Assembly (NCBI GenBank): GCA_017395065.1
Contig: JAFPWH010000002.1
Span: 2,156 to 66,155, forward strand
Direction of reading: 5' to 3'
Source of the DNA: Clostridia bacterium
GTDB taxonomy: Bacteria; Bacillota; Clostridia; Christensenellales; Aristaeellaceae
Length of the DNA stretch: 64,000 bases
Below are positions 1-64,000 of the stretch, piece by piece. Within the stretch, counting starts at the first letter, position 1, and the number at the start of each line of letters is the position of its first letter. Position numbers and translations under genes: made by a program. The notes beneath the pieces are model-generated. The model saw only the letters and a program-made list of their open reading frames with translations. It was not told where the DNA came from and made no database searches.

Positions 1-1
1 A

Positions 2-2113
2 AGCGGCAAGCGCCTCAGGGACAACGTCTTTTTCGGCACGGAGGACTGGAACCACGAAAACATACTGATCGTCAATTACGGCGGCCTGTTCGGCTACTAC
101 GACCTGGAAAGCGGCTGGCTGATCGAGCCCCGCTACGACAGCGCGATGAGCTTTGACGAAAACGGCCTTGCGCGCGTGGCGGTGGGCGAGCTTTGGGGCG
201 TGATCGACATGGAGGGGAACTACGTGTTCGAGCCGCAGTTCGAGCGCATCGGCTCCTTTGACTATGACGACGAGATCACCTGGGTCCGCAAGAACGGGCT
301 CGAGGGCTTTATCCGGCGCGACGGCACGGTCCTGGTCGAGCCGCAGTACGACGAGGTAAACTCGTTTGAAGGCGATACGCTGACCTGGGTCGTCAGGGAC
401 GGCCTTTACGGGGTCGTCGACCGGGAGGGAAACGAAGTGATCGGGCCCAGCTACGACAACGTCGATCTGTACGGCTATGAGAAAAGCGGCCTCATCCGGG
501 TTCAGGACGGAGAAAACTGGGGCTGCGTGGACATAAGCGGCAAGTGGGTCATCGAGCCTCAATTTGAGTACATGTATTACTTCGACGATTACGGCGCCGC
601 GCGGGTGGAACTCGAAAACGGGATGGGCCTTGTCTCCAAAACGGGCAAAATCATCCTCGAACCGGTGTATTACAATGTCGTGCAGGAAAGTGACGGCAGG
701 GCGTTTTTCGAAACGCACGGCGGCCTGTGGGGGCTTGTCCGCTATGACGGCACCGTGCTCGTAGAGCCGCGCTTTCAAAGCGTCAACCACTTCTATGAAG
801 GCCTTGCGTGCGTAGAAATAAACGGCAGATACGGTTTTATCGACGCGGAGGGCGAAATGGTCGTCGAAGCGAAATATGAGGACGCAGAATCGTTCTGTGA
901 AGGCCTTGCCGCCGTCGAAAGGGCGCAGGACGACTGGGTCTACGTCGACGCGCAGGGCACCGTCGCAATTGAGCCGGATCCCGGGTACGGGATGTATTCC
1001 TACGCCTACGGCTTTAAAAACGGCACCGCGGAGATCGAGGTATTAGATTACGCCGAACGGACCTACAGATACGGCCTGATCGACAAGACGGGCAGCGTAC
1101 TGCTTGAGCCGGTATACCGAGAGATCGACCAGCACGACGACGGCACGTTCACCGCTTACGACGAAGACCGGAATGATACCGTGTACGGCTTTGTGAACGG
1201 CAGATTGCAGGCGCTTTCCATCGTGAGCAACGATATGTACCTTCGGGACTACTATCCCAACACGGGCGCAAAGGTGGCGAAACTTTCCGGGAAAGCGCAC
1301 ATCGACTGGGACGAAGGCGCACCCTATCCGCGCCTGGACGGCGCAAAAGCACTTTTGCCCGTCTACGCGGCGTTTGCCGAGGCGGTGTATCCGGAAAACA
1401 CGCGCCTTGTGCCCTATGTGGAGGACGCAAACGCGCTGTTTACCTACACCAACACGGTCAGCGCCTACGAGCGCCTGATGCACGGCGAAACGGACATGAT
1501 CTTCTGCGCGGGCCCGAGCCGCGCCGAAACGGAGCAGGCCGCCGGGCTCGGCGTGGAATTCGAGCTCACCTGCATGGGGTACGAGGCGTTCGTGTTCATC
1601 GTAAACGCCGAAAACCCGCTGGAAAGCATCACGGTGGACGAGATCAGGGGCGTTTATTCCGGCGAGATCACGCGCTGGGACGAGCTCGGCGTTCAGGACA
1701 TCGGCGACATCATCGCCTACCAGCGCAACGAAAACAGCGGAAGCCAGACCACGCTGGAAAAGCTGATGGGGGATACACCCCTGATGAAAGCGCCGCAGAT
1801 GTACGTATCCGACGGCATGGAGGACATCCTGACCACCATCGAATACCGCAACTTCCCCAACGCCATCAGCTTCACCTTCCGCTTCTTCTGCAAGGATATG
1901 ATCGGCAGCGGCGTCAAAATGCTGGCGATCGACGGCGTCGATCCGACGGAGGAGAACATCCGCAACGGCTCCTACCCGCTGATCACCCCGATCTACGCGG
2001 TCACCAGAAAGGGCGACACGAACCCCAACATCCAGATCTTCCTCGACTGGATCAAAGGCCCGCAGGGCCAGGAGCTGCTGGAAAAGAGCGGATACGTGGG
2101 GATCGCCGGGTAA
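2..2113 (+). CDS. WG-repeat (KWG/WG_beta-like) protein fused to a C-terminal PstS-like phosphate-binding (PBP_like_2) domain. The 5' end is truncated by the window edge.
   Basis: The reading frame is open from nt 2; the ATG at 146 is internal. N-terminus carries repeated ~35-aa units of the form 'WG.ID..G..V.EPQF/Y'. C-terminal ~300 aa has PstS-like motifs ('ITVDEIRGVYSGEITRWDELG', 'NSGSQTTLEKLMG', 'YPLITPIYAVTRKG'). Confidence 0.7.
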   Translation, partial: SGKRLRDNVFFGTEDWNHENILIVNYGGLFGYYDLESGWLIEPRYDSAMSFDENGLARVAVGELWGVIDMEGNYVFEPQFERIGSFDYDDEITWVRKNGLEGFIRRDGTVLVEPQYDEVNSFEGDTLTWVVRDGLYGVVDREGNEVIGPSYDNVDLYGYEKSGLIRVQDGENWGCVDISGKWVIEPQFEYMYYFDDYGAARVELENGMGLVSKTGKIILEPVYYNVVQESDGRAFFETHGGLWGLVRYDGTVLVEPRFQSVNHFYEGLACVEINGRYGFIDAEGEMVVEAKYEDAESFCEGLAAVERAQDDWVYVDAQGTVAIEPDPGYGMYSYAYGFKNGTAEIEVLDYAERTYRYGLIDKTGSVLLEPVYREIDQHDDGTFTAYDEDRNDTVYGFVNGRLQALSIVSNDMYLRDYYPNTGAKVAKLSGKAHIDWDEGAPYPRLDGAKALLPVYAAFAEAVYPENTRLVPYVEDANALFTYTNTVSAYERLMHGETDMIFCAGPSRAETEQAAGLGVEFELTCMGYEAFVFIVNAENPLESITVDEIRGVYSGEITRWDELGVQDIGDIIAYQRNENSGSQTTLEKLMGDTPLMKAPQMYVSDGMEDILTTIEYRNFPNAISFTFRFFCKDMIGSGVKMLAIDGVDPTEENIRNGSYPLITPIYAVTRKGDTNPNIQIFLDWIKGPQGQELLEKSGYVGIAG

Positions 2114-2317
2114 ACGTACTGACGCGAAGCAAACCCCAATCCGTGACGGCAATCCCGTATTCCCCGTAGCGGCGGCAATCTGCCGCCACAGTCGAAACGT
2201 ATACACAGGAAACAGCATCATACGCAACGCCATAGCGCATACGCATCCCAAACGGCGACGAATTCGCAGCCATAACCCAATCCGTGACGGAAATCCAATG
2301 ACCCGGGAGGCACTCCG

Positions 2318-4492
2318 ATGAAACGCTTGCTTATCCTTCTTCTTACGTTTGCGCTTCTTTTGCCCGCACTTGCGGAAGACAATTATCCCGAGAACATACC
2401 CTGTGAATACGAGGGGCAGACGTACTTTCTTAGCTACGACGCGCAGAGAGGCGTTTTCCGCCTGAAGGACGCAGAAGGCGCGACCGTCAGGCAAAAGCTT
2501 TTCGGGTCGCTGACGTACAGCGAGGCGACGGATACGTATCTTATCAAAATCGGCGAACAGTACGGCTACCTCGACGGCGAGGGCAACTGGCTGTTCCCGT
2601 TCGGCTTCGACGAGGCCTATGCATTTCAGGACAACGGCGTTGCGGTCGTCAGGACGGGCGACCTGTGGGGCTATGTGCGCTCGGACGGCACGTACCTTTT
2701 CGAACCGCAGTTCACAAACGACCGGGGCTGGGGCGAACGGATGCAATTCCATCACGGCGCTGCCCGCGTACGTAAAGACGGCTTATACGGCTTTATCCGC
2801 GAGGACGGCACATACCTGTTCGAACCGCAATTCACAGATGCCAAACCGTTCTGGTATTGCACGATCACGCTGGTCGGTGATGAAAACGGCCTGTACGGGT
2901 ATGTTACGACGTCAGGGGAATTCCTCTTTGAACCGCAATTTGAATGGACGTCAGAGCCGTTCATGAATACCGATGACATAGCGCGTGTTTGGAAAAACGG
3001 CCTGGCCGGTTTCATCAAAGCGGACGGTACGTTTTTGCTGGAGCCGCAGTTCGAGGAGGCGAGCGGCTTCGGATCCGCAGGATATGCTCATGTCAGAAAA
3101 GACGGGTATTACGGACTCGTCGGGCTTGACGGAGCTTACCTGATCGAGCCGCGGTTCGAGAAAGATATATATTTCTACGGCGGCCTGGCTGCGGAACCTG
3201 TTGACGGATTGTACGGCTATATCGACATGAGCGGTGCGTTCGTTATACCGCCCGCGTTCGCATATGCCTGTGCTTTTTCCGAAGAAATCGCGGCAGTAAG
3301 GAACGCCGAAGGAAAATGGGGATATATAAACACTGCCGGGGAATATGTGACGGAACCGAAATATGACAGTGCGTACGCGTTTGAGCACGGTTTCGGCATA
3401 GTGGAAATGCTCAACGGCAGGAAGACGGAGTGGTGGGGGACCGAGTTTGACGATTATTATGTCGGCCTCGTGGATCATGACGGCCGGGAGGTGCTCGAGC
3501 CGATTTACGATTATATCGAAGTTACCGAAGACGGCATCATCACGGCCGAAAAGGACGGCGAAGAACGGATCTGTACCTATGAAAACGGAAAACTCAAGGA
3601 TATCGAGATCGTGGACACGGTATTGGATCTTTCGGATTACTATCCCAACCGGGGCGAAAAAGTGGTCACGCTCGGCGAAGAGGCGGATATCGCCTGGGAC
3701 AGCGCTTTTTCCCTGCCAAGGCTCGACGGCGCGACTGCGCTTCTGCCCACCTATTCGGCGTTTGCGCAGGCGACATATCCGCAGGACACGCACTTTGAAT
3801 ATTATGACGGCGCACAGTTTACCTGTACAAAAACCAATAGGGCCTACGATAACCTGATCTACGGGGAAACGGACATCATCTTCTGCGCAGGCCCCAGCGA
3901 CGCGCAGATCGAAGACGCGCTTGACGCGGGCGTGGAGTTTGAGTTCACGCTGATGGGCTATGAATCGTTCGTATTCATCGTAAACAGGGACAATCCGCTG
4001 GAGAGCATCACGCTCGAACAGATCAAAGATATCTACAGCGGAAAGCTTACCCAATGGGACGAAGTGGGCGTAAGCGGCATGGGCGACATCATCGCCTACC
4101 AGCGCCCGAAGAACAGCGGCAGCCAAACCGCGCTGGAGAAGCTGATGGGGGATACGCCCCTGATGGAAGCGCCGCAGATGTACGTTTCCGACGGCATGGA
4201 GGACATACTGACCACCATCGAATACCGCAACTTTCCCAACGCCATCGGCTACACCTTCCGCTTTTTCTGCGCGGACATGGTTGGCAGCAAGGTAAAGCTT
4301 TTGGCGGTCGACGGCGTGGAGGCGAACGTGGAAAATATAAGAAACGGCTCCTACCCCATCATCACCCCGCTGTACGCGGTCACCAGAAAGGGCGACACGA
4401 ACCCCAACATCCAAATCTTCCTCGACTGGATCAAAGGCCCGCAGGGCCAGGAGCTGCTGGAAAAGAGCGGATATGTGGGGATCGCGGGGTAA
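2318..4492 (+). CDS. Secreted WG-repeat protein fused to a PstS-like phosphate-binding domain. Paralog of the upstream gene.
   Basis: Signal peptide MKRLLILLLTFALLLPALA. More than 10 WG repeats ('LYGYV..DGT/SGEFLFEPQF'). C-terminal PstS-like domain; the last 30 aa are identical to the upstream gene. Confidence 0.75.
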   Translation: MKRLLILLLTFALLLPALAEDNYPENIPCEYEGQTYFLSYDAQRGVFRLKDAEGATVRQKLFGSLTYSEATDTYLIKIGEQYGYLDGEGNWLFPFGFDEAYAFQDNGVAVVRTGDLWGYVRSDGTYLFEPQFTNDRGWGERMQFHHGAARVRKDGLYGFIREDGTYLFEPQFTDAKPFWYCTITLVGDENGLYGYVTTSGEFLFEPQFEWTSEPFMNTDDIARVWKNGLAGFIKADGTFLLEPQFEEASGFGSAGYAHVRKDGYYGLVGLDGAYLIEPRFEKDIYFYGGLAAEPVDGLYGYIDMSGAFVIPPAFAYACAFSEEIAAVRNAEGKWGYINTAGEYVTEPKYDSAYAFEHGFGIVEMLNGRKTEWWGTEFDDYYVGLVDHDGREVLEPIYDYIEVTEDGIITAEKDGEERICTYENGKLKDIEIVDTVLDLSDYYPNRGEKVVTLGEEADIAWDSAFSLPRLDGATALLPTYSAFAQATYPQDTHFEYYDGAQFTCTKTNRAYDNLIYGETDIIFCAGPSDAQIEDALDAGVEFEFTLMGYESFVFIVNRDNPLESITLEQIKDIYSGKLTQWDEVGVSGMGDIIAYQRPKNSGSQTALEKLMGDTPLMEAPQMYVSDGMEDILTTIEYRNFPNAIGYTFRFFCADMVGSKVKLLAVDGVEANVENIRNGSYPIITPLYAVTRKGDTNPNIQIFLDWIKGPQGQELLEKSGYVGIAG

Positions 4493-4597
4493 ACGTGCGT
4501 TCAGCACCGCATCGACCCGCATACGCACCCCCGCCGGGCGGCGTTTCTTCCGCCGCTCGGTTATTATTTTGTAAAACTATACAAAAACGAACAAAAT

Positions 4598-4935
4598 GAT
4601 GGTATAATCATTTATGCGTTGAAGAAAAGCAGTAACCGTTTTTCCGCGCCCAAAGAGAACTGCCGGGCGGTGCGAGGCAGCGGGCGGAGGCGGTGAACTC
4701 GTTTCGGAGCATCCCTTTATGGGCGGCCGCCCGCGTTACAGGGCAAAAGAGAGGGTCTTACAAGGATCAGGAAGAGTGGTACCGCGCGTGCTTTCATGCG
4801 CCTCTTCGCCTGTAAGGGCTCTTTATTTTACGCGGACGAGGCGCCGCGCAAAAGAAATAAAGCGGCTTCAGGCCCCCTCAAACAACGAAAACACAGAACG
4901 ACCGCTTCAAGCGGGATCGTCACAAAGGAGTCGAT
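4598..4935 (+). promoter_or_regulatory. Promoter (extended -10 TGgTATAAT at 4600-4608) plus a T-box riboswitch leader of leuS.
   Basis: A ~330-nt leader lies between the promoter and the leuS ATG. It carries the conserved T-box sequence 'AGUGGUACCGCG' at 4775-4786. A candidate Leu specifier CUC sits at 4698-4700 in a 'GAACUCG' context. A U-run (ctttatttt, ~4838-4846) follows a GC-rich segment. The ORF-track start at 4796 lies inside this leader. Confidence 0.6.
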
Positions 4936-4939
4936 AACA

Positions 4940-7354
<2,415 letters not shown>

Positions 7355-7372
7355 GCCCGAAAGGAGAAGGCT

Positions 7373-8203
7373 GTGGACGAGCTGAACTACCTCAAAAGCA
7401 TACTGCTGGGCTTCCTGGAGGGCATAAGCTCGCTTTTGCCCGTCGGCGACAGCGGCCACGTGCTTTTGCTCGAAAGGATGAGCGGCATCGCCCTGACGGG
7501 CGAGGAGCTGATCCCCGCGATGACGGCGCTGCGCGCGGGCGTATTGCTGGCCGTGCTGATCGGCTGCATAAAGCCGCTGCTTTCCATGCTGAGGCATCCG
7601 GTCAAGGGTGAGCTCAAATATGTGCTTTTGTCCTGCCTGCCGCTTCTGGGCGTGAGCCTGATCCTTCGCGCGGCCGGCTGGGACAGGCTTTTGCGAAGCA
7701 GCGCGTATACGCTTTTGCCCTTTGCGTTCCTGTTCACGGGTGTGATACTGTTTCTCGCGCAGGGCATCGCCAAAAACCGCCGCCTCGCGGACAGCGCGCA
7801 AAACAAGGTGGGCTTAAAGCACGCGGCGGCCCTTTCGCTCATGCAGATACTGAGCGTGTTCCCGGGCGTGTCGCTTGCGGGCATGGAGCTGAGCGGCTGC
7901 TTAAGCAGCGGGCTCAAGGCCAAAAAGACGTCGGAGTTTTCGTTCCTCAGCATGGTGCCCGCGCTGCTGGTTTTGTACCTGCCGGACGCGCTGACGGCCG
8001 CAAAGTCGGGCGCGCTCAGACAGGCCGTGAATGAGAACGGGATCATGCTGCTGTGCGGCCTGGCCGCCGCGATGCTGACGGGGCTTGCGGCGCTGAAGCT
8101 CACGCAGTGGCTGGTCAAAAAGGAAAAGCTGCGTTTTGTAACGCTGTACCTGATCGTCGCTTCCGCCGCCGTGCTGATCCTTACGGCCGCGGGCAAGCTG
8201 TAA
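7373..8203 (+). CDS. uppP: Undecaprenyl-diphosphatase (UppP/BacA) family membrane protein
   Basis: 276 aa, polytopic. N-terminal motif 'LEGISSLLPVGDSGHV' matches UppP 'VEGLTEFLPVSSTGHM'. 'SEFSFL' is conserved. The second motif reads 'FPGVSLAGM' where 'PGFSRSG' is expected. Confidence 0.55.
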   Translation: MDELNYLKSILLGFLEGISSLLPVGDSGHVLLLERMSGIALTGEELIPAMTALRAGVLLAVLIGCIKPLLSMLRHPVKGELKYVLLSCLPLLGVSLILRAAGWDRLLRSSAYTLLPFAFLFTGVILFLAQGIAKNRRLADSAQNKVGLKHAAALSLMQILSVFPGVSLAGMELSGCLSSGLKAKKTSEFSFLSMVPALLVLYLPDALTAAKSGALRQAVNENGIMLLCGLAAAMLTGLAALKLTQWLVKKEKLRFVTLYLIVASAAVLILTAAGKL

Positions 8204-8215
8204 AGGAGGACAAAT

Positions 8216-9406
8216 ATGAAAAGAGCCGCAATGCTGCTGCTTTCGCTGCTGCTGACGATGAGCGTGTGCGCATGCTCCGCCAGCGGAGAAGTCACGGTCC
8301 CGGAGCTGACCGTCACCTATAAATCCGTGCCGGAAACCGAAGCGTTCGCCTTCACGAAGGCGCTGGGCGTCGGCTGGAACCTCGGCAACACCTTCGACGC
8401 CACGGGCGGCAGCTGGATCAAGGACGAAATGGACATCGAGACCGCTTGGCACGGCGACAGGACCAAGGAAGCGCTGATCGAGGCGCTCAGGCAGGCGGGC
8501 TTCGATTCGATCCGTATCCCCGTCTCCTGGCACGATCACGTGGACGGGGAATTCAACATTTCCGACCGCTGGCTCAGCCGCGTGCAGGAGGTCGTCGACT
8601 GGGCGATCGAACGCGATATGTACGTGATCGTCAACATCCATCACGACTGCGAAAAGAGCTACTATTATCCCTCCTACGAGTGTCTTGAGAATTCGCAAAA
8701 GTACGTTTCGGCCATCTGGTCGCAGCTGAGCGCCCGCTTCATCGACTACGACGAACACCTGATCTTCGAAAACCTGAACGAGCCGCGCTTAAAGGACACG
8801 CCCTACGAGTGGATGTCCGGCTCGACGGCGAAGGAAGTCACCGAGTCGATGGAGTGCATCAACGCCCTGAACCAGACCTTCGTCAACACCGTGCGCGCTT
8901 CCGGCGGCAAAAACGCGGAGCGCTACCTGATGGTCTCCGGCTACGACGCGGCCGTCGCGGGCGTCATCACCGACCGCTTCGTTTTGCCCGAGGACAGCGC
9001 CGAAAACAGGCTGATCATATCGACCCACGCCTACATTCCCTACGATTTCGCGCTGCAGTCGCCCAAGGAGAGCGGCAGCCGCTCCGAGTGGAGCATCCAG
9101 AGCGCGGGCGACAAGAGCTATATCGCCGGCGAGTTCGAAAGCCTGTACAAAAAGTTCGTCCTCAACGGCATCCCCGTCGTCATGGGCGAATTCGGCAGCC
9201 GCACCAAGGGAAACAACGTGCAGGCCCGCGTGGACCACGCCGCCTACTACGTGCTCAGCGGCGCCATCCGCGGCATTCCCTGCCTGTGGTGGGACAACAA
9301 CGCCTTCAAGGGCAACGGAGAGCTGTTCGGCCTGATCCACCGCAGCACGATGCGCTGGGAGTACCCCAAAATCGTCGAAGCGATGATGCAGTACAAGCTG
9401 AAATAA
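8216..9406 (+). CDS. Glycoside hydrolase family 5 (endoglucanase/cellulase-like) lipoprotein
   Basis: Lipoprotein signal (LLLTMSVCAC). GH5 motifs 'GVGWNLGNTFDA', 'IVNIHHD', 'FENLNEPR' (catalytic acid/base in the NEP context), and a 'GEFG' nucleophile region. Confidence 0.85.
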   Translation: MKRAAMLLLSLLLTMSVCACSASGEVTVPELTVTYKSVPETEAFAFTKALGVGWNLGNTFDATGGSWIKDEMDIETAWHGDRTKEALIEALRQAGFDSIRIPVSWHDHVDGEFNISDRWLSRVQEVVDWAIERDMYVIVNIHHDCEKSYYYPSYECLENSQKYVSAIWSQLSARFIDYDEHLIFENLNEPRLKDTPYEWMSGSTAKEVTESMECINALNQTFVNTVRASGGKNAERYLMVSGYDAAVAGVITDRFVLPEDSAENRLIISTHAYIPYDFALQSPKESGSRSEWSIQSAGDKSYIAGEFESLYKKFVLNGIPVVMGEFGSRTKGNNVQARVDHAAYYVLSGAIRGIPCLWWDNNAFKGNGELFGLIHRSTMRWEYPKIVEAMMQYKLK

Positions 9407-9414
9407 GGTTTTTG

Positions 9415-9446
9415 CCCCGCGTTTTGTGCGCGGGGCGCTTTTTTCG
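9415..9446 (+). terminator. Rho-independent terminator after the GH5 gene
   Basis: gccccgcg...cgcggggc stem followed by TTTTTT. Confidence 0.7.
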
Positions 9447-9509
9447 GCATTTTTGTCTTGCCATCGCTCCGAAAAGATGGTATAATAATATCGAATATAC
9501 AAAAATACG

Positions 9510-10277
9510 GTGGGGAATATGAAACTTGTATCCTGGAACGTGAACGGTCTGCGCGCGTGCGCGGAAAAGGGCTTTTACGAGAGCATGGCTTCCCTCGGCG
9601 CGGACGCGATCTGCCTGCAGGAGATCAAGCTCAAGCCCGAGCAGTTCACAAACAAAATGGACGGCTACGAAGCGTATCTGAACAGCGCCGAAAAGCCCGG
9701 CTATTCCGGAACGGCGGTGTTTTGCAAAGTAAAGCCGCTGAGCGTGAAGTACGGCATAGGCATAGGCGAGCACGACCACGAGGGGCGCGTGATCACCTGC
9801 GAATACCCCGGCTTCTTCCTCGTGTGCTGCTATACGCCCAACTCCCAGGACGGGCTCAAGCGCCTGGACTATCGAATGAAATGGGAGGACGACTTCCGCG
9901 CCTACCTTACGGAGCTCGACAAAACCAAGCCCGTGATCCTGTGCGGAGACCTGAACGTCGCCCACAACGAGATCGACCTGAAAAACCCGGACACGAACCA
10001 CATGAACGCGGGCTTTACCGATCAGGAGCGCGAAAAGATGACGCTGCTTTTGCAAAGCGGCTTTACGGACAGCTTCCGCAGCCTCTATCCGGACAAGACC
10101 GGCGCCTACTCTTGGTGGAGCTACCGCATGCGGGCGAGGGAAAGGAACGCAGGCTGGCGCATCGACTACTTCATCGTATCGGACAGGCTGAGGCCGAAGA
10201 TCAAAGACGCGAAGATCCATTCGGACATCTACGGCTCGGACCACTGCCCCGTATCGCTCGAAATCGACGAAAACTGA
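9510..10277 (+). CDS. xth: Exodeoxyribonuclease III (AP endonuclease)
   Basis: 'MKLVSWNVNGLRA', 'LQEIK', 'GDLNVAHNEIDL', 'SDHCPV' are classic ExoIII/Xth motifs. Upstream extended -10 tggTATAAT at ~9477-9485. Confidence 0.95.
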   Translation: MGNMKLVSWNVNGLRACAEKGFYESMASLGADAICLQEIKLKPEQFTNKMDGYEAYLNSAEKPGYSGTAVFCKVKPLSVKYGIGIGEHDHEGRVITCEYPGFFLVCCYTPNSQDGLKRLDYRMKWEDDFRAYLTELDKTKPVILCGDLNVAHNEIDLKNPDTNHMNAGFTDQEREKMTLLLQSGFTDSFRSLYPDKTGAYSWWSYRMRARERNAGWRIDYFIVSDRLRPKIKDAKIHSDIYGSDHCPVSLEIDEN

Positions 10278-10317
10278 CGCGCCTGACCCGGATAGGCGCA
10301 AGAAAGGAAACACAGCA

Positions 10318-11106
10318 ATGAAACAGCCCAAAACCGAGACAAAGCAGGTCCACATCGACAGCGCGCTGCCCATCTTCGCGGCGGCGGGCGTCTTCCTGCT
10401 GGGGTCTTTGATCTTTCCGGTATATAACCTGTGGGGCATCCTCGTAAGCGGCGGCCTGGCCGCGGCGACCTTCGCCGCCCTCAAACTCAAGGTCTTTAAG
10501 GGCAGGGAAGCGTCCGTTACGCACGAATACTATACCGGCGACAAGCAGCTGGACGCGCAGATCAAATACGGCTTTGAGACGATCGAGCGCTTCCGCCTGA
10601 TCGCGCAGAAGGAGGGCGACGGCGAAACGGCTGCCTCCCTTACCCGCATCGCCGACGCCGCCGAGGGCATCGTGGACGACGTGATCACCGACCCGCAGGA
10701 CAGGGGAGACGCGTCCACGTTCTTCAGCTACTATCTGCCCACGATCGACAAGCTGATGTATTACTACGAGCAGTTTTCCAAAAACGCGCACGGCGAGAAC
10801 GCGGCCTACAGCAAGGCGCGCATCGAAAGCTGCCTGGGCATGGTCGCGGGCGCGTACGAAAAGTTTCTGGACAAGCTCTACCGAAACGACGCTGCCGAGA
10901 TCAAAACCAGCATCGAGGTGCTCAAGATCATGCTGCGCAGCGAAGGCCTCGCCAGCAAGGAAGACACGAAGACCCAGATCAAAAAACCCGATATGTCCGC
11001 CTACTCTGCGTCTGAAATGGACGCCGATATAGAGAACATCAGCAAGAGCCTGCAAAGCGAAGCCGACATGGAGCTTAAGCAGGTCGCCGCCGGATCAGCT
11101 CATTAA
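10318..11106 (+). CDS. XpaC-like (5-bromo-4-chloroindolyl phosphate hydrolysis protein family) membrane protein
   Basis: N-terminal 2-TM segment followed by a helical domain. The typical partner gene telA/yaaN lies immediately downstream. Confidence 0.6.
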   Translation: MKQPKTETKQVHIDSALPIFAAAGVFLLGSLIFPVYNLWGILVSGGLAAATFAALKLKVFKGREASVTHEYYTGDKQLDAQIKYGFETIERFRLIAQKEGDGETAASLTRIADAAEGIVDDVITDPQDRGDASTFFSYYLPTIDKLMYYYEQFSKNAHGENAAYSKARIESCLGMVAGAYEKFLDKLYRNDAAEIKTSIEVLKIMLRSEGLASKEDTKTQIKKPDMSAYSASEMDADIENISKSLQSEADMELKQVAAGSAH

Positions 11107-11127
11107 AACGAAGAAGGAGAGAGAGCC

Positions 11128-12261
11128 ATGAGCGAAAACCAGTTCACCGCCACCGCCACTGCCGTCATCCCCGAGTTTGAGGAAGCCCTCAAAAAGATCG
11201 ACGTGGAGATCGACACCAATCAGGACCCCGAGAAGCAGGAGAAGGAACGCAAGGCCATCTACGACGCCATCCGCGACGTGGAGAAGACCGACATCAAGGA
11301 GACCGCCGACGTGTTCGCCTTCGGCAGCGAGATCCAGGGCGACCTGAGCCATTTCTCCGATACGGCGCTTGCCAAGGTCAAGGCCAAGGACCTGGGCGAG
11401 GTGGGCGACATGATCAGCAACCTCGTCGTTCAGCTCAAGGGCTTCACCGTGGACGAAAAGCAAAAGAAGGGCTTCTTCAGCTGGTTCAAGAAAAAGGTCA
11501 ACCGCATCGAGCTGCTCAAGACCCGCTACGACGCCGCCGCCACCAACGTGGACGAGATCGTAAAGGCCCTCAACTCCCATAAGGTCACGCTGCTCAACGA
11601 CGTCGTGCTTCTGGACGAGCTCTACGACGAGAACCTCAAGTACTTCAAGACCCTGACCGTCTACATCGGCATGGGCAAGCAGAAGCTGGAGGAGTTCCGC
11701 AAGACCGAAGTCGCCGAGGCCGTCGCGCTCGCGCAGCGCACGAACCTGCCCGAGGACGCGCAGGCCGCAAAAGATTTGAACGACAAGGCCGACCGCTTCG
11801 AAAAGAAGCTCTACGACCTGGAGCTGACCCGCAACATCTCCATCCAGATGGCGCCGCAGATCAGGCTGCTCCAGTCCTCCGACACCGTGATGGTCGAAAA
11901 GATCCAGTCCACCATCGTCAACACCATCCCCGTATGGAAGAGCCAGATGGTCATGGCGCTGGGCATCGAGCACAGCCAGCAGGCGATGGAGGCGCAGCAG
12001 GCGGTCACGAACCTGACCAACGAGCTGCTCAAGAAGAACGCCGAGAGCCTGCACATGGCGACCGTCGAGACCGCCAAGGCGGCCGAGCGCGGCATCATCG
12101 ACATCGAGACGCTGACCTACACCAACCAAAAGCTCATCGACACGATGGACGAGGTGCTCCGCATCCAGAACGAGGGCAGGGAAAAGCGCCGCGAGGCCGA
12201 GCAGACCCTCAGGAACATTGAGCAGGAGCTCAAGGCCAAGCTGCTCGAGTTCAAGGGCTGA
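11128..12261 (+). CDS. telA: Toxic anion resistance protein TelA/KlaA (YaaN) family
   Basis: 377 aa. Conserved TelA core 'LNDVVLLDELYDENLKYFKTLTVYIGMGKQKLEEF'. RBS GAAGGAGAG. Confidence 0.85.
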   Translation: MSENQFTATATAVIPEFEEALKKIDVEIDTNQDPEKQEKERKAIYDAIRDVEKTDIKETADVFAFGSEIQGDLSHFSDTALAKVKAKDLGEVGDMISNLVVQLKGFTVDEKQKKGFFSWFKKKVNRIELLKTRYDAAATNVDEIVKALNSHKVTLLNDVVLLDELYDENLKYFKTLTVYIGMGKQKLEEFRKTEVAEAVALAQRTNLPEDAQAAKDLNDKADRFEKKLYDLELTRNISIQMAPQIRLLQSSDTVMVEKIQSTIVNTIPVWKSQMVMALGIEHSQQAMEAQQAVTNLTNELLKKNAESLHMATVETAKAAERGIIDIETLTYTNQKLIDTMDEVLRIQNEGREKRREAEQTLRNIEQELKAKLLEFKG

Positions 12262-12297
12262 CGGAAAAGGGATCGCCGATCCGTTTCGGCGGGGAAT

Positions 12298-12325
12298 GCG
12301 CTTGGAGGGGCCTCGGCCCCTCCAA
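12298..12325. repeat. Palindromic intergenic element TTGGAGGGGCC-N2-GGCCCCTCCAA (copy 1)
   Basis: Perfect 11-bp inverted repeat, 37 nt after the telA stop. A near-identical copy lies at 20963-20988. Confidence 0.7.
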
Positions 12326-12437
12326 ACCGCCCCGGCGTTCGGACCTCCGGGCGGACCCGGGCCGCTCTATCAAAATAAACCGACTTTCAGCCTTGAAATA
12401 AAGCCGAAGCCAAACGACCGCAAAAGGAAGGTACGCC

Positions 12438-13100
12438 ATGAGCCAGACCGCAGTGCAAAAGCAGGAAGAGAAGCTGCTCAAAAAAGCCGAGGAGAAGGAG
12501 CTGATCCGGGAGGTCTATGCCGCCGAGGGCCGCAAAAGGCCGCCGATTCAGGAAAACCGCTCTCTGGCCAAGGCGGTTTTGGCGGGCGTTTTGGCGCTTT
12601 GCATACTGGTGATCGGCCCGATCAAATTGAGCGTAAGGCGAAACAGCGCGCTCAAGAGCTTTAAGCAAAGCACCGAGAGCGCCTACGACAACAGCGTCTA
12701 TAAGCAGATCAGGAGCGCTGCCGCCGAATGCAGAAGCATGCTGAGCGAGATCATGCAAAACGAAGACGCCTACACGAAGGAAAAGACCGACGCGCTTTCG
12801 GCCGTGCTCGACAGAATCGACGCGGAAAGCGACGAAAACAAGCTGTACGAGCTGTACAGCCAGATGCTTTCGCAGTCGACCGGGGTCTACAACGAATATG
12901 CACGGGCGATGGGCTCTCAGGCCTCGGGCAGCGTCTACAGGCGCTACAACGACGGCATACAAAGAAGCGTCGATTCGATCAACGACAGCGCCTACTGGAA
13001 GGACGCCGCCTCCTACAACAACGCGCGCAGCGGTTTCCCCGCGAGCCTGTGGGGAGGCCTGTACGGAATCGATTACATACCGGACAAGACCGGCAAATGA
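12438..13100 (+). CDS. LemA family membrane protein
   Basis: Single TM helix followed by a helical domain. C-terminal 'YNNARSGFPASLWGGLYGI' matches the LemA 'YN..V..FP.N..A..FGF' signature. Followed by two TPM-domain genes, which is the canonical LemA-TPM synteny. Confidence 0.6.
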   Translation: MSQTAVQKQEEKLLKKAEEKELIREVYAAEGRKRPPIQENRSLAKAVLAGVLALCILVIGPIKLSVRRNSALKSFKQSTESAYDNSVYKQIRSAAAECRSMLSEIMQNEDAYTKEKTDALSAVLDRIDAESDENKLYELYSQMLSQSTGVYNEYARAMGSQASGSVYRRYNDGIQRSVDSINDSAYWKDAASYNNARSGFPASLWGGLYGIDYIPDKTGK

Positions 13101-13165
13101 CAGCCGGCCCAAACGGTTCAGACGATAGATTTTAACCTGTTCCATAAATAGGACGGAGGAGACCC

Positions 13166-13762
13166 ATGATCGTACTTCCCAACGGCTGGTTCGTGAAGCT
13201 CCTTGCGCTGATCGTGGCGGCAAGTCTGCTTGCGGGCGGCTTGAGTCCCACCGAAAAAGCGCCGGACGAAGACGAAAACCTTTTTTACGTGCAGGACGCC
13301 GCGCACGTTCTGAAAACGGACGCCGTACTCGAGATATTGGCAAACGGCGCGGCGCTCTGTGACAGCTGCGGGTCTCAAATCGTCGTGGTGACGACGAGGG
13401 ACTTAAAAGGCTTAAGCTGCAGGGACTACGCCGTTCAGCTTTTCAACGAGCTGGGCGTAGGCGACAAGGATAAAAACAACGGCTTTCTGCTTTTGATGTA
13501 CATCGCGGACACAAACGCGCAATGCGATTATTTTCTTGCGACCGGAACTGGCGCAGAGGAATTCGTCAGCAATTCCTTGGCGGACGAGCTTCTGTATACG
13601 TACCTGGAGCCGGACTTTGCCCTGGACGACTATTCCGCCGGGACGCGAAAGCTCTACAGGGCGCTTTTTGAGACGGTACGAAACCGGTACGGCCTCAACC
13701 TGGCCTTCGTGGACGCGGAAGCGATCTTGCGCGGATCTACGGTTCCGGACAGGGACTCTTAA
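13166..13762 (+). CDS. TPM-domain (TLP18.3/Psb32/MOLO-1) secreted protein
   Basis: Signal peptide. 'YVQDAAHVL...CDSCGSQIVVVTTRDLKGLSCRDYAVQLFNELGVGDKDKNNGFLLLMYIADT' is a typical TPM phosphatase-like domain. Confidence 0.8.
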   Translation: MIVLPNGWFVKLLALIVAASLLAGGLSPTEKAPDEDENLFYVQDAAHVLKTDAVLEILANGAALCDSCGSQIVVVTTRDLKGLSCRDYAVQLFNELGVGDKDKNNGFLLLMYIADTNAQCDYFLATGTGAEEFVSNSLADELLYTYLEPDFALDDYSAGTRKLYRALFETVRNRYGLNLAFVDAEAILRGSTVPDRDS

Positions 13763-13805
13763 AGAATATTCATTTGATTTTTACCGGGAAAGGCGGGTTT
13801 GAAGC

Positions 13806-14822
13806 GTGAAAAAACTGCTTTGCGTACTGGAGGCCGCGCTGCTGGTGCTTTTGCTTTGCTCCTGCGGCAGCGACCTGATCAAGGCCACGAGCGATTTTTA
13901 TTACAACGACGCCGCAAACGTCTTAAGCGACGAAACGGAGGACGTCATCTACAACAACAGCGAGCGGCTGGACAAGGCCTGCGGATCTCAGATCGTCGTT
14001 GTCACGACGCGCGATCTGGACGGGATGAGCTGCCGCGACTTCGCCGTCAAGCTCTTCAACCAGTGGAAGGTGGGCGACAAGGACAAGGACAACGGCCTTC
14101 TGCTTTTGCTCTACATCGCATCCACCGACGAGGACAGCAACTACTACCTTGCGACCGGCTCGGGCGCGACGGACATCATCGGCAACAGCCTGGCGGGCGA
14201 ACTGCTGGACGAATACCTTGAGCCCTACTTCGCAGTGCGCAACTTCGACACCGGCGTACAGGCGGTCTACGAACAGCTGTTCAATATCGTGAACAGCTAC
14301 TACAATACGGGTCTTGCGTTCCGCGGCGCGTCCGGCGCGGTCTACAGCGGCGCGTCCGGTTCGCGCTATTCGGCCGTCACCGGAGGCGGCGGCTCCTCCG
14401 AAGGGGGTTCCGGCTTTATGAGCGTATTTCTGTTCATCGTCGTGATCGTCGCGGTCATACTGATCGTTTCGGCGGCGGGCTCCAGAAGGCGCAGGGGCGC
14501 CGTGAGGGTCGTGCCGACCGTCGTCTATCGCCGCACGCCGCCGCCCCCGCCGCGCCCCGCACCCGTGGGCAGAAGGAGGACGGTCATCGTGCCTTCGCGC
14601 CCGGCGAGCACGTCCGGCCTGTTCCGTTCGAGCGGCGCGGGCTCCCTTTTCGGCGGAAGCGGCAGGTCGTCCTTCTCTTCGGGAAGCAGCAGGTCGTCCT
14701 TCTCCTCCGGAAGCTCAAGGTCTTCCTTCTCTTCCGGATCGTCGAGGTCGTCCGGCTCGTCCAGAAGCAGCCATTCCGGCGGCGGCGGGCGTTCTTCGGG
14801 CGGCGGCGCGGGCCGCAGATAA
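13806..14822 (+). CDS. TPM-domain protein (YgcG-like) with a TM helix and a Ser/Arg/Gly-rich repetitive C-terminal tail
   Basis: Signal peptide plus a TPM domain homologous to the upstream gene. Hydrophobic segment 'FLFIVVIVAVILIVSA'. Tail '(GSSRSSFSS)x4...GGGGRSSGGGAGRR' is encoded by ~27-bp tandem repeats. Confidence 0.8.
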   Translation: MKKLLCVLEAALLVLLLCSCGSDLIKATSDFYYNDAANVLSDETEDVIYNNSERLDKACGSQIVVVTTRDLDGMSCRDFAVKLFNQWKVGDKDKDNGLLLLLYIASTDEDSNYYLATGSGATDIIGNSLAGELLDEYLEPYFAVRNFDTGVQAVYEQLFNIVNSYYNTGLAFRGASGAVYSGASGSRYSAVTGGGGSSEGGSGFMSVFLFIVVIVAVILIVSAAGSRRRRGAVRVVPTVVYRRTPPPPPRPAPVGRRRTVIVPSRPASTSGLFRSSGAGSLFGGSGRSSFSSGSSRSSFSSGSSRSSFSSGSSRSSGSSRSSHSGGGGRSSGGGAGRR

Positions 14823-14843
14823 TACGAACGGGAGGCAGATACC

Positions 14844-15485
14844 ATGATACGCGAATCGGCCATGTACAGGATCCGGGAAGGGCAAAAGAACACGCTCATC
14901 AACGTGCTTTGGAGCGGCAGCCGCTACGTGGATGAGAAATGCGCGTCCCTCGGCATACAGAACGCCTCCGCGTGGAGCGTGGGCGAATACCTGTATCTCT
15001 ACGCGGAGCACGAGGGCGAGAAGGGGCTTAATGCCCTGATCGGCGCCTTCGATTACGAACTCGGCCTCTACGCCGAAAAGATCGCTTCGCCGGACGAGAT
15101 GCAATTGATGTATCACGACATCGGCGTCGTGCGCGCGGACAAGAGCCTCATCCGCCGCCGCGTGTTCGCGACGGTTCTCAAGGACGGCTGCGCAGCGGAA
15201 TACAAGGCCCGCCACCAAAAGCTGATCGACGCACGGGGCGATAAAATCTCCGACGGCCCCGAGACCAACTTCACCATCCGCTGCGCCCGGGAAAAGTACA
15301 TCTTCGGCTACTGCGAGCTGGTGAAGAGCTACGACCACGAAATGACGCCCGAGGAAAAGCAGGCCACCGTCGCCTGGGAAACGCGCCAGCTCGAAATCAT
15401 GGACTGGCTGACCGACGATGTGGACTGGATTACGGGCGAAAAGCACGAAAAAATGCAGCTGCTCTACCTGCAGAGGGGTTATTGA
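14844..15485 (+). CDS. Hypothetical protein, possibly tandem rhamnose-mutarotase-like alpha+beta-barrel domains
   Basis: 213 aa with good coding statistics and no strong motif. Two ~100-aa halves show weak similarity to the DABB/mutarotase fold ('YLYLYAEHEG'). Confidence 0.35.
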   Translation: MIRESAMYRIREGQKNTLINVLWSGSRYVDEKCASLGIQNASAWSVGEYLYLYAEHEGEKGLNALIGAFDYELGLYAEKIASPDEMQLMYHDIGVVRADKSLIRRRVFATVLKDGCAAEYKARHQKLIDARGDKISDGPETNFTIRCAREKYIFGYCELVKSYDHEMTPEEKQATVAWETRQLEIMDWLTDDVDWITGEKHEKMQLLYLQRGY

Positions 15486-15522
15486 GCAAAGTATCCAAAG
15501 CAGCTTTCAGGAGGCTTCAGCC

Positions 15523-16728
15523 ATGTCACAGGTCATCGATCTGTTCAGAAAATATATCGGCATCCCGTCCGCTTCGAAGGACGGGAGTTTTTCCAAACCC
15601 AGCACCCCGGAGCAGCTGACGATGGCGCTTGCCCTCGAAAAGGACATGCGGTCGCTGGGCATAAGCGACGTGTTCAACCAGGGAGACGGCTACGTGTACG
15701 GGCGCGTGCCCGCAAACGCCGAGGGGCAGCCGAAGATCGGCCTGATCGCCCATCTGGACGTGGTGGACAACGAGCCCTGCGCGCCGATGAACGAGCGTGT
15801 CATCCGCTATGAAGGCGGCGTCGTCGACGTGGGAAACGGCATAACGCTGGACCCCGCGCTCTATCCTTACCTTGAAAACTGGAAGGGAAAAGAACTGATC
15901 GTAACGGACGGAACGACCATTCTGGGCGCGGACGACAAGGCGGGCGTCGCCGAGATCATGGCGCTTTCTTCGCGGCTGATCGGCGACGATACCATAAAGC
16001 ACGGCGACGTGATGATCTGCTTTACGCCGGACGAAGAGATCGGCGGCAGCGCCGCGGACATGGATTTGAAGCGCTTCGGCGCAGACTGGGCCTACACCGT
16101 GGACGGCGGCGCGCTGGGCGGCGTGGAATATGAAAACTTCAACGCCGCGAGCGCGCGCGTGCGCTTTACGGGCGTGAGCATCCACCCGGGCTCCGCGAAG
16201 GGGCGCATGAAGAACGCGAGCCTCATGGCCGCGGAGTTTATCTCCCTTCTGCCCGCGGCCGAGACGCCCGCGCACACCGAGGGGCGCGAGGGCTTCTACC
16301 ACCTGGTCGAAATGAGCGGAACGCCCGAACAGGCGTCCCTTGCCTACATCCTGAGGGATCACGACGCGGAAAAGCTCGGGGCGAAAAAGGCCTTTCTGCA
16401 CACTTGCGCCGGGTTCATACGGCAAAAATACGGCCCCGAATGCTGCGAGGTGAGCATAAAAGACGGCTACCGCAACATGATCGAGGTCATGAAGGACAAC
16501 ATGCAGGTCGTTTCCCGCGCGCTGGCGGCGTTCGAGAAGTGCGGCGTAAAGCCGTTCTCCGCGCCCGTCAGGGGCGGAACGGACGGCGCGAGCCTGTCCT
16601 TCCGCGGGCTGCCCTGCCCCAACCTTTCCACCGGCAGCATCAACCACCACGGCCGGGGCGAGATCGCCTGCGTGCAGGACATGGAAAAGATGGTGGACGT
16701 GCTGACCGAGCTGGTGAGGGCAAGGTAG
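15523..16728 (+). CDS. pepT: Peptidase T (tripeptide aminopeptidase, M20B)
   Basis: 'MSQVIDLFRKYIGIPSASKDG', 'IGLIAHLDVVD', 'GADDKAGVAEIMAL', 'FTPDEEIG' are M20/PepT motifs. RBS CAGGAGG. The ORF-track start at 15418 is an upstream in-frame extension. Confidence 0.9.
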   Translation: MSQVIDLFRKYIGIPSASKDGSFSKPSTPEQLTMALALEKDMRSLGISDVFNQGDGYVYGRVPANAEGQPKIGLIAHLDVVDNEPCAPMNERVIRYEGGVVDVGNGITLDPALYPYLENWKGKELIVTDGTTILGADDKAGVAEIMALSSRLIGDDTIKHGDVMICFTPDEEIGGSAADMDLKRFGADWAYTVDGGALGGVEYENFNAASARVRFTGVSIHPGSAKGRMKNASLMAAEFISLLPAAETPAHTEGREGFYHLVEMSGTPEQASLAYILRDHDAEKLGAKKAFLHTCAGFIRQKYGPECCEVSIKDGYRNMIEVMKDNMQVVSRALAAFEKCGVKPFSAPVRGGTDGASLSFRGLPCPNLSTGSINHHGRGEIACVQDMEKMVDVLTELVRAR

Positions 16729-17823
16729 ATGAAGCGTTTTTGCGCGCTGTGCGTCCTTCTTTGCGCGCTGCTGAGCTCTTCGGGCGCCTTGGCGCAGGTC
16801 GCCGCCGGCGGAAACCACGCGCTGTATGTGGACGGAAACGGTGCCGTGTGGGCCTGGGGCGCAAACCACAGGCGGGAGACGCTGCCTGAAAACGAAGCGC
16901 TCCTGATCGCAACGCCCGCAAAGGTCTTCGAGGGCGCGGTGCAGGTCGCCTGTGGAAGGCAGTTTTCCCTTGCCTTGGATGCGCAGGGGGAAGCGTGGCT
17001 TTGGGGAAACGGCCTAAGCGAAAAGCAAAGCCTCTCCAAAGACACGGTGAAGATCGCCGCCTGCGAAAGCAGCTACGCGCTTCTGAAATCGGACGGGAGC
17101 GTACTGTACTTCGACGGGCAGGCGGAAAGAAGCTTCGATCTGAACGCCACGGACGTCGCCTGCGGCGCGGATTTTCTGCTCCTGGTTTCGGACGGCAGCG
17201 CATACTTTTACGGTGATCCCATTTATATCGGTCAAAAGGACGACACGCAAGCGCCTGTTATCCTCCTTTCCGGCGCAAAAAGCGTGTTCGCCGCCTGCCA
17301 GACGGGCATGATCCTCGGCGCGGACGGACGTCTGTACGTCTTCGGCGCCTCCGGCGCGGAGGGGCGGCTGGGCCTCGATACGACGCAGTGGATCGCTTCC
17401 CCGACGGCAAACGGCCTTGAAAACGTGCTATTGGGCGCGCCGGGGCTGAGCGCGGGCGGCGCGATCGGCGAAGACGGCACGCTGTACCTTTGGGGCACGC
17501 TGTATTCGCTTCTGTCCGTGTTCGGCGAGGACGGGCTTCCCTACGTTTCGAGCGCCGAGGACGCGCTGATCCGCTACGGCAAAACGCCCATTCCGGTCTA
17601 TGAAAACGCCGTGAGCTGCGCGCTGGGCGATGCGTTCATCGTGCTGGAGCTTGCGGGCGGAACGGTGCTCACCTGGGGCACGAACGACTGGGGCCAGGCC
17701 GGAGACGGCAGCAGCACCCTCTTTACTTACGCGGAGGACGACGGGGACGGCGAATTCCTGATCGAAGACAACCGCCAAATGATCTTCCCGGCCTATCCGC
17801 GGTTCCTGCCGCAGGGAGAATGA
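16729..17823 (+). CDS. Secreted RCC1-repeat (beta-propeller) protein
   Basis: Signal peptide. Repeated 'G..H.LAL..DG.VW.WG.N..GQLG'-type units (ALYVDGNGAVWAWGAN, GEAWLWGNG, GTLYLWGT, VLTWGTNDWGQAG). The start codon abuts the pepT stop. Confidence 0.75.
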   Translation: MKRFCALCVLLCALLSSSGALAQVAAGGNHALYVDGNGAVWAWGANHRRETLPENEALLIATPAKVFEGAVQVACGRQFSLALDAQGEAWLWGNGLSEKQSLSKDTVKIAACESSYALLKSDGSVLYFDGQAERSFDLNATDVACGADFLLLVSDGSAYFYGDPIYIGQKDDTQAPVILLSGAKSVFAACQTGMILGADGRLYVFGASGAEGRLGLDTTQWIASPTANGLENVLLGAPGLSAGGAIGEDGTLYLWGTLYSLLSVFGEDGLPYVSSAEDALIRYGKTPIPVYENAVSCALGDAFIVLELAGGTVLTWGTNDWGQAGDGSSTLFTYAEDDGDGEFLIEDNRQMIFPAYPRFLPQGE

Positions 17824-17875
17824 AGCGGGAAGCCAACTGGCCGATTGAAATTATAAACGCATGGAGGCCGGGTAT

Positions 17876-18628
17876 ATGAAAAAGCTGCTTGCAATGATCC
17901 TGATCCTGACGCTGATTCTATCGATTACCGTTTTCCACGGAGCGGGCGCCCGGGCAGCCGATGCGGGATATAAGATCGGCTCGGTCGTCACTTTCGGTTC
18001 TTACGAGCAGGACGGCGACAAAGCAAACGGCAGGGAGCCTGTCGAGTGGATCGTCGTCGACAAGCGGGGCGACGGCAGCCTGGTTTTGATCAGCAGATAC
18101 GCGCTGGACGCAAAGCCGTACAACGAGGAATTCACCGTCGTGACCTGGGAAAATTGTACGCTGCGAAAGTGGCTCAATGAGGAATTCTACACTTCGGCCT
18201 TCAGCGCGCGGGAGCAGAGCCTGATCGTCCCCGTAATGCTTCAAAACGAAGACAACCCGTATTACGGTACGGACGGCGGAAACGACACGACCGATAAAGT
18301 GTGGCTGCTCAGCATAAACGAAGCGACCGATTACTTCGGGAACGATAAGGTCTTCAGTTACTTTACCGACGACGAGTCGCGCCTGTGCGGGCCGACAGTG
18401 TATGCCGCCCGGGCGCAGACGGTCAGGCAGGGCGGAGACTATGTGTTTGAACCAGCAAGCCCCTGCGTTTGGTGGCTTCGTTCCCCGGGCGACTATGCCG
18501 GATGCGCGTCCTACGTCCTTTACGACGGGTTCGTCATCTTTGTAGGATGCGACGTGGATGACGTGGGCGACGATTTAGGCAGCGCAGACTGCTTTGTGCG
18601 TCCGGCTGTGGTCGTCCGCGTCTCATAA
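17876..18628 (+). CDS. Secreted hypothetical protein (DUF6273-like, with a 'WWLRSP' motif)
   Basis: Signal peptide MKKLLAMILILTLILS. 'EWIVVDKRGDGSLVLISRYALDAKPYN', 'CTLRKWLN', 'VWWLRSPG' resemble a Firmicute-restricted DUF family. Confidence 0.45.
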   Translation: MKKLLAMILILTLILSITVFHGAGARAADAGYKIGSVVTFGSYEQDGDKANGREPVEWIVVDKRGDGSLVLISRYALDAKPYNEEFTVVTWENCTLRKWLNEEFYTSAFSAREQSLIVPVMLQNEDNPYYGTDGGNDTTDKVWLLSINEATDYFGNDKVFSYFTDDESRLCGPTVYAARAQTVRQGGDYVFEPASPCVWWLRSPGDYAGCASYVLYDGFVIFVGCDVDDVGDDLGSADCFVRPAVVVRVS

Positions 18629-18770
18629 AGGCCTACACGTTATTTTATACGTTTTTTCTGACTTTTCCGAGACTGCTTTGAACCGAAACAAATTTGCCGC
18701 GGCATCTTTCTTTTTCGTTTATCTTGCGGTATAATCCCTTTAGCCAAAACATAAAAACAGGAGGCTGTCT

Positions 18771-19493
18771 ATGAAAAAAGCATGGATCTTTCAGGGTGGC
18801 TGGGACGGACACGAGCCCAAGCTCACCAGCAAACGCTTTGCGGCAATGCTCGAAAAGCACGGCTACGAGGTCACCATTCACGATTCGCTTGCGCCCGCGG
18901 AAAACCTGGACGCGCTGATGGAGCTTGATCTGATCATCGCCTGCTGGACGATGGGCCAGATCAGCTGGGATCAGTGCAAAAACATCTGCAAGGCCGTGGG
19001 CAGCGGCGTGGGGCTTGCGGGCTGTCACGGCGGCATGTGCGACAGCTTCCGTGAAAACACCGAATGGCAGTTCATGACCGGCGGCCAGTGGGTCTCCCAT
19101 CCCGGCGGAGACGGCATCAACTACACGGTCAACATCTGCCACGGCTCGAGCCCCATCGTCGAAGGGCTGGAGGATTTCCCGGTGTGCAGCGAGCATTACT
19201 ATCTGCACGTCGATCCCTCCATCGAGGTGCTGGCAACGACGCGCTTCCCGCTGGTGCACTACTACCACATTTCCAACAAGCCCGTGGACATGCCGGTCGC
19301 CTGGACGAAGTTCTGGGGCAACGGCAGGGTGTTCTACACCTCGCTTGGCCACCACGACGACGTGTTCGACAAGTCCCCCAACGCGGCGATCCTGATGGAG
19401 CGCGGCCTCGTGTGGGCGGGCGAGGGCAAGCAGTACGCGATCGACCACGGCCTCACCACCGAGCGGTTCGAAAACACGGCCAAGATGTATTGA
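18771..19493 (+). CDS. ThuA-like (trehalose-utilisation / type-1 glutamine amidotransferase-like) protein
   Basis: 'KAWIFQGGWDGHEP', 'CHGGMCDSF', 'GGQWVSHPGGDG' match ThuA family signatures. RBS CAGGAGG. Confidence 0.75.
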   Translation: MKKAWIFQGGWDGHEPKLTSKRFAAMLEKHGYEVTIHDSLAPAENLDALMELDLIIACWTMGQISWDQCKNICKAVGSGVGLAGCHGGMCDSFRENTEWQFMTGGQWVSHPGGDGINYTVNICHGSSPIVEGLEDFPVCSEHYYLHVDPSIEVLATTRFPLVHYYHISNKPVDMPVAWTKFWGNGRVFYTSLGHHDDVFDKSPNAAILMERGLVWAGEGKQYAIDHGLTTERFENTAKMY

Positions 19494-19506
19494 TGGAGGC
19501 GTTCAG

Positions 19507-20616
19507 ATGAAACCCGTAAACGTTGCAATGATCGGCGTGGGCTGCATAAGCGGCATCTACCTGGAAAACATCACCAAGGTCTTTAAGGACATAAAGCTCG
19601 TCGGCGTATGCGACCTGGTGCGCGAAAGGGCCGAAAACGCCCAGAAGAAGTACGACGTGCCGAAGCTCTACGAGACGATGTACGACGCCTTCAACGATCC
19701 GGAGGTCGAGCTTGTGCTAAACTTAACGCGCCCCTACGAGCACTTCGAGGTCAGCAAGGCGGCGCTCGAGGCGGGCAAGCACGTCTACAGCGAAAAGCCG
19801 CTGGGCGCTTCGCTGGAGGAGGGCAAGGCACTGGTCGCGCTGGCCGAGGAAAAGGGCCTCATGCTGGGCGGCGCGCCGGATACCTTCATGGGCGCGGGCA
19901 TACAGACCTGCCGCCGCCTGATCGACGACGGCTTCATCGGCGACGTCGTGGGCAGCGCGGCCTTCATGATCTGCCACGGCCACGAGACCTGGCATCCCGA
20001 TCCGGATTTCTATTATCAGTACGGCGGCGGCCCGATGTTCGACATGGGCCCATACTACCTGACCGCGCTGATCAACCTGTGCGGCGGCATCCATTCGGTC
20101 ATGAGCGCAAGCAAAAAGAGCTTCGACAAGCGCCTGATCACCTCCCAGCCCTTCGCGGGCACCGAGATCGACGTCAACGTGAACACCTACGTCGCCGGCA
20201 CGATCAAGTACGATTCCGGCGCCGTCGGCACGCTCTTTACGACCTTCGACGTCTATTACCCCTATCAGGCGAGGTTCGAGGTGTACGGGACGCGCGGCAC
20301 GCTCTTCGTGCCTGATCCCAACGGCTTCGGCGGCCCCGTAAAGCTGTTCCGCCCCGAGGACGGCGAGGTGCGCGAAGTGCCGCTGATGTACGACTACAAA
20401 GAAAACAGCCGCGCGCTGGGCCTGGACGACATGGCTGTGGCCATCCGCACAGGCCGCGAAGCCAGGGCGGACTACAGGCAGACCTTCCATGTGCTGGACG
20501 CGATGACCGGCTTCGAGCGCAGTGCCCAGAGCGGCAGATGGGTCAGAATGAGCACCAAATACAAGCGCCATAAGCCCATGGTGAAGGCGGAGCTTAAGGG
20601 AAAGCTGGACGAATAA
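19507..20616 (+). CDS. Gfo/Idh/MocA family NAD(P)-dependent oxidoreductase
   Basis: N-terminal Rossmann 'VNVAMIGVGCISGIY' and 'EKPLGASLEEGKALV'. Follows ThuA, as in ThuA/ThuB pairs. Confidence 0.85.
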   Translation: MKPVNVAMIGVGCISGIYLENITKVFKDIKLVGVCDLVRERAENAQKKYDVPKLYETMYDAFNDPEVELVLNLTRPYEHFEVSKAALEAGKHVYSEKPLGASLEEGKALVALAEEKGLMLGGAPDTFMGAGIQTCRRLIDDGFIGDVVGSAAFMICHGHETWHPDPDFYYQYGGGPMFDMGPYYLTALINLCGGIHSVMSASKKSFDKRLITSQPFAGTEIDVNVNTYVAGTIKYDSGAVGTLFTTFDVYYPYQARFEVYGTRGTLFVPDPNGFGGPVKLFRPEDGEVREVPLMYDYKENSRALGLDDMAVAIRTGREARADYRQTFHVLDAMTGFERSAQSGRWVRMSTKYKRHKPMVKAELKGKLDE

Positions 20617-20619
20617 AAA

Positions 20620-20670
20620 GGGGCTGTTTCACAGCCCTTCGAATGAAATGAATCGGGGATTCATTTCATT
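20620..20670 (+). terminator. Tandem hairpins (terminator-like) after the oxidoreductase gene
   Basis: ggggctgtttcacagccc stem; then a perfect 15-bp inverted repeat cgaatgaaatgaatc-ggg-gattcatttcattcg; then a T-rich tract (ggttttctgc). Confidence 0.6.
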
Positions 20671-20962
20671 CGGTCAGGTTTTCTGCTGTGGTAAGCGGGT
20701 TTTGTACAAACGATATATAACCGATACTTATCCAACAGGATAGCAGTTTTTGCTGAAAAATCTGCGGATTTTTCCGGGCGCAAGGCGCGCTGCTTCAAAT
20801 CTTTGATTTGAACCAGTGCGTCCCGCCACAGGCGGGATCGATTTGCCAAAGGCAAATCGACCTCAAACTGAGCGGAAAGGATTTTTACTCCCGCGGGGCA
20901 AGCTCCGCTTCGTAAAAATCCATCCTCGAACCGGCAAAGCCGGTCCTGCAGATTGAAGTTGG

Positions 20963-20988
20963 AGGGGCTGTGGCCCCTCCAAACCTCC
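20963..20988. repeat. Palindromic intergenic element TTGGAGGGGC-tgtg-GCCCCTCCAA (copy 2)
   Basis: Same arms as the element at 12298-12325. Confidence 0.7.
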
Positions 20989-21047
20989 CTCGGGCTTTTG
21001 TGTTCGTGCAACACCCCTCTGTCCATTCAAAGATCCTGAAAGGAGGA

Positions 21048-22070
21048 ATGCGCGTGAGCGGCTACAAACCGCCATTTCACATGACGGATAAAATGACGTC
21101 GCTGACTGCGGACATCTGCGAATTGGCCGGCAGGATGAGCGTTTTGCAGCCGGGCACTTTCAGCCCCCGCCTGCGGCGCATAAACCGCATCCGCACGATC
21201 CATTCCTCCCTTGCGATCGAACAGAACACCCTCGCGCTTTCGCAGGTAACGGCGATTTTGGACGGCAAGCGCGTTCTTGGCAGCCCAGACGAGATCAGAG
21301 AGGTGCAAAACGCCTATGCGGCCTATGAAATGCTGCCGCGCCTCGACCCGCTCAATGTGGACGATCTTCTGAAAGCCCATGCGCTCATGATGGACGCTCT
21401 CACGGCGGACAGCGGCGCTTTCCGCTCGGGCGCAGTGGGCGTCTTCGACGGAAACAGGCTGATCCACATGGCCCCGCCGGCTTCGTTCGTGCCCGGGCAG
21501 ATACACGATCTGCTTTCCTGGTATCGGGATTCCCGGCTGCATCCGCTGATCAAAAGCGCCGTGTTTCACTATGAATTCGAATTCATCCATCCCTTCTCGG
21601 ACGGCAACGGGCGCATGGGGCGGATGTGGCACAGTTTGCTTTTGAGCAAGTGGAAGGAACTCTTCCTGTGGCTGCCGGTGGAGGAACTGATCCGCTCCCA
21701 TCAGCAGGAATACTACGCGGCCCTTCGCGCGGCGGACGCGCAAGCGGACAGTTCGGGCTTTGCGGAATTGATGCTGGAAATCATACTGGCCGCGCTGGAA
21801 GGACTTGCGCGCGAAGTGCTTTTGACCGACCAAGTTACCGACCAAGTTACCGACCAAGTTGAAGCGCCGGAGGAAAGGCTGCTGAGCGCGCTTGGCGAAG
21901 ACACGCTTTCTGCTCGCGAGCTGATGGCGCGTCTGGGCCTTTCGCACAGGCAGACTTTCCGTAAAAACTACCTCGACCCGGCGCTGGAACGCGGCCTGAT
22001 CGAACGCACGGTTCCCGATAAACCCAACAGCAAAAATCAGAAGTACAGAAAAATCAGATCAAAGCCCTGA
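21048..22070 (+). CDS. Fic family protein (Fic/Doc AMPylation-type domain) with a C-terminal winged-helix-like region
   Basis: Fic motif 'HPFSDGNGRMGR'. RBS AGGAGG. Start ATG 21048 or GTG 21054. In-frame 12-bp x3 repeat encoding TDQVTDQVTDQV at 21823-21858. Confidence 0.85.
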   Translation: MRVSGYKPPFHMTDKMTSLTADICELAGRMSVLQPGTFSPRLRRINRIRTIHSSLAIEQNTLALSQVTAILDGKRVLGSPDEIREVQNAYAAYEMLPRLDPLNVDDLLKAHALMMDALTADSGAFRSGAVGVFDGNRLIHMAPPASFVPGQIHDLLSWYRDSRLHPLIKSAVFHYEFEFIHPFSDGNGRMGRMWHSLLLSKWKELFLWLPVEELIRSHQQEYYAALRAADAQADSSGFAELMLEIILAALEGLAREVLLTDQVTDQVTDQVEAPEERLLSALGEDTLSARELMARLGLSHRQTFRKNYLDPALERGLIERTVPDKPNSKNQKYRKIRSKP

Positions 22071-22227
22071 CGCCGGAAAGACGCGGCGGCAGGCTTTTCA
22101 TATTTTACAAACTTTTAATACAAAAATTGTCTCGTTTTTTGTCTCCCGATTGTCTTTATATACAGAGCAGAAAAAAACGATCCCGCGCGTACGGAAATCG
22201 GGCGGCGCGGGGCGCGGAAAGGATTTC

Positions 22228-22758
22228 ATGAGCAGCGAGCGCGAAGACGGGCTGTTTCTCGACGAACTGTACGACAAATATGCCTCCGTCATGTTCAGAA
22301 CGGCCCTGCGCTTCGGCGTAAGCGAGGCCGCGGCCGAGGACATCGTGTCCGACGGCATGCTTTCGCTCATGAAAAACGTGTCCACGCTCAGGAAGCTGGA
22401 CGGCAAAAAGCTTTCCGCCTATATCGTTACTGCGGTGCGCCGCGCCGCCATCAACCGCATAAGCCGCGACACGCTGCGCCGCGACAGGGAAAAGAGGGCC
22501 GCGCTCTCAAGCCTGTACAGAGCGGACGAGGCGACCGACCCGTACGACGCCGGGGCGGGGGACGAGCTGGACAAGGTCGTCGAGATCATTGAGCGCCTGC
22601 CGCCCCGCGAAAGGGCTTGCATAAAGCTAAAATACCTGCTGGACAAAAGCAGCGCGCAGATCGCGCTGGAGACCGACCTGAGCCCCGGGAGCGTGCGCAA
22701 ATACATAAGCCGGGCGCTCAAACGCATACGAAAAGAACTGGAAGAAAGCGGGGTGTGA
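22228..22758 (+). CDS. Sigma-70 family (ECF-like) RNA polymerase sigma factor
   Basis: 176 aa. Region-2-like N-terminus (LYDKYASVMFRTALRFGVSEAAAEDIVSDGMLSL). Region 4 HTH (LPPRERACIKLKYLLDKSSAQIALETDLSPGSVRKYISRALKRIRKEL). Confidence 0.8.
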   Translation: MSSEREDGLFLDELYDKYASVMFRTALRFGVSEAAAEDIVSDGMLSLMKNVSTLRKLDGKKLSAYIVTAVRRAAINRISRDTLRRDREKRAALSSLYRADEATDPYDAGAGDELDKVVEIIERLPPRERACIKLKYLLDKSSAQIALETDLSPGSVRKYISRALKRIRKELEESGV

Positions 22759-22762
22759 AACG

Positions 22763-24271
22763 GTGAGCCGAAACAAAGACAGTCTCGGGGAAAGACAGCT
22801 CGAAGCGCTCATACGCCGCGCCCTGAAGCGCGAGGAGGCGCGCCGCAGGGAAGAGACCGCCCCGGAAGGCGGCTTCGAACCCACGCGCAGGCAAAAGCAG
22901 CGCGCCTATAAGCTGTACGCGGAAAAGCTCAGAGCCGAGCGCGAAGAAACCGATTATGCGCAAAAGCGACCCGTAAGCGGCCTTTTCCGCCTCACGGCGG
23001 CGCTCGCGGTCACGGCCGCGCTCGCGCTTCTGACCGCGCTTTGCCTGCCGACGATCAAAACCCTGTTAAACGGCGGACGGGAGGACACGACCGCGGACGC
23101 CGCCTTCGGCGTTGCCACCGCACAGCCCGTCGACGGCGCGCCGGGCGAGCAGGGCGGGGACGTGCAAGAGGAAGAAGAGACCCCGGAGGAAGGCGAAGGA
23201 TCGGACGGAAAACAACACACGCGCCCCTCTCCGAAAATCGTCTCCGTCACGGGAAAGCCCGCGTCTTCGACGCCCACAGTCACGCCTGCCGCGACGCCTG
23301 CGATCACGCCGACCGTGACCCCGACGGTCGCGCCGACTGCGACCCCAACGGTCACGCCGACCGCGACCCCAACGGTCACGCCTACAGCGACGCCCACGGT
23401 CACGCCGACTGCGACCCCGACAGTCACGCCGACCGCGACGCCTACGCCCACGCCGGCCGCGACTCCCACGGCCGCGCCGACCGCGACGCCCACGGCCACC
23501 CCGACGCCCGCGCCGTTCTTCCTGATCGAAAACCGCCAGTATTTTACATTGATCGAGCTTTATCTCCGGCAGGGGAATTATGCGACGATAAATAACCGCA
23601 TTTACCAAAGATACGTCACCGAGGGCGAAAAGGCGGTGGTTTACCTGCGCGATGAGGATCTGAGCCGCGAAGGTATGTTTCAGATCAGCGCGTCTTTCAG
23701 AGGGCATATGTGGACAAAGCCGCAATACGCTACGCTGTATTCGAACTGGCCTGACGTCGATTTAAGCGAACTTACGGGCCGCAAGCTCGTGATCTATGAG
23801 GACGAGAACAAGAAACCGGCCTGCAGGATCGAGGAATTGACGGACGAAGAAAGAGCGCAGTACGCAGTCCCTGCGGCAAAGCCCACGGCTTCGCCGACGC
23901 CTCCCGTGGACGGCACGATCCCGGAAAACTGCTTCCGGCTGCGCTATACCGCGACGAACGGGTATTACAGCCTCGCCGAACTGTACCTCTGGCAGGACGG
24001 ATATGCTTCGGGCACGAACCGTTTGAGTGCCTTTTTGAGCTACGGCAGCGAAACGTTTATCGCGCTCACGCAGGAGGACCTCGAAAGGGGCGGAACGTTT
24101 ACGGTAAGGGCCTGCTTCGTCCGGAAAAACAATTACAGGGGCGGGCATCCGGACATCCCGGCCACGAGCATCTCGGACACGTATTCCATAGAGCTCGAAG
24201 CGCTGATCGGCCGCACGCTGGTCATCAAAAACGGGAAGGACAGCGACAGCGTCATTTTTGAAATAGAATAG
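22763..24271 (+). CDS. Putative single-pass membrane anti-sigma factor with a Pro/Thr-rich linker and two extracellular beta-rich domains
   Basis: GTG start 4 nt after the sigma stop (translational coupling). Basic cytoplasmic N-terminus. TM helix (LFRLTAALAVTAALALLTALCL). (TPTVTPTA)n linker. Two C-terminal ~110-aa domains related to the C-terminal domains of the three downstream S1 paralogs (end motif 'IGRTLVIKNGKDSDSVIFEIE'). Confidence 0.55.
   Translation: MSRNKDSLGERQLEALIRRALKREEARRREETAPEGGFEPTRRQKQRAYKLYAEKLRAEREETDYAQKRPVSGLFRLTAALAVTAALALLTALCLPTIKTLLNGGREDTTADAAFGVATAQPVDGAPGEQGGDVQEEEETPEEGEGSDGKQHTRPSPKIVSVTGKPASSTPTVTPAATPAITPTVTPTVAPTATPTVTPTATPTVTPTATPTVTPTATPTVTPTATPTPTPAATPTAAPTATPTATPTPAPFFLIENRQYFTLIELYLRQGNYATINNRIYQRYVTEGEKAVVYLRDEDLSREGMFQISASFRGHMWTKPQYATLYSNWPDVDLSELTGRKLVIYEDENKKPACRIEELTDEERAQYAVPAAKPTASPTPPVDGTIPENCFRLRYTATNGYYSLAELYLWQDGYASGTNRLSAFLSYGSETFIALTQEDLERGGTFTVRACFVRKNNYRGGHPDIPATSISDTYSIELEALIGRTLVIKNGKDSDSVIFEIE
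23270..23520 (+). repeat. In-frame ~24-bp tandem repeats encoding the PT-rich linker
   Basis: ACGCCGACCGCGACCCCAACGGTC-like units repeated about 10 times. Confidence 0.8.
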
Positions 24272-24291
24272 CGGAAAAAGGAGGAATTTGA

Positions 24292-25302
24292 ATGAGAAAA
24301 TGGACGATCTTCTGGCTGATCGCGGCGCTTTTGTGCCCGTGCGCGGCGCTGGCGGCGGGCTTCACCTCGGACGCGCAGGCGATCAACGCGGCCTGCCAAA
24401 GCGTGGTGAAGCTGGACGCCTACGACGAAGAGGACAGGCTGATCGCAAGCGGCAGCGGCTTTGCGGCCTTCGACGCAGGCTGCCTCGTGACGGACTGCCG
24501 GCTGCTGGCAGGCGCGGCGCGCCTTCAGGCGACCGACGATACCGGGACGGTCTACGCCCTGAAAAGCGCGCTGTGCACGGACGAAGCCGTCGGCGCTGCG
24601 ATACTGCTGTTCGACGGGGAGACGGCGCTGACGCCGCTCAGGCTCAGCGAAGAAAAGACCGTCTACCGCGGCTCGCCCGTGGCGGCGATCTGCTCTCCCA
24701 AGGGCTATGCCAACAACGTCTCCACGGGCAACGTGAGCGCCGTGACGACCGACGAAAACGGCTTAACACGCATCCGCTTCAACGCGCCCGTGTCCGCGGG
24801 CGGCGCCGGCGGCGCGCTGATGAACGACGAGGGAGAAGTGATCGGCATGATCGGCGATCCCGCGCCGGGCGCGCAGAACGCCAACACCGCCGTGAGCATA
24901 GCGCACGTTATCGGACTGTATGAAGCGCACAAAGGCGACGAGCCGATCCCGCTTTCCGCCGCGGCGGCAGGCGGGGCGGCGCAAACGCAGGCGCGCGAGT
25001 TCACGCTCAAAAATTCGGCGGGCTTTGCGATGAGCGAGGTCTACCTCTATCCCGACGGCGCGGCCGCCTGGGGCGACGCCCGCAACACTTCCGGCTGGGT
25101 CCAGCGGGAGGCGAGCCTGACCGTCGTCCTCAGCGACGAGGAGCTTTCGGCCCGCACGACCTGGACGTTCAACTTCTGCTTTTACTATAACGGCTGGCCG
25201 TGTTACTTCGAATACACCGGCCTGCGCCTCAAAGACATCCTCGGCCGCACGCTCGTGGTCACGATGACGCCGGGCAAGGTGATCGAAATCACGATCGAGT
25301 AA
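24292..25302 (+). CDS. Secreted trypsin-like (S1 family) protease paralog 1. Catalytic triad fully substituted, so a predicted pseudoprotease.
   Basis: Signal peptide. ~50% identical to paralog 3, but H->R (LVTDCRLL vs LITNCHVI), D->G (AVGAAILL vs GYDIAILL), S->A (GGAGGAL vs GSSGGAL). C-terminal shared domain ends 'ILGRTLVVTMTPGKVIEITIE'. Confidence 0.7.
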   Translation: MRKWTIFWLIAALLCPCAALAAGFTSDAQAINAACQSVVKLDAYDEEDRLIASGSGFAAFDAGCLVTDCRLLAGAARLQATDDTGTVYALKSALCTDEAVGAAILLFDGETALTPLRLSEEKTVYRGSPVAAICSPKGYANNVSTGNVSAVTTDENGLTRIRFNAPVSAGGAGGALMNDEGEVIGMIGDPAPGAQNANTAVSIAHVIGLYEAHKGDEPIPLSAAAAGGAAQTQAREFTLKNSAGFAMSEVYLYPDGAAAWGDARNTSGWVQREASLTVVLSDEELSARTTWTFNFCFYYNGWPCYFEYTGLRLKDILGRTLVVTMTPGKVIEITIE

Positions 25303-25429
25303 AGCCTTCCCCTCCGGGGAAGGTGGCTCGCCGCGGGCGAGACGGATGAAGTCGCCCCCGCACCCCACCGCGCAGATCCCAAAGAACACAACAATCCATA
25401 ATCCGCAAAAAAAAGGAGGAACACGATCC

Positions 25430-26917
25430 ATGAAACGTATCCTTTCGGCGCTGCTGGTGCTCATGCTGGCATTCGCCGCGCCCGCCGCGCTTTCCGGGCA
25501 GCCCTTCGCCCGCGATTACGCGGCCATGAATGAGGCCGCCGCGAGCGCGCTGATCCTGACTGCCTACGACAAGGACGGAAACGAAACCGTCACCTGCAGC
25601 GGCTTCATCGCCTTTGACGACAGCCACGCCGTCACGACCTGGGCGGCGGTCAGTCAGGCAGCGTCCCTCAAAGTCGTGGCCGACGACGGAACGGACCTCG
25701 GAGAAACGAAGGTGCTCGGCTGCGATTCGGACTGCAACCTCGCCATCCTTGCCTTCGGCGAGCCCACGGGCCTTCAGCCGCTTGCGTTCAACGAAAGCGG
25801 CGAAGTGCGCAGGGGCGCGTCCTGCGTCAGCATCGGCGCGCAGGACGGCGTGAACGCGATCAACACCGGCAACATTTCAAACAGCTTCAGCGCGGAGGGG
25901 CTGGACCTGATCCAGTTCACCGCGCCCGTCGCGGAAGGCGTTTCGGGCAGCGCGCTGCTGAACGAAAACGGCCTGGTCGCGGGCGTCACGATGTTCGGCC
26001 TGAGCGGCGAGATCGGCTACACCGTGGTGCAAAACATGAACTTTGCCCTGAGCGTCCGCCACGTCACGGAGCTCTGGGACTACTGCAGGGACGACGAGCC
26101 GGTGGAATTGAGTAACTGGGGCATAACCGATATCGGTGTGCACAGCGATGAAGTCTCCGACCTCGTAAAGTCGCGGGAAGTCACGCTCGTGAACGACAGC
26201 GGGTACAGCGTGACGGATTTCAGGGTCAACGTCGGACGTTCCTCTGTCACACTGGGAGGCTGGTTCAAAAACGGCGAAACCGCTACGCTCGACCTTGCGA
26301 AGCTCGGCGACGACCCTGAAACAGTTGTCGAAGTGATATTCTATATGCGGGTTTCCGGTCGCAGCGAGCAGTTCAACGTAATGACCACGCTGGGCGAATT
26401 GTGGGAGCAAACCTACAGCATCGAAGCGCACAGCGGCTACGGTGTGAAACCTGACTTCGTGCGCAGGGAAGCCGAAAACGCGCCTTCTTCCGAGCGCCGC
26501 CACATTAAAGAAGCGGTGCAGACAGAAGAATCGTTCACGATCCCCGAAACCATCGAGCGCGAGCACAATCTCGAAAAAAACACCTGTATCATCATAAACG
26601 ACACGAAGTTTGCCATTACGTACATCACGATGTCTGCCGAAGGCGTCTACGTAAGCCTGCTTTCGGAGCGCGTTGAACCCGGCGAATTTGCCGTTGTGGA
26701 ACTGCCGGAGCGTTTTGTGAACAATGGCGGCAAGCTTCGCTGGAAATTCAGAGTGGGTTTCGATTCCTCCGCTTACGGTTCCTGGTCGGCCTGGCTGGAC
26801 ATGGATACAAAAAACGAGAACGAGTTGTGCGGGCAAATTCTGCACGCCGAATACGATGAAAAAACCAGACAATTCAGCTTCGCAGCTCATCCGTCAAAAG
26901 GAGGCGACATAGAATGA
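25430..26917 (+). CDS. Secreted trypsin-like (S1) protease paralog 2 with two extra C-terminal domains. Triad His and Asp are substituted.
   Basis: RBS AAGGAGG; signal peptide. 'AVTTWAAV' replaces the His motif. 'DCNLAIL' gives N in place of the catalytic D. 'GVSGSALLNENG' retains Ser. The stop overlaps the start of paralog 3 (ATGA). Confidence 0.65.
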   Translation: MKRILSALLVLMLAFAAPAALSGQPFARDYAAMNEAAASALILTAYDKDGNETVTCSGFIAFDDSHAVTTWAAVSQAASLKVVADDGTDLGETKVLGCDSDCNLAILAFGEPTGLQPLAFNESGEVRRGASCVSIGAQDGVNAINTGNISNSFSAEGLDLIQFTAPVAEGVSGSALLNENGLVAGVTMFGLSGEIGYTVVQNMNFALSVRHVTELWDYCRDDEPVELSNWGITDIGVHSDEVSDLVKSREVTLVNDSGYSVTDFRVNVGRSSVTLGGWFKNGETATLDLAKLGDDPETVVEVIFYMRVSGRSEQFNVMTTLGELWEQTYSIEAHSGYGVKPDFVRREAENAPSSERRHIKEAVQTEESFTIPETIEREHNLEKNTCIIINDTKFAITYITMSAEGVYVSLLSERVEPGEFAVVELPERFVNNGGKLRWKFRVGFDSSAYGSWSAWLDMDTKNENELCGQILHAEYDEKTRQFSFAAHPSKGGDIE

Positions 26918-27948
26918 AACGACTGATTTCGACATTGCTTGTTCTGACGGTTTTGTTTTCCTGTTCCGCATTCGCGGCGGGCTATTCCCTCGATCCGGAC
27001 GCCATCAACGAAAGCGCGCAGTCGGTCATGCTGCTGGCAGTATACAACATCGCAGACCGGCTCATCGGCACGGGCAGCGGCTTTGTGGCGTTCTCGGACG
27101 AATACCTGATCACCAACTGTCACGTGATCCGGGACGCGGACGTGATCGTAGCTTACACGGACAGCGGAGAAACACGCATGATCAACCGTGTATTATGCGC
27201 CGACGAGGGATACGACATCGCCATACTGCTCTTTGACGAGGCGTCAGGCGTAAACCCGCTCGAACTGTACGAAGGGGAAACCGTGCGCGGGGAGAGCGTC
27301 GTGGCCATCGGAAGTCCCATCGGCTTTAAGAACACCGTCTCGATCGGAAATCTCTCCTCCGCCGGAGAAGACGAAAAGAGCGGGTACTTACAGTTCACTG
27401 CGCCGATTTCCTCCGGCTCCAGCGGCGGCGCACTGCTGAACGACGACGGTTTGGTCATCGGCATTACCAGCGCCACGCGCGCGGGCGAGGACACGCAGAA
27501 CATGAATTTCGCGGTGAGCATCAAGCACGCCGTCGAACTGTACAATGCCCACAGCGCGGATGAGGCCGTGGATCTCAAAAACTGGCGGGACGTAAATTAC
27601 GGCGAAAAACGCAAGCAGGAGAGGACCGTTCCCGACGCCCGCGAATTCACGATGCGAAACTATGCTGGCTTCTCCATCAGCGAGATCTACCTCTATCCCG
27701 AGGGTTCCTCCAACTGGGGCAAGGTCAAGAACACGAGCGGCTGGCTGTACAAAAACGAAAGCATGGTCATCAGGGTGACCGACGAGGAGGCCGCGGCCGA
27801 TACGCTGTACAACCTGAACTTCTGCTTCTACTACAACAAGTACCCGTGCTACATGCAGTACGAGGGCATAGACATCGCCGAGATCCTGGGCCGGACGATC
27901 ACGATCTACCTGGACAACGGAAACACGATCCGCGTGGAGATCGAATAG
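26914..27948 (+). CDS. Secreted trypsin-like (S1, DegP-like without PDZ) serine protease paralog 3 with an intact catalytic triad
   Basis: His 'LITNCHVI', Asp 'EGYDIAILLFDE', Ser 'GSSGGALLNDDG'. C-terminal shared domain '...FCFYYNKYPCYMQYEG...ILGRTITIYLDNGNTIRVEIE'. Confidence 0.75.
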   Translation: MKRLISTLLVLTVLFSCSAFAAGYSLDPDAINESAQSVMLLAVYNIADRLIGTGSGFVAFSDEYLITNCHVIRDADVIVAYTDSGETRMINRVLCADEGYDIAILLFDEASGVNPLELYEGETVRGESVVAIGSPIGFKNTVSIGNLSSAGEDEKSGYLQFTAPISSGSSGGALLNDDGLVIGITSATRAGEDTQNMNFAVSIKHAVELYNAHSADEAVDLKNWRDVNYGEKRKQERTVPDAREFTMRNYAGFSISEIYLYPEGSSNWGKVKNTSGWLYKNESMVIRVTDEEAAADTLYNLNFCFYYNKYPCYMQYEGIDIAEILGRTITIYLDNGNTIRVEIE

Positions 27949-27990
27949 GATCGGCAGATGCCGGAAAAATGCGGGATCAAAGCTTATAAA

Positions 27991-28031
27991 GAAGCGCGCC
28001 GCGGCGATCTGTGCCGCGGTGCGCCTTTTAA
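27991..28031. terminator. Bidirectional rho-independent terminator between the convergent protease-3 and BI-1 genes
   Basis: gcgcgccgcggc...gccgcggtgcgc stem (one mismatch) flanked by A/T runs on both sides. Confidence 0.6.
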
Positions 28032-28049
28032 AGCTTACGGTGTTTTTTG

Positions 28050-28745
28050 TTACTTCCTGTTTTTGTTCAATATCTGCAAGAGCCGCAAAAACAGGTTGAT
28101 GATGTCGAGATAGAGGTTTGCGGAGGCGGCGATGGCGTTGTTGACCGTGCAGGCGCACACGTTGCATCTTGCCCAGTCGAAGCCGATGAACATCGCAAAC
28201 AGCCCCGCGCCCAGGTACGCCCAGACGAGCTCCATGCGGGAGGAGCGGAACAGAAGCAGCGTGATCAGTTCGCCCACGATCAGTATGATCAGCCCGACGC
28301 CCAGCGCGCGGCCGATGGACAAAAACAGGTTCGGGAAGATGCTTCCGAGCACCACGAACACGGCGGTGATGATCGCCGTCATCAGCACGGCGGTCGAAAT
28401 GACCGAGCTGGGGTAGCCCTGCAGCGCCACGCACAGGATCAGCCCCACCGGCAGCGCGATCAGGTTGTAGCCGATGAAGGAAGTGACGGGGTTGTCTCTG
28501 CGCACGAGTACCGCGCCCAGGATCACGCAGACCAGATAGATCAGGAGGATCGGGAGCGCGCCGCCGTTCATCGCAAATTCGCTTACTTTTTCGCCCAGCA
28601 GCTTCACCATCAGAAAGTTGAGCGCAAAGCCCCAAAGCAGCAGGCCGCCGATCAGCAGGTTGTATACCCTGCGGCTGACGGCGATGTCGTTTTCCTTATA
28701 GGCCTTTCGTTCCTCGAGGGCGGCCTTCGTGTTTCCGAATGTCAT
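28050..28745 (-). CDS. Bax inhibitor-1/YccA family membrane protein
   Basis: 231 aa with 7 predicted TM helices. Typical BI-1 profile (..GYNLIALPVGL.., ..GAGLFAMFIGFD.., NIAASANLYLDIINLFL). Confidence 0.8.
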   Translation of the reverse strand: MTFGNTKAALEERKAYKENDIAVSRRVYNLLIGGLLLWGFALNFLMVKLLGEKVSEFAMNGGALPILLIYLVCVILGAVLVRRDNPVTSFIGYNLIALPVGLILCVALQGYPSSVISTAVLMTAIITAVFVVLGSIFPNLFLSIGRALGVGLIILIVGELITLLLFRSSRMELVWAYLGAGLFAMFIGFDWARCNVCACTVNNAIAASANLYLDIINLFLRLLQILNKNRK

Positions 28746-28898
28746 TTATTATCTCTCCTTTTTGCCTCGTTTGTGTTTTGCAAAAGTGCTTACACTATAT
28801 TATACGCGAAAGAAAGCGAATTGTACACAGTTTTCTCTTGATTTTTTTCGCTTTTATGCTATTATATAATAGACTATATATTAAGTGAGGTGCTTCCT

Positions 28899-30404
28899 AT
28901 GGAGGTTCGTACCCGTTTTGCACCCAGCCCGACCGGCTACATGCATCTGGGAAACCTGAGAAGCGCGCTGTACACCTATCTCTGGGCGCGCAAAAACGGC
29001 GGAAAATTTATTCTGAGAATAGAGGACACCGACCAGGAACGCGAGGTTCCCGGTGCGGTTGAAAAGATATACGCATCTTTGAACGTCGCGGGCCTCAAAT
29101 ACGACGAGGGCCCGGACGTCGGCGGCGACTACGGCCCCTACGTGCAGAGCCAGCGCAAGGACATGTACCTGCCCTACGCAAAGCAGCTCATCGAAAGCGG
29201 CCACGCCTACTACTGCTTCTGCACCAAGGAGCGGCTGGACGAGGCGCGCGCCGAAGCGGAAAAGAAGGGCGAGACCTTCAAATACGACAAAAAGTGCCTG
29301 CACCTTTCCAAAGAAGAGGTTCAGGCGCGCCTGGACGCGGGCGAACCCTACGTCATCCGCCAGAACATACCGCTCGAGGGCAAGGCGGGCTTTGACGACG
29401 TGATCTACGGCCACGTGGAGGTGGACTGCGCGACGCTTGACGACAACGTGCTCATCAAGGCGGACGGTCTGCCCACCTACAACTTTGCCAACGTCATCGA
29501 CGACCACACTATGTGCATAACCCACGTCATGCGCGGCAACGAGTACCTTTCCAGCGCACCCAAGTACAACCTGCTCTACGAGGCGTTCGGCTGGAAGCCG
29601 CCCGTGTACGTGCACCTGACGCCGGTCATGTGCCGCGACGTACAGAAGGACGAAAACGGTCAGCCCATCCTGGGAGAGGACGGGCAGCCCGTGGAATACG
29701 TGCGCAAGCTTTCCAAGCGCAAGGGCGACCCGACGTTCGAGGACCTTCTGTCCCGCGGATACCTGGTCGAGGCGGTCATCAACTACATGACGCTGCTGGG
29801 CTGGAGCCCCAAGGGCGAGGAGGAGTTCTTCAGCCTCTCCGAGCTCGAAAAGCTGTTCGACCTGGAGGGCCTGAGCAAATCGCCCTCGATCTTCGACATG
29901 CAGAAGATGAACTGGTTCAACGCCGAGTACATCCGGAGGCTGAGCCCCGAAAAGTATCTGGAAATGGCAAGGCCGTGGCTCGATCAGGTGCTCTCCGAAG
30001 AGAAATTCGACTACAGGCGCCTGTGCGAGCTTTTGCAAAGCCGCACCGAGTATTTCGCCCAGCTGCCGGACATGGTCCGCTTCCTGAAGGACATGCCGGA
30101 TTTTCCGAACGATTTCTACGTCAACAAAAAGCAAAAGAGCACCCTCGAAAGCAGCGTAAGCGCGCTCAAGGAGGCCAAAGAACTGCTCGAAACCGTGACG
30201 GACTGGTCCGAAAGCAATCTGCACGACGTCGTCATGGAGAAGATCGCTTCCCTCGGCATCAAGAACGGGCAGATGCTCTGGCCGCTCAGGATCGCCGTCT
30301 CCGGGCAGCAGAACACGCCCGGCGGCGCGTTTGAGATCATGTATTTGCTTGGCAGAAGCGAAACGCTTGCCCGCCTGAACGCTTCCCTCGAAAGGCTTGT
30401 ATAA
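28899..30404 (+). CDS. gltX: Glutamyl-tRNA synthetase
   Basis: 'TRFAPSPTGYMHLGNLRSALYTYL' (HIGH region) and 'KLSKR' (KMSKS). RBS AAGTGAGG. The ATG at 28899 is preferred over the GTG at 28890. Promoter -10 TATAAT at ~28866. Confidence 0.95.
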   Translation: MEVRTRFAPSPTGYMHLGNLRSALYTYLWARKNGGKFILRIEDTDQEREVPGAVEKIYASLNVAGLKYDEGPDVGGDYGPYVQSQRKDMYLPYAKQLIESGHAYYCFCTKERLDEARAEAEKKGETFKYDKKCLHLSKEEVQARLDAGEPYVIRQNIPLEGKAGFDDVIYGHVEVDCATLDDNVLIKADGLPTYNFANVIDDHTMCITHVMRGNEYLSSAPKYNLLYEAFGWKPPVYVHLTPVMCRDVQKDENGQPILGEDGQPVEYVRKLSKRKGDPTFEDLLSRGYLVEAVINYMTLLGWSPKGEEEFFSLSELEKLFDLEGLSKSPSIFDMQKMNWFNAEYIRRLSPEKYLEMARPWLDQVLSEEKFDYRRLCELLQSRTEYFAQLPDMVRFLKDMPDFPNDFYVNKKQKSTLESSVSALKEAKELLETVTDWSESNLHDVVMEKIASLGIKNGQMLWPLRIAVSGQQNTPGGAFEIMYLLGRSETLARLNASLERLV

Positions 30405-30406
30405 AA

Positions 30407-31537
30407 ATGAAGTATCCCGATTATGACAGGAGCAGCCTGTCGATCACGGCCTCCGTGGGGGCGTTCCTGGGCGGGGAGAGCAACTATCCCACGCTCCCGG
30501 AGATCGACCTCGCGCTTTGCCGGGACGGCGTGAAAAAGATCGTCCTCGTGCTGTGCGACGGCATGGGCGAGCTGCTCATGCGGCGCCATCTGCCGGCGGA
30601 CTGCTTCCTGCGCAAAAACGATAAGGCGGCCATTTCCTCGGTGTTCCCGTCGACCACGGCCGCCGCGACCACGTCGATCTGGACGGGCCTGAGCCCCCTC
30701 GAACACGGCTGGATCGGCTGGAGCATGTACTTCAAGGAGTGCGCCGCCGCCATCGACGTGTTTACCGGCAACGTCAGCGGAAAGGGCGTGCGCTACCCGG
30801 ACGGCTCTCCCGCGCCGAAGCTCATGCCGCTTCCGGGCGTCATGGCCGGCGCGAAGCACCCGGGCATGCACATGGTCTCGGCCTTCGACAACTTTCCGGG
30901 CAAGGGCTTTACGCAGCACGCAGTCAGGACGTTCCACGACCAGCTGGTGCTCGCAAACGCCCTCATAAGGCAGGAAGACAACGCTTTGGTGTGCGTGTAC
31001 AACGGCGAGCCCGACCATACGATGCACAATAAGGGCGTGAACGCGCCGGAGACCGTCGAAAAATTTGTCGCGGCGAACCGCGAGCTGGAGTGGCTCAGCG
31101 GCGTTTTGCCCGAGGACACGCTTTTGATCGTCACGGCGGACCACGGGCTCGTGGACGGCATAAACCCCGTCGACCTTAAGGCGATCCCCTCGGTGGACGA
31201 ATGCCTGTGGATGCCGCCCTCTGTGGAGGCGCGGGCCGCCGCGCTGTTCGTAAAGCCCTTCCGCAGGGCACAGTTCGAAAGAGAATTCAGGGCCGTCTGC
31301 GGGGACGAATTTTTGCTGATCCCCCGCGAGGACGCGCTTAGCATGAACCTGCTGGGGCGCGGGATCGTCCACCCCAAGGCGGAGGACGCGATGGGCGACT
31401 ATCTCGCCTGCGCGACCGGCGCAAGCTTCATCGTCTACGGCGCAATACCCGACATGATCGGCATGCACGCCGGGCTTACCGACGAGGAAATGACCGTGCC
31501 CGTGATCCTTGCGCGGGGAAGGGGAGGCAAAGCATGA
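30407..31537 (+). CDS. Alkaline-phosphatase superfamily protein (type I phosphodiesterase/nucleotide pyrophosphatase-like)
   Basis: 'KIVLVLCDGMGELLM', 'SVFPSTTAAATTSIWTG' (Thr/Ser nucleophile region), 'LIVTADHGLVDG'. Starts 3 nt after the gltX stop. Confidence 0.7.
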   Translation: MKYPDYDRSSLSITASVGAFLGGESNYPTLPEIDLALCRDGVKKIVLVLCDGMGELLMRRHLPADCFLRKNDKAAISSVFPSTTAAATTSIWTGLSPLEHGWIGWSMYFKECAAAIDVFTGNVSGKGVRYPDGSPAPKLMPLPGVMAGAKHPGMHMVSAFDNFPGKGFTQHAVRTFHDQLVLANALIRQEDNALVCVYNGEPDHTMHNKGVNAPETVEKFVAANRELEWLSGVLPEDTLLIVTADHGLVDGINPVDLKAIPSVDECLWMPPSVEARAAALFVKPFRRAQFEREFRAVCGDEFLLIPREDALSMNLLGRGIVHPKAEDAMGDYLACATGASFIVYGAIPDMIGMHAGLTDEEMTVPVILARGRGGKA

Positions 31538-33408
31538 CGCTCACGTTCGCCCTGCCCTTGGAAGGCGGCAAGGGCGAATGGAAGGCGTCCCTCAAAAGCC
31601 TCAAAAAAACGGACGGCATAAAGAAGCTGCGCCTGAACAGAAGAAAAAAGCGCCTGCGCGTCACGTTCGACGAAGCGCGCCTTAGCCCCTCGGAGGTCGA
31701 GCGCGCCGTCGCGGACGCGGGCATCGACGCGCAGCCGATCATCGGCGGAAGTGTGGACAGATTCGGCGCGTTCGCCCAGCTGATGTGCTGGGTACTGACG
31801 CTGAGCATGCTGTACCTTACGCTGGCTTCGCGGGTTATTTTGCCCGTGCCGGAGGTGTTCAGTTATCCGCTGAGCGCGGGTGTAACGGAGCTTGTGCTGA
31901 TGCTCGCGGTGTGGCTTTTAAGCTTTCGCGCGCTGAATTTGAACCGTCTGGGCGGCAGATACGCGGGCTGGGACACGTACGCGTTTGCGACGCTCGCGGC
32001 TGTGTGCGCGGCGGCGTATTCCGTTCCGGCGCTGATCTACTGCGCGTGGAAGATCAGCGCGGGCGCGGACGTGAACGTGGAGCTGTTCTTCGACTCCGCG
32101 GCGCTTTTGCCGACGCTGGCCACCTTGGGCATCGCAACGCAGAGAAGGGCCACGCGCCGCACCGAAAACACGCTGCGCGAGCTCGGCCTGCCGGTCGAAA
32201 ACCTGCGCTTCCTCAGCGCGGACGAGACGAAAAAGGCCGTGTTCGCCGCGCGTCTTAGCAAAATATTCACCTGGGTCGCGCTCCTTACGGCACTCGGCGC
32301 GCTGGTCTGTTGGATCGTGCGCGACCAGCGGCTGCCCTTTGCGGTCAAGTGCGCCGTGTGCGTACTGGTCGTAAGCTGCCCCAACATTCCGCGCCGCATG
32401 GCGCCCACGCTGATCACGCGGGGCGTCGCGGCCTGCGCGGAAAACAAAACCCCCGTGAGCAACGCGCCGGTGCTGGAAAAGTTAAAGGAAACGGACACGG
32501 TCATTTTCGAAAGCCACGACGCGCTGACAAGGAGCGAAGCGATCGTGCGCGGCTGCGTGCTCACGGACGGCATGTCTCAAAACATACTGCTGGCGCTGGC
32601 GGCGTCGGCGCTGCAAATGGAAAACGACGGCGTATCCATTGCCATCCGCGAAAGGGCCGAGGCGCTCAGACTCCCGCTCGACCCCCTGATCGAAAGGGAC
32701 GTAAACGAGGACAGCGACGTAAGGGCGCTGGTGGGAGAAACGCGCGTGCTGGTCGGCTCCTACGATTTCCTGCTCAAAAACGCGCTGGATCTGAGCAAGT
32801 GGGAGCAGCAGGTGGACGAGCTCACGAACGAAGGGCTCATCTGCGTGATGGTGGCTTCCTCCGGCGTGATCAAGGGCATCATCACGCTGGAAAGCAAGCT
32901 GCTGCCCCGCGTGTGCGAGACGATGGACAAGCTGCGCAAAATGAAGATAGAGACCTACGTCATGGCGACCGAGAACACGAAGGCTGCGCGCGTACTGGCG
33001 CTGCAGGTGGGCGCGGACAAGAGCGTTTTCCCGCACGAGGCGGAGATCGCCATCCGCCTCCTCGCCGCCGACAAGCGAAAGACGCTCTACGTCTACGGCG
33101 GCGAAAGCCCCGTCTTCGACGTGCCGGGCCTTAAAATGAACCTGGGCGCGAACCCCGGCGCGCGGGCCGACGTGCGCGGCGCGCTGGGCGATCTGCCAAA
33201 CGTCCTCTCCATCGCGCGCCGCACCTTCGGAAGCGTAAAAAAACGGCTGCGCCTGTGGCTTTTGTACGAGCTCATAACGCTGCCCGTGGCGGCGGGCGCG
33301 CTGCGCCTGTGGCTGGGCGTTACGATCAGCCCGCTGTTGGCAGCGCCGCTCATGCTCATGATGAACATATTGATGCTCTACACCGGAAAGACCCATAAAC
33401 GGATCTGA
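31534..33408 (+). CDS. Degenerate P1B-type (heavy-metal) ATPase homologue, predicted non-catalytic
   Basis: TM core and P-domain of a P-type ATPase are alignable ('VLEKLKETDTVIF'). DKTGT is replaced by ESHDA, CPC by CPN, GDGxND by GGESP. There is no TGES actuator domain and no N-terminal CxxC. The start overlaps the upstream gene (ATGA). Confidence 0.6.
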   Translation: MTLTFALPLEGGKGEWKASLKSLKKTDGIKKLRLNRRKKRLRVTFDEARLSPSEVERAVADAGIDAQPIIGGSVDRFGAFAQLMCWVLTLSMLYLTLASRVILPVPEVFSYPLSAGVTELVLMLAVWLLSFRALNLNRLGGRYAGWDTYAFATLAAVCAAAYSVPALIYCAWKISAGADVNVELFFDSAALLPTLATLGIATQRRATRRTENTLRELGLPVENLRFLSADETKKAVFAARLSKIFTWVALLTALGALVCWIVRDQRLPFAVKCAVCVLVVSCPNIPRRMAPTLITRGVAACAENKTPVSNAPVLEKLKETDTVIFESHDALTRSEAIVRGCVLTDGMSQNILLALAASALQMENDGVSIAIRERAEALRLPLDPLIERDVNEDSDVRALVGETRVLVGSYDFLLKNALDLSKWEQQVDELTNEGLICVMVASSGVIKGIITLESKLLPRVCETMDKLRKMKIETYVMATENTKAARVLALQVGADKSVFPHEAEIAIRLLAADKRKTLYVYGGESPVFDVPGLKMNLGANPGARADVRGALGDLPNVLSIARRTFGSVKKRLRLWLLYELITLPVAAGALRLWLGVTISPLLAAPLMLMMNILMLYTGKTHKRI

Positions 33409-33460
33409 AACGTGTGCAAAGCGAACCCATACGAAATTTGATCAAAGGAGGCTTTTTGCC

Positions 33461-33886
33461 ATGCTGAAGGGAATCAGTCCGATCATCAGCCCCGAGCTCA
33501 TCAAGATCCTGATGGAGATGGGACACGGAGACGAGCTCTGCATAGGCGACGGCAACTTTCCGGCCGCCTCGATCGCCAAGCGCCTCGTGCGCCTGGACGG
33601 CCACGGCGTAAGCGAGGTGCTGGACGCGGTGCTCAAGCTCATGCCCCTGGACACCTACGTCGAAGCGCCGGTGACGCTGATGCAGGTGGTGCCGGGCGAC
33701 GACGTGGTGCCCGTGATCTGGGACGAGTACAAAGCCGTCATCCAAAAGAACGAGGGCGACAAAAAGATCGAAAACGTCGAGCGCTTCGCCTTCTACGAGC
33801 GCGCGAAGAACTGCTACGCCGTCGTGGCCACGGGCGAAAGCGCGCTGTACGCGAACATCATACTGAAAAAGGGCGTCGTGAAGTAA
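33461..33886 (+). CDS. RbsD/FucU family sugar mutarotase/pyranase
   Basis: 'MGHGDELCIGDGNFP' is the hallmark RbsD/FucU motif. 141 aa. Confidence 0.85.
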   Translation: MLKGISPIISPELIKILMEMGHGDELCIGDGNFPAASIAKRLVRLDGHGVSEVLDAVLKLMPLDTYVEAPVTLMQVVPGDDVVPVIWDEYKAVIQKNEGDKKIENVERFAFYERAKNCYAVVATGESALYANIILKKGVVK

Positions 33887-33920
33887 GCCCGATCACCCGA
33901 TTCAAAGGAGGGAACGAACC

Positions 33921-34706
33921 GTGAAACGTATCTTTGTCCTACTGATGTGCCTTATGCTCCTTGCACTCACCGCCTACGCCGAGAGCCCGAAGCAGAGCGG
34001 AGACTACACCTACATCCTTGCCGAGGACGGCACGGCCGTCATCACCGGCTACACGGGCAAGGGCAGGACGCTGGCGATCCCCGCGAGCGTGGACGGCCTC
34101 GCGGTCAGCGCCGTCGGTGAGGAAGCCTTTGCCGGCAGCGACGTCACCATCGTAAACCTGCCCGAGGGCATTCTGTCCGTCGGGGACGGTGCGTTCAAGG
34201 AGTGCGCTTCCCTGATCAGCGTCATCATGCCCGAGGGGCTTCAGACGCTGGGCGCGAGCACGTTCAGAAAGTGCGAATCCTTAAGGATCCTCGCGCTCCC
34301 CTCCACGATCACCGAGATCGGCAAAGGCGCGTTCTTCGGCTGCGTGAACCTGACGGAGATCGTACTGCCCGAGGCGCTTACGGAGCTGCCCACGAACATG
34401 TTCTACGGCTGCACGATGCTGGAGACCGTCACGATCCCCGAAAACGTGACCGTGATCGGCGCAACCGCCTTCATGAACTGCAGCGCCCTCAAAGAGGTGA
34501 TCCTGCCGGACGGCGTGACCGAGATCCTGGCCGGCGCCTTCAGCGGCTGCGACAGCCTGGGCGAACTCAAAGTGTCCGAAAAACTCGAGTCCATCGGCTA
34601 CGGCGCCTTCACGAGCGAAAGCTTCAAGCTCATCGTCGTCAAGGGCTCTTATGCCGAAAGCTACTGCAAGAAGTTCCACGTGAACTACGAATACGCGGAA
34701 GAATAA
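33921..34706 (+). CDS. Secreted leucine-rich-repeat (BspA-type LRR_5) protein
   Basis: Signal peptide. About eight repeats of 'LP..L..IG..AF..C..L..I.'. Confidence 0.8.
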   Translation: MKRIFVLLMCLMLLALTAYAESPKQSGDYTYILAEDGTAVITGYTGKGRTLAIPASVDGLAVSAVGEEAFAGSDVTIVNLPEGILSVGDGAFKECASLISVIMPEGLQTLGASTFRKCESLRILALPSTITEIGKGAFFGCVNLTEIVLPEALTELPTNMFYGCTMLETVTIPENVTVIGATAFMNCSALKEVILPDGVTEILAGAFSGCDSLGELKVSEKLESIGYGAFTSESFKLIVVKGSYAESYCKKFHVNYEYAEE

Positions 34707-34740
34707 CAAATCAATAATGCAATAAGGAGTCTGATTTCCC

Positions 34741-36450
34741 ATGGAGACAGCCGAGAAAAAAGCAAGCAATTTCATAGAAGAATTCGTCGAAGAGGATCTG
34801 AAAAGCGGCCGCTACGACCACGTGCGCACCCGCTTTCCGCCCGAGCCCAACGGCTATCTGCACATCGGCCACGTAAAGGCGCTGTGCATCGATTTCGGCA
34901 TCGCCCAGAAGTACGGCGGTGTGACGAACCTGCGCTTCGACGATACCAACCCCGCCAAGGAGGACACGGTCTTTGTCGAGGGCATCCAGCGGGACATCGA
35001 ATGGCTGGGCTTCAAATGGGAAAAGCTCTACTTTGCCAGTGACTTTTTCCCGCGCCTGTACGAGATCGCGCAGGGACTGATCAAAAAAGGCCTCGCCTAC
35101 GTGGACGACCAAAGCCCCGAGGAGATGCGCAAAAACCGCGGCACGCTCACGCAGCCCGGCGTCGACAGCCCCTGGAGAAACCGCAGCGTGGAGGAGAACC
35201 TGGATCTGTTCGAGCGCATGAAAAACGGCGAATTCCCGGACGGAAGCCGCGTGCTCAGGGCCAAGATCGACATGGCCTCCCCGAACGTCCTCATGCGCGA
35301 CCCTACGATCTACCGCATCAAGAGATGCCATCACCACAGGACGGGCGACGAATGGTGCATCTACCCGATGTACGATTTCCAGCACCCGATCCAGGATGCC
35401 ATCGAGGGCATCACGCACTCGCTGTGCTCCCTCGAATATGAGATCCACCGCCCTCTGTACGAGTGGATGGTCAATAACGCCGGCTTCGAGCAGCCGCCGC
35501 GCCAGATCGAGTTCGCGCGCCTGAACCTGACCCGTACGGTCATGAGCAAGCGCTATCTGCGCTACATGGTCGAAAACCATCTGGTCAACGGCTGGGACGA
35601 TCCGCGCATGCCCACGCTGGTCGGCATGAAGCGCAGGGGCTACACCGCCGAGGCCATCAAGGACTTCCTCTCCCGCGTCGGCGTGGCCAAGGCAGACAGC
35701 GTCGTGGACGGCGCGCTGCTGGAGGCCTGCGTGCGCGATGCGCTGGGCGATACGGCGCCGAGGGCCATGGCGGTCCTGAACCCCCTCAAGGTCACCTTCG
35801 TCAACTGGGACGAGGACAAGACGGACGAGATCGAGATGGAGAACCATCCGGACCATCCCGAAATGGGCACGCGAAAGCTGCATTTCACGAAGCACGCCTA
35901 CATCGACGCCGAGGACTTCATGCTCGACCCGCCCAAGAAGTTCTTCCGCCTCGCACCCGGCCGCGAGGTGCGCCTGAAGGGCGCCTACATCGTAAAGTGC
36001 GAGGACGTGAAGCTGGACGAAAATGGGAACCCCGTCGAGCTGCTCTGCTCCGTGGACCTCGACAGCCGTTCCGGCAGCGAAGGCGCGAACCGCAAGGTCA
36101 AGGGCACGCTGCACTGGCTGAGCGAAAAAGACGCGCTGCCCGCCGAGATCAGGCTCTACGAGCCCCTGATCAACGACGAGGAGCCCTGCGCCGAGGAAGA
36201 GGACAAGAGCGAGGAGGCCGAGGAGACCGACGCGCCCAAGGGCATCAACCTGAACATCAACCCCGACAGCCTGAAGGTCGTCTCCAATGCGCTGGTCGAG
36301 CCGGCCATCGCCCAAAGCGAGGTCGGCAGCCGCTTCCAGTTCCTGCGCACGGGCTACTTCTGCAAGGACCCGGATTCCACGAACGAAAAACCGGTCTTCA
36401 ACCGCATCGTCCCGCTCAAGGACAGCTGGGCGAAGGTCAACAAAAACTGA
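34741..36450 (+). CDS. glnS: Glutaminyl-tRNA synthetase
   Basis: 'RFPPEPNGYLHIGHVKALCIDFGIAQKYGGVTNLRFDDTNP' (HIGH region) and 'VMSKR' (KMSKS). C-terminal anticodon-binding beta-barrels with an acidic insertion (EPCAEEEDKSEEAEETD). Confidence 0.9.
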   Translation: METAEKKASNFIEEFVEEDLKSGRYDHVRTRFPPEPNGYLHIGHVKALCIDFGIAQKYGGVTNLRFDDTNPAKEDTVFVEGIQRDIEWLGFKWEKLYFASDFFPRLYEIAQGLIKKGLAYVDDQSPEEMRKNRGTLTQPGVDSPWRNRSVEENLDLFERMKNGEFPDGSRVLRAKIDMASPNVLMRDPTIYRIKRCHHHRTGDEWCIYPMYDFQHPIQDAIEGITHSLCSLEYEIHRPLYEWMVNNAGFEQPPRQIEFARLNLTRTVMSKRYLRYMVENHLVNGWDDPRMPTLVGMKRRGYTAEAIKDFLSRVGVAKADSVVDGALLEACVRDALGDTAPRAMAVLNPLKVTFVNWDEDKTDEIEMENHPDHPEMGTRKLHFTKHAYIDAEDFMLDPPKKFFRLAPGREVRLKGAYIVKCEDVKLDENGNPVELLCSVDLDSRSGSEGANRKVKGTLHWLSEKDALPAEIRLYEPLINDEEPCAEEEDKSEEAEETDAPKGINLNINPDSLKVVSNALVEPAIAQSEVGSRFQFLRTGYFCKDPDSTNEKPVFNRIVPLKDSWAKVNKN

Positions 36451-36537
36451 TTTCGCAATCGGGCGCGGTTTTGCAAGCAAAAAACCGCGCCCGAACGATT
36501 TATACCCGTCAAACGAAAAAAAAGAGAGGCGCTTTGC

Positions 36538-37140
36538 ATGCTTCTTGCGATCACACGGCACGGCGAATCCGAAGCGGACATACTGAACGTGCACGAGGGC
36601 AGGGCCGATTTCGAGCTCACGGAACGGGGGCACAGGCAGGCTGCGGCGATGGCAAAGTTCATGAAGGAGAACTATACCGTTAGCGCGATCCTTTCGAGCA
36701 CCTTGAAGCGCGCCAAACAGACCGCCCTGCACCTTTCCGGGGAAACGGGCGTGCCGGTCGCTTACGACGAAAACCTGATGGAATTCAATAACGGGATGCT
36801 TGCGGGTCTGCCGTACGAGGAGGCCGCCCGCAGGTATCCGCCCGTGAAAGACCTCCCCTGCGATCAGGCGGTCTACGGGCAGGAATCGAAGCTCGCCTTC
36901 CGCCGAAGGGCCGAGGAAGTGCTGAAAAAAGCGCTGGCTTTTCCGGACAAAGGCGGTCTGCTCGTGCTGGTCACGCACGGCGGCATGATCGATCAATTGT
37001 ACCGCGCCGCGCTGAAACTGCCCGTCGTCACCGACGCCTTCTTTTCCACGGCGGACACGGGCATTCACCTGTGGGAAACGGACGGGAAGCGGATCAGGAT
37101 CGTCTTTTCGAACCGGGACGGGCACGCCCGCGGCCTGTAA
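36538..37140 (+). CDS. Histidine phosphatase (phosphoglycerate-mutase-like) family protein
   Basis: 'ITRHGESE...N' RHG catalytic motif. 'TLKRAKQTA'. 'LVTHGG'. Confidence 0.8.
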   Translation: MLLAITRHGESEADILNVHEGRADFELTERGHRQAAAMAKFMKENYTVSAILSSTLKRAKQTALHLSGETGVPVAYDENLMEFNNGMLAGLPYEEAARRYPPVKDLPCDQAVYGQESKLAFRRRAEEVLKKALAFPDKGGLLVLVTHGGMIDQLYRAALKLPVVTDAFFSTADTGIHLWETDGKRIRIVFSNRDGHARGL

Positions 37141-37157
37141 AAGACTCATCGGCTAAT

Positions 37158-37595
37158 ATGAAAATCATCGTCTACGACGACTTTTACCGGGATGAGATGA
37201 TCTCGATGGTCATGGCGGCGCGCGAAGCGCTGGGACTCGACCCTTCCGTGCGAAAGGACCTCTGCGACGTCAAGGCCAACTATCTGGACAAGGGCGATCT
37301 GTTCTGGCTGTGCGTCGGCGTGGAAAAGGAAGTGCTCGGCTGCCTCGGCTTTTCGCGCGAGGCGGGCACGCGGGAAGCTTTCCTGCATCGGTTTTACGTG
37401 AAGGCCGAGCTCAAGCGCCGGGGCATCGGCAGTGCGCTGTTAAAGACTGCCGAGGACGCGATGCGATTTTGCGGCATAGACGCCGCAAAGGTGCATCTGG
37501 GCCATCCCCCGGAGGTCTGGTACGAATCGTACGCGTTTTACGCCAAACACGGCTACACCGAATACGCGCCGCGTTATCTGATCAAGCGCCTGTGA
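37158..37595 (+). CDS. GNAT family N-acetyltransferase
   Basis: The 'RRGIGSALL' acetyl-CoA binding motif (Q/RxxGxG/A) is present. 145 aa. The ORF-track start at 37071 is an upstream extension. Confidence 0.7.
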   Translation: MKIIVYDDFYRDEMISMVMAAREALGLDPSVRKDLCDVKANYLDKGDLFWLCVGVEKEVLGCLGFSREAGTREAFLHRFYVKAELKRRGIGSALLKTAEDAMRFCGIDAAKVHLGHPPEVWYESYAFYAKHGYTEYAPRYLIKRL

Positions 37596-37627
37596 CGGTC
37601 GGCGGGTCTACTCGCCTAAGAGGAATC

Positions 37628-39112
37628 CTACGGTTCCGCTATATAAAAGATGTCCGAAAGCGAGCGGCCTTCCCCGGAGGGATCGTTCACCAATTTGCCC
37701 AGAAAGGCCATCTGGGAAGAATCGCCTCCGTCAAGATTGTAGGCTACGCTGCAGCCCTCCTCAAGCATGAGACTTGCAAGCTCCTCGTACGTAAAGCCCT
37801 TCGCGGAATCGCTTCTGCCTTCGCACACGAGAAATACGTAGTGGCCGGGCTCCACCATGCCGATGCAGGTGCGGGGATCGCGGCCGACGTCCTCGTATTC
37901 GGAAAGCTCGCTGCCGCCTCTGAGCAGCATGGGGCCAAAGCAGAAGGTATGCATCGCGCCGCTTTTCAAAAGCGCGTAGCCGTCGGGGCTCTTCCCTTTT
38001 TTATATACGTCCATCGTGCCGTCGAAGTTGATCACGCACAGGTCGTATTCGTCGCTGACCTCGTGGCCGTACAATAGGCCGTTTCTGATCAGCATGCTCT
38101 TGGGATGTCTGCCGAAGTTATAAAAATCCGTATTGATGGCGGCGATCGCGCCGGTGCGCCCGACCATGGACATAAACTCCTCGTTTATGCCTTTGCCGTA
38201 GGTATCCTTGGCGAACACGCTCTTTAAGCAGCCTATGTCCCTGACGTAGACATGCATCACGTGATAGGTCTGCCTGTAATTCTTGTAATCGCTCGTGTAG
38301 CTGCGCGTTGTCAGCTCTATGTACAGGTTTTCCGAGCGATAGCTTTCGTCCGTTATTTCGATTTCACCGTCGGTGAACACGCCCGGGAAATCGAACAGCC
38401 CGATACTGCTTTCGTTTGCGTTTTTGCCAAAGGCGGTTTCCGTCGGGGAAACTGTCTCAGGAGCGGTCGCTTCCGGCGTTTCGGCCGGCGTAGGGCTTTG
38501 AAGCGCTTCGGTTTGCTCTGCGCCCGGGGTGCCGGACGGACTAACCGTAAACGTCGCGGAAGGGCTGCCTGTCGCCTGCCTGCGCTTTTGCAGATCGGCC
38601 GCGTAGGGACTGATCGCCTCCGCAGAATCCGCCGTGGTGCCGTAGCTCTGCGGCAGTACGTGATCGAACAGCGCGAACGCGCACAGCGCTGCGCCCGTGA
38701 TCAGTACGTCTGTGAGCAGCACGAGCAGTATGCTGACCGGCCTTTTCCTGCCGCGTGAAGGCTCCTGCCCTTCAGACGCGCGGCTTTTGCGCCGTGCCTC
38801 GAGCTTTACGCGCCGGCGTTCCCGGCTCATCAGCATGCCGGATTCGACGATCGCCGCGACGCACAGCAGGAGCGCAAGCCATTTGTGGAACTCGTTCTTC
38901 ATAAACCCGATGTGGCTGTTGACCCGGTCGATCGAAAAGAATACGGCCATCATAAGGCACAGGACGAGGCAAATATGCGGCAGAGCGCTTTTGAGAAGCG
39001 TTAGAAGCCTTGCGAACGTGCCGGATTTGCCCGTTTTCAGGCGCCCGGCGGAGGGCTTTTCGTGCCGGCCCCGTGGGCGTCCGGCCGGGGGGCGCTTGTC
39101 TGTCGATGTCAT
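37628..39112 (-). CDS. Phosphodiester glycosidase (NAGPA-like/DUF2233) family membrane-anchored protein
   Basis: Arg-rich cytoplasmic N-terminus, TM helices, PT/Ala-rich linker. C-terminal domain with 'INTDFYNFGRHPKSMLIRNGLLY' and 'YNLDGGDSSQMAF'. Confidence 0.7.
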   Translation of the reverse strand: MTSTDKRPPAGRPRGRHEKPSAGRLKTGKSGTFARLLTLLKSALPHICLVLCLMMAVFFSIDRVNSHIGFMKNEFHKWLALLLCVAAIVESGMLMSRERRRVKLEARRKSRASEGQEPSRGRKRPVSILLVLLTDVLITGAALCAFALFDHVLPQSYGTTADSAEAISPYAADLQKRRQATGSPSATFTVSPSGTPGAEQTEALQSPTPAETPEATAPETVSPTETAFGKNANESSIGLFDFPGVFTDGEIEITDESYRSENLYIELTTRSYTSDYKNYRQTYHVMHVYVRDIGCLKSVFAKDTYGKGINEEFMSMVGRTGAIAAINTDFYNFGRHPKSMLIRNGLLYGHEVSDEYDLCVINFDGTMDVYKKGKSPDGYALLKSGAMHTFCFGPMLLRGGSELSEYEDVGRDPRTCIGMVEPGHYVFLVCEGRSDSAKGFTYEELASLMLEEGCSVAYNLDGGDSSQMAFLGKLVNDPSGEGRSLSDIFYIAEP

Positions 39113-39154
39113 CTTTTCCTTCCTTAGCGTTTATTCGCGGCGCAATACAGCAGG

Positions 39155-40738
39155 TCACAGCTCCATGATCTGTTGGATGCCGCCGGTATAATGCATTTCT
39201 GTCTCCTGCCCGTCCATCCTGAACGGCAGCGCGGGCAGACCGTTTGAGCCGTAAAGATCTACGCGCTCGGGGTAGTTCGTCCAAAGATAGCGCACGTATG
39301 CGGGCGAAGAGATCCCGGGTGCGCGTAGCAGCACGCTGTTTCCGTCCGCCGATAATTCCGCTTGGGCGGGCCGATAACTGCTGTCCTCCCCCGCAAGCTC
39401 GAAGCCGGTAATTTCGCCGTCTCCCTTCGCGCAGAGCTTTCCGCCCGTGTGCTTGAATTGCACGCGGGCGCAGCCGCCTTTGAAAACGATCCTGTCGATG
39501 TCGGGGCTTTCGGCTTCGTCCGCGCTGAGAAGCCCGTACACCTTTTCGAGCGCCAGCTTATACAGCCTGTCCCCGATGGGCTCTTTGTCCCTGGGGTGGA
39601 TGTCGTTGAATTCGCCCGCGTCGATCGCGCAGATCATGCCGGTGCCCTCTACGGTCCTGCTCACTTTATACTGCGCTTCGCGGATCAGAGACCAGTGCTT
39701 GTAATCCGGGTCGGACGCGTAGCGGTGCCCGGGCAGCTGCACGAACAGAAACGGCAAATCGTCCCGCCAGATTTCGCGCCAGATGCGGATCATGTGCTTG
39801 AAGAGCGCGTAATAGCTTTGGGGCCTGAAATCGTCGCTTTCGCCCTGATAGTACAGAAAACCGCGCAGCGTGTAGGGACAGACGCGCTTAAGCATGCTTT
39901 CGTACATCGCGCCCGGCCGGAAGGGATTGAAGTAATTGACCGGGCCGGGCCAGGGGTTTTTGCCCAGGACGCGCTCGGCCTCCGCCCAGTCCATGCCGGG
40001 CTTTTTCAGGAGCAGCTCCCCGTATTTCCGGTTCCATTCCTCCGCGCGCGGCACGTATTCGTCGTAGGCGCGCTTCTGTTCTTCGGGGCTTATTCCCTCG
40101 ATGCGCTTGAGATAATCCGTGAGGTAGGGCTTCGTCTCCTCGCTTTCGCCAAGCGCGTCCATTGGCATCCAGTTGCTCGCGCTCGTCGCGCCCCAGTTGC
40201 AGCCGATCAGGCCGACCGTAACGCCCAGCTTTTCGCTGAGCTTTTTGCCGAAAATGTAGCCCACCGCCGACCAGCACTTCGCGTTTTCGGGCGAAAACAG
40301 CGCCCAGGCGGTCTTCTTTTCGCATTCAAAAAAGTCCGGCTCGGTCATGACCTTTTTTTGCGTATAGTAAAAGCGCACGTCCGGCGAATCGTTTTTCAGA
40401 TGATCGGGGCCGCTCGTGCAGTTTTGCAGCTCGAATTCCATATTGCTCTGCCCGCCGCAAAGCCACACTTCGCCGACGGCTATGTCGGTAAAGACCAGGC
40501 TTTCGTCTGCGCAGCGCACCTCCAGCGTACCGCCGCCGTTTTCCTTGAGGGGAGGCAGGATCGCGCGCCACCTTCCGCAGCTTACGCCCGCGGCCGCGCG
40601 GTACTCGGCGCCGTCCGGAAAGCGCAGAATAACGCTGACGTTCATGCCGTCCGGGCCGCTTCCGAACACGCTGACGGGCTTGTTTCTCTGAAGCACGCAG
40701 CGGTCGCTGAAGACGGCCGCCAAAGAAAATGCGCTCAT
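39155..40738 (-). CDS. Sialate O-acetylesterase (SGNH hydrolase, DUF303-type)
   Basis: 'VWLCGGQSNMEF' catalytic GQSNM motif. 527 aa. Confidence 0.8.
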   Translation of the reverse strand: MSAFSLAAVFSDRCVLQRNKPVSVFGSGPDGMNVSVILRFPDGAEYRAAAGVSCGRWRAILPPLKENGGGTLEVRCADESLVFTDIAVGEVWLCGGQSNMEFELQNCTSGPDHLKNDSPDVRFYYTQKKVMTEPDFFECEKKTAWALFSPENAKCWSAVGYIFGKKLSEKLGVTVGLIGCNWGATSASNWMPMDALGESEETKPYLTDYLKRIEGISPEEQKRAYDEYVPRAEEWNRKYGELLLKKPGMDWAEAERVLGKNPWPGPVNYFNPFRPGAMYESMLKRVCPYTLRGFLYYQGESDDFRPQSYYALFKHMIRIWREIWRDDLPFLFVQLPGHRYASDPDYKHWSLIREAQYKVSRTVEGTGMICAIDAGEFNDIHPRDKEPIGDRLYKLALEKVYGLLSADEAESPDIDRIVFKGGCARVQFKHTGGKLCAKGDGEITGFELAGEDSSYRPAQAELSADGNSVLLRAPGISSPAYVRYLWTNYPERVDLYGSNGLPALPFRMDGQETEMHYTGGIQQIMEL

Positions 40739-40933
40739 AATAAACCTCCGAAAGGGATTTGCCTTATTCTATCACAGGTCGCCCGCAAAGTAAAGCCGCG
40801 CACGCAAAACGGGCGCACGGGCAGCGGAATGATCAAAGTTAAATTACGGTAAACACATGCGGCGCTCTTCAATTGCCCATGCATTTGTGTTAAAATGTAT
40901 CTGTATATTTATGGGTAATCCGGAGGTGTTTCT

Positions 40934-43483
40934 ATGAAGGTCAAGGGCATTATCGCCGGTGTGGTCAGCGTGGGACTGCTGGTGGGCGGAAATGCGTTAT
41001 ATAATAAGGAGGAGTCGCAAAGGCAGAAGGAAGTTTCCGCCTATATGACCCAAATCGAGGAACTGAACACCGAGCTGGAGAAAAAAGACAAGGAAATCGG
41101 CGAAAAGGAAAAGGAACTGGGTACCCAGTCGACCGTAAACAGCCGTCTTCAGGCCAAGCTCGACAGCGCGATCGACAAGATCGCCGGTTTGAACGAGAGC
41201 AACGCCGGCCTTTCCGAGCAGCTGAGCCAGAGCGAAACCACGGTGGGCGAGCAGGCGCAGAAGCTCGAGGACAACGAAAAGACCATCGGCGAGCAGGCGC
41301 AAAAGCTCGAGGACAACGAAAAGACCATCGGCGAGCAGGCGCAAAAACTCTCCGATAACGAGGACACGATCAATCAGCAGGCGCAGACGATCTCCGATCA
41401 GGAAGACGAGATCGCGGCGCTCACCGAAAACGTGGATCAGCTCAGCGCGGAGCTTGACGAAGCGAAGACCGAAAACGAAAGCATGAGCGCGTCCCTCGGC
41501 GAAAAGGACAAGGAGATCGAGGCGCTGAACAAAGCCAATGCCGACCTCAAGGCCGAGCTCGAACAGGCAAACGATACCATCAGCGAGTTAAACGGCAAGA
41601 TCCAGAACTTGGAAGCCAGCGCCGCCACCGCCTCGGGCGAATTTGACGAACTCAAGGTCAGCTACGACGACCTGGCGAGCCGCTTCGAGACGCTCAAAAA
41701 CGACATGAGCGCAAAGAGCGACGAGTACGAAAAGCTCCTGGGCGAATACCAGGAAGCGCTGGCGCTGAAATCGAGCGCGGAAAAGGAAGTCGAGGACCTG
41801 AAGGCCGAGGCCGGTCAGTACAAGGACACGATCGACAAGCTCGGCGCGGAGGTGGAGAGCCTCTCCGCACAGCTCACGGGCGGCTCGGAAGGTACGGAAG
41901 GCACGGAGGGCACGCAGGACGACGGCGCGCTCAAAACGCGCATCGAGGAGCTGGAATCGCAGCTCAACGAGGTGCAGGCGGCCTATGACGGCGTCGTGTC
42001 GCTGCTGAGCGAAAAAGACGAGCAGCTCGACGCACTGACCGAAACCATTTCCGAAAAAGAGCAGCAGCTTACCGACGCGAAAAACGAACTCGACACCGCG
42101 AGAGCGGGCCTCGAGGAAGCGAGCACGGCGCTGGTCGAAAACGCCAATCAGATCATAGACCTCAACCAAAACGCCGAAGCGACCGCCGCGGAGCTGGATC
42201 AAGCCAGAACCCGCATCGATGAGATTCAGACCGCGCTGGACGAGACGGGCGCGCAGCTGACCGAGACCGAAGAAGCCCTGCAGGAAGCCGAAACGCTGCT
42301 CAGCCAGACGCAGCAGGAGCTGGACGAGACCAAACAAGCTCTCGTCGCGGCAAATCAGGAACTCGAAACCACGAAGGCCGAGCTGGCAGAAGCGCAGACG
42401 GCACTTACCTCCGCGCTGGAAATACTGACTTCCACCGAAGAGGAGCTCGAAGCCACGAAAGAGACGCTCGCTTCCACCGAGGCCGAGCTTGAAACCACGA
42501 AAGAGACGCTCGCTTCCACCGAGGCCGAATTGGAGACCACGAAAGAGACGCTGACTTCCACCGAAGCCGAACTTGAGACCACGAAAGAGACGCTTACTTC
42601 CACCGAGGCCGAATTGGAGACCACGAAAGAGACGCTTACTTCCACCGAGGCCGAGCTTGAGACCACGAAAGAGACGCTTACTTCCACCGAAGCCGAATTG
42701 GAGACCACGAAAGAAACGCTTACTTCCACCGAAGCCGAACTTGAGACCACGAAAGAGACGCTGACTTCCACCGAGGCACTTCTGGGCGACACGCAGGCCG
42801 AACTCGACAGCACGAAGGAAACGCTGACTCAAACCGAGGAAACGCTGGAGAGCACGCAGGCGACGCTGGAGAGCACGCAGAACACGCTGACCGAAACGGA
42901 AGCGACGCTTGCCTCTACCGAGGAAACGCTCTCTGCCACGCAGAACACGTTGGCCGAGACCGAAGCGACGCTGGCGGACACCGAAGCGACGCTGGCGGAC
43001 ACCGAAGCAGCGCTTGAAAGCACGCAGAACACGTTGGCAGACACCGAAGCCACGCTGGCCTCCACCGAGGCAGAGCTCGAAAGCACGCAGAACACGCTGT
43101 CCGAGACCGAAGCCACGCTGGAAGACAGGCAGCAGCAGCTGGACGAATTGATGATCTCCCCGGACGCCGAAAACTACAAGGTCGAGTACATCGCGGGCCG
43201 CATGGAAGACGGCCTCGCCACGGACATCACGCGCAAGCGCGTCAAGATCGATTTCTCGAACCTCGGCATGTATGTGAACAACGTAAAGCTTGAGATCCTG
43301 AACCCCGACAAGGAGGTCATCTACGTAAGTACGCTGCGCCCCGGCGAGGTCCGCTACATCGTGGACGTGAGCGAGCCGGTCGTGCCCGGCGAACTGTACT
43401 GGGTGCGCCGCACGTACTACGACGGCAACAACAAGGAAATCAGCCAGCTGACCATACAGGTCCGCGTCTACATCGGGCTGTAA
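40934..43483 (+). CDS. Large membrane-anchored coiled-coil protein (849 aa) with multiple tandem repeat families and a C-terminal globular domain
   Basis: N-terminal TM (IIAGVVSVGLLVGG). ~700 aa of heptad-like Glu/Leu/Thr-rich sequence. 15-aa repeats (TIGEQAQKLEDNEK x3). 14-aa repeats (ETTKETLTSTEAEL, ~8 copies, 42-bp DNA units). 'TEATLADTEATLADTEAALESTQNTL' series. The terminal ~110 aa are non-repetitive. Confidence 0.8.
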   Translation: MKVKGIIAGVVSVGLLVGGNALYNKEESQRQKEVSAYMTQIEELNTELEKKDKEIGEKEKELGTQSTVNSRLQAKLDSAIDKIAGLNESNAGLSEQLSQSETTVGEQAQKLEDNEKTIGEQAQKLEDNEKTIGEQAQKLSDNEDTINQQAQTISDQEDEIAALTENVDQLSAELDEAKTENESMSASLGEKDKEIEALNKANADLKAELEQANDTISELNGKIQNLEASAATASGEFDELKVSYDDLASRFETLKNDMSAKSDEYEKLLGEYQEALALKSSAEKEVEDLKAEAGQYKDTIDKLGAEVESLSAQLTGGSEGTEGTEGTQDDGALKTRIEELESQLNEVQAAYDGVVSLLSEKDEQLDALTETISEKEQQLTDAKNELDTARAGLEEASTALVENANQIIDLNQNAEATAAELDQARTRIDEIQTALDETGAQLTETEEALQEAETLLSQTQQELDETKQALVAANQELETTKAELAEAQTALTSALEILTSTEEELEATKETLASTEAELETTKETLASTEAELETTKETLTSTEAELETTKETLTSTEAELETTKETLTSTEAELETTKETLTSTEAELETTKETLTSTEAELETTKETLTSTEALLGDTQAELDSTKETLTQTEETLESTQATLESTQNTLTETEATLASTEETLSATQNTLAETEATLADTEATLADTEAALESTQNTLADTEATLASTEAELESTQNTLSETEATLEDRQQQLDELMISPDAENYKVEYIAGRMEDGLATDITRKRVKIDFSNLGMYVNNVKLEILNPDKEVIYVSTLRPGEVRYIVDVSEPVVPGELYWVRRTYYDGNNKEISQLTIQVRVYIGL
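41240..41390 (+). repeat. 45-bp in-frame tandem repeats (x3) within the coiled-coil gene
   Basis: accatcggcgagcaggcgcaaaagctcgaggacaacgaaaag units. Confidence 0.8.
42440..42780 (+). repeat. 42-bp in-frame tandem repeats (~8 copies) within the coiled-coil gene
   Basis: gaaaccacgaaagagacgct(c/g/t)(g/a)cttccaccgaggccga(g/a)ct(t/g) units encoding ETTKETLTSTEAEL. Confidence 0.85.
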
Positions 43484-43650
43484 GAGAGACGAATCAAAGA
43501 AAGGGACCGGCGCGTTCGGTCTCTTTCTTTTTGCCGTTGCGGACGGTGACATTATTTTTCAAAGCCGCCGAATGTGCTTGACACGGCGCCGAAAAGCATT
43601 TACAATGATATTCAGGCCAAGGCCAATGTATTTTCAGGAGGATTTGTTTC

Positions 43651-43806
43651 ATGAAGAAGTATGAGTGCCCCTGCGGCTATGTGTACGATCCCGAGGTCGG
43701 CGATCCCGAAAACGGCGTCGCGCCCGGCACCGCGTTTGAAGACCTTCCCGAGGATTGGGTATGCCCCGTGTGCGGACTGGGCAAGGACGCGTTCACCGAA
43801 GCATAA
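43651..43806 (+). CDS. Rubredoxin
   Basis: 51 aa: [51 protein letters not shown], with the two CxxC/CPxCG iron-binding pairs. RBS CAGGAGG. Own promoter TTGACA-N17-TACAAT at ~43577-43606. Below the ORF-track size cutoff. Confidence 0.9.
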
Positions 43807-43894
43807 GACACTCCAAAAACCGATTCGGAGGGACTGCAGCGACAGTCCCTCTGTTTCCGTATGACCGAATACGCTGTCGAAAGGAAGCTGACCC

Positions 43895-45403
43895 ATGAGC
43901 AGACGCCCGAACATCATCATGATCATGACCGACCAGCAGCGCTTCGACGCGATGGGCTGCGTAAACCCCGTCGTAAAAACGCCGGGCATCGATTCACTGC
44001 GCCGAAAGGGCATACTGTTCGAGCAGGCCGTGACGCAGTGCCCGATGTGCGTGCCCGCAAGGAACAGCCTGATGTTCGGGCTGTACGCGTCGCAGACCGG
44101 TGTGCGCACCAACGGCGGCGCGCTGCTCGATGAAAACAGACTTCCGTCTGTTCCGCTGCCGCAGCGGCTGCACGACGCGGGCTACTTCTGCGCCGGCTTC
44201 GGAAAGACGCACTGGAACAACACCGTCAAGGGCGGTCAGGGTTCGCGCCGCGGCTTCGATGTGCGCGCCGAGGGACAGCCGCGCCTGAGCGTGCTGTGCG
44301 AGGAAGGCGCGGTGATGATGGACGACGAGGACCCCGAGAGCCTAAAAGCCTACTTCGAGGAGACGAAGGAGTTCGGCTCCGGCGAGGAAAACGCGCTGGG
44401 ATATATGGGCAAGATCAGCCGCCTCGCGCCCGAAAGACACCGCGACGGCTTCATCTACCGGAAGTGCATGGAATTCCTTGACGGCTACACGCCGGGCGAC
44501 AAGCCGCTTTTCCTGTATTTTTCGCTGATCAAGCCCCACGCGGGCTTCAATATACCGCCGGAATTCGAGGAGATGTACGACTTAAACGACATCCCGCCCC
44601 TGCCCGCGCCTCCGTGGTCGGAGGAACCGGACACGCACATCCGCGCGGCCATGCAAGTGAGCCCGAACCTCTACAACGCGCACTACGGCAGAAAGCAGAC
44701 GCTGGATACGCTAAGCGACGAGGAAAAGCGCCGGATACGCCTGCGCTACTACGCCAACTGCAGCTTTATGGACAGCTTTATCGAGCGGGTGCTCGGAAAG
44801 ATCCACGAAAAGCGCCTGGACGAGAACGCGCTGTTCGTGTTCCTGAGCGACCACGGCGACATGATGGGCGAGCGCGACGGGCGCTACAGCAAGTACTGCC
44901 TGTACGATTCCAGCGTTCGGGTGCCGCTGATCCTGGCGGGCGATTATATCGGCAGGGACAAGTGGGGCACGAGCGACGGCCGCCCCGCGATGCTCGTGGA
45001 CGTCCTACCGACGCTCCTTCGCGCGGCCGGAATCGAAGAAGACCCGCAGCTGCCGGGCAGCGACCTGATGAGCCCGAACAGCCGAAACGGTGCGTTCAGC
45101 GAATTCCACGGCGGCGGGGGAGAGGCGACGCAGACGGCGCCGAGCTGGATGTGGCGAAACGAAAACTACAAGCTCATCCTTTTCCGCGACGGCGTGATCA
45201 CCGACGACACGCCCCTGCGCGGCGAACTGTACGACCTCAAAAACGACCCGAACGAGTGGCACAACCTCTTTAACGAACCCGAAATGGCCGGCGTCAAAAC
45301 GCAATTGCTGCTCGATCTCATAGCCAACGTTTCGACCGCCTTCGCCAAAGCTCCCGCGCACGGAGACTACAGGGGCCTCGAAAGGCTTAGGAAGAAAGCT
45401 TAG
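43895..45403 (+). CDS. Sulfatase (Cys-type; arylsulfatase/N-acetylglucosamine-6-sulfatase family)
   Basis: 'PNIIMIMTDQQRFD', 'CPMCVPARNS' (C-x-P-x-R formylglycine motif), 'FVFLSDHGDMMG'. Confidence 0.85.
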   Translation: MSRRPNIIMIMTDQQRFDAMGCVNPVVKTPGIDSLRRKGILFEQAVTQCPMCVPARNSLMFGLYASQTGVRTNGGALLDENRLPSVPLPQRLHDAGYFCAGFGKTHWNNTVKGGQGSRRGFDVRAEGQPRLSVLCEEGAVMMDDEDPESLKAYFEETKEFGSGEENALGYMGKISRLAPERHRDGFIYRKCMEFLDGYTPGDKPLFLYFSLIKPHAGFNIPPEFEEMYDLNDIPPLPAPPWSEEPDTHIRAAMQVSPNLYNAHYGRKQTLDTLSDEEKRRIRLRYYANCSFMDSFIERVLGKIHEKRLDENALFVFLSDHGDMMGERDGRYSKYCLYDSSVRVPLILAGDYIGRDKWGTSDGRPAMLVDVLPTLLRAAGIEEDPQLPGSDLMSPNSRNGAFSEFHGGGGEATQTAPSWMWRNENYKLILFRDGVITDDTPLRGELYDLKNDPNEWHNLFNEPEMAGVKTQLLLDLIANVSTAFAKAPAHGDYRGLERLRKKA

Positions 45404-45431
45404 ACACTAAACGCGCTTTCGGAGGCGGAGC

Positions 45432-46580
45432 ATGGACTGCATCAACAACACGAAAAAAGGCTACGGCGGCTACGCCGTCGCGGACAGCCACGTGCACATC
45501 GCCTTTGCGATGCCGATCGGGCTGACCGAGCGCTTTCTTGATCGGTATATGACGTATTTCGGCCTTGAGAGGGCTGTGCTGTTGGCCCTGCCGCATTCCG
45601 ACCGCGCCGCCGCCATCGACCCGGCCAACAACCTGAAGGCGCTGTATCTCAAGCAAAAGCTGAACGCGCTTTGGCCGGAGAAACGTCTCTATGCTTTCGG
45701 CGGCCTGTACCATCATTTTGACCGTCGGGACACGGCAGATGGGCTGCTTGAACAGTTGACCGCGCTCAGGGAGACGGGCTTTGACGGGCTCAAGGTCCTT
45801 TTGGGCAAGCCCCGCCTGCGCAAACGCCTGGGCGTGGGGCTGGACGACGAACTGCTCGAGCCGGTGTGGCGATACTGCGAAAGGGAGCGCTTTCCCGTGA
45901 CGCTGCACCTGGGCGATCCCGCGGCCTATTGGGAAAAAGGCGGGAAGGGCGAGATGCCCGAATACGGAGAGGACGTTCCTTCACTTAAGCTTTTGCGCGC
46001 GGAGTTCCGGCGCGTGCTCGAAAGGCATCCCGAACTCGACGTCGCACTGTGCCATTTCTGCTTTCTGGCCGACGAGCCCGAGCGGGCGGAAACGCTGATG
46101 GAAAGGTACCCGCGTGTCTTTCTCGACCTGACGCCGGGCAGCGAAATGTATTACTGGTTCTCCCAACGGCCGGACTTCTGGCGGGATTTCTTCGTGCGCT
46201 ATCAAAAGCGCATCCTTTTCGGAACCGATACCGACAACTGGGCAAGCCCCGAGGAGCTCGGCGGCTGCGAACACAATTTCTCCTATCCCTTCAATCTGGT
46301 ACGAAACGCCCTCGAAGGCAGGGCGGCCTTCCGCTTTGAGGATCACGACTACGGCCTGCTCAGGCCGCTCAGCCTGCCCGAAGAGGCGCTTAAAAACATC
46401 TACAGCCAAAACCTCGTCCGAAGGCTGAACGAACCGGCGCCGATCGACGCGGAAGCGTTCGAAAGCAGGTGCCGCGCGCTGCTTGCCCGATACGAAAACG
46501 GCCGCGTTCCGGACGGCACGCCCGAAAGGCGGCTGCTCGAGGAAAACAACCTAAGGGAAATCGTGCGGACCTTCACATGA
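45432..46580 (+). CDS. Amidohydrolase-family (TIM-barrel metal-dependent hydrolase) protein
   Basis: 'ADSHVHIAF' HxH metal-binding motif near the N-terminus. 'VTLHLGDP'. 382 aa. Confidence 0.55.
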   Translation: MDCINNTKKGYGGYAVADSHVHIAFAMPIGLTERFLDRYMTYFGLERAVLLALPHSDRAAAIDPANNLKALYLKQKLNALWPEKRLYAFGGLYHHFDRRDTADGLLEQLTALRETGFDGLKVLLGKPRLRKRLGVGLDDELLEPVWRYCERERFPVTLHLGDPAAYWEKGGKGEMPEYGEDVPSLKLLRAEFRRVLERHPELDVALCHFCFLADEPERAETLMERYPRVFLDLTPGSEMYYWFSQRPDFWRDFFVRYQKRILFGTDTDNWASPEELGGCEHNFSYPFNLVRNALEGRAAFRFEDHDYGLLRPLSLPEEALKNIYSQNLVRRLNEPAPIDAEAFESRCRALLARYENGRVPDGTPERRLLEENNLREIVRTFT

Positions 46581-46685
46581 TTTGCCTTCCACCTGTAAAA
46601 AACGATGGCCCGGACCCATCGATCCGGACCATTCCCATTATTCATTCTTCATTTTTCAGTCTTCAGCCTTCAATTATCCCATGCC

Positions 46686-47525
46686 TTATCCCTTCACCGA
46701 GCCCGCGGTCACGCCGTCCATCAGGTAGCGGTTAAAGAAGAGGAACAGCAGGAACACGGGAATCAGCGACAGCGAGCTCATCGCGAACATCGGGCCGAAG
46801 TTCGTGCCCTGCGCGTCCGCAAAGCCCTTGATCGCCAGCGACACCGTGTACAGGCCGGGCTTGGACAGGTAAAGCAGCGGGCCCATGTAGTCGTCCCAGA
46901 TCCAGTAGAACGAGATGACCACGGTGGTGATGATGCTGGGCCCGAGCAAGGGCAGTATCACGCGGAAGAAGATGGAATACTTGTTGCAGCCGTCGATCAT
47001 CGCGGCCTCGTCGAGCTCCTTGGGAAGGCCGCGGATGAACTGCATCATCATGTAGATGAAAAACGGCCAGCCGAGGAACTTCGGCAGTATCAGCGGTATG
47101 AAGGTGCCCACGAGGTTCAGCCGGTTCCAGATGATGTACTGCGGGATCATAAGCACCTGTCCGGGCAGAAGCATCGTCATGATCATCGCCGTGAACCAGA
47201 ACTTGCGGCCGGCGAATTTGACGCGCGCAAGGGCATAGGACACCATCGCGGAGGAGAGCACGGTGCCCAGCGTGCCCAGGACCGAAACGATGGCGGAATT
47301 CCGAAAGTACGTGGCGAAGGTGAGGCTTCCGCTGCCGCGCCAGCCGTCGGGGTAGTTCTGCCACACCCAGGTGGTGGGCCAAAATGGCGCTTCGCTGCCC
47401 AGGATCTCGCTTTTGAGCTTGAAGGAGGAGATGATCATCCACACGACGGGATAGACCATCAGCGCGCCGAAGGCGATGACGAAGAGGTGGTAAATCGTAT
47501 TGATCGCGATCCGTCTCTGTTTCAT
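46686..47525 (-). CDS. Carbohydrate ABC transporter permease (MalG/UgpE-like)
   Basis: 6 TM helices. EAA-like loop 'IDGCNKYSIFFRVILPLLGP'. Confidence 0.85.
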   Translation of the reverse strand: MKQRRIAINTIYHLFVIAFGALMVYPVVWMIISSFKLKSEILGSEAPFWPTTWVWQNYPDGWRGSGSLTFATYFRNSAIVSVLGTLGTVLSSAMVSYALARVKFAGRKFWFTAMIMTMLLPGQVLMIPQYIIWNRLNLVGTFIPLILPKFLGWPFFIYMMMQFIRGLPKELDEAAMIDGCNKYSIFFRVILPLLGPSIITTVVISFYWIWDDYMGPLLYLSKPGLYTVSLAIKGFADAQGTNFGPMFAMSSLSLIPVFLLFLFFNRYLMDGVTAGSVKG

Positions 47526-47537
47526 GCGTCCGCCTCC

Positions 47538-48509
47538 TCAGTTTTCATAGTACGTCCAGTGCGAGGACGTCTTGAAAATGATGCCGGTGATGCCCGCCAT
47601 GATCAGAAGCATGATCCAGCTCTGCGCGCAGGCGTAGCCCATGTGCTGGTAGGCGAAGCCTTCCTTGAAGATGTTCAGCGCGATGTAGTTCGTGGCGTAG
47701 TTCGGGCCGCCGTCGGTGATGATTTGCGCCTGCGTAAAAGTCATAAAGCCGCTGATCAGCTGCATGATCAGGTTGAACAGTATGATCGGCGAAAGGCAGG
47801 GCAGCGTGATCGAGAAAAAGCGGCGGAAAACGTGCGCGCCGTCGATTTCGGCGGCCTCGTAGTAGTCCTTGGGGATCTGCTTGAGGCCCGACGCGAAGAT
47901 CAGCATCGAGGAGCCGAACTGCCACGCGTTGCACAATACCAGCGGCAAAAACGCCCAGGTGGTGGAACCGAAAAAGTTGAAGTTTTCTGCGCCGAGGCTC
48001 GTGATGAAGCCGACGATCGGTCCGCGGCTGCCGAAAAGCTGCTTCCAAACCAGCGCCACCGCGACCGAGCCGCCGATCAGGGACGGAATGTAGTAAACCG
48101 CCCTGTAAAAGCCCTGCGCCCGGGTCGGCTTGGTCAGAAGCATCGCGATCAGCAGCGCGAAGACGAGCTTTAGCGGAACGCCGATGGCTACGTACTGGAC
48201 CGTGACGAGGATCGAGTTCAGGAAGGTCTCGTCGCGCATCAGGTTGAAGAAGTTTTCAATGCCCAGCCAGGCCGGCGACGCGCCGATGGTGTAGCTGCAA
48301 AAAGAGTAATACAGCGAAAGCGCCATGGGCACCAGCGTGAGCAGAGAAAAGCTGATGATGAACGGCAGCGCGAACAGGTAGCCCACGGTGTTGTCGTTGT
48401 TCCAGAAACCGTTGGCGCTTTTCCCGAATCTGCGCTTTGTGGCCTGCATGGGATGATTACCTCCTTTTGATTGAAAAGGCACCCCAAAACTGTGTTTCAG
48501 GGTGCCCAA
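47538..48509 (-). CDS. Carbohydrate ABC transporter permease (MalF/UgpA-like)
   Basis: 6 TM helices. 'EAAEIDGAHVFRRFFSITLPCLSP' EAA motif. Confidence 0.85.
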   Translation of the reverse strand: MGTLKHSFGVPFQSKGGNHPMQATKRRFGKSANGFWNNDNTVGYLFALPFIISFSLLTLVPMALSLYYSFCSYTIGASPAWLGIENFFNLMRDETFLNSILVTVQYVAIGVPLKLVFALLIAMLLTKPTRAQGFYRAVYYIPSLIGGSVAVALVWKQLFGSRGPIVGFITSLGAENFNFFGSTTWAFLPLVLCNAWQFGSSMLIFASGLKQIPKDYYEAAEIDGAHVFRRFFSITLPCLSPIILFNLIMQLISGFMTFTQAQIITDGGPNYATNYIALNIFKEGFAYQHMGYACAQSWIMLLIMAGITGIIFKTSSHWTYYEN

Positions 48510-48534
48510 ACCGATTCAGGCAGCGTAAGCCCTG

Positions 48535-49890
48535 TCAGTTCTCGAACTTGGCCCAGATCTCCTGCGCTTCGGCCCAGAACAGCTCGGCGGCTTCTTCGGC
48601 GCTGGCGAACTTGCCTTCGGCCAGACCCTGGAAGTAGGTCTTCTTGAGCACGTCGGAAATCTCTTCGTTCGCGGCGGGCTCGGCGGGGCTGGTGTTGGCG
48701 GCATCCGGGAAGGAGCCGATCAGGTCGATGATGGTGTAGACCTTGCTGGTGGTCTCGTCGGCGTTCTCTTTGAGGGCGGCCAGTACGTCGCTGTTGATGG
48801 ATACGCCGCGCTCGCAGTTGAGGATCGTGTTGGCTTCGATGCTGTTGATGAAGTAGTTGATGAAGTTGGCGGCCATTTCCTTCTTCTGGCTGCCCTTCCA
48901 CATGCTCATCTGCTGGCTGGAGCGAACGACCATGCCGCTCTGTCCGTCTTCGGTGTAGCGCGGGATGGTGGCGAGCTCCAGGGTGATGCCGTTTTCGGCG
49001 GCGACCTTGCTCAGCGCCTGGAACTGGTTGGAGGAAAGCATCACGATGGCGCTGTCGCCGTAGGCGATCCAGTCGGCCTCGATGTTGGAACCGATCTCGT
49101 TCTGGATGCCGTAGTCGGCGATGACGCCCTCCTGCTGCAGGGTGGTCAGCAGGTCGAACAGGTAGGCAAGGGGCGCGGTGTCGCCGTTAAAGCCGAAGCC
49201 GGTGCCGTCCATGGTGTAGAAGTTGTAGCCTTCCTGCCACTGGGTAAAGATGGAGTAGGCAACGGAGTTGTACTCGAGGGTGGTCAGTGCGGGCTTGCCG
49301 GTCGCCTCGTGAATGGCGCGGCCCGCCTCGGCGAAGTCTTCCCAGGTCCAGGTGGCAGTGGGGTATTCCACGCCGGCCTCGTCGAAGATGGCGGGGTTGT
49401 AGGCGAAGCAGCGGGCGTTGGTGCCGTTGGACATGCCGGTCACGTCGCCGTTGGCCTGGTTGACGGTGGTGGCGATCATCGCGGGGCCGATGGCCGTGGT
49501 GTCGATGATGCCCTCTTCGATGTACTCGTTCAGGGGCTCGATGGTGTCGTAATAGGTCAGCCAGTTGTTGCCCATCTGGAATACGTCGGTCAGCGTGCCG
49601 GCCGCCATCTTGGCCTGGAACTGGGTCCAGTAGGTGCCGCCGTCGTACCACTCGAATTCAACCTTGGCGCCGGTGTGCTCTTCCCACAGGTGGATGACCT
49701 TCTCGGTCATTTCGGCGCGGGTGTTGGAACCCCACCACATGAGGGACAGGGTCTCTCCGCTGTAGTCGGGGAACACATAGCCTTCGGCGTTTACGTTGTT
49801 CCAGCCTTCGGCGTTTTCGGCCGTCACTGGGAAGGCCATGCAGCCGACCAGCAGCGCGGCGAGGATCAGTGCGATAACGATTCTCTTCAT
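48535..49890 (-). CDS. Extracellular solute-binding lipoprotein (family 1) of a sugar ABC transporter
   Basis: Lipoprotein signal (LLVGC). 451 aa. Immediately upstream of, and co-directional with, the two permeases. No ATPase gene is adjacent. Confidence 0.8.
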   Translation of the reverse strand: MKRIVIALILAALLVGCMAFPVTAENAEGWNNVNAEGYVFPDYSGETLSLMWWGSNTRAEMTEKVIHLWEEHTGAKVEFEWYDGGTYWTQFQAKMAAGTLTDVFQMGNNWLTYYDTIEPLNEYIEEGIIDTTAIGPAMIATTVNQANGDVTGMSNGTNARCFAYNPAIFDEAGVEYPTATWTWEDFAEAGRAIHEATGKPALTTLEYNSVAYSIFTQWQEGYNFYTMDGTGFGFNGDTAPLAYLFDLLTTLQQEGVIADYGIQNEIGSNIEADWIAYGDSAIVMLSSNQFQALSKVAAENGITLELATIPRYTEDGQSGMVVRSSQQMSMWKGSQKKEMAANFINYFINSIEANTILNCERGVSINSDVLAALKENADETTSKVYTIIDLIGSFPDAANTSPAEPAANEEISDVLKKTYFQGLAEGKFASAEEAAELFWAEAQEIWAKFEN

Positions 49891-50032
49891 TGGGTAACCT
49901 CCTTAATGATTTGAGCAGAACGTTTTCTGCAACAATAACATTACAATTATACTCATTGTTTGCGCTGTTGTCAAGCGCTCGCGCCGGAAAATGCGGGTCG
50001 CGTCTTCCCGAAAGAAACCGTTCAAAAGCACA

Positions 50033-50060
50033 AAAAACGCAGCCTTCGGGGGCTGCGCCC
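50033..50060 (-). terminator. Rho-independent terminator after the DUF4160 gene
   Basis: On the minus strand: gcgcagccccc-gaa-ggctgcg followed by TTTTTTG. Confidence 0.6.
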
Positions 50061-50083
50061 TTTGTAAAATGGGATTTTTACTT

Positions 50084-50350
50084 TTACCTGAGCGGGTCGA
50101 TCCTGAAAACTTCGTTGCCGTTGAGCATCAGGCGCCAGTTGGCGGTCAGGTCGTCCTGATGGATGACCAGCCAGGCGCGCACCAAAGCGAGCTTTCCCGG
50201 GTTCAGATAGCCGTCCAGCACGTCGCCGGCCAAAGACATGACGACCTCTTCCTCCTTGAAAACGGCGTGGATATGGGGCACCTTGCGCTCGGTGGATTTG
50301 TCCGTGTACATGTATATGATGATCCCGTAAAACAAACTGATCGGCGTCAT
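50084..50350 (-). CDS. DUF4160 domain protein
   Basis: 'MTPISLFYGIIIYMYTDKSTERKVPHIHAVFKEEEVVMSL...LVRAWLVIHQDDLTANW' matches the DUF4160 signature (FYGI.I.MY..DH.PPHFHA.Y...EA). GGAGG RBS 7 nt upstream of the ATG at 50350. The ORF-track start at 50476 is an over-extension. Confidence 0.65.
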   Translation of the reverse strand: MTPISLFYGIIIYMYTDKSTERKVPHIHAVFKEEEVVMSLAGDVLDGYLNPGKLALVRAWLVIHQDDLTANWRLMLNGNEVFRIDPLR

Positions 50351-50747
50351 ACTGCTACCTCCAACGGTCACAGAGTGTACCACACGGATGTGACTACTTG
50401 GCTTCAAAAGTATGTCAAATTCATGAAGCATAGCTTTCAAATCTGTTTCATGAGCGACCCTGCGCAGAATTGTCAAACATATGCAACAGTATTTTTTTCA
50501 AATGCGCTTGACGGCACGCGACGAATGCGGTATCATTGGTTCGTTCATAATTCGGTCATAATTCGTTTACGGAGGTGAATGTCTTGGAAGACAGCGGAAG
50601 AGCCATGTCAAACGACGGCGTGCCCCGATCGTGCTTCGCCGCTGTGATCCGCGGCATCAAGTAAGCCCTCCGGCGCGCCTTCACGGCACCGACATATGGT
50701 CTGTGCTACGGTTTTTGCATATTTTTATGTGAAGGCGGTGATTTTCC

Positions 50748-52112
50748 ATGGATTGGGAAACTGTAAAACAACGGCTCGACGCACTGCTCGAAGCCGATAA
50801 GCGCATTGAACTTCGCGGCGCGCTCAGAATGCTCAACCGCGTGGACGTCGCGCAGTATCTGAGCGAACTGGACACCGAGAAGATGCTCAAGGTCTTCCGC
50901 ATACTGCCCAGCGAGATCTCCTCCGACGTCTTCAGCTACATGGACGACGACCAGCGCGAAAAACTGATCTCCACGATCGGCGATCAGGAGATCTGCCGTC
51001 TGGTCGACGACATGTTCATCGACGACGCGGTCGATTTTCTGGAGGACCTGCCCAGCGACCTCGTAAAGCGCGTCCTTGAAAACGTGAGCGACGACACGCG
51101 CAAGGTCATCAACCGCTTCCTCTCCTACCCCGAAAACAGCGCGGGCTCGATCATGACCATCGAGTTTTGCGCCTTCCCGGGCGATTTCACCGTGGCGCAG
51201 GCCATGAAGGAGATCCGGCGCACGGGCGTGGACAAGGAAACGATCAACACGCTCTACGTGCTGGACAAAAACGGAAAGCTGACCGGCACGCTGGCGCTCA
51301 GAAAGCTCATCAGCGCGGACGACGATCAGCCTGTAAGCGAGCTCAGCGACAGCAACTTCGTCTCCGTCGGCACGCTGGACGATCAGGAAATGGTCGCCGA
51401 GACCGTGCGCAAGTACGACCTGCTTGCCGTGCCGGTGGTCGACAAGGAAGGGCGTCCCGTGGGCATCATCACGGCCGACGACATTCTGGACGTATTGCAG
51501 GACGAGGCCACCGAGGACATCGAAAAGATGAGCGCTCTGACCCCGTCGGAGGACACCTACATGAAGACCGGCGTGTTCACGCTGGTCAAAAACAGGCTGC
51601 CGTGGCTTATGCTTATGCTTGTCGCATCGATCTTTACCGGCCTCATCATCAGCCACTACGAGGAGATTCTTACCGCGCCCGCGCTTGGGTCGATCGGCGT
51701 CGCGCTGACGGCCTGCATCCCCATGATCATGGACACGGGCGGCAACTGCGGCCAGCAGTCCTCGACGCTGATCATCCGCGGCCTCGCGACCGGCGAGGTC
51801 GGCCCGGGCGACGCGCTGAAGGTGCTCTGGAAGGAAACGCGCGTGGCGCTCCTGGTCGCCTGCGCGCTGGCCGTCGTATGTTTTCTGATACAGAAGTTCA
51901 TCTTCGGAATTGATCTGAGCGTTGCGATCACGATATCGCTTGCGATGATCTTCTGCGTGCTGTTTGCAAAAATACTGGGCGGGCTTTTGCCGCTGGGCGT
52001 GAAGGCGCTGCGCCTCGACCCGGCGCTGATCGCTTCGCCCATGATCACGACCGTCGCCGATACGTGCTCGCTGCTGATACTGTTCGTGCTGGCGACGGCG
52101 GTATTGCTGTAG
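50748..52112 (+). CDS. mgtE: Magnesium transporter MgtE
   Basis: MgtE_N ('DVAQYLSELDTEKMLKVFRILP'), tandem CBS domains, and an MgtE TM domain ('IPMIMDTGGNCGQQSSTLIIRGLATGEV'). Confidence 0.9.
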   Translation: MDWETVKQRLDALLEADKRIELRGALRMLNRVDVAQYLSELDTEKMLKVFRILPSEISSDVFSYMDDDQREKLISTIGDQEICRLVDDMFIDDAVDFLEDLPSDLVKRVLENVSDDTRKVINRFLSYPENSAGSIMTIEFCAFPGDFTVAQAMKEIRRTGVDKETINTLYVLDKNGKLTGTLALRKLISADDDQPVSELSDSNFVSVGTLDDQEMVAETVRKYDLLAVPVVDKEGRPVGIITADDILDVLQDEATEDIEKMSALTPSEDTYMKTGVFTLVKNRLPWLMLMLVASIFTGLIISHYEEILTAPALGSIGVALTACIPMIMDTGGNCGQQSSTLIIRGLATGEVGPGDALKVLWKETRVALLVACALAVVCFLIQKFIFGIDLSVAITISLAMIFCVLFAKILGGLLPLGVKALRLDPALIASPMITTVADTCSLLILFVLATAVLL

Positions 52113-52125
52113 GGGAGGTGCCGCA

Positions 52126-53460
52126 ATGGATTTTGAAACCATCAAGCAGCGCCTGGACAAGCTTCTGGACAGCGACAGGATGGGCGAGCTGCGCGGGGCG
52201 CTGATGATGCTCAACGTCGTGGACATCGCCGAATACATGGACAGCCTCGAAAAGGACAAGATGCTCAAAACCTACCGCATTTTGCCCAAGGACATCTCCG
52301 CCGAGGTCTTCACCTACCTCTCCGACGAGCAAAAGCAGTACCTGATGGAGCTCATCGGAGACAGCGAGACCGCCGAGCTCATCAGCAACATGTTCGTGGA
52401 CGACGCCGTGGACTTTCTGGAGGAGCTGCCCGCGAACCTCGTGACCCGCCTGCTCAAAAACGTCAACGAGGAGCAGCGCCGCACGATCAACCGCTTCCTT
52501 TCCTACCCCGAAAACAGCGCAGGCTCGATCATGACCATCGAGTTCTGTTCGCTCAAAGAGGGGCTGACCGTCGCCGAGGCGATGAAGTACTTAAAGCAGA
52601 ACAGCCTCGACAAGGAGACGATCTACACGCTGTACGTGCTGGGACCGTCGCACCAGCTGCGCGGCACGCTGCCGCTCAGGCGCCTGATCCTGGCAGACGA
52701 AAACGCGGTCGTCGACTCCATCATGAGCACGAACTACATCTACGCCAACACGCTGGACGATCAGGAGCAGGTGGCCGAGCTCGTGCGCAGGTACGACCTG
52801 ATGAGTGTGCCGATCGTCGACAAGGAAGGACGCATGGTGGGCATCGTCACCGCCGACGACATCATGGACGTCATCGAGGAAGAGGCCACCGAGGACATCG
52901 AAAAGATGAACGCCCTTTTGCCCTCCGAGGACGAATATTTAAAGACCAAGCCCGTAAAGCTGGCCGGCAACCGCCTGCCCTGGCTCATGTTCATGATGAT
53001 CTCGAGCATCTTTACCGAGCTCATCATCTCCCACTTTTCCGGTTCGCTCGCCGGCGCGTTCACGGCCTGCATCCCGATGCTGATGGGCACGGGCGGCAAC
53101 AGCGGCTCCCAGTCCTCGACGCTGGTGATCCGCGGCCTGGCGCTTGGCGAGATCAGCCCCGGCGACGCCTTGAAGGTGCTGTGGAAGGAATTTCGCGTTT
53201 CGCTGATCGTGAGCGCGCTGCTTGCGGTCGTGACGTTCCTGATCCAGTACTTCATCTTCGACGCCGGCATGGACGCGCTGGCGATCTCTCTTGCGATGAT
53301 CGGCACGGTGACGCTGGCCAAGTGCATCGGCTGCACGCTGCCGCTTCTGGCCAAAAAGCTCAAGCTCGACCCCGCTCTCATGGCCGCGCCGCTGATCACC
53401 ACCATCGTGGACGTGTGCTCGCTTTTGATACTGGTGCTGTGCGCCCATCTGGCTTTCTGA
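52126..53460 (+). CDS. mgtE: Magnesium transporter MgtE (second tandem paralog)
   Basis: Same architecture as mgtE-1 ('IPMLMGTGGNSGSQSSTLVIRGLALGEI'). ~55% identical to the upstream copy. Confidence 0.9.
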   Translation: MDFETIKQRLDKLLDSDRMGELRGALMMLNVVDIAEYMDSLEKDKMLKTYRILPKDISAEVFTYLSDEQKQYLMELIGDSETAELISNMFVDDAVDFLEELPANLVTRLLKNVNEEQRRTINRFLSYPENSAGSIMTIEFCSLKEGLTVAEAMKYLKQNSLDKETIYTLYVLGPSHQLRGTLPLRRLILADENAVVDSIMSTNYIYANTLDDQEQVAELVRRYDLMSVPIVDKEGRMVGIVTADDIMDVIEEEATEDIEKMNALLPSEDEYLKTKPVKLAGNRLPWLMFMMISSIFTELIISHFSGSLAGAFTACIPMLMGTGGNSGSQSSTLVIRGLALGEISPGDALKVLWKEFRVSLIVSALLAVVTFLIQYFIFDAGMDALAISLAMIGTVTLAKCIGCTLPLLAKKLKLDPALMAAPLITTIVDVCSLLILVLCAHLAF

Positions 53461-53488
53461 ACCGTGACCGCAAGAGGAACGCATTGAT

Positions 53489-54202
53489 ATGAAGGAACTG
53501 CTGGGCTGCATCCGCAGGGCGGACAAGGATTTCGGCCTGATCGAAGAGGGCGACAGGGTTTGCGTGGGCGTTTCCGGCGGAAAGGACAGCCTCGCCCTGC
53601 TCTACGCGATGCACCTGTACCGCCGCTTCTGCCCGAATAAATTCGAGCTTACGGCCGCAACGCTGCATCTGGGCCGGGAGCCCTTTGACTTGAGCGCGAT
53701 ACAAAAGCTCTGCGACGAGATCGGGGTGCCCTACGTCGTCAAAAAGACGCAGATCTCCGAGGTCATTTTCGACGTCCGCAAGGAAGAAAATCCCTGCGCG
53801 CTCTGCGCAAAGATGCGAAGGGGCGCACTGATCGACCTGTGCAAAGAGATGGGCGCAAACAAGCTCGCCCTCGGGCATCACCGCGACGACGCGGAGGAAA
53901 CGCTGCTTTTGAGCCTTCTGTACGAAGGGCGGCTGCATACGTTCCATCCAAAGACGTTCCTCTCCCGCAGCGGCATAACCCAGATCCGCCCCATGGTCTA
54001 CGCGAGCGAAAAACACGTCATCCACGTCGTAAAGGCGCTTTCGCTGCCCGTCGTCACCTCGCCCTGCCCCGCGAACGGCTACACCAAGCGCGAGGAGGTC
54101 AAGGAGATACTGGACGGCATCTGCAAAAAGATCCCAAACGCCCGCGAGCTCATGCTCAGCGCCCTGCAGAACACCGCGCAGTACGGGCTGTGGGACAAAT
54201 AA
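53489..54202 (+). CDS. ttcA: tRNA 2-thiocytidine synthase TtcA-like PP-loop ATPase
   Basis: 'VCVGVSGGKDSLALLY' PP-loop (SGGxDS). 'CALCAKMRRG' CxxC. 'ALGHHRDDAEETLLLSL'. Confidence 0.8.
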   Translation: MKELLGCIRRADKDFGLIEEGDRVCVGVSGGKDSLALLYAMHLYRRFCPNKFELTAATLHLGREPFDLSAIQKLCDEIGVPYVVKKTQISEVIFDVRKEENPCALCAKMRRGALIDLCKEMGANKLALGHHRDDAEETLLLSLLYEGRLHTFHPKTFLSRSGITQIRPMVYASEKHVIHVVKALSLPVVTSPCPANGYTKREEVKEILDGICKKIPNARELMLSALQNTAQYGLWDK

Positions 54203-54394
54203 ATCTTGCACGTTTACCCGGCCCGCTGCCCGCTGCAGCGGACGGTTTTATTATCCGAATCGGCAAAGGCGCAGGCGACGCGGGCGCTTTTGCTTTTTTA
54301 TTGTCCGATCGGGTCGTCGTCCGAGCAGTCTCACGCTTAATCTGCAATTAACAAAATTATACAAAAATTGTTGGATATCGACCGAAATATCTTG

Positions 54395-54425
54395 ACAGGC
54401 CTGTTCCGGTATGGTACAATACCAT
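54395..54425 (+). promoter_or_regulatory. Sigma-A-type promoter (TTGACA-N16-TGgTACAAT) upstream of the flotillin gene
   Basis: ttgacaggcctgttccggtatggtacaat, a near-consensus -35 and extended -10. Confidence 0.6.
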
Positions 54426-54493
54426 TCGGAACAAAACGCCCGATTGCAATCACGGCTGAGCAAAAACCGACCAAACACAGAAAGGAAAAAGCA

Positions 54494-56062
54494 ATGGATA
54501 CCATCGTCACCATCGCCATCGTCGCAGTCGTGCTCATCATTATCGTATTGATCACCTGCTACCGCAAGGCGCCGCCCAACGAGGCCATCGTCGTCACCGG
54601 CGTAGGCCACAGGGAACCCAAGGTCGTCAACGGCCGCGGCGTCGTCGTGCTGCCGATCCTGCAAAGGAGCGACCGGCTCACGATGCGCATGATGAAGCTG
54701 GACGTAAAGACCCCCGAAACCGGCGTAAAGACCAGTGAAGGCGTACCGCTGTGGATGGACAGCGTCGTAACCGTCCAGGTCTACAGCAACACCTCCACGC
54801 TGACGGAGGGCGAAGTGGAACAGAGCGGCTGCAAAAACCGCGACGAATACATCAAAGCCCGCCAGCAGGCCGCCATCTCCAACTTCCTGGGCATGGACGA
54901 GGCGCAGATCGACGCCAAGGTCAACGACGTGCTGCAGGGCAACCTGCGCGAGATCGTGGCCGAAATGACCGTGGTCGAGCTGCTCACCAAGCGCAAGGAG
55001 TTCGCCTCCCGCGTGATCGAAAACGCCCGTCCGGACCTGGCCAAGGTAGGCCTCGAAGTCATCACCTTCAACATTCAGGACATTCAGGACGCGCAGGACA
55101 GCTGCGGCAAGACCCACGGCGTCGTGGAGGCCATCGGCGTGCAGCGCGAAATGGAAGTCAAAAAGGCTGCCGAGATCGCGCGGGCCGACGCGGAGAGGGA
55201 CATCGCCCTCGCACGCGCCGTCGCTTCCCAGCAGGCCAACGAAGGCCAGGTGGCCGCGGATACGTCCATCGCCGAAAACAACAACAAGCTGGCGCTGCGC
55301 CGCTCCGCTCTGAAGGCCGAGGCCGACAAGGCCGCCGTCGACGCGGAAGCCGCCGGTAAGATCGAAGCCCAGATTCAGGAAAAGACCCTGCGGGAGCGCC
55401 AGGCAGACGCCGAGATCGCCGCGCAGGAAAAGGCCATCATCCGCACCGACAAGGAAGTCGAGGTGCAGAAGCGCCGCCTGAGCGCCGAGATCAGAGAAAA
55501 GGCCGACGCGGACAAGTACGCCGCCAACGCCCGCGCCGACGCGGAGAAGTACGCCGCCGAAGCCTCTGCCGAGGCAACGCGCATCCGCCGCCAGAACGAG
55601 GCCGACGCGTCCCTGTACGAGACGCAGAAGGAAGCCGACGCGAAGAAGGCCGCCGCCGAGGCCGCCAGATACGCCGCCGAGCAGGAAGCCGAGGGTATCC
55701 GCGCCAGGGGCGAAGCCGAAGCGCAGGCCATTCAGGCAAAGGCGCTGGCCGAAGCGCAGGGCATCGAAAAGAAGGCGCAGGCGCAGAACCTCATGGGCGA
55801 CGCGTCCAAGCTGGAAATGCTCTACAACGTGCTGCCCGAGGTCGCGCAGGCGCTGGCCTCCAGCCTGAACGGCGTGGAAAACCTGACCATGTACGGCACC
55901 GACGCCAACAGCGAGTATATCGGCAAGATCACGCAGGCCATGAACGGCTTCCTGAAGGCCATGGCCGACGGTACCGGCATCCGCCTGGGTGCGGGCCTCG
56001 CGGGCGCGCTCCCGGGGCTGACCGCCCAGCAAAGCGCCAAGACCGAAACCGCAGAAAAGTAA
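54494..56062 (+). CDS. Flotillin-like SPFH/band-7 domain protein (FloT/YuaG family)
   Basis: N-terminal TM (IVTIAIVAVVLIIIVLI), SPFH domain, then a long Ala/Glu/Lys-rich coiled-coil with EA-repeats. The ATG at 54494 is preceded by AAAGGAAAAAG. Confidence 0.8.
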   Translation: MDTIVTIAIVAVVLIIIVLITCYRKAPPNEAIVVTGVGHREPKVVNGRGVVVLPILQRSDRLTMRMMKLDVKTPETGVKTSEGVPLWMDSVVTVQVYSNTSTLTEGEVEQSGCKNRDEYIKARQQAAISNFLGMDEAQIDAKVNDVLQGNLREIVAEMTVVELLTKRKEFASRVIENARPDLAKVGLEVITFNIQDIQDAQDSCGKTHGVVEAIGVQREMEVKKAAEIARADAERDIALARAVASQQANEGQVAADTSIAENNNKLALRRSALKAEADKAAVDAEAAGKIEAQIQEKTLRERQADAEIAAQEKAIIRTDKEVEVQKRRLSAEIREKADADKYAANARADAEKYAAEASAEATRIRRQNEADASLYETQKEADAKKAAAEAARYAAEQEAEGIRARGEAEAQAIQAKALAEAQGIEKKAQAQNLMGDASKLEMLYNVLPEVAQALASSLNGVENLTMYGTDANSEYIGKITQAMNGFLKAMADGTGIRLGAGLAGALPGLTAQQSAKTETAEK

Positions 56063-56077
56063 TCCTTTAACCGACGG

Positions 56078-56112
56078 GGAGCTGCCGCAGACGCGGCAGC
56101 TCCCTTTTGCAT
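56078..56112. terminator. Bidirectional terminator between the flotillin (+) and GH38 (-) genes
   Basis: ggggagctgccgc-agac-gcggcagctccc followed by TTTTGC. Confidence 0.65.
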
Positions 56113-56120
56113 CGTTTGGC

Positions 56121-59100
56121 TTATTCCTTTGTCCACGCGCCGAACACGGCGCTCAGCGGTCCGCGCCGCCCGGCGGCGTCAACCGCCCGCACGCGGTAAA
56201 AGTAGCGGCTGTGGTGCTTTAGACCCTCGTCGACGTAGCGGCCGACGCAGTATTCCTCGGGTTTGACGAAGGCGATCAGGCTGGCTTCGTTCGCTTCAAA
56301 GCCCTCCTCTTCGCCGCGGAAAAGCTCGTAGCCCTTCAGATCCTTTTCCTTCGGCGCGCCCCAGAGCAGGTAGAGCATGCCGTCCTTTTCGCCGCGCGCG
56401 GCGCAGGGCCTTTGAATGAGGCCCGTATAGGCGCTGCCGATCACGGGAACGGCTTCGCTGTTTTCTGTGTCCGTTTCGGGCGCGAAGGGGCGCAGGACGA
56501 ACCGTTCGCTCCTGAGAAGGAGCGTTCCGAAGCCGGATTCAGGCAGACTTTCCCGCGCCCTGCCGTCCACCGTGCAAAAGCTTGCCTCGGTTCTTCCGAG
56601 CAGCGCCTCGTTCCATTCGGGCATACGCAGTTCGCGGCCGTAGAGCCGAACGATCAGCGCGTCCGAATCGGGCGCGGGCTTCACGGTCAGCACGCGCGCA
56701 AAGGCGTTCAAAAGGCTTAAGCTGTCGCCCGCAAGGCACCCGTTCTGCCTGCCGACGAACGCGGTCAAAGGGGGATTGAGCAGCTTTTCGGCGAATTCCG
56801 GAAGCCCTGCCCGCACATGATCTCCCTCGTACGACGTGACCGCGTAGCGCAAGCGGAAGTTCATGTGGCTGCCGCCCGCCGAGTGCATCTGCAGCCAGTC
56901 GTTGACCAGATAGAAGTACATCGCCGAGCCCTCACCCGGCAGACCGAAGTCTGTTTTATCCGGATGAATGTGGTCGAATTCGACCAGCTCGCTGTCCCAT
57001 TGGATCACGCCTACGCCGAAATCGCCGTTTTCCGCGCAGACCCACTCGTGCGCGGCCATGTAGACGTCGGTGCCGTGACCGGTGACGTCCTTTGCGTACT
57101 CCGCTTCGCAGCCGTTGAGCGCGCATATGCGCCTTGCCGAGGGCACCTCGAAGGGGAAGGCCTGGTAGGCGTAGCGGAAGTAGCGCGCGTCGTTGTACAG
57201 TCCCCGCACGTGGCTTAACGTATTTTCGATCCGGATCAGCCTTTCGCCCCTGCGCAGGCTTACGCGCTGAAGGACGGCTGCCCCGCTCAGGGCTTCCTCC
57301 GCATGGGCGAATACCTCCGTTCCAAAGGGAGAGGTCAGCACTTCGAAGCGCGCCCGGCCCGGCACGGCGAAGCTTTTGTGCCCGTCCTGCGTCCAGACGA
57401 AGCAGTTCGCGGGAAAAGCGGCGTTTTGAGAAACGAGCTCGCGCCCGAGCGCCTTGTCGAACACGGACGCAAGGCCGCCGTTTTCCGAAAAGCGTACGCG
57501 GTAGTATTCGTTCTCGATCACGGGCGGTTCGCAGCATTCAATCTTTTGTTTTGCGTTCGGAACGAACTTGTCGAGCGGCAGTTTCGTGTATCCCATCGGC
57601 GCCAGTACCGCGCCCGGGAAGATCCTGTCCATGTATTCGACGTCCGTACGCATTTCGCGCGCCGTCGTGTTGAACGCGACCACGCACGGCCCGTCCGTAT
57701 GGATCATGGCCGATATCGCCTGAAGCGCCTTTTCCGACTCGTCTTTTGCCGTGCACAGCGCGGTGTCGATCCAGTCGCGGTGCTGCATCCAGGTTTCGTA
57801 CACCCGCCGCCCCTGATAGCCGCTCGTGCCGTAGGAATGCTCGTCGTTGCACAAGAGCGCCTTCCACGCGCGGTCGATCCTCAGGCTCGGGTAACGGAAG
57901 TCCGCGCTCACGAGCGACGCGAAGGAGCACAGTTTTTCCGCGGCGGGCAAGAGCCGGTCGGCCTCCGTCTTTTTGGCGAGCAGTTCGGGCGCGGCTATGG
58001 GGTGCTGGTACCAGCCGCCCGTGATGTCGCCGCGAAGGGTGGGGATAATGTCTCCGAAGCGCTCCCTGAGCAGCCTGAACGGCTCGTCCGGGTCGCCCAG
58101 CGTGCGAAGGCGCGGCCAGCGCCATTTTTCGTTCCACAGGGCGATCAGGTCGGTAAGACGGAGATTCGGCACCTCGTCGTCCCCGTAACAGGGCAAAAGC
58201 CACAGATCGTAGGGCACCGCCGCCTCCATGCGCGGCAGCTGTTTTGCGAAATGCGCTTCCATGCGGCGAAGGGCATAGCCGTCCGGGTAAGTATCGTAGC
58301 TGAAACCGAAGATCACCCCGCCCTGACTGTACATGCCGCCGGACCAGACGAGCAGCGGTTTTCCGCCGTGCGCGCTCTGCCAGTAGAAAACGCGCGGCAG
58401 CGAGGAACCCCAGCGCATGTCCATGCGCGAGCCGCCGCCCCCGGCTTCGGGGTTCAGCTCCGCGCCCGGCAGCGTGTGATCCATCTGCCAGACCGTGGAA
58501 ATGTGCGGGTTCCAGTGGTTCGGCGAAAAAATGACGTTTTCGTATCCTGCGTCGGAAAACGGCTGCACCATGCCCCAGGACATGCCGTTAACGTCGATCA
58601 TCGCGAGCGTTTTACACTCGACGTCCCATTCGTCCCTGAGACGTTTCCTTTCGCAGGCTGCCCGCGCCGTTTCCTCGAGGCCGAAGGTCTGCGTGTGGTT
58701 GCCAGCGAGGCTCGCGCACACGCCGATGCTCCCGGCGTGCACGTAATCCTTTACCAGCCGCCTTGCGCATTCTTCCCCGTGCTCGCCCGCGTGGCAGTCA
58801 AATACCCAGGTGCCCTCGAGCACGTAGCGGAAGCGGTCGGCTTCCTTCCTGCCCTGCGTTTCGTCGCACAGCTTCATCGCGGCGTCGACGGCCGAGGCGC
58901 TGTTGTATCGCTGAACGTAGGGCGGATTGTGCAGCCCTATGTCGGTGTGGGAGGAGATCATGACGTAAAACGTCCATTCGCGCGGGCGCTTCCAAACATC
59001 TTTATGTGAAAACACGGTTTGACCGCTTTCGTCTATGCAGACCCAGCGCACGGCTCTGTCCTCCTTCGGCGCGGGCAAAAGCACGCTGCACGCGCTCTCT

Positions 59101-59261
59101 CCCGCGCTTACGGCGAAGGAGGACGCGCACAGCTCGGCGCCCGTTTTAGCGTCGAGCGCCTTCAAAACGCAGTGCATCGTGCGCGGAGAATTTGCTTCCA
59201 GCGCGATTTTTTGCCTTCCCTCGTTGTCCACCATGGACAGCGGACGGACGTTCAGCTCCAT
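56121..59261 (-). CDS. Glycoside hydrolase family 38-like (alpha-mannosidase) with a C-terminal FN3-like domain
   Basis: ~1046 aa from the ATG at 59261 (MELNVRPLS...). 'ISSHTDIGLHNPPY' metal-binding region. Large central beta-sandwich. The C-terminal ~100 aa are FN3-like. The ORF-track N-terminal 157 aa (Arg-rich) overlap the upstream activase gene and are rejected. Confidence 0.6.
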   Translation of the reverse strand: MELNVRPLSMVDNEGRQKIALEANSPRTMHCVLKALDAKTGAELCASSFAVSAGESACSVLLPAPKEDRAVRWVCIDESGQTVFSHKDVWKRPREWTFYVMISSHTDIGLHNPPYVQRYNSASAVDAAMKLCDETQGRKEADRFRYVLEGTWVFDCHAGEHGEECARRLVKDYVHAGSIGVCASLAGNHTQTFGLEETARAACERKRLRDEWDVECKTLAMIDVNGMSWGMVQPFSDAGYENVIFSPNHWNPHISTVWQMDHTLPGAELNPEAGGGGSRMDMRWGSSLPRVFYWQSAHGGKPLLVWSGGMYSQGGVIFGFSYDTYPDGYALRRMEAHFAKQLPRMEAAVPYDLWLLPCYGDDEVPNLRLTDLIALWNEKWRWPRLRTLGDPDEPFRLLRERFGDIIPTLRGDITGGWYQHPIAAPELLAKKTEADRLLPAAEKLCSFASLVSADFRYPSLRIDRAWKALLCNDEHSYGTSGYQGRRVYETWMQHRDWIDTALCTAKDESEKALQAISAMIHTDGPCVVAFNTTAREMRTDVEYMDRIFPGAVLAPMGYTKLPLDKFVPNAKQKIECCEPPVIENEYYRVRFSENGGLASVFDKALGRELVSQNAAFPANCFVWTQDGHKSFAVPGRARFEVLTSPFGTEVFAHAEEALSGAAVLQRVSLRRGERLIRIENTLSHVRGLYNDARYFRYAYQAFPFEVPSARRICALNGCEAEYAKDVTGHGTDVYMAAHEWVCAENGDFGVGVIQWDSELVEFDHIHPDKTDFGLPGEGSAMYFYLVNDWLQMHSAGGSHMNFRLRYAVTSYEGDHVRAGLPEFAEKLLNPPLTAFVGRQNGCLAGDSLSLLNAFARVLTVKPAPDSDALIVRLYGRELRMPEWNEALLGRTEASFCTVDGRARESLPESGFGTLLLRSERFVLRPFAPETDTENSEAVPVIGSAYTGLIQRPCAARGEKDGMLYLLWGAPKEKDLKGYELFRGEEEGFEANEASLIAFVKPEEYCVGRYVDEGLKHHSRYFYRVRAVDAAGRRGPLSAVFGAWTKE

Positions 59262-59296
59262 GCTCCTTTTTCTCCTTCCTTTTGCCTGCCGGAAGT

Positions 59297-60199
59297 TTAC
59301 CGATTCACGCCGACCGGCACGCGGACGCTGCTTCGCAGCCGCTTTGCAAAATCCTCCGTTTCGTCCTTCGTGGGCGCCGCAGCGCGAAAGCCTTCCGCCC
59401 GGCTGAGGCGAAAAGCCTTCTGTGCGCCCAGCGCGTGATAAGGCTCCAGGTCGATTTGAACGACGCCGTCCAGGCGATTTGCGAGGGACGCGATCGCCTC
59501 CGCGTGCTCCTTCGAAAAATTTACGCCCGGGACGAGCGGGCAGCGCAAAACGATGCGCGCGCCTGCGCTGCTGAGATAAGCGAGGTTTTGCAGTATGCGC
59601 TCGTTCCCAGCGCCGGTACAGCGCGCGTGCGCCGCGCTGTCCATGAGTTTGAAATCGTAAAGAAAAAGATCGACGAAGGGCAGTATACGCGCCATTTCTT
59701 CCTGCCTGCAGAACCCGCAGGTTTCCAGACACACGTTCAGGCCGGCTGCGCGGGCGCTTCTTGCGAGCGTCAGCGCAAAGGCGGCCTGCGCCATGGGCTC
59801 CCCGCCGGTCAGCGTGAGCCCTCCGCCGCTTTCATTGAAAAACTCCCTGTCGCGCAGCGCGAGCTCGATTATTTCTTCGCTGTCCGTCTCTTTTCCGCAT
59901 TTCTCCAGCGCGCCGGACGGGCAGACTTCTTCGCACTTCCCGCAGGCGTCGCAAGATGCGCGCTCAAACGCGTGTCCCGCTGCGCCGAGAACGTGCAGCT
60001 TCTTCGGGCAGACCTTTTCGCACGCGCCGCAGCCGATGCAGCGCTTCGGGTCGAAGAGCAATTCGGCTTCGCTTTTCTGCGATTCCGGGTTATGGCACCA
60101 AGCGCAGCGCAGAGGACAGCCCTTCAAAAACACCGCCGTGCGGATGCCGGGCCCGTCGTGTACGCAGAAGCGCTGAATGTTGAAAATCAGCCCCTTCAT
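59297..60199 (-). CDS. Glycyl-radical enzyme activating enzyme (radical SAM, with a ferredoxin-like insert)
   Basis: 'CPLRCAWCHNPE' CxxxCxxC radical-SAM motif. Two extra Cys clusters (CIGCGACEKVCP; CDACGKCEEVCP). 'GGLTLTGGEP'. Confidence 0.9.
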   Translation of the reverse strand: MKGLIFNIQRFCVHDGPGIRTAVFLKGCPLRCAWCHNPESQKSEAELLFDPKRCIGCGACEKVCPKKLHVLGAAGHAFERASCDACGKCEEVCPSGALEKCGKETDSEEIIELALRDREFFNESGGGLTLTGGEPMAQAAFALTLARSARAAGLNVCLETCGFCRQEEMARILPFVDLFLYDFKLMDSAAHARCTGAGNERILQNLAYLSSAGARIVLRCPLVPGVNFSKEHAEAIASLANRLDGVVQIDLEPYHALGAQKAFRLSRAEGFRAAAPTKDETEDFAKRLRSSVRVPVGVNR

Positions 60200-60202
60200 C
60201 CG

Positions 60203-62311
60203 CTATACCTCGTGCGAGGTCCTAAGAAGCACCTCTTCCTGCATTTCGGGGGATAGCTTTACGAAATAGTCGCTGTAGCCGCCGATTCGCACCACCAGAT
60301 CGCGGTAGCTCTCCGGGTCTGCCTGCGCCCTGATCAGCGTTTCGCGGTCCACGACGTTGATCTGCATCTCGAAACCGCCGCGGCGCAGATAAGTCTTTAT
60401 CAGCGCGGCCGCTTTGGTGCAGGATTCCGCGGTAAAAGTGCTCTTCGTGAACTTCATGTTGACCGCGACGCCGCCGATCAGCTCCCTGTGCGGCCATTTC
60501 GTGCAGGAGAGGATCGACGCCGTGGGCCCGTTCTTTTCCCTGCCCTGACACGGGCCGGAGCCGTCGCCCAGCGGAAAGCCTGCGTGCCGCCCGTCCGGGG
60601 ACGCGCCGGTCCTGCGCCCGAAATACTCGTGCTTGACCCAGCAGAATACGCTGGGGATGAGGCGCGCGTTCGGGAGCATCGGCTCATATTTTTTGCACTC
60701 GGAAACGATGTGCCTGATCAGAAAGTCGAACAATTCGTCCACGCGGTCGACGTCGTTTCCGTATTTGTCCACGCGGTCCAGCATTTTGAGACGCATGGCT
60801 TCACAGCCCTCAAAATCGCTGTCCAGCATTTCCTTGAGTGCTTCGAAGCTCAGTTCCTTCTTTTCAAAGATAAGCGTGCGGATGACCTCGAGCGAATCGA
60901 CGAGGTTCGCCATGCCGACGAAGCTGGGCATGATCCAGTTGTACCGCGCGCCGCCGCGCTCGATGTCCGTGCCGCGAAGCAGGCAGTCGTTTACGAAGCA
61001 GGACAGCAGCGGGTTGATCGTGCGCTCCGCCCGCAAGGCGCGGTATCTGTTCTGCTCCTCGAAGTTTTTGCGGATGGATTCGTCCAGATGCTTTAGCAGC
61101 GCCTGTGTCAGCGCGTCGAACGACGGCCACGGGCGGTCGAGCAGATCCAAAAGCAGCTGGAGCATGTTCGTGTACGGGCTCGCCACCCAAACGTTGCTCG
61201 AGGCCTCGGGCGTGATCTCCACACAGGTGCTGTGAATGTAGCTGTGCGCCTCCGCTTCCGGCACGCCGTATTCTATAAGCCCTGCGCTGATCACGTCGTC
61301 GTTGAAGATCGCGGGATGGGAACGCCCGTGCGAGAGGATCTCGCAGGCCTGTAGGAGCATTTCTTCCGGCATGCCCTCCGTCATGCAAAGGCCCACGGAG
61401 GGGTACACCAGACGCACGTCCTCGATGACCTGAAGCCCCATCCGGGTAAGCTCGTTTGCGACGATATCGCCCTTTGGATTCCTGCCGCCCAGCATGTACC
61501 CGCTGGACAGGCCGCGCGGCACGCGGTTGTTGATCTGTATGGCAAGACAGTCCAAAAGCGTCTGTGCTTCGGCATCCGTGAGTTTCCCGGCGTCCCGGTC
61601 GGCGCGGTAGTAGGGATAGAGGTAGCGGTCGGGCCGCCCCAGCTGGAATTGCTGCATCGAAAAATAGCGGTGCGGGTTCATCGAAAGGCAAAACGTCAAA
61701 AAATGCACCGACTGAACGGCTTCATAAAAACTCTCTGCGGGCTTTGCGGGCACCCGGCGGCAGATTTCCGCGATTCTGCACAGCTCCTTCCGGCGCGTTT
61801 CGTCCTTGCAGCTTTCGGCAAGATGATCGGCGTGCGCGGCGTAGCGCAGCGAAAAATCGCTTACCGCCTTAAGACACGCAAGGCACGCGCCGTAAAACGC
61901 GATTTTGCTATCGTCCGTTGTACCTTCGAGCAGCTTTCTCACGCGCGCGGAAACGCCGATAAGCCCTTCCCTCAAGAGCAGTTCGTAATCCACGGCCATG
62001 TGGGAGTCCTGGCCGATGCGAAGGCCCATGGGATCGGCGACCTCTTTTCGCAGCTTCTCCCAGCGCGCCGCCTCCTCGCCGACCGGCGCGGCGGGCGCTT
62101 TGCCCACGATCAGCTCGCCCTCGCCGATCACGGGCTCAACGGAGGCAAGCGCATGCGCGAACGCGTCCGCGTAGCGCGCTTGCGTGCTTCCCTTGTCCGC
62201 GTTCAGCTGCCATCGCTCGAAGAATTTCAGATAGAACCCGTCGTAACAGATCGCGGGCTCCAGCGCCTCTTTCCTGAGCTTTTCTATGCGCCGCCTGTCA
62301 AAATCGCACAT
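60203..62311 (-). CDS. Glycyl radical enzyme, PFL2/glycerol-dehydratase-like eliminase class, unusually compact (702 aa)
   Basis: C-terminal glycyl-radical motif 'RIGGYSDYF'. Active-site loop 'STCVEITPE' (Cys-x-Glu, typical of dehydratase/lyase GREs). 4 nt upstream of its activase. Confidence 0.8.
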   Translation of the reverse strand: MCDFDRRRIEKLRKEALEPAICYDGFYLKFFERWQLNADKGSTQARYADAFAHALASVEPVIGEGELIVGKAPAAPVGEEAARWEKLRKEVADPMGLRIGQDSHMAVDYELLLREGLIGVSARVRKLLEGTTDDSKIAFYGACLACLKAVSDFSLRYAAHADHLAESCKDETRRKELCRIAEICRRVPAKPAESFYEAVQSVHFLTFCLSMNPHRYFSMQQFQLGRPDRYLYPYYRADRDAGKLTDAEAQTLLDCLAIQINNRVPRGLSSGYMLGGRNPKGDIVANELTRMGLQVIEDVRLVYPSVGLCMTEGMPEEMLLQACEILSHGRSHPAIFNDDVISAGLIEYGVPEAEAHSYIHSTCVEITPEASSNVWVASPYTNMLQLLLDLLDRPWPSFDALTQALLKHLDESIRKNFEEQNRYRALRAERTINPLLSCFVNDCLLRGTDIERGGARYNWIMPSFVGMANLVDSLEVIRTLIFEKKELSFEALKEMLDSDFEGCEAMRLKMLDRVDKYGNDVDRVDELFDFLIRHIVSECKKYEPMLPNARLIPSVFCWVKHEYFGRRTGASPDGRHAGFPLGDGSGPCQGREKNGPTASILSCTKWPHRELIGGVAVNMKFTKSTFTAESCTKAAALIKTYLRRGGFEMQINVVDRETLIRAQADPESYRDLVVRIGGYSDYFVKLSPEMQEEVLLRTSHEV

Positions 62312-62518
62312 GCTCCCGCCTCCCCGAGAAAAACCTCTTTTCTGCCTTCATGATACCACAGGATCGCCCGCTTTTCAAGCGCATATAAAAATGTATCGAA
62401 AAACAGCATAACAGACCCGGCGCGTCCCGACGGCGGGCGTCAAAAAACCCCGCCGCTGAGGACGGGGTTCGTTTACTATCGGATTTTGCGCAGATCGGCA
62501 AAGCCGCAGGCCGCTTTT

Positions 62519-63688
62519 TCAGACGCGCTCGATCTCTTCCCTCAATATGCTCACGGCCTTTTCCAGCTCCTCGAAGCCGATCGTCAGTGGGGGCAGCAGG
62601 CGCACCTTGGCCTTCGCGGTCAAAACCAGTACGCCGCGCGCCAGACACGCGCCCGCGATCTCGCCGGCACTGCGCTCGGTTTCCAGCCCCAGCATGAGGC
62701 CCATGCCGCTGATGCTTTTGAGGCCTTTCGCGCCGTTCAACTTGTCGACGATGAAGGCGCTCCTTTCGCGCACGCCCTGCAAAAGCGCGTCGTCGATCCT
62801 CTCCAGTATGCTGATCGCACCGGCGCACACGGCGGGGTTTCCACCGAAGGTCGAGCCGTGGTCGCCGTATCCCAGCGTGTTTTCCGCCTTTTCGCCCAGG
62901 AGACAGGCGCCGATGGGCAGCCCGCCGCCCAAGCCCTTGGCCGTGGTCACGATGTCCGGCTGACGCTCGAAGTTCATGTAGCTGAAGAGCCTGCCGCTGC
63001 GCCCGTTGCCGGTCTGCACCTCGTCGACGATGAACAGCATGTCCTTCTCTTTGCACAATTGCCAGATGCCCTTCACAAAGCCGTAGTTCAGCGGCATCAC
63101 GCCGCCTTCGCCCTGCACCATTTCAACCATGACCGCGCAGCAGCCGTTTTCTTCGCTGAGCCGCTTTACGTCCGAAAGGTTGTTGGCCTCCGCGTACACG
63201 AAGCCCGGCGTGAACGGGCCGAAGAAGCGGTGAAAGTGATCCTGCCCCGTGGCCGAGAGCATGCCGAGCGTGCGCCCGTGGAAGCTGTTTTTCAGCGTGA
63301 TCACCGTGGAATGGCTCTCGTCGCCGTATTTGTCGTAAGCGTACTTGCGCGCCGCCTTGACCGCGCACTCGTTGGCCTCCGCGCCGGAATTTGCGAAGAA
63401 GACCTTCTTCATGCCGGTCCTCTCGCACAGCATTTTCGCCAGCTTTCCGCAGGGTTCGGTGTGATATAAATTGGAAGAATGGGGCAGCGCGTCCAGCTGC
63501 GCCGTCACGGCCTGCTTCCATTTTTCGTCGCCGTAGCCGAAGATGTTGACCGCAATGCCGCTGCCCAGATCGATGTATTCCTTGCCGTTTTCGTCCCAGG
63601 CCTTTGCACCCTTGCCCCGGACCAGCGCCACGGGAAAGCGCTTGTAGGTGTTTGCGACGTATTGATGATCGGTTTCTATGATGCTCAT
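62519..63688 (-). CDS. Class-III (acetylornithine/ornithine/GABA-type) pyridoxal-phosphate aminotransferase
   Basis: 'GSGIAVNIFGY', 'NSGAEANECAVKAARKY', 'DEVQTGNGRSGRLF', 'TTAKGLGGGLPIGA' (Schiff-base Lys). Confidence 0.85.
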   Translation of the reverse strand: MSIIETDHQYVANTYKRFPVALVRGKGAKAWDENGKEYIDLGSGIAVNIFGYGDEKWKQAVTAQLDALPHSSNLYHTEPCGKLAKMLCERTGMKKVFFANSGAEANECAVKAARKYAYDKYGDESHSTVITLKNSFHGRTLGMLSATGQDHFHRFFGPFTPGFVYAEANNLSDVKRLSEENGCCAVMVEMVQGEGGVMPLNYGFVKGIWQLCKEKDMLFIVDEVQTGNGRSGRLFSYMNFERQPDIVTTAKGLGGGLPIGACLLGEKAENTLGYGDHGSTFGGNPAVCAGAISILERIDDALLQGVRERSAFIVDKLNGAKGLKSISGMGLMLGLETERSAGEIAGACLARGVLVLTAKAKVRLLPPLTIGFEELEKAVSILREEIERV

Positions 63689-63892
63689 GTCTTATCCGCC
63701 TTTTGCTTTGATGCAGCGATTATACCCCATAAGCACCCGTCTGTAAATCAAATAATTGAAAAATATGCGCATATTTTTCAGGCATGATTGCAAAAACGAT
63801 GCATACAGTGTATATCTATGCATAGATGAAGCGCGGCACGGCCCGGCGGGAAATCCGAATTGTAAACACTTCGTAAATTACAAAATTCCCTC

Positions 63893-63925
63893 TTGACAAA
63901 ACGTATATGGGGTGATATTATAGAC
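63893..63925 (+). promoter_or_regulatory. Candidate promoter TTGACA-N17-TATTAT at the window edge
   Basis: ttgacaaaacgtatatggggtgatattata. The downstream transcript lies outside the window. Confidence 0.35.
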
Positions 63926-64000
63926 AAGCTCACCAATTGAGGCGGTTAGCCCCGGCGAGCATCGGACCTTGAAAACGATACAGAGAACAGAACGCAAGAA

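Follow-up and report, generated by a model that had tools for sequence, protein, structure and literature searches.

In an uncultured Clostridia bacterium of gut or rumen, two adjacent genes raise the question of what a PstS-like, phosphate-binding type of domain does when it is carried on an array of WG repeats and no phosphate transporter is encoded beside it. The genes, here called A and B, lie at the left end of the window, the 64,000-nucleotide stretch of contig JAFPWH010000002.1 that was analysed (Table 1). Gene A is cut by the window edge, as the preliminary description of the locus had recognized; at full length it encodes 763 residues and starts 180 nt to the left of the window, and the L001 copy matches its in-window part exactly. 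The product of gene B is identical to an NCBI entry named 'MAG: WG repeat-containing protein [Clostridia bacterium]'. The tandem pair was recovered in independent assemblies from two samples, with 0 and 3 mismatches to the window, and is therefore not an assembly artefact. A search for further paralogs upstream of the window had been suggested; ours found none, and a 2-hydroxyacid dehydrogenase gene precedes gene A.

Table 1. Features of the A-B locus, numbered from the first letter of the window.
Feature	Position	Strand	Details
Gene A	<2..2113	+	3' 703 codons plus stop in window; runs off left edge
WG beta-repeat array, gene A, in-window part	2..1228	+	Pfam PF14903; units anchored on (L/V)xEPxF
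YzgL-type PstS-like domain, gene A	1229..2110	+	Pfam match; pocket variants
Conversion tract 1, A side	1760..1884	+	94% nt identity to 4139-4263
Conversion tract 2, A side (3' end)	1994..2110	+	3 differences/117 nt
A-B spacer	2114..2317	+	One copy of ~170-nt element; GGGAGG ribosome-binding site for gene B
Gene B	2318..4492	+	724 aa
Signal peptide, gene B	2318..2374	+	MKRLLILLLTFALLLPALA, then EDN; read from sequence, putative cleavage site
WG beta-repeat array, gene B	2555..3607	+	About 9 units; all-beta in model
YzgL-type PstS-like domain, gene B	3617..4489	+	Putative anion site T473, T506, S527/D528, R596, S600-G601-S602
Conversion tract 1, B side	4139..4263	+	Defined by nt identity, orthologue comparison, dS
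Conversion tract 2, B side	4373..4489	+	Defined by nt identity, orthologue comparison, dS
Intrinsic terminator after gene B	4533..4571	+	11-bp stem, 9 GC pairs, then T-run

Both genes encode a signal peptide, then 9-10 WG beta-repeats and then a complete PBP_like_2 domain. The pairing of repeats and binding domain had been described before, and both modules were matched in A and B by their Pfam families, PF14903 (WG_beta_rep) and PF12849 (PBP_like_2). Against a gathering cut-off of 25.6 bits, WG_beta_rep scored 225 bits in gene A (E 6e-68, 7 scored repeats) and 179 bits in gene B (E 1e-53, 6 scored repeats); by eye, about 10 units of ~35 aa can be counted in gene A and about 9 in gene B, and in the structure model of gene B a unit consists of three strands. 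We found no solved structure for a WG repeat, and bacterial WG repeats receive only passing mentions in the literature. Other WG_beta_rep proteins share the same ~35-aa repeat, and caspase, TIR and SH3 are among the many modules to which their arrays are fused; in A and B, by contrast, the array is paired with a solute-binding domain and is predicted to be extracytoplasmic. A search of phage and plasmid collections returned no full-length WG/PstS-like fusion. In gene B the signal peptide has the features of type I signal-peptidase substrates and is modelled as a helix over residues 2-18. A lipobox cysteine is absent from the signal peptides of both A and B; an L-x-A-C lipobox is present in some homologues (for example P0007 and P0013). 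Judged by these signal peptides, both products are probably Sec-exported without a lipid or membrane anchor, which agrees with the secreted nature that had been suggested for them.

The C-terminal domain was matched by PBP_like_2 in both products with 81 bits (E 1e-22; gathering cut-off 27 bits) over profile positions 14-263 of 267. The NCBIfam model of the PstS family (TIGR02136, ptsS_2) gave 93.8 and 99.9 bits, less than half of its curated cut-off of 206.6 bits, and aligned through the second half of the profile only. Among solved structures, those of PstS proteins (class II solute-binding protein, phosphate cluster) come nearest to the predicted one, so that the modelled fold is clearly that of PstS, and the alternative of an unrelated periplasmic-binding fold was not borne out; the model has a pTM of 0.60, which does not fix the arrangement of the WG and PstS-like modules. 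Both the fold and the sequence of the C-lobe are nearest to proven phosphate binders such as C. perfringens PBP-1 (E 1e-28). The full domain profile aligns to solved PstS proteins from position ~103 on only, and a profile of the first ~100 domain residues matched no chain in the PDB even at E<=10. For the N-lobe, the residue equivalences that we give therefore follow the order of the motifs and the predicted secondary structure only.

Within the PstS fold, the two domains belong to a distinct and widespread subfamily that we call YzgL-type after its E. coli member, and which is defined by the motifs LDGATALxPxY, Thr, DxIF..PS and YQRxxxSGSQ together with high identity over the whole domain. 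The family comprises ~2,100 clusters at 50% identity, and its members, which occur in spore-forming Bacilli, in Clostridia of gut and rumen and in most E. coli strains, all carry the annotation of a phosphate ABC transporter component. In most relatives the domain is anchored by 3-6 transmembrane helices; A and B lack such an N-terminal multi-helix anchor and have the signal peptide and the WG repeats in its place. Over the 72 kb that begin 7.7 kb before the window and extend to its end, no pstC, pstA, pstB or phoU gene was found, which bears out the earlier remark that no pstCAB genes are nearby. None of 70 family loci adjoins pstCAB, a pst operon lies within 10 kb in only one of them, and the 70 loci have no conserved gene neighbourhood. 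Fusions to signalling output domains were not found either; the partners are WG, Ank/Sel1, NUDIX, SH3 and tandem PBP domains only.

Intact E. coli YzgL (502-505 aa) lies between glgP and glpD, is annotated as 'PstS family phosphate ABC transporter substrate-binding protein', and is carried at near full length by 3,348 of 5,426 complete genomes; K-12 has only the fragment yzgL (b3427) left. It is 42% identical to the A/B domain over the whole domain, including the N-lobe, has all of the signature motifs and is likewise an orphan with respect to pstSCAB. Unlike A and B, it has several N-terminal membrane helices, lacks WG repeats and is present as a single copy. The literature mentions yzgL only in passing and describes no function for it.

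The preliminary description had made the phosphate-ligating residues a point to be checked, and the check gave a mixed result. The pattern of core anion donors in PstS (E. coli T10, S38, R135 and S139-T141; C. perfringens T12, S41, R125 and S129-T131) appears to be kept: helix 1 and helix 2 each begin with a Thr, and an Arg and a Ser-Gly-Ser helix cap come after them. The C-lobe donors align directly to PstS; for the N-lobe donors the placement relies on motif and secondary structure only. In gene B the putative donors are T473, T506, R596 and S600-G601-S602, each conserved in 89-92 of 93 family sequences. What is lost is the Thr/Ser-Arg-Asp proton-relay triad of S-type PstS proteins, which in SphX consists of T17, R231 and D89 (PMC13614923) and in which Thr17Ala abolishes phosphate binding. 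Gene B has Ala474 (Ala in 93/93 sequences), Thr683 (variable, T/S/A/H) and Glu549 instead. Measured against the S-type set of C. perfringens PBP-1 (4GD5/4Q8R), Synechocystis SphX and Sll0540 and V. cholerae 1TWY, the A/B family replaces Ser11 and Ser13 by Ala and the Asp-Arg pair of the triad by Glu plus Thr/Ser/Ala, where the C. perfringens Asp and Arg are tentatively mapped by way of conserved motifs in three S-type structures. The A/B proteins further differ from this set in an N-lobe that is not recognisably related in sequence, in having neither a lipoprotein anchor nor a pst operon, and in their N-terminal ordered extension and repeat array. D-type PstS proteins are distinguished by an Asp that forms a short hydrogen bond (E. 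coli D56); by sequence position the candidate counterpart in gene B would be D528, directly after the invariant S527, and such an Asp is not conserved across the family, the position being D/E/Q family-wide and R/Q/K/W in the gene A clade. In the pocket of gene A, moreover, the Thr at the first donor position is replaced by Lys (LDGAKAL), a Lys is replaced by Asn (TYTNT) and the residue that follows the invariant Ser is Arg, as part of a coordinated change in its clade (Thr to Lys, Lys to Asn, Asp to Arg/Gln/Lys/Trp).

The 3' ends of the two genes had been described as identical over the last ~90 nt or 30 residues. The C-terminal residues are indeed identical, over 39 residues rather than 30; the nucleotides are not strictly so, with 3 synonymous differences in the last 117 nt and a longest exact run of 59 nt. 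Amino acid identity between A and B is 10-50% across the repeats, rises to 40-70% over the N-terminal half of the binding domain and reaches 93-100% in two blocks near the end, so that the reported excess of similarity at the 3' side over the repeats held. These blocks reflect two tracts in the 3' third that were overwritten by interparalogue gene conversion, which left the C-terminal 39 residues identical. In tract 1, about 230-350 nt from the gene end, dS(A,B) is 0.26, compared with 1.26 upstream, and B is 84-88% identical to the A-type orthologue and 82% to its own. In tract 2, A and B are 97% identical in nucleotides (dS about 0.13; 0.125), as against 76-81% (dS 0.6-0.72) to orthologues; only over these last ~40 codons does the similarity of A to B exceed that of each copy to its own orthologues. 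Conversion had originally been offered alongside recent duplication, and high nucleotide identity at the gene ends would suit a duplication or an assembly artefact as well. We rejected both as barely credible: dS between the copies is 1.3-2.1 outside the converted tracts, each copy has its own orthologues elsewhere with which it shares clade-specific residues, and the same arrangement occurs in independent assemblies. With separate orthologues and dS above 1 outside the tracts, A and B are old paralogues, and both genes are under purifying selection.

The two genes are probably a two-gene operon closed by the terminator downstream of gene B; no terminator-like site was found in the A-B spacer. 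The ~170-nt element in this spacer has two more copies in tandem upstream of gene A, matches no Rfam family and folds weakly. A Pho-box-like direct repeat (TTAACTAAAACTTAAC) is present in one copy 95 nt upstream of gene A. We do not take it as evidence for Pho control, since neither gene B nor the orthologues nor 70 other family genes have such a site in their upstream regions.

Taking the pocket and the domain context together, we lean towards A and B being surface-displayed receptors for a phosphate-type anion, in which the WG array would replace the membrane anchor; the ligand and the role are read from sequence. Because the core anion donors of PstS appear to be kept, the domain would most likely close on a phosphate-type oxyanion of tetrahedral shape, which might be orthophosphate or a terminal phosphoryl group. 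Because the WG array takes the place of the 3-6 transmembrane helices of relatives, it most likely does the same anchoring job and would hold and space the Venus-flytrap domain at the cell surface, either attached to the wall or serving as a scaffold. The pockets differ (Thr and Asp in B, Lys and Arg in A), so the two proteins are probably unlike in ligand or affinity. Binding might be followed by delivery to a Pst permease encoded elsewhere, by signalling or by simple capture. There is precedent for a PstS-type domain exposed on a non-transporter scaffold in secreted clostridial YARHG-PBP_like_2 proteins (PMC3355149) and in the PstS reported to be displayed on P. aeruginosa appendages (PMC2242829); the scaffolds differ from WG, and the likeness lies in surface exposure.

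The more conservative interpretation is that A and B are ordinary PstS proteins, which would bind orthophosphate with high affinity and dock on a PstCAB permease encoded elsewhere, with the WG array only a tether. The fold and the C-lobe similarity to proven phosphate binders fit this, as do the invariant Arg and Ser-Gly-Ser cap, and extra pstS copies distant from pstCAB are known, Sll0540 being an example. We nevertheless consider it unlikely, given a score far under the PstS family cut-off, the missing S-type triad, the Lys and Arg in the pocket of copy A, the near absence of pst genes from the family loci, the lack of a lipobox and domain partners that are scaffold repeats. A switch of ligand, to a phosphoester, a phosphonate, a wall-polymer phosphate or another oxyanion, or else use of the domain for protein interaction, in which A and B would each be adapted to a target of its own, has an outside chance that we take a little more seriously. 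The pocket Thr has small Ala neighbours and the Arg of the triad is missing, so that the known proton acceptors are gone and space could open; the coordinated substitutions of the A clade and the orphan state of the family everywhere examined point the same way, and some beta-glycerophosphate binding is already seen in the S-type SphX. The retained donors, however, fit orthophosphate equally well. A broader proposal, which we put forward only tentatively and think improbable, is that YzgL-type domains are widespread transporter-independent surface receptors for a phosphoryl or other anion and that A and B are co-expressed with unlike pockets (Thr/Asp and Lys/Arg) and a shared C-terminal surface, which conversion would keep identical because both dock on a common partner.

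Gene conversion between A and B is in itself ordinary. The WG fusion is one of few contextual clues to an extracellular role of WG repeats, and the YzgL-type binding domain defines a large PstS-like family that is without a described function. Should its ligand turn out to be something other than simply orthophosphate, thousands of annotations would be misleading and there would be a new kind of surface receptor to describe, and the existence of an E. coli member, YzgL, makes this question experimentally easy to address for the family.

Genes A and B are same-strand paralogues, each encoding a signal peptide, WG β-repeats and a PstS-like PBP_like_2 domain. As the preliminary description had it, gene A is cut by the window edge; its start was supplied by a 104-kb metagenome contig of the same sequence, on which the full gene encodes 763 residues and is preceded by a 2-hydroxyacid dehydrogenase gene, with none of the further upstream paralogues for which a search had been proposed. 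The window matched two independent assemblies with 0 and 3 mismatches. The domain annotation was borne out by Pfam, with WG_beta_rep found at E values of 6e-68 (A) and 1e-53 (B) and followed by PBP_like_2 (E 1e-22); by eye, A contains about 10 and B about 9 WG units of ~35 residues. Classical signal peptides at both N-termini, MKKLLSLILVLLLLPAGFA/ENG in A and MKRLLILLLTFALLLPALA/EDN in B, point to Sec export and cleavage by type I signal peptidase, and both proteins are devoid of a lipobox cysteine, C-terminal anchor and sorting motif. Each gene has a GGGAGG ribosome-binding site, and the only terminator-like site at the pair is a strong hairpin after gene B, so that A and B are probably transcribed as one unit. 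The T-box leader and leuS (leucyl-tRNA synthetase gene) beyond it form an ordinary arrangement.

Coordinates of the gene pair, nearby elements and related genes (L001, fetched locus carrying the full gene A; L010, L036, L088 and L089, other fetched loci)
Feature	Position	Strand	Remarks
Gene A	window 2–2113	+	ORF, open at left edge; frame from 2
Gene B	window 2318–4492	same as gene A	ORF; 204 nt after gene A
~170-nt element	window ~2120–2300 (core 2164–2191)
~170-nt element, two copies	L001 6998–7167, 7168–7337
PhoP-box-like repeat	L001 7410–7425		95 nt upstream of gene A, outside window
Terminator-like hairpin	window 4533–4561		after gene B
T-box leader	window 4610–4808	+	Rfam RF00230, 93.3 bits, at gathering score; upstream of leuS
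leuS	window 4941–7354		after T-box leader
Phosphoesterase-type genes	window ~9.5–31.5 kb, ~36.5 kb		scattered
Sigma factor and protease genes	window ~22.3–28.0 kb
MgtE paralogues	window 50748–53460	+	two in tandem (454, 444 aa)
WG-PstS-like gene and tandem paralogue	L010 10880–12394
Sporosarcina family copies, pstS and pstB	L036 558–1556 (-), 1885–2703 (-); 6552–7817, 9698–10858 (+)		family copies within 4 kb; pstS and pstB 5–9 kb away
Intact E. coli gene	L088 4266–5783; L089 6008–7516

The identity between A and B is a mosaic. The repeats share 10–50% of amino acids and the first half of the binding domain 40–70%; a tract ~227–351 nt from the end (tract 1) is 94% identical in nucleotides, the next ~110 nt 72%, and the last 117 nt (tract 2) 97%, so the earlier observation that the PstS-like 3′ segments are more alike than the repeats stands. 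Identity had also been claimed for the last ~90 nt or 30 residues; this applies to the proteins, which share their final 39 residues, but not to the DNA, in which tract 2 differs at three synonymous sites and matches without a break for at most 59 nt. Both genes have their own orthologues in other metagenomes (P0005, P0006 and P0009 for A; P0002, P0004 and P0008 for B), and this grouping was seen in all segments except the last 52 residues, where A and B share 96% identity with each other but only 73–83% with those orthologues. Codon alignments built with the DNA of P0009 and P0004 agree: over the last ~40 codons A and B are 97% identical (92% at third positions), and match their orthologues at 76% (A) and 81% (B), with 63% at third positions for both. 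Synonymous divergence between A and B is 2.1 in the repeats and 1.26 in the first part of the binding domain, falls to 0.26 in residues 587–646, rises to 0.95 in residues 647–686 and falls again to 0.125 in residues 687–724.

Gene conversion and recent duplication had both been offered for these near-identical ends. The low synonymous divergence of the two tracts is what conversion leaves, and separate orthologues together with a divergence of 2.1 in the repeats speak against a recent duplication; the mosaic, the orthologues and the dips therefore show an old duplication in which two short tracts were homogenised later by gene conversion, a textbook process. In tract 1, B is nearer the A-type orthologue than its own, which suggests copying from A to B. 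Both lineages are under purifying selection (dN/dS 0.07–0.35). The tandem arrangement is not conserved among orthologues: the P0009 gene still follows a dehydrogenase gene without an adjoining B copy, and the P0004 gene lies elsewhere, near an integrase gene. In another Clostridiales MAG, a WG-PstS-like gene has behind it a tandem paralogue that also has WG repeats but whose binding domain is truncated and degenerate, missing the N-lobe and reading QAITRSVEQ instead of QRPKNSGSQ; these genes have therefore duplicated and diverged more than once.

Membership of the C-terminal domain in the PstS family in the narrow sense is not secure. It scores less than half of the cut-off of the NCBIfam PstS model and aligns to solved PstS proteins only from position ~103 onward, and its first ~100 residues, used as a profile against the PDB, retrieved no chain even at E ≤ 10. 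It belongs to a well-defined subfamily, here called YzgL-type after its E. coli member, with invariant or nearly invariant motifs: LDGATAL(L/F/Y)PxY, a Thr starting the second helix, DxIF..PS, (E/D)AFVF, YQRxxxSGSQ, YRNxxNAIGY(S/T)FR and YP....(Y/F)A. The subfamily comprises more than 586 loci among GTDB species representatives and 2,145 clusters at 50% identity (exhaustive profile search, E ≤ 1e-30). Most members, from spore-forming Bacilli (Psychrobacillus, Sporosarcina, Paenibacillus, Lysinibacillus, Brevibacillus) and Clostridia, have 385–430 residues with three or four N-terminal transmembrane helices ahead of the domain (up to six or seven in some members). In a neighbour-joining tree, the forms with a signal peptide and WG repeats instead of membrane helices fall together in one clade (94 sequences). 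They derive from gut and rumen Clostridia metagenomes; the full WG and PBP_like_2 architecture occurs in at least 77 clusters at 90% identity.

The E. coli member, 502–505 residues long and encoded between glgP and glpD, shares 42% identity with gene B across the entire domain (E 2e-63). Of 5,426 complete genomes, 3,348 carry it at near full length; K-12-like strains retain only the first ~235 nt, annotated yzgL. Three hypothetical genes follow the intact gene at two fetched loci. Our literature search for functional studies of yzgL returned passing mentions only.

In the putative anion site, the C-lobe donors align directly with gene B residues R596, S600, G601 and S602, all of them invariant or almost invariant among 93 relatives. 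The N-lobe follows the element order of PstS (strand, G-x-T-x at a helix start, Thr-started second helix, strand, helix), and DGSGTVYP of a canonical lipoprotein PstS encoded next to pstB at one fetched locus aligns to DGATALxP; on these grounds Ser11, Thr12, Ser13 and Ser41 of C. perfringens PBP-1 correspond to Ala472, Thr473, Ala474 and Thr506, and Ser59 to Ser527, which is invariant, or possibly to a nearby residue. A 2026 study distinguished D-type PstS, with an Asp in a short hydrogen bond, from S-type PstS, in which a Thr/Ser-Arg-Asp relay takes up the phosphate proton; binding was abolished in SphX Thr17Ala and 30-fold lower in PBP-1 Ser13Ala (PMC13614923). In the YzgL-type family the relay positions are instead Ala474 (93/93), a variable Thr/Ser/Ala/His and Glu549, and the residue after Ser527, Asp in the gene B clade, is conserved family-wide no further than D/E/Q. 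The phosphate-ligating residues in question thus appear partly retained: R596, S600-G601-S602 and, by motif order, Thr473 and Thr506 are kept in B, but the relay Ser13 is Ala474 and the gene A clade has Lys for Thr473. Judged from sequence, the donor shell appears to be kept, with neither known proton-acceptor arrangement clearly present, which fits a phosphate-type oxyanion and may mean lower affinity, another protonation state or a substituted phosphoryl ligand. The gene A clade further carries Asn for Lys505, Arg/Gln/Lys/Trp for Asp528 and Ser-Phe for Gly-Tyr in the AIGY strand; these pocket differences are coordinated, and the paralogues therefore probably differ in ligand or affinity.

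The reported lack of pstCAB nearby was confirmed, none of pstC, pstA, pstB and phoU being encoded within the window or in the 7.7 kb before it; the window's single ABC permease pair accompanies an SBP_bac_1 protein and probably belongs to a sugar system. Across 70 family loci there is no conserved neighbour, and a pst operon lies within 10 kb at one only, in Sporosarcina sp. ACRSM, where two membrane-anchored family copies are found near a canonical lipoprotein pstS and pstB. Domain partners in the family are WG repeats, SH3b with WG repeats, Ankyrin with Sel1 repeats, a second copy of the PstS-like domain and a cytoplasmic NUDIX domain before the membrane helices; these are tethers or scaffolds, with no kinase, cyclase or chemoreceptor output domain among them. 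YARHG, a putative peptidoglycan-binding domain, has been described joined to a PBP_like_2 domain (PMC3355149) and would be a further partner of this kind if that domain belongs to the YzgL-type. Elsewhere the window contains an ECF-type sigma factor gene followed by one for a 502-residue protein without Pfam match and three consecutive Trypsin_2 protease genes (336, 495, 344 aa), MgtE magnesium transporter paralogues, and several phosphoesterase-type genes (Exo_endo_phos, TPM_phosphatase, Phosphodiest, His_Phos_1). None of the phosphoesterase-type genes adjoins A or B, and no link to them was established.

Two tandem copies of a ~170-nt element lie upstream of gene A and a third between A and B (75–85% identity). 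Its GC hairpin core, CCGTAGCGGCGGCAATCTGCCGCCACAG, is perfectly conserved, and neither the rest of the window nor 85 other loci contain a copy. No Rfam family matches the element, and it folds weakly (z -2.0); it could serve as a common leader or regulatory repeat, or be a small local repeat that was copied along with the gene. A direct repeat upstream of gene A, TTAACTAAAACTTAAC, resembles a Bacillus PhoP box pair. No other site of this kind occurs in 22 kb, and gene B, the orthologues and 70 other family genes have none upstream.

In the mechanism we propose, both proteins would be exported and their signal peptides removed; the WG array, modelled as all-β with three strands per unit (residues 27–434), would stand in for the ancestral membrane anchor and hold the binding domain at the surface, where its Venus flytrap would shut on a phosphate-type anion. 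Binding might then lead to hand-over to a Pst permease encoded elsewhere, to docking on a receptor, as P. aeruginosa PstS docks on CtpL (PMC8050422), or to plain capture. We regard this reading of A and B, as exported, WG-scaffolded surface domains that bind a phosphate-type anion, as somewhat probable overall; its structural and evolutionary parts are held with high confidence, and those on ligand and role are tentative. NCBI already lists a 'WG repeat-containing protein' of a Clostridia MAG that is exactly the gene B protein, and databases also contain the WG and PBP_like_2 combination; the sequence is thus not new in itself. The undescribed part is the subfamily, namely how it stands apart from canonical PstS, is an orphan, uses alternative anchors, has an altered pocket and is linked to E. 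coli yzgL.

Follow-up and report, generated by a model that had tools for sequence, protein, structure and literature searches.

The window analysed here is a stretch of 64,000 nucleotides of contig JAFPWH010000002.1 from a Clostridia bacterium. A run of five genes on its forward (+) strand, to which all coordinates below refer, is best explained, if still tentatively, as an envelope-signalling operon in which the genes for an ECF sigma factor and a single-pass anti-sigma/sensor precede those for three secreted HtrA-family proteins lacking PDZ domains. The first gene (22150..22758) encodes the ECF-type sigma factor, which matches Pfam Sigma70_r2 (3e-13) and Sigma70_r4_2 (1e-16). The protein contains the sigma-2 and sigma-4 regions only and scores 84.2 bits against the NCBIfam sigma70-ECF model (TIGR02937, cut-off 42.9), which places it in the ECF (group 4) class. 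The open reading frame begins with a TTG at 22150. An alternative ATG at 22228 is the likelier start, as it is preceded by GGAAAGGA and gives a product of 176 aa, the length seen in homologs. The regions upstream of the sigma genes, searched for a common ECF-type promoter, share no more than a loose A-rich 'AAAAC(G)' element without a convincing -10, and a scan with the sigma-70 promoter consensus gave zero matches. The neighbourhood in the window is carbohydrate-degrading, with GH5, GH38, a sulfatase and sugar-binding proteins.

The second gene (22763..24271) encodes a putative single-pass anti-sigma/sensor of 502 aa with no Pfam or NCBIfam match. Its cytoplasmic N-terminal segment (aa 1-72, 22763..22978), delimited by alignment with sigma-adjacent homologs, is presumed to be the sigma-binding part. 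The single transmembrane helix (aa 73-96, 22979..23050), read from the sequence as GLFRLTAALAVTAALALLTALCLP, is preceded by Lys/Arg. It is followed by an extracytoplasmic linker (23051..23506), acidic and then Thr/Pro-rich, in which bases 23268-23505 form a 24/48/72-bp tandem repeat according to Tandem Repeats Finder. A sensor variant at 95% identity (P0003) has a linker shorter by 31 aa. The remainder consists of two shared β-sandwich domains, D1 (aa 249-357, 23507..23833; HMM 48.3 bits) and D2 (aa 388-502, 23924..24268; HMM 44.1 bits), both also seen in AlphaFold2 (AF2) models. The region drawn attention to in the preliminary description, 23528-24271, encodes aa 256-502 and thus two domains of ~105-115 aa each; its coordinates and the peptides quoted from it are correct.

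The assignment of this protein as an anti-sigma factor stands in part. The gene lies directly after the sigma gene, starting 4 nt beyond its stop codon, and in every sigma-adjacent homolog the sensor start either overlaps the sigma stop or is ≤4 nt away (a 4-nt overlap in L007, L008, L010 and L024). The product is single-pass with its N-terminus inside, the placement and topology of a class I anti-sigma factor. A motif, (D/E)xLDALIRRAL ... RAYxLF, is common to the N-termini of the window sensor and the sigma-adjacent homologs, and the sensor homologs also have in common the transmembrane helix and a long Pro/Thr-rich linker. This short two-helix motif is the only conserved feature of the anti-sigma region. 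No class I anti-sigma domain (ASD, zf-HC2 or RskA-type) from Pfam or NCBIfam matched either the whole sensor or aa 1-169 at E up to 1. What points to an anti-sigma function is the place of the gene, its translational coupling, the topology of the product and the conserved N-terminal motif.

The three remaining genes encode HtrA-like proteins, referred to as P1, P2 and P3, all of the S1C/Trypsin_2 chymotrypsin fold. P1 (24292..25302; Trypsin_2 4.8e-15) carries one C-terminal shared domain (aa 232-336, 24985..25299; HMM 98.3 bits). P2 (25430..26917; Trypsin_2 9.8e-15), of 495 aa when started at MKRIL as annotated on public contigs, has a tandem C-terminal module of two divergent copies, D1 (26171..26464; HMM 16.5 bits) and D2 (26576..26890; HMM 19.0 bits), each scoring above all 2000 shuffles and with strands in the AF2 model. 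P3 (26914..27948; Trypsin_2 4.6e-24), whose start codon overlaps the stop codon of P2 and which aligns to DegP/HtrA structures, again ends in one shared domain (aa 240-344, 27631..27945; HMM 115.3 bits). Two small hairpins with no U-tract downstream lie in the P1-P2 spacer (25304..25341; -25.2 kcal/mol, z -2.2). Beyond P3, a 13-bp GC-rich hairpin followed by UUUU (27994..28025; -29.4 kcal/mol, z -3.9; none of 200 shuffles folds equally well) likely marks the end of the operon.

The relation of the three proteins as HtrA-like paralogs holds, whereas their designation as proteases does not hold throughout. An intact catalytic triad is present in P3 alone (His70-Asp101-Ser170), the corresponding positions being Arg-Gly-Ala in P1 and Ala-Asn-Ser in P2. 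P1 and P2 are therefore predicted to be pseudoproteases, with P3 the only member predicted to be catalytically competent. A census of homologs gave the same pattern: P3-type proteins always have His-Asp-Ser, P2-type proteins never have the His, and most P2-type proteins, that of the window included, have Asn in place of Asp. The matches of P1-P3 to HtrA, DegS and DegP are confined to the protease domain, with DegP, HtrA, DegS and AlgW among the PDB matches. Pfam (E up to 1) detected no PDZ domain in P1-P3, and the NCBIfam HtrA models cover the protease part only. Where HtrA proteases usually carry PDZ, the AF2 models place a β-sandwich. The full-length P2 model has a pTM of 0.48 and low inter-domain confidence, at which the packing of the domains against the protease part is not readable. 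All three proteins have cleavable-looking signal peptides, with A-x-A before AGF/AGY, and no anchor, and would therefore need something to retain them at the surface of a monoderm cell.

The sensor C-terminal domains are homologs of those that end P1 and P3 and, more distantly, of the two extra domains of P2, as had been proposed from the sequence by eye. In pairwise BLASTP, sensor D1 matches D2 with 47 bits and the P3 C-terminus with 35, D2 matches the P1 C-terminus with 34, and the P1 and P3 C-termini match each other with 125. The P2 domains reach ≤21.6 bits against all others, and their pairwise similarity is therefore unconvincing. Profile-profile comparison, named beforehand as the test of the relationship, aligned the domains significantly. 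The sensor-type profile matches the protease C-terminus profile at 99.4% hhalign probability (E 5e-21), the two-domain module of the window P2 matches the sensor module at 96.1% (E 3.6e-9, 207 columns), and all compared profiles fall within 96-99.9%. A family HMM was built without the window sequences or their close relatives; in 2000 shuffles none reached the real score for any of the six domains. When all six frames of the 64-kb window were scanned with it, only the sensor and P1-P3 were matched, P2 at E 1e-7 and the next match at E 1.3. The order of secondary-structure elements is predicted by AF2 to be alike across the domains.

The terminal strand described as common to all copies is found in both sensor domains, P1 and P3 as 'LxGRTLxI ... 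[IV]E[IV]E-COOH'; P2 retains only the terminal '..IE'. The sensor ectodomain has its nearest relative in the tandem module carried by P2-type pseudoproteases, rather than in the P1/P3 domain. The two tandem modules align collinearly at 99.8% probability (E 4e-28, 222 columns) and with 73-76 bits in BLASTP, which points to an ancient, collinear kinship and no recent local duplication. The sensor thus appears to reproduce the regulatory tail of the proteases encoded beside it.

This ~100-residue extracytoplasmic β-sandwich is an undescribed, lineage-specific domain family, in agreement with the earlier impression that it was uncharacterised. A Pfam search with seventeen family members (E up to 1) yielded no Pfam family that matched more than one of them; NCBIfam gave no match, and sequence and profile searches of the PDB gave nothing below E 0.7. 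No profile match was obtained to PKD, Big, FN3, CARDB, transthyretin-like domains, CBMs or the PepT extracellular domain. Word-indexed searching of 5.8 billion proteins returned a single match each with the sensor ectodomain and the domain profile and nothing with the tail of P2; the family emerged only from an exhaustive HMM search. It is tiny, and its members come from metagenome-assembled genomes of uncultured Clostridia and from metagenome contigs, of the ruminant gut to judge from the contig names. It had been proposed that a ubiquitous fold would count against the domain being specific. Comparison of AF2 models with the PDB assigned the fold to the generic Ig/transthyretin-like sandwiches and gave no close relative of solved structure. 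The sequence family is nevertheless tiny and its co-occurrence specific, and the observation therefore stands despite the generic fold.

Near-invariant residues in all subfamilies are a strand-2 Glu and an Asn/Arg pair within a single loop. The loop YPxxxxxWGxxRN is strongly conserved in the subfamily of P1, P3 and secreted proteins and degenerate in that of the sensors and P2. The secreted proteins consist of two domain copies only and occur in unrelated contexts, which fits a general binding domain; elsewhere the domain is fused to TPR/Cys-repeat and other modules.

Divergent genomes repeatedly combine the domain with a sigma/sensor pair and a protease cluster. Three divergent systems, that of the window together with L020 and L024, have the gene order sigma, sensor, protease, P2, P3 with sensors only 22-39% identical to one another, and P2/P3 gene pairs overlap or lie 12-30 nt apart. 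The pseudoprotease-protease cluster is also found with no adjacent sigma/sensor pair, in L012, L013, L014 and L019. Two further contigs (L015 and L004) begin within a P2-type gene, so that the upstream region lies outside the data. An upstream ORF in L004 was considered as a sensor and ruled out, being the tail of a P2-type pseudoprotease. One sensor homolog, P0017, has a tRNA synthetase downstream and no protease, and docking on the sensor therefore cannot be the primary role of the domain. The 334-aa gene after this sensor was rejected as a protease. It is most likely the truncated tRNA synthetase, since it lies at the contig end and at the same 136-nt offset as in L009. In L017, a related sigma factor and sensor N-terminus occur with a DUF4367 ectodomain beside the same kind of protease cluster, and the coupling is therefore not strictly dependent on the shared domain. 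A correlation between a dead P1-type protein and the presence of the sigma/sensor pair was rejected: L019 has a dead P1-type protein and no pair, and in L020 and L024 the pair is accompanied by a first protease that is active.

By analogy with known systems, these features may be read, with some hesitation, as a regulated-proteolysis circuit similar to that of DegS and RseA, in which the shared domain takes the place of PDZ as recognition module. The domain would bind either itself or one common envelope ligand, and the active P3 would be recruited through it to the sensor. P3 would then make the first (site-1) cut in the exposed extracytoplasmic part, and subsequent intramembrane proteolysis would release the sigma factor. 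The 20 genes scanned, which represent part of the window, include no site-2 (M50) protease. P2, as a copy of the sensor ectodomain unable to cut, would act as a competitor or adaptor which sets the supply of P3 to the sensor, and P1 may do likewise in the window genome. The ~150-aa acidic, Thr/Pro-rich linker would keep the tandem pair off the membrane. In this proposal the anti-sigma function, the signal itself, any contact between the proteins, a cut in the sensor and control of the operon by the sigma factor are all inferred. A stricter and rather doubtful version makes the sensor ectodomain a molecular mimic of the P2 regulatory tail, which rivals P2 for P3 or for the P3 C-terminal domain, so that sigma activity would read the pool of free protease against pseudoprotease. 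If true, the sensor and its protease set would form a proteostasis circuit that titrates itself and uses a domain family absent from all databases.

It is possible, with a probability somewhat lower than that given to proteolytic recruitment, that the domain serves to sense a common ligand with no docking, according to the logic of RsgI and sigma-I. The domain would bind a single molecule of the envelope or the environment (for example a glycan, a wall polymer or an unfolded secreted protein), by which the proteases find their substrate or location, while the sensor detects the same molecule and induces the operon independently of P3. The domain occurs alone in secreted tandem proteins or fused to TPR/Cys-repeat and other modules, as a portable binding domain would, and the near-invariant Asn/Arg pair and strand-2 Glu are consistent with this, as are the GH5, GH38, sulfatase and sugar-binding proteins nearby. 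The RsgI proteins, discussed below, offer precedents. However, the degeneration of the YPxxxxxWGxxRN loop in the sensor/P2 subfamily argues against one identical binding site, and the constant pairing of a pseudoprotease bearing a sensor-like module with an active protease is left unexplained.

A plain role in surface retention or spacing is unlikely. In that case the sigma/sensor pair would answer to another cue, and the sharing would reflect domain shuffling among neighbours and carry no signalling meaning. Such a role would suit a generic sandwich with no close solved relative and proteases with no other anchor, as well as the existence of both protease clusters lacking the sigma/sensor pair and a sensor lacking a neighbouring protease. 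Against this, the sensor ectodomain is the tandem module alone and therefore leaves no other sensing part, the five-gene layout persists in three systems whose sensors are 22-39% identical, and the kinship of the sensor and P2 modules appears collinear and ancient. Chance or compositional similarity of non-homologous regions, suggested by pairwise identities of only 21-28% and the low BLASTP scores of the P2 domains, is extremely improbable in the face of the hhalign probabilities, the scores of all six domains above 2000 shuffles, the restriction of window matches to four operon proteins and the same predicted order of elements.

Pairs of ECF sigma and anti-sigma factors are a major route of transmembrane signalling in bacteria, and for most of them, to our knowledge, the signal and the site-1 protease are not known. 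In the present case the genome itself points to candidate partners of the sensor, as the ectodomain copies the non-catalytic module of co-encoded HtrA-like proteins. Besides defining an undescribed extracytoplasmic domain family, the finding offers a small testable system for target recognition by PDZ-less HtrA proteins, the role of pseudoproteases and the mimicry of a regulon product by a sensor.

Inactive HtrA-like proteins beside active ones are also found in magnetotactic bacteria, where a degenerate HtrA-like gene adjoins an active one (MamE/MamO) and joint function is presumed. Weak NCBIfam matches to MamE and MamO were obtained here; those proteins, however, belong to a magnetosome context, carry PDZ and other domains and have no sigma/anti-sigma pair. 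The extracellular domain of the mammalian peptide transporters PepT1/PepT2 (PDB 5a9h, 5a9d and 5a9i), which has a trypsin-binding di-acidic motif, offers an analogy and not a membership: identity to the shared domain is 10-11% with no sequence-level signal, and the fold class is widespread.

The likeness to sigma-I/RsgI lies in a Clostridial anti-sigma factor whose ectodomain module is also found on secreted proteins of the pathway. The RsgI anti-sigma factors of Clostridium thermocellum carry CBM3, CBM42, PA14 and GH10 modules as in the enzymes they regulate (PMC12203970). RsgI9 (PDB 7sjy), which ranks second among the PDB sequence matches of P3 (69.7 bits), has an S1C-peptidase-like domain which binds cellulose, a protease fold used non-catalytically (PMC12203970). 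In contrast, the sigma factor here is of ECF type, the sensor has no RsgI_N match and only the accessory β-sandwich, and the protease-like domains are on separate secreted proteins.

The closest parallels are sigma-E/RseA/DegS of E. coli and AlgU/MucA/AlgW of Pseudomonas, which likewise combine an ECF sigma factor, a single-pass anti-sigma factor extending outside the cytoplasm and a protease of the S1C/HtrA family. AlgW and MucA provide a precedent for an HtrA-type site-1 protease acting on an anti-sigma factor (PMC8545111). P3 matches the structures of DegS, DegP and AlgW across the protease domain. Unlike DegS and AlgW, the HtrA-like proteins here have an unrelated β-sandwich in place of PDZ, are secreted without a membrane anchor and have their genes within the sigma operon, and two of the three are predicted pseudoproteases. 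Unlike RseA and MucA, the putative anti-sigma factor here carries the domain of the proteases. In the DegS and AlgW systems, sensing or recognition falls to the non-catalytic C-terminal domain of the protease, and a similar role is proposed for the β-sandwich domain of the present system.

The operon comprises five closely spaced + strand genes, which encode an ECF-type sigma factor, a membrane protein and three secreted Trypsin_2/HtrA-like proteins, P1, P2 and P3. The sigma factor (22150/22228-22758, +) contains Pfam Sigma70_r2 and Sigma70_r4_2 and belongs to TIGR02937 (84.2 bits against the NCBIfam cut-off of 42.9). The sensor (22763-24271, +), a 502-aa protein without a Pfam family match, is a single-pass membrane partner whose translation is coupled to that of the sigma factor and whose short cytoplasmic motif is conserved. 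It has a basic cytoplasmic N-terminus (aa 1-72), a single TM helix (aa 73-96), an acidic, then Thr/Pro-rich linker of about 150 aa and two domains, D1 (aa 249-357) and D2 (aa 388-502). The Thr/Pro stretch stems from a 24/48/72-bp tandem repeat in the DNA (23268-23505; ~10 units of 24 bp with 80% matches). Linker length differs between strains, because P0003, a 95%-identical, 471-aa variant of the sensor from another sample, is 31 aa shorter in this stretch. P1 (24292-25302, +), P2 (25430-26917, +; start codon as called on public contigs) and P3 (26914-27948, +) match Trypsin_2 alone in Pfam, and the NCBIfam HtrA/DegS/DegP models cover just their protease parts.

The protein encoded on the operon's upstream flank (20970-22070, +) is of the Fic/DOC family and ends in a Fic-like domain. 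Three direct TTGTCT repeats (TTGTCTCG, TTGTCTCC, TTGTCTTT), their starts 13 nt apart, lie 5′ of the sigma gene (22100-22165), a region that may be a promoter or operator and in which no clear ECF -35/-10 was found; a GTTTGTCTTAATTATGCACAGAGC-like sequence also occurs upstream in the homologous locus L010. The 127-nt P1-P2 spacer contains two small hairpins without a U-tract (25304-25341), a possible processing or attenuation site. 3′ of P3, a strong hairpin (27994-28025; 13-bp GC stem then UUUU; -29.4 kcal/mol, z -3.9) faces the convergent gene of a Bax1-I (YccA-like) membrane protein (28050-28745, -). Elsewhere in the window are two class Ic tRNA synthetase genes 4 kb apart (28890-30404 and 34741-36450), one GltX-like with Anticodon_2 and one GlnS/GluRS-like with tRNA-synt_1c_C, and a LeuRS gene (4796-7354). 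Two adjoining large secreted proteins (2-4492) have an unusual fusion of 5-7 WG_beta_rep repeats to a PBP_like_2 solute-binding domain.

The preliminary description proposed that the sensor shares an uncharacterised domain with P1, P2 and P3, and its peptides and coordinates were correct on re-check. Pairwise BLASTP by itself is suggestive of homology: D1 matches D2 (47 bits) and the P3 C-terminus (35 bits), D2 matches the P1 C-terminus (34 bits) and the P1 and P3 C-termini match each other (125 bits), while the P2 domains reach at most 21.6 bits against any other copy, which is not convincing. With a five-sequence profile, exhaustive HMM searching of 1.84 billion representative proteins returned 33 proteins at E <= 1e-3, and these supplied separate sensor-type, protease-type and secreted-type domain profiles. 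In hhalign the sensor-type profile aligned with the protease-type (99.4%, E 5e-21) and with the secreted-type (99.5%), as did the latter two with each other (99.9%). A family HMM that left out the window sequences and close relatives scored D1 at 48.3 bits, D2 at 44.1, the P1 C-terminus at 98.3, the P3 C-terminus at 115.3 and the P2 domains at 16.5 and 19.0; for each of the six, 0/2000 shuffles matched the real score. In a six-frame scan of the 64-kb window it matched the four operon proteins only (P2 at E 1e-7; next match E 1.3). The profile, shuffle and window-scan results therefore confirm the shared domain, and the P2 copies are divergent members of the family.

The description as uncharacterised also stands: across 17 family members no Pfam family was consistently matched, and PDB sequence and profile searches with the domain returned nothing. 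AlphaFold2 predicts the sensor ectodomain (17-row alignment, mean pLDDT 78) as two 7-8-stranded beta-sandwiches separated by a disordered linker. The structural matches listed include the PepT2 extracellular domain (8.6), an uncharacterised Eubacterium rectale protein (2mca; 8.2), the AlgF C-terminal domain and the HGSNAT luminal domain (both 7.7), Pneumolysin domain 4 (7.4) and transthyretin-like proteins (6-7). Foldseek likewise places the PepT1/PepT2 extracellular domains on top, with both tandem domains aligned (E 1e-5). In the model of full-length P2 (pLDDT 70; 55-78 for the C-terminal part), strands and short helices come in the same order in each extra domain; the geometry between domains is unreliable (pTM 0.48). 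So the predicted fold is a common Ig/transthyretin-like sandwich, yet the sequence family is new and very small. In PepT the extracellular domain consists of two Ig-like domains in tandem, is tethered to the membrane and binds trypsin at micromolar affinity (PMC4597091); its likeness to the sensor ectodomain is taken as analogy only.

The 33 representatives include sensor-like proteins with the N-terminus, TM helix, Pro/Thr linker and two domains (P0003, P0013, P0015, P0017), HtrA-like proteins with one domain (P0004, P0005, P0007, P0009, P0019) or with two or three (P0023, P0030), nine secreted proteins composed of two tandem domains, and proteins in which the domain is fused to TPR/Cys-repeat or other modules (P0022, P0025-P0028). 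When 185,579 species, one genome each, were scanned with a pattern, five loci emerged, all in uncultured Clostridiales/Clostridia MAGs whose names suggest rumen or goat abomasum; six loci turned up among 241 million metagenome records.

Sensor-type ectodomains are collinear with the P2-type tandem module from end to end (first domain, linker, second domain). BLASTP of P0013 and P0015 against P0023 gives 73-76 bits over ~250 residues, and hhalign of the two module types gives 99.8% (E 4e-28, 222 columns). Against the P2 subgroup that holds the window's P2 the sensor-type module reaches 96.1% (E 3.6e-9), and between the two subgroups of P2 the value is 98.2%. The closest relatives of the single P1/P3 domains are the secreted tandem proteins. 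On sequence grounds, the sensor ectodomain is probably a copy of the pseudoprotease tail.

The catalytic columns (TNxHV, D[IL]A[IV]L, GxSGG[AP]L) were set by aligning P3 to DegP-like and HtrA structures. P3 has His70, Asp101 and Ser170, P1 has Arg, Gly and Ala, and P2 has Ala, Asn and Ser. Thus of the proposed three protease paralogs the Trypsin_2/HtrA-like relationship holds for all, but P1 and P2 are without catalytic residues, and P3 alone is able to cut. P3-type proteins, with one domain and encoded by the last cluster gene, all retain His-Asp-Ser. No P2-type protein (two or three domains) from any genome seen has the His, and in most, the window's P2 included, Asn replaces Asp. The P1-position protein is dead in the window, L006, P0007, P0009 and L017, and intact in L013, L020 and L024. 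The pattern, noted for the window and for L013, L014, L015, L017, L020 and L024, is that of a conserved pseudoprotease/protease pair.

The order sigma, sensor, single-domain HtrA-like, P2-type, P3-type is kept in three systems, those of the window, L024 and L020 (the P0013 system on a longer contig), whose sensors are just 22-39% identical. In L006 a P1-type gene follows the sensor homolog, and a tRNA synthetase follows the P0017 sensor. The P2-type/P3-type pair occurs without a nearby sigma or sensor in L012, L013 and L014. It is present too in L004 and L015, whose contigs begin inside the P2-type gene. L019 has a P1-type gene without sigma/sensor, then a cut-off 143-aa gene. In L017 (314-1599 (-) and 1889-3322 (+)), a cluster of a dead P1-type gene and a P2-type gene is divergent from a related ECF sigma and its membrane protein, which has the sensor's N-terminal motif, in the form LDTMIRLALK, and a DUF4367 ectodomain (2.5e-10); in this locus the same protease cluster thus goes with a sensor that bears another ectodomain. 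In L014 (2636-5668) the pair adjoins homologs of the genes for exonuclease III, Halogen_Hydrol and TelA; the window's copies (9510-12261) lie ~12 kb upstream. This related genome therefore seems to be without sigma, sensor, P1 and the intervening genes. These arrangements make the protease/pseudoprotease cluster the core unit, to which part of the lineage has added the sigma/sensor pair with its matching ectodomain.

Homology and architecture stand on firm ground; the mechanism is inference. The favoured reading, by analogy and tentatively, is a DegS/RseA-like circuit, in which the shared domain would be the recognition element joining the sensor and the active P3 protease, through domain-domain contact or co-binding of one ligand. 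P3 would then make the site-1 cut in the exposed linker or ectodomain, with the pseudoproteases as competitors or adaptors. P1-P3 have cleavable-looking signal peptides (cut after A-x-A) and no anchor, and the sensor domains sit on a ~150-aa linker of wall-spanning type, which would fit a role in gathering components on the cell surface. A somewhat less likely reading, and the main rival, is RsgI logic. In Clostridium thermocellum, the ectodomains of anti-sigma factors are the same modules that the regulated enzymes carry, and they sense the substrate of those enzymes; RsgI9 even has an S1C-like domain in a non-catalytic role (PMC12203970). RsgI9 is also the PDB's second-best match to P3. A pure retention or spacer role of the shared domain is improbable, and chance similarity of the domains was rejected.

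ECF sigma/anti-sigma pairs linked to proteolysis of the HtrA type are a known kind of system, as are modular sensors with modules in common with their regulon. P1-P3 are PDZ-less HtrA paralogs with the new domain in the PDZ position. Like DegS, with one copy at that position, P1 and P3 have one shared domain; like DegP, with two, P2 has two. New here are the domain family, its use in place of PDZ, an obligatory pseudoprotease partner and a sensor ectodomain that seems to copy that partner's tail.

Follow-up and report, generated by a model that had tools for sequence, protein, structure and literature searches.

Gene order at the gltX locus

In the window (the whole 64,000-nt stretch of Clostridia DNA analyzed here), gltX, a gene for an alkaline phosphatase (AP)-superfamily enzyme, an ORF for a degenerate P-type ATPase (below, the pseudo-ATPase) and fucU follow one another on the forward strand (Table 1). 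The gltX stop codon (TAA, 30402–30404) is followed by two bases and then the AP start codon, and the AP stop and pseudo-ATPase start overlap as ATGA (31534–31537); both junctions, with AP starting 3 nt past gltX, read as the first-pass annotation had described them. Its further suggestion of translational coupling holds in part: the adjacency to AP is conserved, but the ATGA overlap is species-specific, with gaps of 2 to 93 nt in relatives, so coupling is not conserved. A scan of the intergenic gaps from gltX to glnS found no terminator-like site on the forward strand; the two forward-strand matches between these genes are both within the AP gene. Upstream of gltX, a search for an RNA leader or T-box was negative.

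Table 1. Features of the gltX–fucU interval, in window coordinates
Feature	Position	Strand	Evidence
Candidate sigma-70-like promoter upstream of gltX, TTGATT-16-TATTAT with TG	28838–28865	+	Consensus scan only
gltX, glutamate-tRNA ligase, first gene of cluster	28890–30404	+	TIGR00464, E 1e-147
AP-superfamily (NPP/phosphonoacetate-hydrolase-like) cytosolic metalloenzyme, candidate partner	30407–31537	+	Pfam Phosphodiest, 2e-15
Shine-Dalgarno AGGGGAGG for pseudo-ATPase, within 3' end of AP gene	31520–31527	+	Read from sequence
Pseudo-P1B-ATPase, whole ORF, 624 aa, ATG start	31534–33408	+	Homology, fold, alignments
HMA-like ferredoxin fold without CxxC, aa 1–72	31534–31749	+	AF2 secondary structure; weak HMA/CopZ matches
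Helices MA, MB, M1, M2, aa 76–216	31759–32181	+	AF2 helices, hydropathy peaks, conservation
Linker of ~20 aa replacing ~100-aa actuator (A) domain with TGES	32182–32241	+	Alignment gap
TM4 CPN replacing CPC	32377–32385	+	Alignments
ESHDA replacing phosphorylation motif DKTGT	32509–32523	+	phmmer, MAFFT
Former nucleotide-binding (N) domain, now most conserved region	32539–32898	+	Per-domain identity
ASALQ, N-domain	32602–32616	+	Family-specific invariant residues
ENDG replacing SEHP, N-domain	32620–32631	+	Alignment
PLDP, N-domain	32674–32685	+	Family-specific invariant residues
DSD replacing GxG, N-domain	32710–32718	+	Alignment
RALVGETRVLVG, N-domain	32722–32757	+	
W423, N-domain	32800–32802	+	Family-specific invariant residues
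ATE replacing TGD, P-domain	32965–32973	+	Alignment
RLLAADK, family-specific conserved P-domain helix	33055–33075	+	Conservation
GGESPVFD replacing Mg-binding hinge GDGxND	33097–33120	+	phmmer, alignment
Helices M5–M6, aa 553–619	33190–33390	+	AF2, alignment
YE replacing YN, M5–M6 region	33265–33270	+	Alignment
MLMMN replacing MxxSS, M5–M6 region	33352–33366	+	Alignment
RbsD/FucU mutarotase, directly downstream of pseudo-ATPase	33461–33886	+	NF011949, 149 bits, above cut-off

Homology and predicted fold

The ORF had been read as a P-type ATPase homolog retaining the membrane core and P-domain, and profile, sequence and structure comparisons agree. TIGR01525 matches with E 4e-28 and 98.6 bits (family cut-off 346), TIGR01511 with 93.9 bits (cut-off 397), and the Pfam Hydrolase profile PF00702 with 34.1 bits, above its gathering score of 26.4. 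The match to Pfam E1-E2_ATPase covers only the last 77 profile positions (104–180), equivalent to M3/M4, and at 23.8 bits is below the cut-off of 28.1. With phmmer, the protein aligns with Archaeoglobus fulgidus CopA (3j09; E 7e-25) at the level of individual motifs. The top Foldseek matches of its AF2 model (pLDDT 78.6) are all P1B pumps, with TMq up to 0.67. AF2 helices (residues 76–101, 113–134, 150–175, 186–216, 233–262, 267–303, 551–586, and 600–619) and hydropathy give the eight-helix topology MA, MB, M1–M6, together with cytosolic P and N domains. Residues 1–70 are predicted to form a beta-alpha-beta-beta-alpha-beta, HMA-like fold, with matches to Pfam HMA (E 1e-3) and CopZ NF033794 (E 3e-5) that are both below cut-off. 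Judged by these matches and the model, the ORF is a true P1B (CopA-type) ATPase homolog, far below the family cut-offs.

Replacement of catalytic and metal-binding motifs

In phmmer alignments to the CopA proteins of A. fulgidus (3j09) and Legionella pneumophila (3rfu), vifESHDAltr falls on vifDKTGTltk, scPNiprr on aCPCafgl, and yvyGGESPVFDvPgl on fvGDG-INDaPal. Motif placement is identical in two independent MAFFT alignments, and the strand-then-helix surroundings of motif I are preserved in the AF2 model; misalignment of the motifs is ruled out by these three independent alignments and the structure. The replacements of DKTGT by ESHDA and of CPC by CPN and the loss of GDGxND, all proposed in the first-pass annotation, are therefore borne out. 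So is the absence of the TGES actuator domain, seen with MAFFT as some 100 residues missing between M2 and M3 relative to canonical pumps and full-length sisters; the linker in its place is the least conserved segment of the family (identity 0.12). The N-terminal CxxC, likewise reported missing, is indeed absent: LEGGKGEW occupies the position where pumps have GMxCxxC, with the HMA-like fold still predicted.

Two further losses, not described earlier, are those of TGD, now ATE, and of most of the nucleotide contacts. In A. fulgidus CopA numbering, the N-domain ATP-contact positions are E457 and H462 (SEHP), G490xG492, and G501. E457 corresponds to L360 here, H462 to D365, and GxG to D393-S-D395; G408, the equivalent of G501, is the sole position kept among those compared.

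The TM4 Cys-Pro is invariant in 18 of 18 aligned sequences, and the TM5 and TM6 metal ligands are partly kept in the family, the motifs here being CPN, YE, and MLMMN. In the MA–M2 region Y162 and S163 are invariant or nearly so, F186 is invariant, and D187 is largely kept.

Since motif I has no Asp, the pseudo-ATPase should be incapable of phosphorylation, and with TGD and GDGxND gone it would have no Mg or phosphate coordination. The features expected of a functional P1B ATPase that are wanting comprise the DKTGT Asp, TGES and the A-domain, TGD and GDGxND, the ATP contacts, CxxC, and a score above the family cut-off. On its sequence, the protein should be unable to pump. Glu326 was considered as an alternative nucleophile and rejected: members have E, D, H, Y, T, or P there, and all other HAD motifs are gone.

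Conservation, distribution and order of losses

Among eight orthologs at 65–99% identity, ESHDA and GGE-PV-VPGL are invariant and none has a normal DKTGT; CPN is kept in seven, with one CPD. More distant members lacking the A-domain ("A-less") have other degenerate strings at the DKTGT position. Against the 99% relative, dN/dS is 0.105 for the pseudo-ATPase gene, 0.09 for gltX and 0.17 for AP; within the clade it is 0.17–0.28 for the pseudo-ATPase, at dS about 1. No frameshift or premature stop was seen in the A-less genes examined. Conservation and dN/dS rule out a pseudogene or strain-specific decay. Fixed substitutions, dN/dS of 0.10–0.28 and intact ORFs uphold the earlier view of a gene conserved, not decayed, behind gltX and AP; they indicate that it is under purifying selection across species and, with the catalytic residues lost, would encode a pseudoenzyme.

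The distribution is narrow. Intact ORFs fall in about seven clusters (50% identity) among 1.84 billion representatives, from uncultured gut and rumen Clostridia. A scan of reference genomes gave one further member only, in a goat-abomasum Clostridia MAG, and a metagenome scan gave three close members only; a second, word-indexed profile search yielded no new ones. The A-less group is monophyletic (bootstrap 200/200) and forms a clade with a set of full-length sisters (200/200), of which P0170, with HAPGT and an A-domain, is sister to the A-less group (199/200). These sisters (P0010, P0169, and P0170; metagenomic and uncharacterized) have already lost TGES, CxxC, and GDGxND, while P0010 and P0169 retain DKTGT, CPC, and TGD. 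They share ASA(L/E)Q, LPLDP, W, and RLLxAD with the pseudo-ATPase, but unlike it keep the A-domain fold and are not beside AP or gltX; two of the three sit upstream of a near-identical fucU, as it does. The tree and alignments indicate that the A-less family arose once, by stepwise loss: TGES, CxxC, and GDGxND went first, then DKTGT in one sister, then the A-domain in a single deletion. Another sequence without an A-domain, P0198, has an intact DKTGT; it groups with canonical pumps, is unrelated to the family, and may be a gene-model artifact.

The conservation pattern within the protein is inverted relative to CopA. In canonical pumps the N-domain is the least conserved region (identity 0.33); in the family it is the most conserved, at 0.44, against 0.27–0.36 for the other domains. 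Identity in M3–M6 and the P-domain has dropped from 0.49–0.57 in pumps to 0.27–0.32. New invariant motifs absent from pumps are ASALQ, PLDP, W423, and RLxxADK; in the last, A-less members and sisters alike have R508 and A512 without exception, with L509, D513, and K514 nearly invariant. In this clade the former ATP-binding domain also has a putative acidic pocket, ENDG...NEDSD. By these identities, constraint has moved to the N-domain while the catalytic and ion-path regions have relaxed, the TM4 Cys-Pro still being invariant.

The AP-superfamily gene and its neighborhood

The AP protein is well modeled (pLDDT 94), and its top Foldseek matches are ENPP6/5/7/4 and PhnA (TM 0.6–0.65). It has binuclear metal ligands and a Thr/Ser nucleophile on an AP fold, and the active-site residues D51, T83/T84, D203, H207, D245, H246, and H354 are invariant in 50 homologs. 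Read directly from the sequence without a predictor, the N-terminus has no hydrophobic signal or TM segment. Weak PglZ matches in AP homologs raised the question of a defense system, which was rejected given the absence of PADLOC matches and the housekeeping context.

AP is immediately upstream of the A-less gene in all 12 loci retrieved, representing five of the seven 50% clusters (the window, L015, L001, L005/L006, L007, L017, L018, L002, L004, L009/L010, and L024), and gltX is directly upstream of AP wherever the contig reaches (the window, L015, L001, L006, L007, L017, L018, L002, L009, L010, and L024). With 906+ matches, the AP family extends well beyond the pseudo-ATPase. L011 and L012 have gltX-AP without the pseudo-ATPase, and L013 and L014 have AP in other contexts. 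As gltX-AP loci without it exist, AP does not need the pseudo-ATPase; a partnership between the two is plausible, though AP would not depend on it. In L011 the place of the gene is taken by a 79-aa ORF encoding a two-TM peptide that does not evidently resemble the pseudo-ATPase. No AP–ATPase fusion was seen among the matches examined, and the full-length sisters do not adjoin AP. Since gltX-AP-X-fucU is a lineage-wide order, the adjacency to AP may be inherited rather than functional. With the GluRS signal accounted for, AP and pseudo-ATPase divergences still co-vary (partial Mantel r 0.50, reached by 126 of 5000 permutations), in a test limited to nine non-independent taxa.

Possible roles

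The most likely role, put forward tentatively, is non-catalytic: as a scaffold in the membrane, or as a regulator, the protein would serve the NPP-like cytosolic metalloenzyme encoded next to it. It would be a CopA-type P1B chassis in which the eight-helix core, the folds of the P and N domains and an N-terminus resembling HMA persist, while the key adenine-contact residues and an actuator domain to drive E1/E2 gating are missing. Losses accumulated step by step in a lineage of uncultured Clostridia from gut and rumen would have brought it to this state, in which purifying selection then kept it. Its N-domain, remodeled on the cytosolic surface (ASALQ, PLDP, W423, RLxxADK), would dock a partner or ligand. 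The foremost candidate is the NPP-like binuclear metallo-phosphodiesterase of the upstream, putatively co-transcribed gene, which would thereby be tethered to the membrane or controlled there. The TM4 Cys-Pro, which is invariant, could be a residual intramembrane metal or ligand site, making the protein a sensor. The data favor an anchor or a regulator that works through its N-domain; the relaxation of the ion-path helices speaks against a channel. A broader version of the proposal, bolder and rather doubtful, is that a CopA chassis has become a non-pumping membrane receptor or regulator, the first bacterial "pseudo-P-type ATPase" family to be described, with the former ATP-binding domain re-specified; its PLDP/ASALQ/W423 surface would recognize either a new ligand or the NPP-like enzyme next door, so that hydrolysis of phosphodiesters or nucleotides in the gltX operon would respond to a signal from the membrane or a metal.

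Three other readings deserve consideration. In one, the membrane core has kept a remodeled site for metal, or for some other small ligand, at Cys282-Pro283 (TM4), Tyr578-Glu579 (TM5), and Met607/Asn611 (TM6), and either signals occupancy to the cytosolic domains or lets ions leak without ATP, perhaps supplying the AP enzyme, which needs two metal ions. The TM4 Cys-Pro is invariant even though M3–M4 identity is only 0.32. Eight of nine members keep the TM2 carboxylate (F186-D187), the counterpart of the entry-site Glu of CopA; seven of nine keep the TM6 Met, and six of nine a polar Asn or Asp at the second Ser position. The second Cys of CPC is, however, lost in most members (CPN, CPG, CPT), so the CopA Cu(I) site cannot be intact; CxxC is gone and the TM3 entry Asp replaced; and in every P-type ATPase this Pro has a structural role. 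M3–M4 and M5–M6 are moreover among the regions least constrained in comparison with pumps (0.27–0.32 vs. 0.57), where a conduction path would lead one to expect the reverse, and a residual sensor or passive conduit seems unlikely.

Somewhat less probable still is a slowly decaying relic, in which pumping was lost and the gene drifts with no function of its own, persisting only through lack of time for its loss or through an operon position that disfavors removal. No gene of the cluster evolves faster than the pseudo-ATPase, which has 32–40% identity where GluRS has 77–81% and FucU 84–91%; between subclades its dN is 0.68–0.79, twice that of AP, against 0.14–0.18 for gltX. Its former active-site residues vary from subclade to subclade, its distribution is tiny, and the related loci L011 and L012 do without it. 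Against this, the ORFs examined are all unbroken, whereas neutral drift over a dS of at least 1 would have destroyed a 1.9-kb frame; the closest-pair dN/dS is at the level of the housekeeping neighbors, and stays low at dS about 1; and PLDP, ASAL, W423, and R508 have become invariant across proteins only 26–38% identical, which points to gained constraint. The partner might also be the downstream RbsD/FucU mutarotase, or sugar metabolism, instead of AP, from an ancestral P1B-like–fucU unit. fucU is directly downstream in every A-less locus that reaches that far (the window, L015, L005, L017, L002, L009, L010, and L024; partial in L006), and as it also adjoins two of three sisters that have no AP neighbor, its adjacency is older than that of AP. 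Members of the FucU family are nevertheless widespread as stand-alone cytosolic enzymes, a 52-nt gap precedes fucU, which has its own AAGGAGG Shine-Dalgarno, and sister P0170 has a different gene next downstream. With FucU 82–91% identical where the pseudo-ATPase is 32–68%, and no sign of co-evolution, this last reading appears very improbable.

Relation to known systems

Few membrane machines are understood as well as P-type ATPases. The predicted architecture here is that of the CopA-type P1B-1 Cu(I) exporters (A. fulgidus 3j09 and 7r0g; L. pneumophila 3rfu; ATP7B), whose TM4 Cys-Pro, TM1 Tyr-Ser, TM2 Phe-Asp/Glu, and TM6 Pro are also kept; the phospho-Asp, TGD, GDGxND, SEHP/GxG contacts, A-domain with TGES, CxxC, and second TM4 Cys are not. 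No precedent for a P-type ATPase pseudoenzyme was found in the literature searched, and no dead bacterial P-type ATPase maintained by selection without an actuator domain is described in the full-text literature searched. A conceptual precedent for the P-domain is Pseudomonas aeruginosa PcrP (PA2803), a soluble HAD-superfamily pseudoenzyme that has lost catalytic residues and for which a non-catalytic role is reported (PMC12632274). PcrP is small and of the phosphonoacetaldehyde-hydrolase subfamily, with no homology to the pseudo-ATPase beyond the superfamily and an unrelated context.

The importance of the family is limited by its very narrow distribution. It offers a natural dissection of a pump, the living intermediates giving the order CxxC/TGES, DKTGT, and whole A-domain. 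With constraint moved to the N-domain, a specific surface there becomes the candidate site of a new function. It also carries a warning for annotation. The NCBI pipeline names the ortholog P0008 "HAD family hydrolase," in keeping with the match to PF00702 above its gathering score; the label is misleading for an eight-TM membrane protein without the motif I nucleophile or any HAD catalytic motif. Similarity transfer would instead call it a copper pump, and neither name can be right.

Catalytic motifs and fold of the pseudo-ATPase

The ORF following the alkaline-phosphatase-superfamily (NPP-like) gene, here AP, encodes a P1B (CopA-type) ATPase homolog of 624 aa, referred to as the pseudo-ATPase. 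In Pfam a HAD-type Hydrolase domain is above threshold, the E1-E2_ATPase match covers the final 77 profile positions only (M3/M4), and the HMA match is weak. In NCBIfam it comes closest to TIGR01525, the P1B heavy-metal ATPase family (E 4e-28), although the score of 98.6 bits is below the cut-off of 346. Against all PDB sequences, phmmer matched it to A. fulgidus CopA (3j09, 7e-25) and L. pneumophila CopA (3rfu). The motif positions proposed in the first-pass annotation hold on both structures, with MAFFT alignments to canonical pumps in agreement with phmmer at residue level: DKTGT is replaced by ESHDA, the TM4 CPC by CPN, and GDG-IND by GGESPVFD. Its claim that the actuator (A) domain is missing was also borne out by MAFFT, as a deletion of ~100 residues including TGES. 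In the same alignments TGD is ATE, and the N-domain ATP contacts are lost (E457 to L360, H462 to D365, GxG to DSD; A. fulgidus numbering).

An AlphaFold model (pLDDT 78.6, pTM 0.68) predicts eight membrane helices, P- and N-domain folds, and an HMA-like beta-alpha-beta-beta-alpha-beta N-terminus in which CxxC is absent, as had been noted. Top Foldseek matches of the model are P1B pumps only (TMq up to 0.67). Tested for P1B membership, the protein has the topology and fold and none of the catalytic features, and is a pseudoenzyme by the operational definition. Together with the substitution rates below, these comparisons show a P1B-derived protein, predicted to be unable to perform a single step of the Post-Albers cycle and kept by purifying selection. 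Current annotation pipelines label these proteins "HAD family hydrolase", a misleading term. As far as full-text literature searches go, neither a P-type ATPase pseudoenzyme nor a family without the A-domain has been described; in concept the closest precedent is PcrP (PMC12632274), reported as a HAD pseudoenzyme but a soluble one.

Conservation and distribution

A word-indexed search found one relative at 99% identity and seven orthologs at 65–71%. All of these carry ESHDA, GGE-PV-VPGL and the A-domain deletion without exception; CPN is found in 7/8 and CPD in one. Relative to the 99% relative, dN/dS is 0.105 (28 synonymous and nine non-synonymous changes), compared to 0.09 for gltX and 0.17 for AP in the same genome pair. 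Inside the 65–71% clade it is 0.17–0.28, at dS about 1. A pseudogene was rejected on the strength of the invariant substitutions and these ratios.

Run exhaustively against 1.84 billion representatives (50% identity), an HMMER profile found about seven clusters without the A-domain (317–1136 bits; the A-less family), followed by two full-length sister clusters (417–420 bits) and then generic P1B pumps (273 bits or less). Every source was either a metagenome from gut or rumen or a MAG named "Clostridia bacterium". The A-less family is genuine and selectively maintained, though very small.

Order of motif loss

Three full-length metagenomic relatives that keep the A-domain (the sisters P0010, P0169 and P0170) are already without CxxC, TGES (TGRA, AEKS and SGAN instead) and GDGxND. 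DKTGT, CPC and TGD are still present in P0010 and P0169, while P0170 has HAPGT and SED. In distant A-less members the DKTGT position reads DRRST, HRRST, YDESG, DEVNG, EQNGA, TAGGI or PAEGF, and the TM4 motif CPG, CPC or CPT. A bootstrapped NJ tree (544 shared columns), a method with which long-branch attraction is possible, recovered the A-less proteins as monophyletic (200/200), likewise A-less proteins plus sisters (200/200), with P0170 branching next to the A-less group as its closest sister (199/200). Common family-specific motifs also argue for the grouping with the sisters, despite this caveat. By these groupings and the motifs remaining in the sisters, the order of loss was the metal-sensing CxxC, dephosphorylation loop and Mg hinge, then the phospho-Asp, then the A-domain in one single deletion.

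P0198, a P1B protein of 572 aa, has DKTGT, TGD and SEYP intact but is missing most of the A-domain and the HMA domain. It clusters with canonical pumps, and so would be a second, unrelated A-domain loss or else a truncated gene model.

Genomic context

The first-pass annotation had the pseudo-ATPase start overlapping AP, with AP in turn close behind gltX, and the sequence at both junctions agrees: the gltX stop (TAA) is followed by two bases and the AP start (ATG), and the AP stop and pseudo-ATPase start overlap as ATGA, preceded by a AGGGGAGG Shine-Dalgarno sequence. Each part of what it observed was confirmed. AP is directly upstream in 12/12 recovered A-less loci (the window, L015, L001, L005/L006, L007, L017, L018, L002, L004, L009/L010 and L024), which represent five of the seven clusters (all except P0167 and P0171). 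The overlap itself occurs in the window species only, with gaps of 2, 19, 21, 66 or 93 nt elsewhere, so that adjacency is conserved and coupling is not. In every A-less locus whose contig extends far enough, gltX precedes AP and an RbsD/FucU gene follows the pseudo-ATPase. The sisters do not adjoin AP, but two of the three sit directly upstream of a fucU ~90% identical to that of the window.

Coordinates of features in the window and in other contigs (L-numbers)
Feature	Location	Strand
WG-containing beta repeats + PBP_like_2, copy 1	146-2113	
WG-containing beta repeats + PBP_like_2, copy 2	2318-4492	
leuS	4796-7354	
Sigma-70-like promoter candidate (consensus match)	before gltX	
gltX	28890-30404	
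AP	30407-31537	+
Pseudo-ATPase	31534-33408	+
fucU (RbsD/FucU)	33461-33886	
BspA-type leucine-rich-repeat protein	33921-34706	
glnS	34741-36450	
Coiled-coil protein	40934-43483	
Pseudo-ATPase, L005	L005:3-1876	
Pseudo-ATPase, L006	L006:3-1876	
Two-TM ORF, 79 aa	L011:8152-8391	
Two-TM ORF, 79 aa	L012:3407-3646	
AP homolog, 40% identity	L013:7001-8667	
AP homolog, 40% identity	L014:7001-8898	

No terminator-like site was found in the intergenic gaps of the gltX cluster. In the 26–38 kb region scanned there was no Rfam match and no T-box, neither ahead of gltX nor ahead of glnS. There were no defense-system matches, and no canonical P-type pump was found elsewhere in the 64-kb window. leuS, gltX and glnS are three class I aminoacyl-tRNA synthetase genes on the same strand within 32 kb. 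The BspA-type gene between fucU and glnS, whose product has an N-terminal signal-like hydrophobic segment, is at the same site in L015 and absent in L005 (fucU then glnS) and L009 (fucU then tig-clpP-clpX). L005 and L006 carry the same pseudo-ATPase protein; an apparent frameshift at the L005 gltX/AP junction (AP called at 333 aa, gltX C-terminus aberrant) is probably due to misassembly, not biology.

The binuclear-metal ligands and Thr nucleophile of AP are all kept in 50 homologs, and its model (pLDDT 94) is similar to ENPP5/6/7/4 and phosphonoacetate hydrolase. Read directly, the AP sequence shows neither a hydrophobic signal nor a TM segment. Its family is far wider than that of the pseudo-ATPase, with at least 906 matches. 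At 49% identity the pseudo-ATPase is absent, and what comes after gltX-AP is an ORF of 79 aa for which two TM helices are predicted; its product may be a small membrane protein of no relation, or else a different membrane partner for AP. At 40% identity (Oscillospiraceae), gltX is absent and the AP homologs, which are very abundant (listed in 211 blocks of the contig collection), have a methyltransferase on one side and a PNP_UDP_1 nucleoside phosphorylase on the other, a setting that hints that this AP subfamily may act on something related to nucleotides or nucleosides.

Constraint and possible roles

Mean pairwise identity per domain was compared over the same alignment columns for the seven A-less cluster representatives and five canonical pumps. 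The N-domain is highest in the A-less family (0.44), followed by M1-M2 (0.36), M3-M4 (0.32), the P-domain (0.27–0.29) and M5-M6 (0.27), whereas the pumps have the reverse order (M3-M4 and M5-M6 0.57, P-domain 0.49–0.53, N-domain 0.33). (Near-)invariant in the A-less family and sisters but variable in pumps are A357-S-A-L360, P381-L-D-P384, R397-A-L..G401.T.V.VG408, W423 and R508-L..A-D-K514. Of residues common to pumps, Tyr162-Ser163 (TM1), Phe186 (TM2), Cys282-Pro283 (TM4) and Pro600 (TM6) are still (near-)invariant, and Asp187, beside Phe186, is largely kept. The pattern speaks for a function that would use the surface of the cytosolic N-domain, the scaffold itself being anchored in the membrane, and against one that would depend on the ion pathway.

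Protein identities in identical genome pairs are 77–81% for GluRS, 82–91% for FucU, 56–67% for AP and 32–68% for the pseudo-ATPase; FucU keeps its level where the neighboring pseudo-ATPase is at 32–40%. Between subclades pseudo-ATPase dN is 0.68–0.79, twice that of AP, and inside the window's clade both are 0.26. A partial Mantel test between AP and pseudo-ATPase distances, with the GluRS distances held constant, gave r = 0.50 (reached by 126/5000 permutations); with nine non-independent taxa, this is weak evidence of co-divergence.

Our tentative reading, put at somewhat under even chances, is that the pseudo-ATPase may be a non-catalytic membrane scaffold or regulator acting through a re-specified N-domain, with the adjoining cytosolic NPP-like AP as the best candidate partner. 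The invariant Cys-Pro would suit a leftover sensor of metal or ligand within the membrane, or a conduit, but the helices of the ion path are relaxed, and we consider this unlikely. Slightly less likely still is a slowly decaying relic, as the fast evolution and narrow distribution might suggest, since ORFs are intact at dS of 1 or more and motifs are newly fixed. A role linked to FucU, whose gene comes next, seems improbable. The A-less family and sisters form a clean natural series from pump to pseudoenzyme, which points to a candidate for the new functional surface and is confined to a narrow uncultured lineage.

Other genes in the window

An 849-aa long coiled-coil protein matched coiled-coil families only (crescentin rod, intermediate filament, FliJ), all below cut-off. 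Near the start of the window are tandem paralogs of unusual architecture, in which WG-containing beta repeats occur together with a domain of the phosphate-binding-protein-like type PBP_like_2.

Follow-up and report, generated by a model that had tools for sequence, protein, structure and literature searches.

On its minus strand, the 64,000-nt stretch of DNA analysed here (the window) carries a gene for a compact glycyl radical enzyme (GRE) of 702 aa (60203..62311). It is followed by genes for a GRE-activating radical SAM enzyme of 300 aa (59297..60199) and for a distant GH38-like protein of 1046 aa (56121..59261, by gene call), and preceded by argD, an acetylornithine aminotransferase gene (389 aa, 62519..63688) that lies outside the GRE module. 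The open reading frames of the GRE, the activase and the aminotransferase were all confirmed at these positions and on this strand, and no second GRE was found elsewhere in the window. The enzyme has the features that define the GRE superfamily: a PFL-like barrel (Pfam, 361 bits), a glycine radical domain (Gly_radical, 90 bits), a Gly loop of the form R-[VI]-x-G-[YF] (VVRIGGYSDYF, with radical residue Gly678, codon 60280..60278) and a Cys loop. The latter reads HSTCVEITPE and contains the catalytic Cys363 (61225..61223) and Glu365 (61219..61217), so that the assignment to the Cys-x-Glu class in the initial annotation is borne out. In alignments, the catalytic His104 (62002..62000) falls at the position of His164, the general acid of glycerol dehydratase (GD). 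All four residues are invariant in a 40-sequence alignment of the family to which the window GRE belongs, where mean column identity is 69%, and the predicted fold is a full GRE barrel, with low AF2 confidence at residues 559-588. Judged by its sequence, the gene is a real one and encodes a biochemically uncharacterised, oxygen-sensitive radical enzyme with the complete catalytic set of a Cys-x-Glu GRE.

The small size that the initial annotation had noticed is genuine. An in-frame TGA lies 13 codons 5' of the ATG with no start codon in between, and a length of ~700 aa is kept across more than 120 homologues (690-729 aa) and 80 genomic loci, which excludes the start-codon miscall raised there as an alternative. 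Nor is the protein truncated at its N-terminus, as had been supposed: residues 4-75 align to residues 8-79 of GD, leaving the N-terminus intact, and ~63 residues of canonical GREs are instead absent internally, between residues 70 and 100 (from ELIVGK to GQDSH). Canonical GREs have further extra residues relative to the window GRE, ~9 after residue 262, ~5 after residue 133 and ~6 after residue 392. The helices of the N-terminal helical region form the canonical GRE dimer interface (2026 review, PMC13450708). A deletion of ~63 residues in this region may therefore change the quaternary structure or the way in which the activase docks.

The activase begins 3 nt after the GRE stop codon (4 nt had been reported) and scores 333.5 bits against the TIGR02494 cut-off of 174; no NCBIfam equivalog cut-off was reached. 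It has a CX3CX2C motif at residues 28-35 (CPLRCAWC) and, as first described, two ferredoxin-type CX2CX2CX3C motifs (residues 54-64 and 83-93). It is the cognate activase, dedicated to this GRE and translationally coupled to it. In related loci an activase is found directly 3' of the GRE in 39 of 66 cases, with no adjacent activase in 26 of the 66. Two loci (L002 and L093) have the order GRE-activase-GRE, that is, two enzymes per activase.

Only 35 nt, with an AAGGAG ribosome-binding site and no hairpin, separate the activase stop from the GH38-like start, and for these reasons the GH38-like gene is probably the third gene of the GRE operon. The downstream position given in the initial annotation is correct, and the mannosidase-like assignment itself is weak: Pfam gives 26 bits for GH38N (cut-off 25), 24.8 for GH38C (cut-off 25) and 20 for the middle domain (cut-off 31), there is no NCBIfam match, and the best PDB match is alpha-mannosidase 7ufs (E=2e-4). 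By tblastn over flanks of up to +/-10 kb, GH38-like homologues were found near related GREs in none of 80 loci, and the linkage was seen in this species only. A 12-bp GC-rich hairpin read from the sequence (GGGAGCTGCCGC-GTCT-GCGGCAGCTCCC, 56077..56104, not assigned to a strand) sits between the convergent GH38-like and Band_7 genes, with a T-run on the plus-strand side only, and likely marks the end of the GRE operon. At the other end, a GGGGAGG ribosome-binding site precedes the GRE ATG at 62311, and a promoter-like site, TTGAAA-17-TATCAT with an extended -10 TG, was recognised by consensus match only (62350..62378, minus strand).

The window GRE belongs to a family of more than 120 clusters at 90% identity, itself part of a compact clade that comprises 42 or more clusters at 50% identity, none of them characterised. 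In a set of 128 full-length representatives, the midpoint root sets the 42 members of this clade apart from canonical GREs. They are ~680-775 aa long, with a median of 716 aa as against 801 aa for canonical GREs. Besides lacking the ~63 internal residues of the N-terminal helical region, they are marked by a Cys loop that reads Ser-Thr-Cys-Val-Glu and by three residues inserted ahead of the catalytic His. The catalytic His, Cys, Glu and Gly are kept in all 42 representatives, and Thr rather than Gly precedes the catalytic Cys in 37 of them. The Thr-type relative P0252 (RVATY, 794 aa) lies outside the clade. Most members come from uncultured gut and rumen Clostridia. The literature on GREs, including that on PflD/YbiW, on sequence similarity networks and on links to glycosidases, yielded nothing on this clade, and neither did an Accounts review or a paper on aminoacyl radical enzymes (AAREs; PMC11528403). 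The characterised GREs covered by the 2026 review include none of ~700 aa (PMC13450708).

Genes neighbouring related GREs were taken from our own gene calls and clustered, and were searched in one pooled Pfam scan of 71 same-strand neighbours and three scans of 10 proteins each. In 31 of 72 loci of the window GRE's family, an AraC regulator (cupin plus HTH) is encoded divergently upstream of the GRE. Apart from this regulator and the activase, no neighbour recurred in the family among the 71 pooled and 30 individually scanned proteins, and no AraC of the family type was found elsewhere in the window. A carbohydrate link shows in the same-strand neighbours of this family, whose matches, weak in several cases, are to GH38 in the window, GH106 (L011; its cluster-mate L032 was left out of the scan), GH43/32 with DUF5722 (L013), GH29 with F5/8 type C domains (L016), heparinase II/III (L034), GH127 (L054), and GH51 with GHL10 (the P0056 loci). 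PfkB kinase, HAD and inositol monophosphatase genes also occur in loci of this family. Since carbohydrate-active enzymes abound in gut Clostridia, a certain amount of adjacency to glycosidases is expected by chance.

Across the clade, partner genes encode sugar ABC transporters, short-chain dehydrogenases (SDRs), regulators of the sugar type and glycosidases. In other compact subfamilies, three loci have an SDR gene 11-14 nt upstream of the GRE, and LacI/GntR regulators are likewise found nearby. SDR-GRE pairs occur in subfamilies P0126, P0130 and P0146, with operons that name a sugar transporter. In two such loci (L092 and L102) there are genes for a sugar ABC transporter, together with those for a histidine kinase and an AraC-type response regulator; L092 also has GH130, GH78 and AXE1 neighbours, and another locus (L098) has a DHDPS-type aldolase neighbour. 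No genes for microcompartment shells, aldehyde dehydrogenase or 1,3-propanediol dehydrogenase, and none of the Pro/P5C pathway or of a cut cluster, were seen among the neighbours scanned.

Our best reading is that the GRE is a radical 1,2-eliminase or isomerase with a carbohydrate-derived substrate. It probably acts on a sugar-derived compound, the substrate class that we infer being a neutral or phosphorylated carbohydrate-derived hydroxy compound, and in most relatives this substrate is probably sensed by the divergently encoded AraC regulator. The conserved His104, Cys363 and Glu365, taken by themselves, would predict cleavage of a C-O, C-N or C-S bond next to a hydroxyl-bearing carbon. One may envisage that the activase places a radical on Gly678, from which it would be passed to Cys363, and that the Cys363 thiyl would then take a hydrogen from a carbon whose hydroxyl is hydrogen-bonded to Glu365. 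With Glu365 acting as the base and His104 protonating the neighbouring leaving group, the C-O bond would be cleaved, the outcome being either 1,2-elimination (dehydration) or a ring-opening isomerisation. The product radical would finally regain hydrogen from Cys363 to give a carbonyl product.

The catalytic residues do not tell these two outcomes apart, since His, Cys and Glu are common to dehydratases and isomerases; E. coli PflD and YbiW carry the same His. It is conceivable, though rather unlikely, that the enzyme is specifically an isomerase of the YbiW/PflD kind, which would open the ring of a cyclic sugar derivative or sugar phosphate by C-O cleavage with no leaving group released. The window GRE has the His, Cys-x-Glu and Gly of these two enzymes, and a carbohydrate substrate class is plausible for it as well. 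The neighbourhoods are also partly alike: E. coli ybiW adjoins a HAD sugar phosphatase gene and pflD adjoins the gene of the regulator YijO, which we take to be AraC-type, and the HAD, inositol monophosphatase and PfkB neighbours in the window GRE's family fit the same idea. Against it, identity to PflD and YbiW is only 30-32%, these proteins have 765 and 810 aa and a canonical GC[VI]E loop, and neither a PTS nor an aldolase is a recurrent partner in the family, the window locus itself being devoid of a PTS or fructose-6-phosphate aldolase partner. YbiW and PflD convert 1,5-anhydroglucitol-6-P and 1,5-anhydromannitol-6-P to 1-deoxyfructose-6-P (PMC13450708).

That the window GRE is instead a divergent or shortened orthologue of any one characterised GRE, with the same substrate, is very improbable. 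The candidates considered were glycerol or 1,2-propanediol dehydratase, HypD, HpyG, HpzG, CutC, IslA, IseG, HpsG, HpfG, PflD and YbiW, with the cut-offs of NCBIfam and curated models as the membership test. The initial annotation had foreseen that the protein might cluster inside a characterised clade such as that of HypD, and this was not found: the score for every NCBIfam equivalog falls short of its cut-off by a factor of 3 or more, with 334 against 1100 for HypD, 290 against 1050 for CutC, 313 and 287 against 1000 for the sulfopropanediol dehydratases (HpsG/HpfG), and 242 against 1100 and 194 against 1150 for the indoleacetate and hydroxyphenylacetate decarboxylases. PRK09983 gives 338 against 1109, and the PFL2-3 subfamily model for glycerol/propanediol dehydratases (TIGR01774) 427 bits against 678. 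Identity to every solved GRE is 26-32%, the structural neighbours being all equidistant (26-31%); for HypD, HpyG, HpzG and CutC it is 27-28%, with equivalog scores 3- to 4-fold under the cut-offs. The B12-independent glycerol/1,2-propanediol dehydratases (PDB 1R8W/1R9D, 5I2A/5I2G and 9RCO), at ~29% identity, have in common with the window GRE the Cys-x-Glu motif, the general-acid His and the Gly loop, and their activase likewise carries two ferredoxin-type motifs. Unlike them, the window GRE is 85-140 residues shorter, of which ~63 are gone between the ELIVG and G-x3-H motifs, and reads STCVE where they read GCVEP. The pocket comparison that had been suggested as a check was made by sequence alignment. 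GD His164 is kept, whereas the positions of His281/Ser282 and His446/Asp447, which we take to be substrate-contacting, are occupied by Gln220/Gln221 and Val376/Ala377, so that, of the diol-binding residues His164, Ser282 and Asp447, the last two correspond to Gln221 and Ala377. The putative pocket positions of the window GRE are Q101/D102/S103/H104, Q220-Q223, S269/S270/Y272 and V376/A377. The split of the compact clade from canonical GREs at the midpoint root likewise speaks against orthology. As far as such comparisons can place it, the window GRE is outside every characterised GRE clade.

Just as poorly supported, if not slightly worse, is the idea that the aminotransferase and the GRE form one pathway in which transamination of an amino acid or amino sugar is preceded or followed by the action of the GRE. 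The initial annotation had proposed such a pairing, for Stickland-type or amino-sugar metabolism, and the gene is where it had been placed: a class-III aminotransferase (Aminotran_3, 332 bits) lies upstream in the same orientation, the gap being 207 nt. This arrangement is identical at the five places listed among 13 public contigs with the exact GRE protein. These are probably the same species. However, the aminotransferase passes ArgD models (TIGR00707, 415.1 against 410.05; PRK01278, 376 against 372), and it has its own promoter-like site (63747..63719, minus strand, by promoter scan) and a terminator 3' of the gene, a hairpin with a U-run (62442..62470, minus strand; RNA fold dG -17.1 kcal/mol, z -2.5), which lies in the gap together with the separate promoter-like site of the GRE. 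Synteny, the check proposed for the pairing, is lacking: tblastn found an ArgD homologue in 0 of 80 related loci with flanks of up to +/-10 kb, and no class-III aminotransferase appeared among the 71 same-strand neighbours (top 25 families of the pooled scan) or the 30 scanned individually. Because of these separate signals and the absence from 80 loci the pairing fails; argD is a housekeeping gene unrelated to the GRE, and its adjacency is coincidental.

A degenerate, non-catalytic relic or a pyruvate formate-lyase-type C-C lyase is hardly credible. In favour of such a reading, NCBI annotates proteins of the family as 'hypothetical protein' or as 'pyruvate formate lyase family protein', and many loci have no adjacent activase. 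Against it, no catalytic residue varies across the 40 aligned sequences of the family or the 42 representatives of the clade, columns in the family average the 69% identity given above, TIGR01255 (pyruvate formate-lyase) scores 97.6 bits against 994, and the Cys-Cys pair of that enzyme is absent from the window GRE, whose loop reads T-C-V-E.

The compact GREs resemble the AAREs (PMC11528403) in their Eubacteriales distribution, their highly variable genomic context and the occasional presence of two enzymes per activase, as in L002 and L093, and differ from them in that the radical residue is glycine (RIGGY, Gly678 invariant) and not Ala, Ser or Thr. As a whole, we find it likely that the locus is a three-gene operon running from the promoter-like site through the compact GRE, activase and GH38-like genes to the hairpin, and that it encodes a functional Cys-x-Glu GRE for a carbohydrate-derived substrate, to which ArgD is unrelated. 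More tentatively, and with the odds rather against it, the compact clade could be a large uncharacterised GRE branch that acts on glycan-derived sugars by radical chemistry as yet unassigned to any GRE. Such chemistry may, for example, be the direct dehydration or deoxygenation of sugars, free or phosphorylated, or the opening of their rings, and in some compact subfamilies may be paired with SDRs and sugar ABC transporters.

GREs are behind several anaerobic reactions of relevance to health and agriculture, among them the formation of trimethylamine, H2S, p-cresol and skatole and the use of hydroxyproline and anhydro-sugars. Entire GRE clades are still without a function (2026 review, PMC13450708). 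The locus described here draws attention to one of them, a clade that is architecturally distinct, abundant in the Clostridia of rumen and hindgut and repeatedly embedded in carbohydrate-utilisation loci, and recognising the ArgD adjacency as coincidental removes a misleading lead. A compact GRE would also offer a smaller scaffold for structural and engineering work, and assigning the substrate of the clade could reveal an overlooked anaerobic route for sugars derived from plant or host glycans.

The glycyl radical enzyme (GRE) of the window, a 702-aa protein encoded at 60203..62311 on the minus strand, carries the Pfam domains PFL-like (361 bits, starting at model position 157) and Gly_radical (90 bits), with a cysteine loop HSTCVEITPE (Cys363, Glu365) and a glycine loop VVRIGGYSDYF (Gly678). 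Its stop codon lies 3 nt from the start of a 300-aa activase (59297..60199, minus strand), which shows the motif CPLRCAWC and two CX2CX2CX3C motifs. Among the NCBIfam models, the activase passes TIGR02494, which covers GRE activases generically (333.5 vs a cut-off of 174), and reaches no equivalog. The initial annotation had identified both genes correctly; like them, the aminotransferase and the GH38-like gene are where it had put them, and all four are on the minus strand.

The GRE scores below the cut-offs, by 3- to 10-fold, of the NCBIfam equivalogs for HypD, CutC, two sulfopropanediol dehydratases, PRK09983, indoleacetate and hydroxyphenylacetate decarboxylases and PFL, and does not reach the PFL2-3 subfamily model (427 vs 678). 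It is 19-31% identical to every solved GRE, with eliminases and isomerases structurally equidistant from it. A HMMER scan over 1.84 billion cluster representatives returned 1854 with E<=1e-30. The best matches are mostly proteins of 680-750 aa with 35-55% identity, and canonical GREs of 780-850 aa enter the list only from about 36% identity. In a neighbour-joining tree of 128 full-length representatives (MAFFT alignment), the midpoint root splits off a 42-member clade that includes the window GRE, bearing out the earlier suggestion that this enzyme lies outside the characterised GRE clades. His104, Cys363, Glu365 and Gly678 are kept in all 42 members. The residue preceding the catalytic cysteine is Thr in 37 of them, whereas outside the clade it is Gly in 74 of 86 representatives. 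A G-x3-H arrangement (a 3-residue insertion ahead of the catalytic histidine) and a length below 760 aa are each found in 40 of the 42, the median length being 716 aa vs 801 aa for canonical GREs. None of 10 clade representatives looked up had a source name, all coming from metagenomes or MAGs. A 2026 review of GREs gives no member of ~700-aa size, and describes whole GRE clades as still unvalidated (PMC13450708). Membership of the window GRE in a large, uncharacterised clade of compact GREs is thus supported. Outside this clade, a further representative match (P0252, 794 aa) has the radical loop RVATY, where Thr replaces Gly, which makes it a relative of the AARE/TRE type (AARE, aminoacyl radical enzyme).

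The compactness of the window GRE is real, as had been noted: its best 120 database homologues (58-99% identical) measure 690-729 aa where full length, and the 80 matching loci from GTDB genomes cover nearly the whole query wherever the contig permits. A start-codon miscall or missing N-terminus is ruled out by an in-frame TGA 13 codons 5' of the ATG, the interval being free of start codons, and by the alignment of profile residues 4-75 with residues 8-79 of glycerol dehydratase (GD). The ATG is preceded by a GGGGAGG ribosome-binding site. Relative to 51 canonical-length representatives, the window GRE lacks ~63 residues between its residues 70 and 100 (ELIVGK to GQDSH), and ~5, ~9 and ~6 residues after residues 133, 262 and 392, respectively. 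Residues 559-588 (about 60548..60637) have an AlphaFold2 confidence <50, and this stretch (…ASPDGRxAGFPLGDGSGPCQGRE) is near-invariant across the family of closer homologues; the low confidence may reflect loop mobility or a shallow alignment.

Positions 101-103, 219-224 and 267-273 are invariant in this family and vary from one compact-clade subfamily to another, the pattern expected of candidate specificity determinants. The GD residues that we take to contact glycerol, His281/Ser282 and His446/Asp447, align with Gln220/Gln221, inside an invariant QQFQLGR motif, and with Val376/Ala377. The enzyme has the catalytic inventory of Cys-x-Glu GREs, and a cognate activase is encoded with it. Following the mechanism summarised for GD and the isomerases (PMC13450708), the radical would pass from Gly678 to Cys363, which would abstract hydrogen from a carbinol carbon; Glu365 would assist deprotonation and His104 would help a vicinal oxygen leaving group to depart, before hydrogen is returned. 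The catalytic histidine is common to the window GRE and the E. coli isomerases PflD and YbiW, so that dehydration and ring-opening isomerisation are indistinguishable from sequence.

The initial annotation had suggested a link between the GRE and the upstream class-III aminotransferase, in Stickland-type or amino-sugar metabolism. This link is not supported. The 389-aa protein (62519..63688, minus strand) matches two curated ArgD models; its gene has a strong promoter-like site (11/12 consensus positions, 63747..63719) and is followed by a hairpin and U-run (dG -17.1 kcal/mol), and another promoter-like site, whose -10 element is extended, precedes the GRE (62378..62350). The same argD-GRE order is found at all five places listed, out of 13 public contigs with the exact GRE protein. 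Since none of the 80 related loci has an ArgD homologue in its flanks (at most 10 kb per side), the pairing reflects chance gene order in a single species.

Downstream, the GRE, the activase and the GH38-like gene (1046 aa, 56121..59261, minus strand; GH38 resemblance weak) most likely form one transcription unit, because the 35-nt spacer after the activase is free of hairpins and holds an AAGGAG ribosome-binding site, and a perfect 12-bp GC hairpin (56077..56104) lies 3' of the GH38-like gene, between it and a convergent Band_7/flotillin gene. With a T-run on the plus-strand side only, this hairpin may be a bidirectional terminator. No homologue of the GH38-like protein was found within the same flanks of any of the 80 loci. 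Elsewhere in the window are tandem MgtE-type magnesium transporter paralogues (50748..52112 and 52126..53460, plus strand, 13 nt apart; MgtE_N, CBS and MgtE domains), and a T-box leader (4610..4808, plus strand), which fits a Bacillota genome and just clears the Rfam gathering score (RF00230, 93.3 bits vs 93). It is immediately followed by an 852-aa ORF (4796..7354) that is probably an aminoacyl-tRNA synthetase.

Gene calls at related loci, made with a codon model that matches the public calls for the window and then clustered, gave the family GRE only two conserved partners. Of 66 loci with sufficient flank, 39 have the activase directly 3' of the GRE; at 26 of the 66 (e.g. L006, L016, L034 and L058) none lies within two genes, and there it may be encoded elsewhere or be common to paralogues. 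Some contigs carry two or more GRE paralogues or a GRE-activase-GRE layout; at L002 and L093 (8001..13583) one activase sits between two compact paralogues, which resembles the pairing of two enzymes with one activase reported for threonine-radical AAREs (PMC11528403). The second partner, a divergent upstream AraC-type regulator (cupin/AraC_binding and HTH_18 domains by Pfam), occurs at 31 of 72 loci, and is absent from the window and from the subclade at >=70% identity that includes its GRE. Other neighbours vary. The same-strand matches, several of them weak, include GH38 (window), GH106 (scanned at L011 and not at its cluster-mate L032), GH43/32 with DUF5722 (L013), GH29 with F5/8 type C domains (L016), heparinase II/III (L034), GH127 (L054), GH51 with GHL10 within a sugar ABC transporter locus (the P0056 loci), and PfkB kinase, HAD phosphatases and inositol monophosphatase. 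The flavour of these neighbours is one of carbohydrates.

The contexts of other compact-clade subfamilies are clearer. In each of the subfamilies P0126, P0130 and P0146 (38-43% identical), a short-chain dehydrogenase (SDR) of 244-246 aa lies 11-14 nt ahead of the GRE (loci L092 7255..10169, L098 4154..7035 and L102 7253..10106). Genes for a sugar ABC transporter, and for a histidine kinase plus AraC-type response regulator, are present at both L092 and L102; L092 has additionally GH130, GH78 and acetyl-xylan esterase (AXE1), and L098 a DHDPS-type aldolase; the recurrent SDR-GRE pair looks like part of a sugar pathway. P0136 adjoins two GntR/LacI-type regulators and a GH66 gene, and P0127 has a LacI regulator downstream. 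Directly upstream of P0127, an 86-aa ORF (L104 84..344) consists of a Gly_radical domain alone, like a GrcA-type spare part. Taken over the entire clade, the SDRs, sugar transporters, glycoside hydrolases and LacI/GntR regulators support a substrate class derived from carbohydrates, and this is also the best-supported class for the compact GRE of the window. That GRE is, in our view, an enzyme-discovery target of moderate interest.
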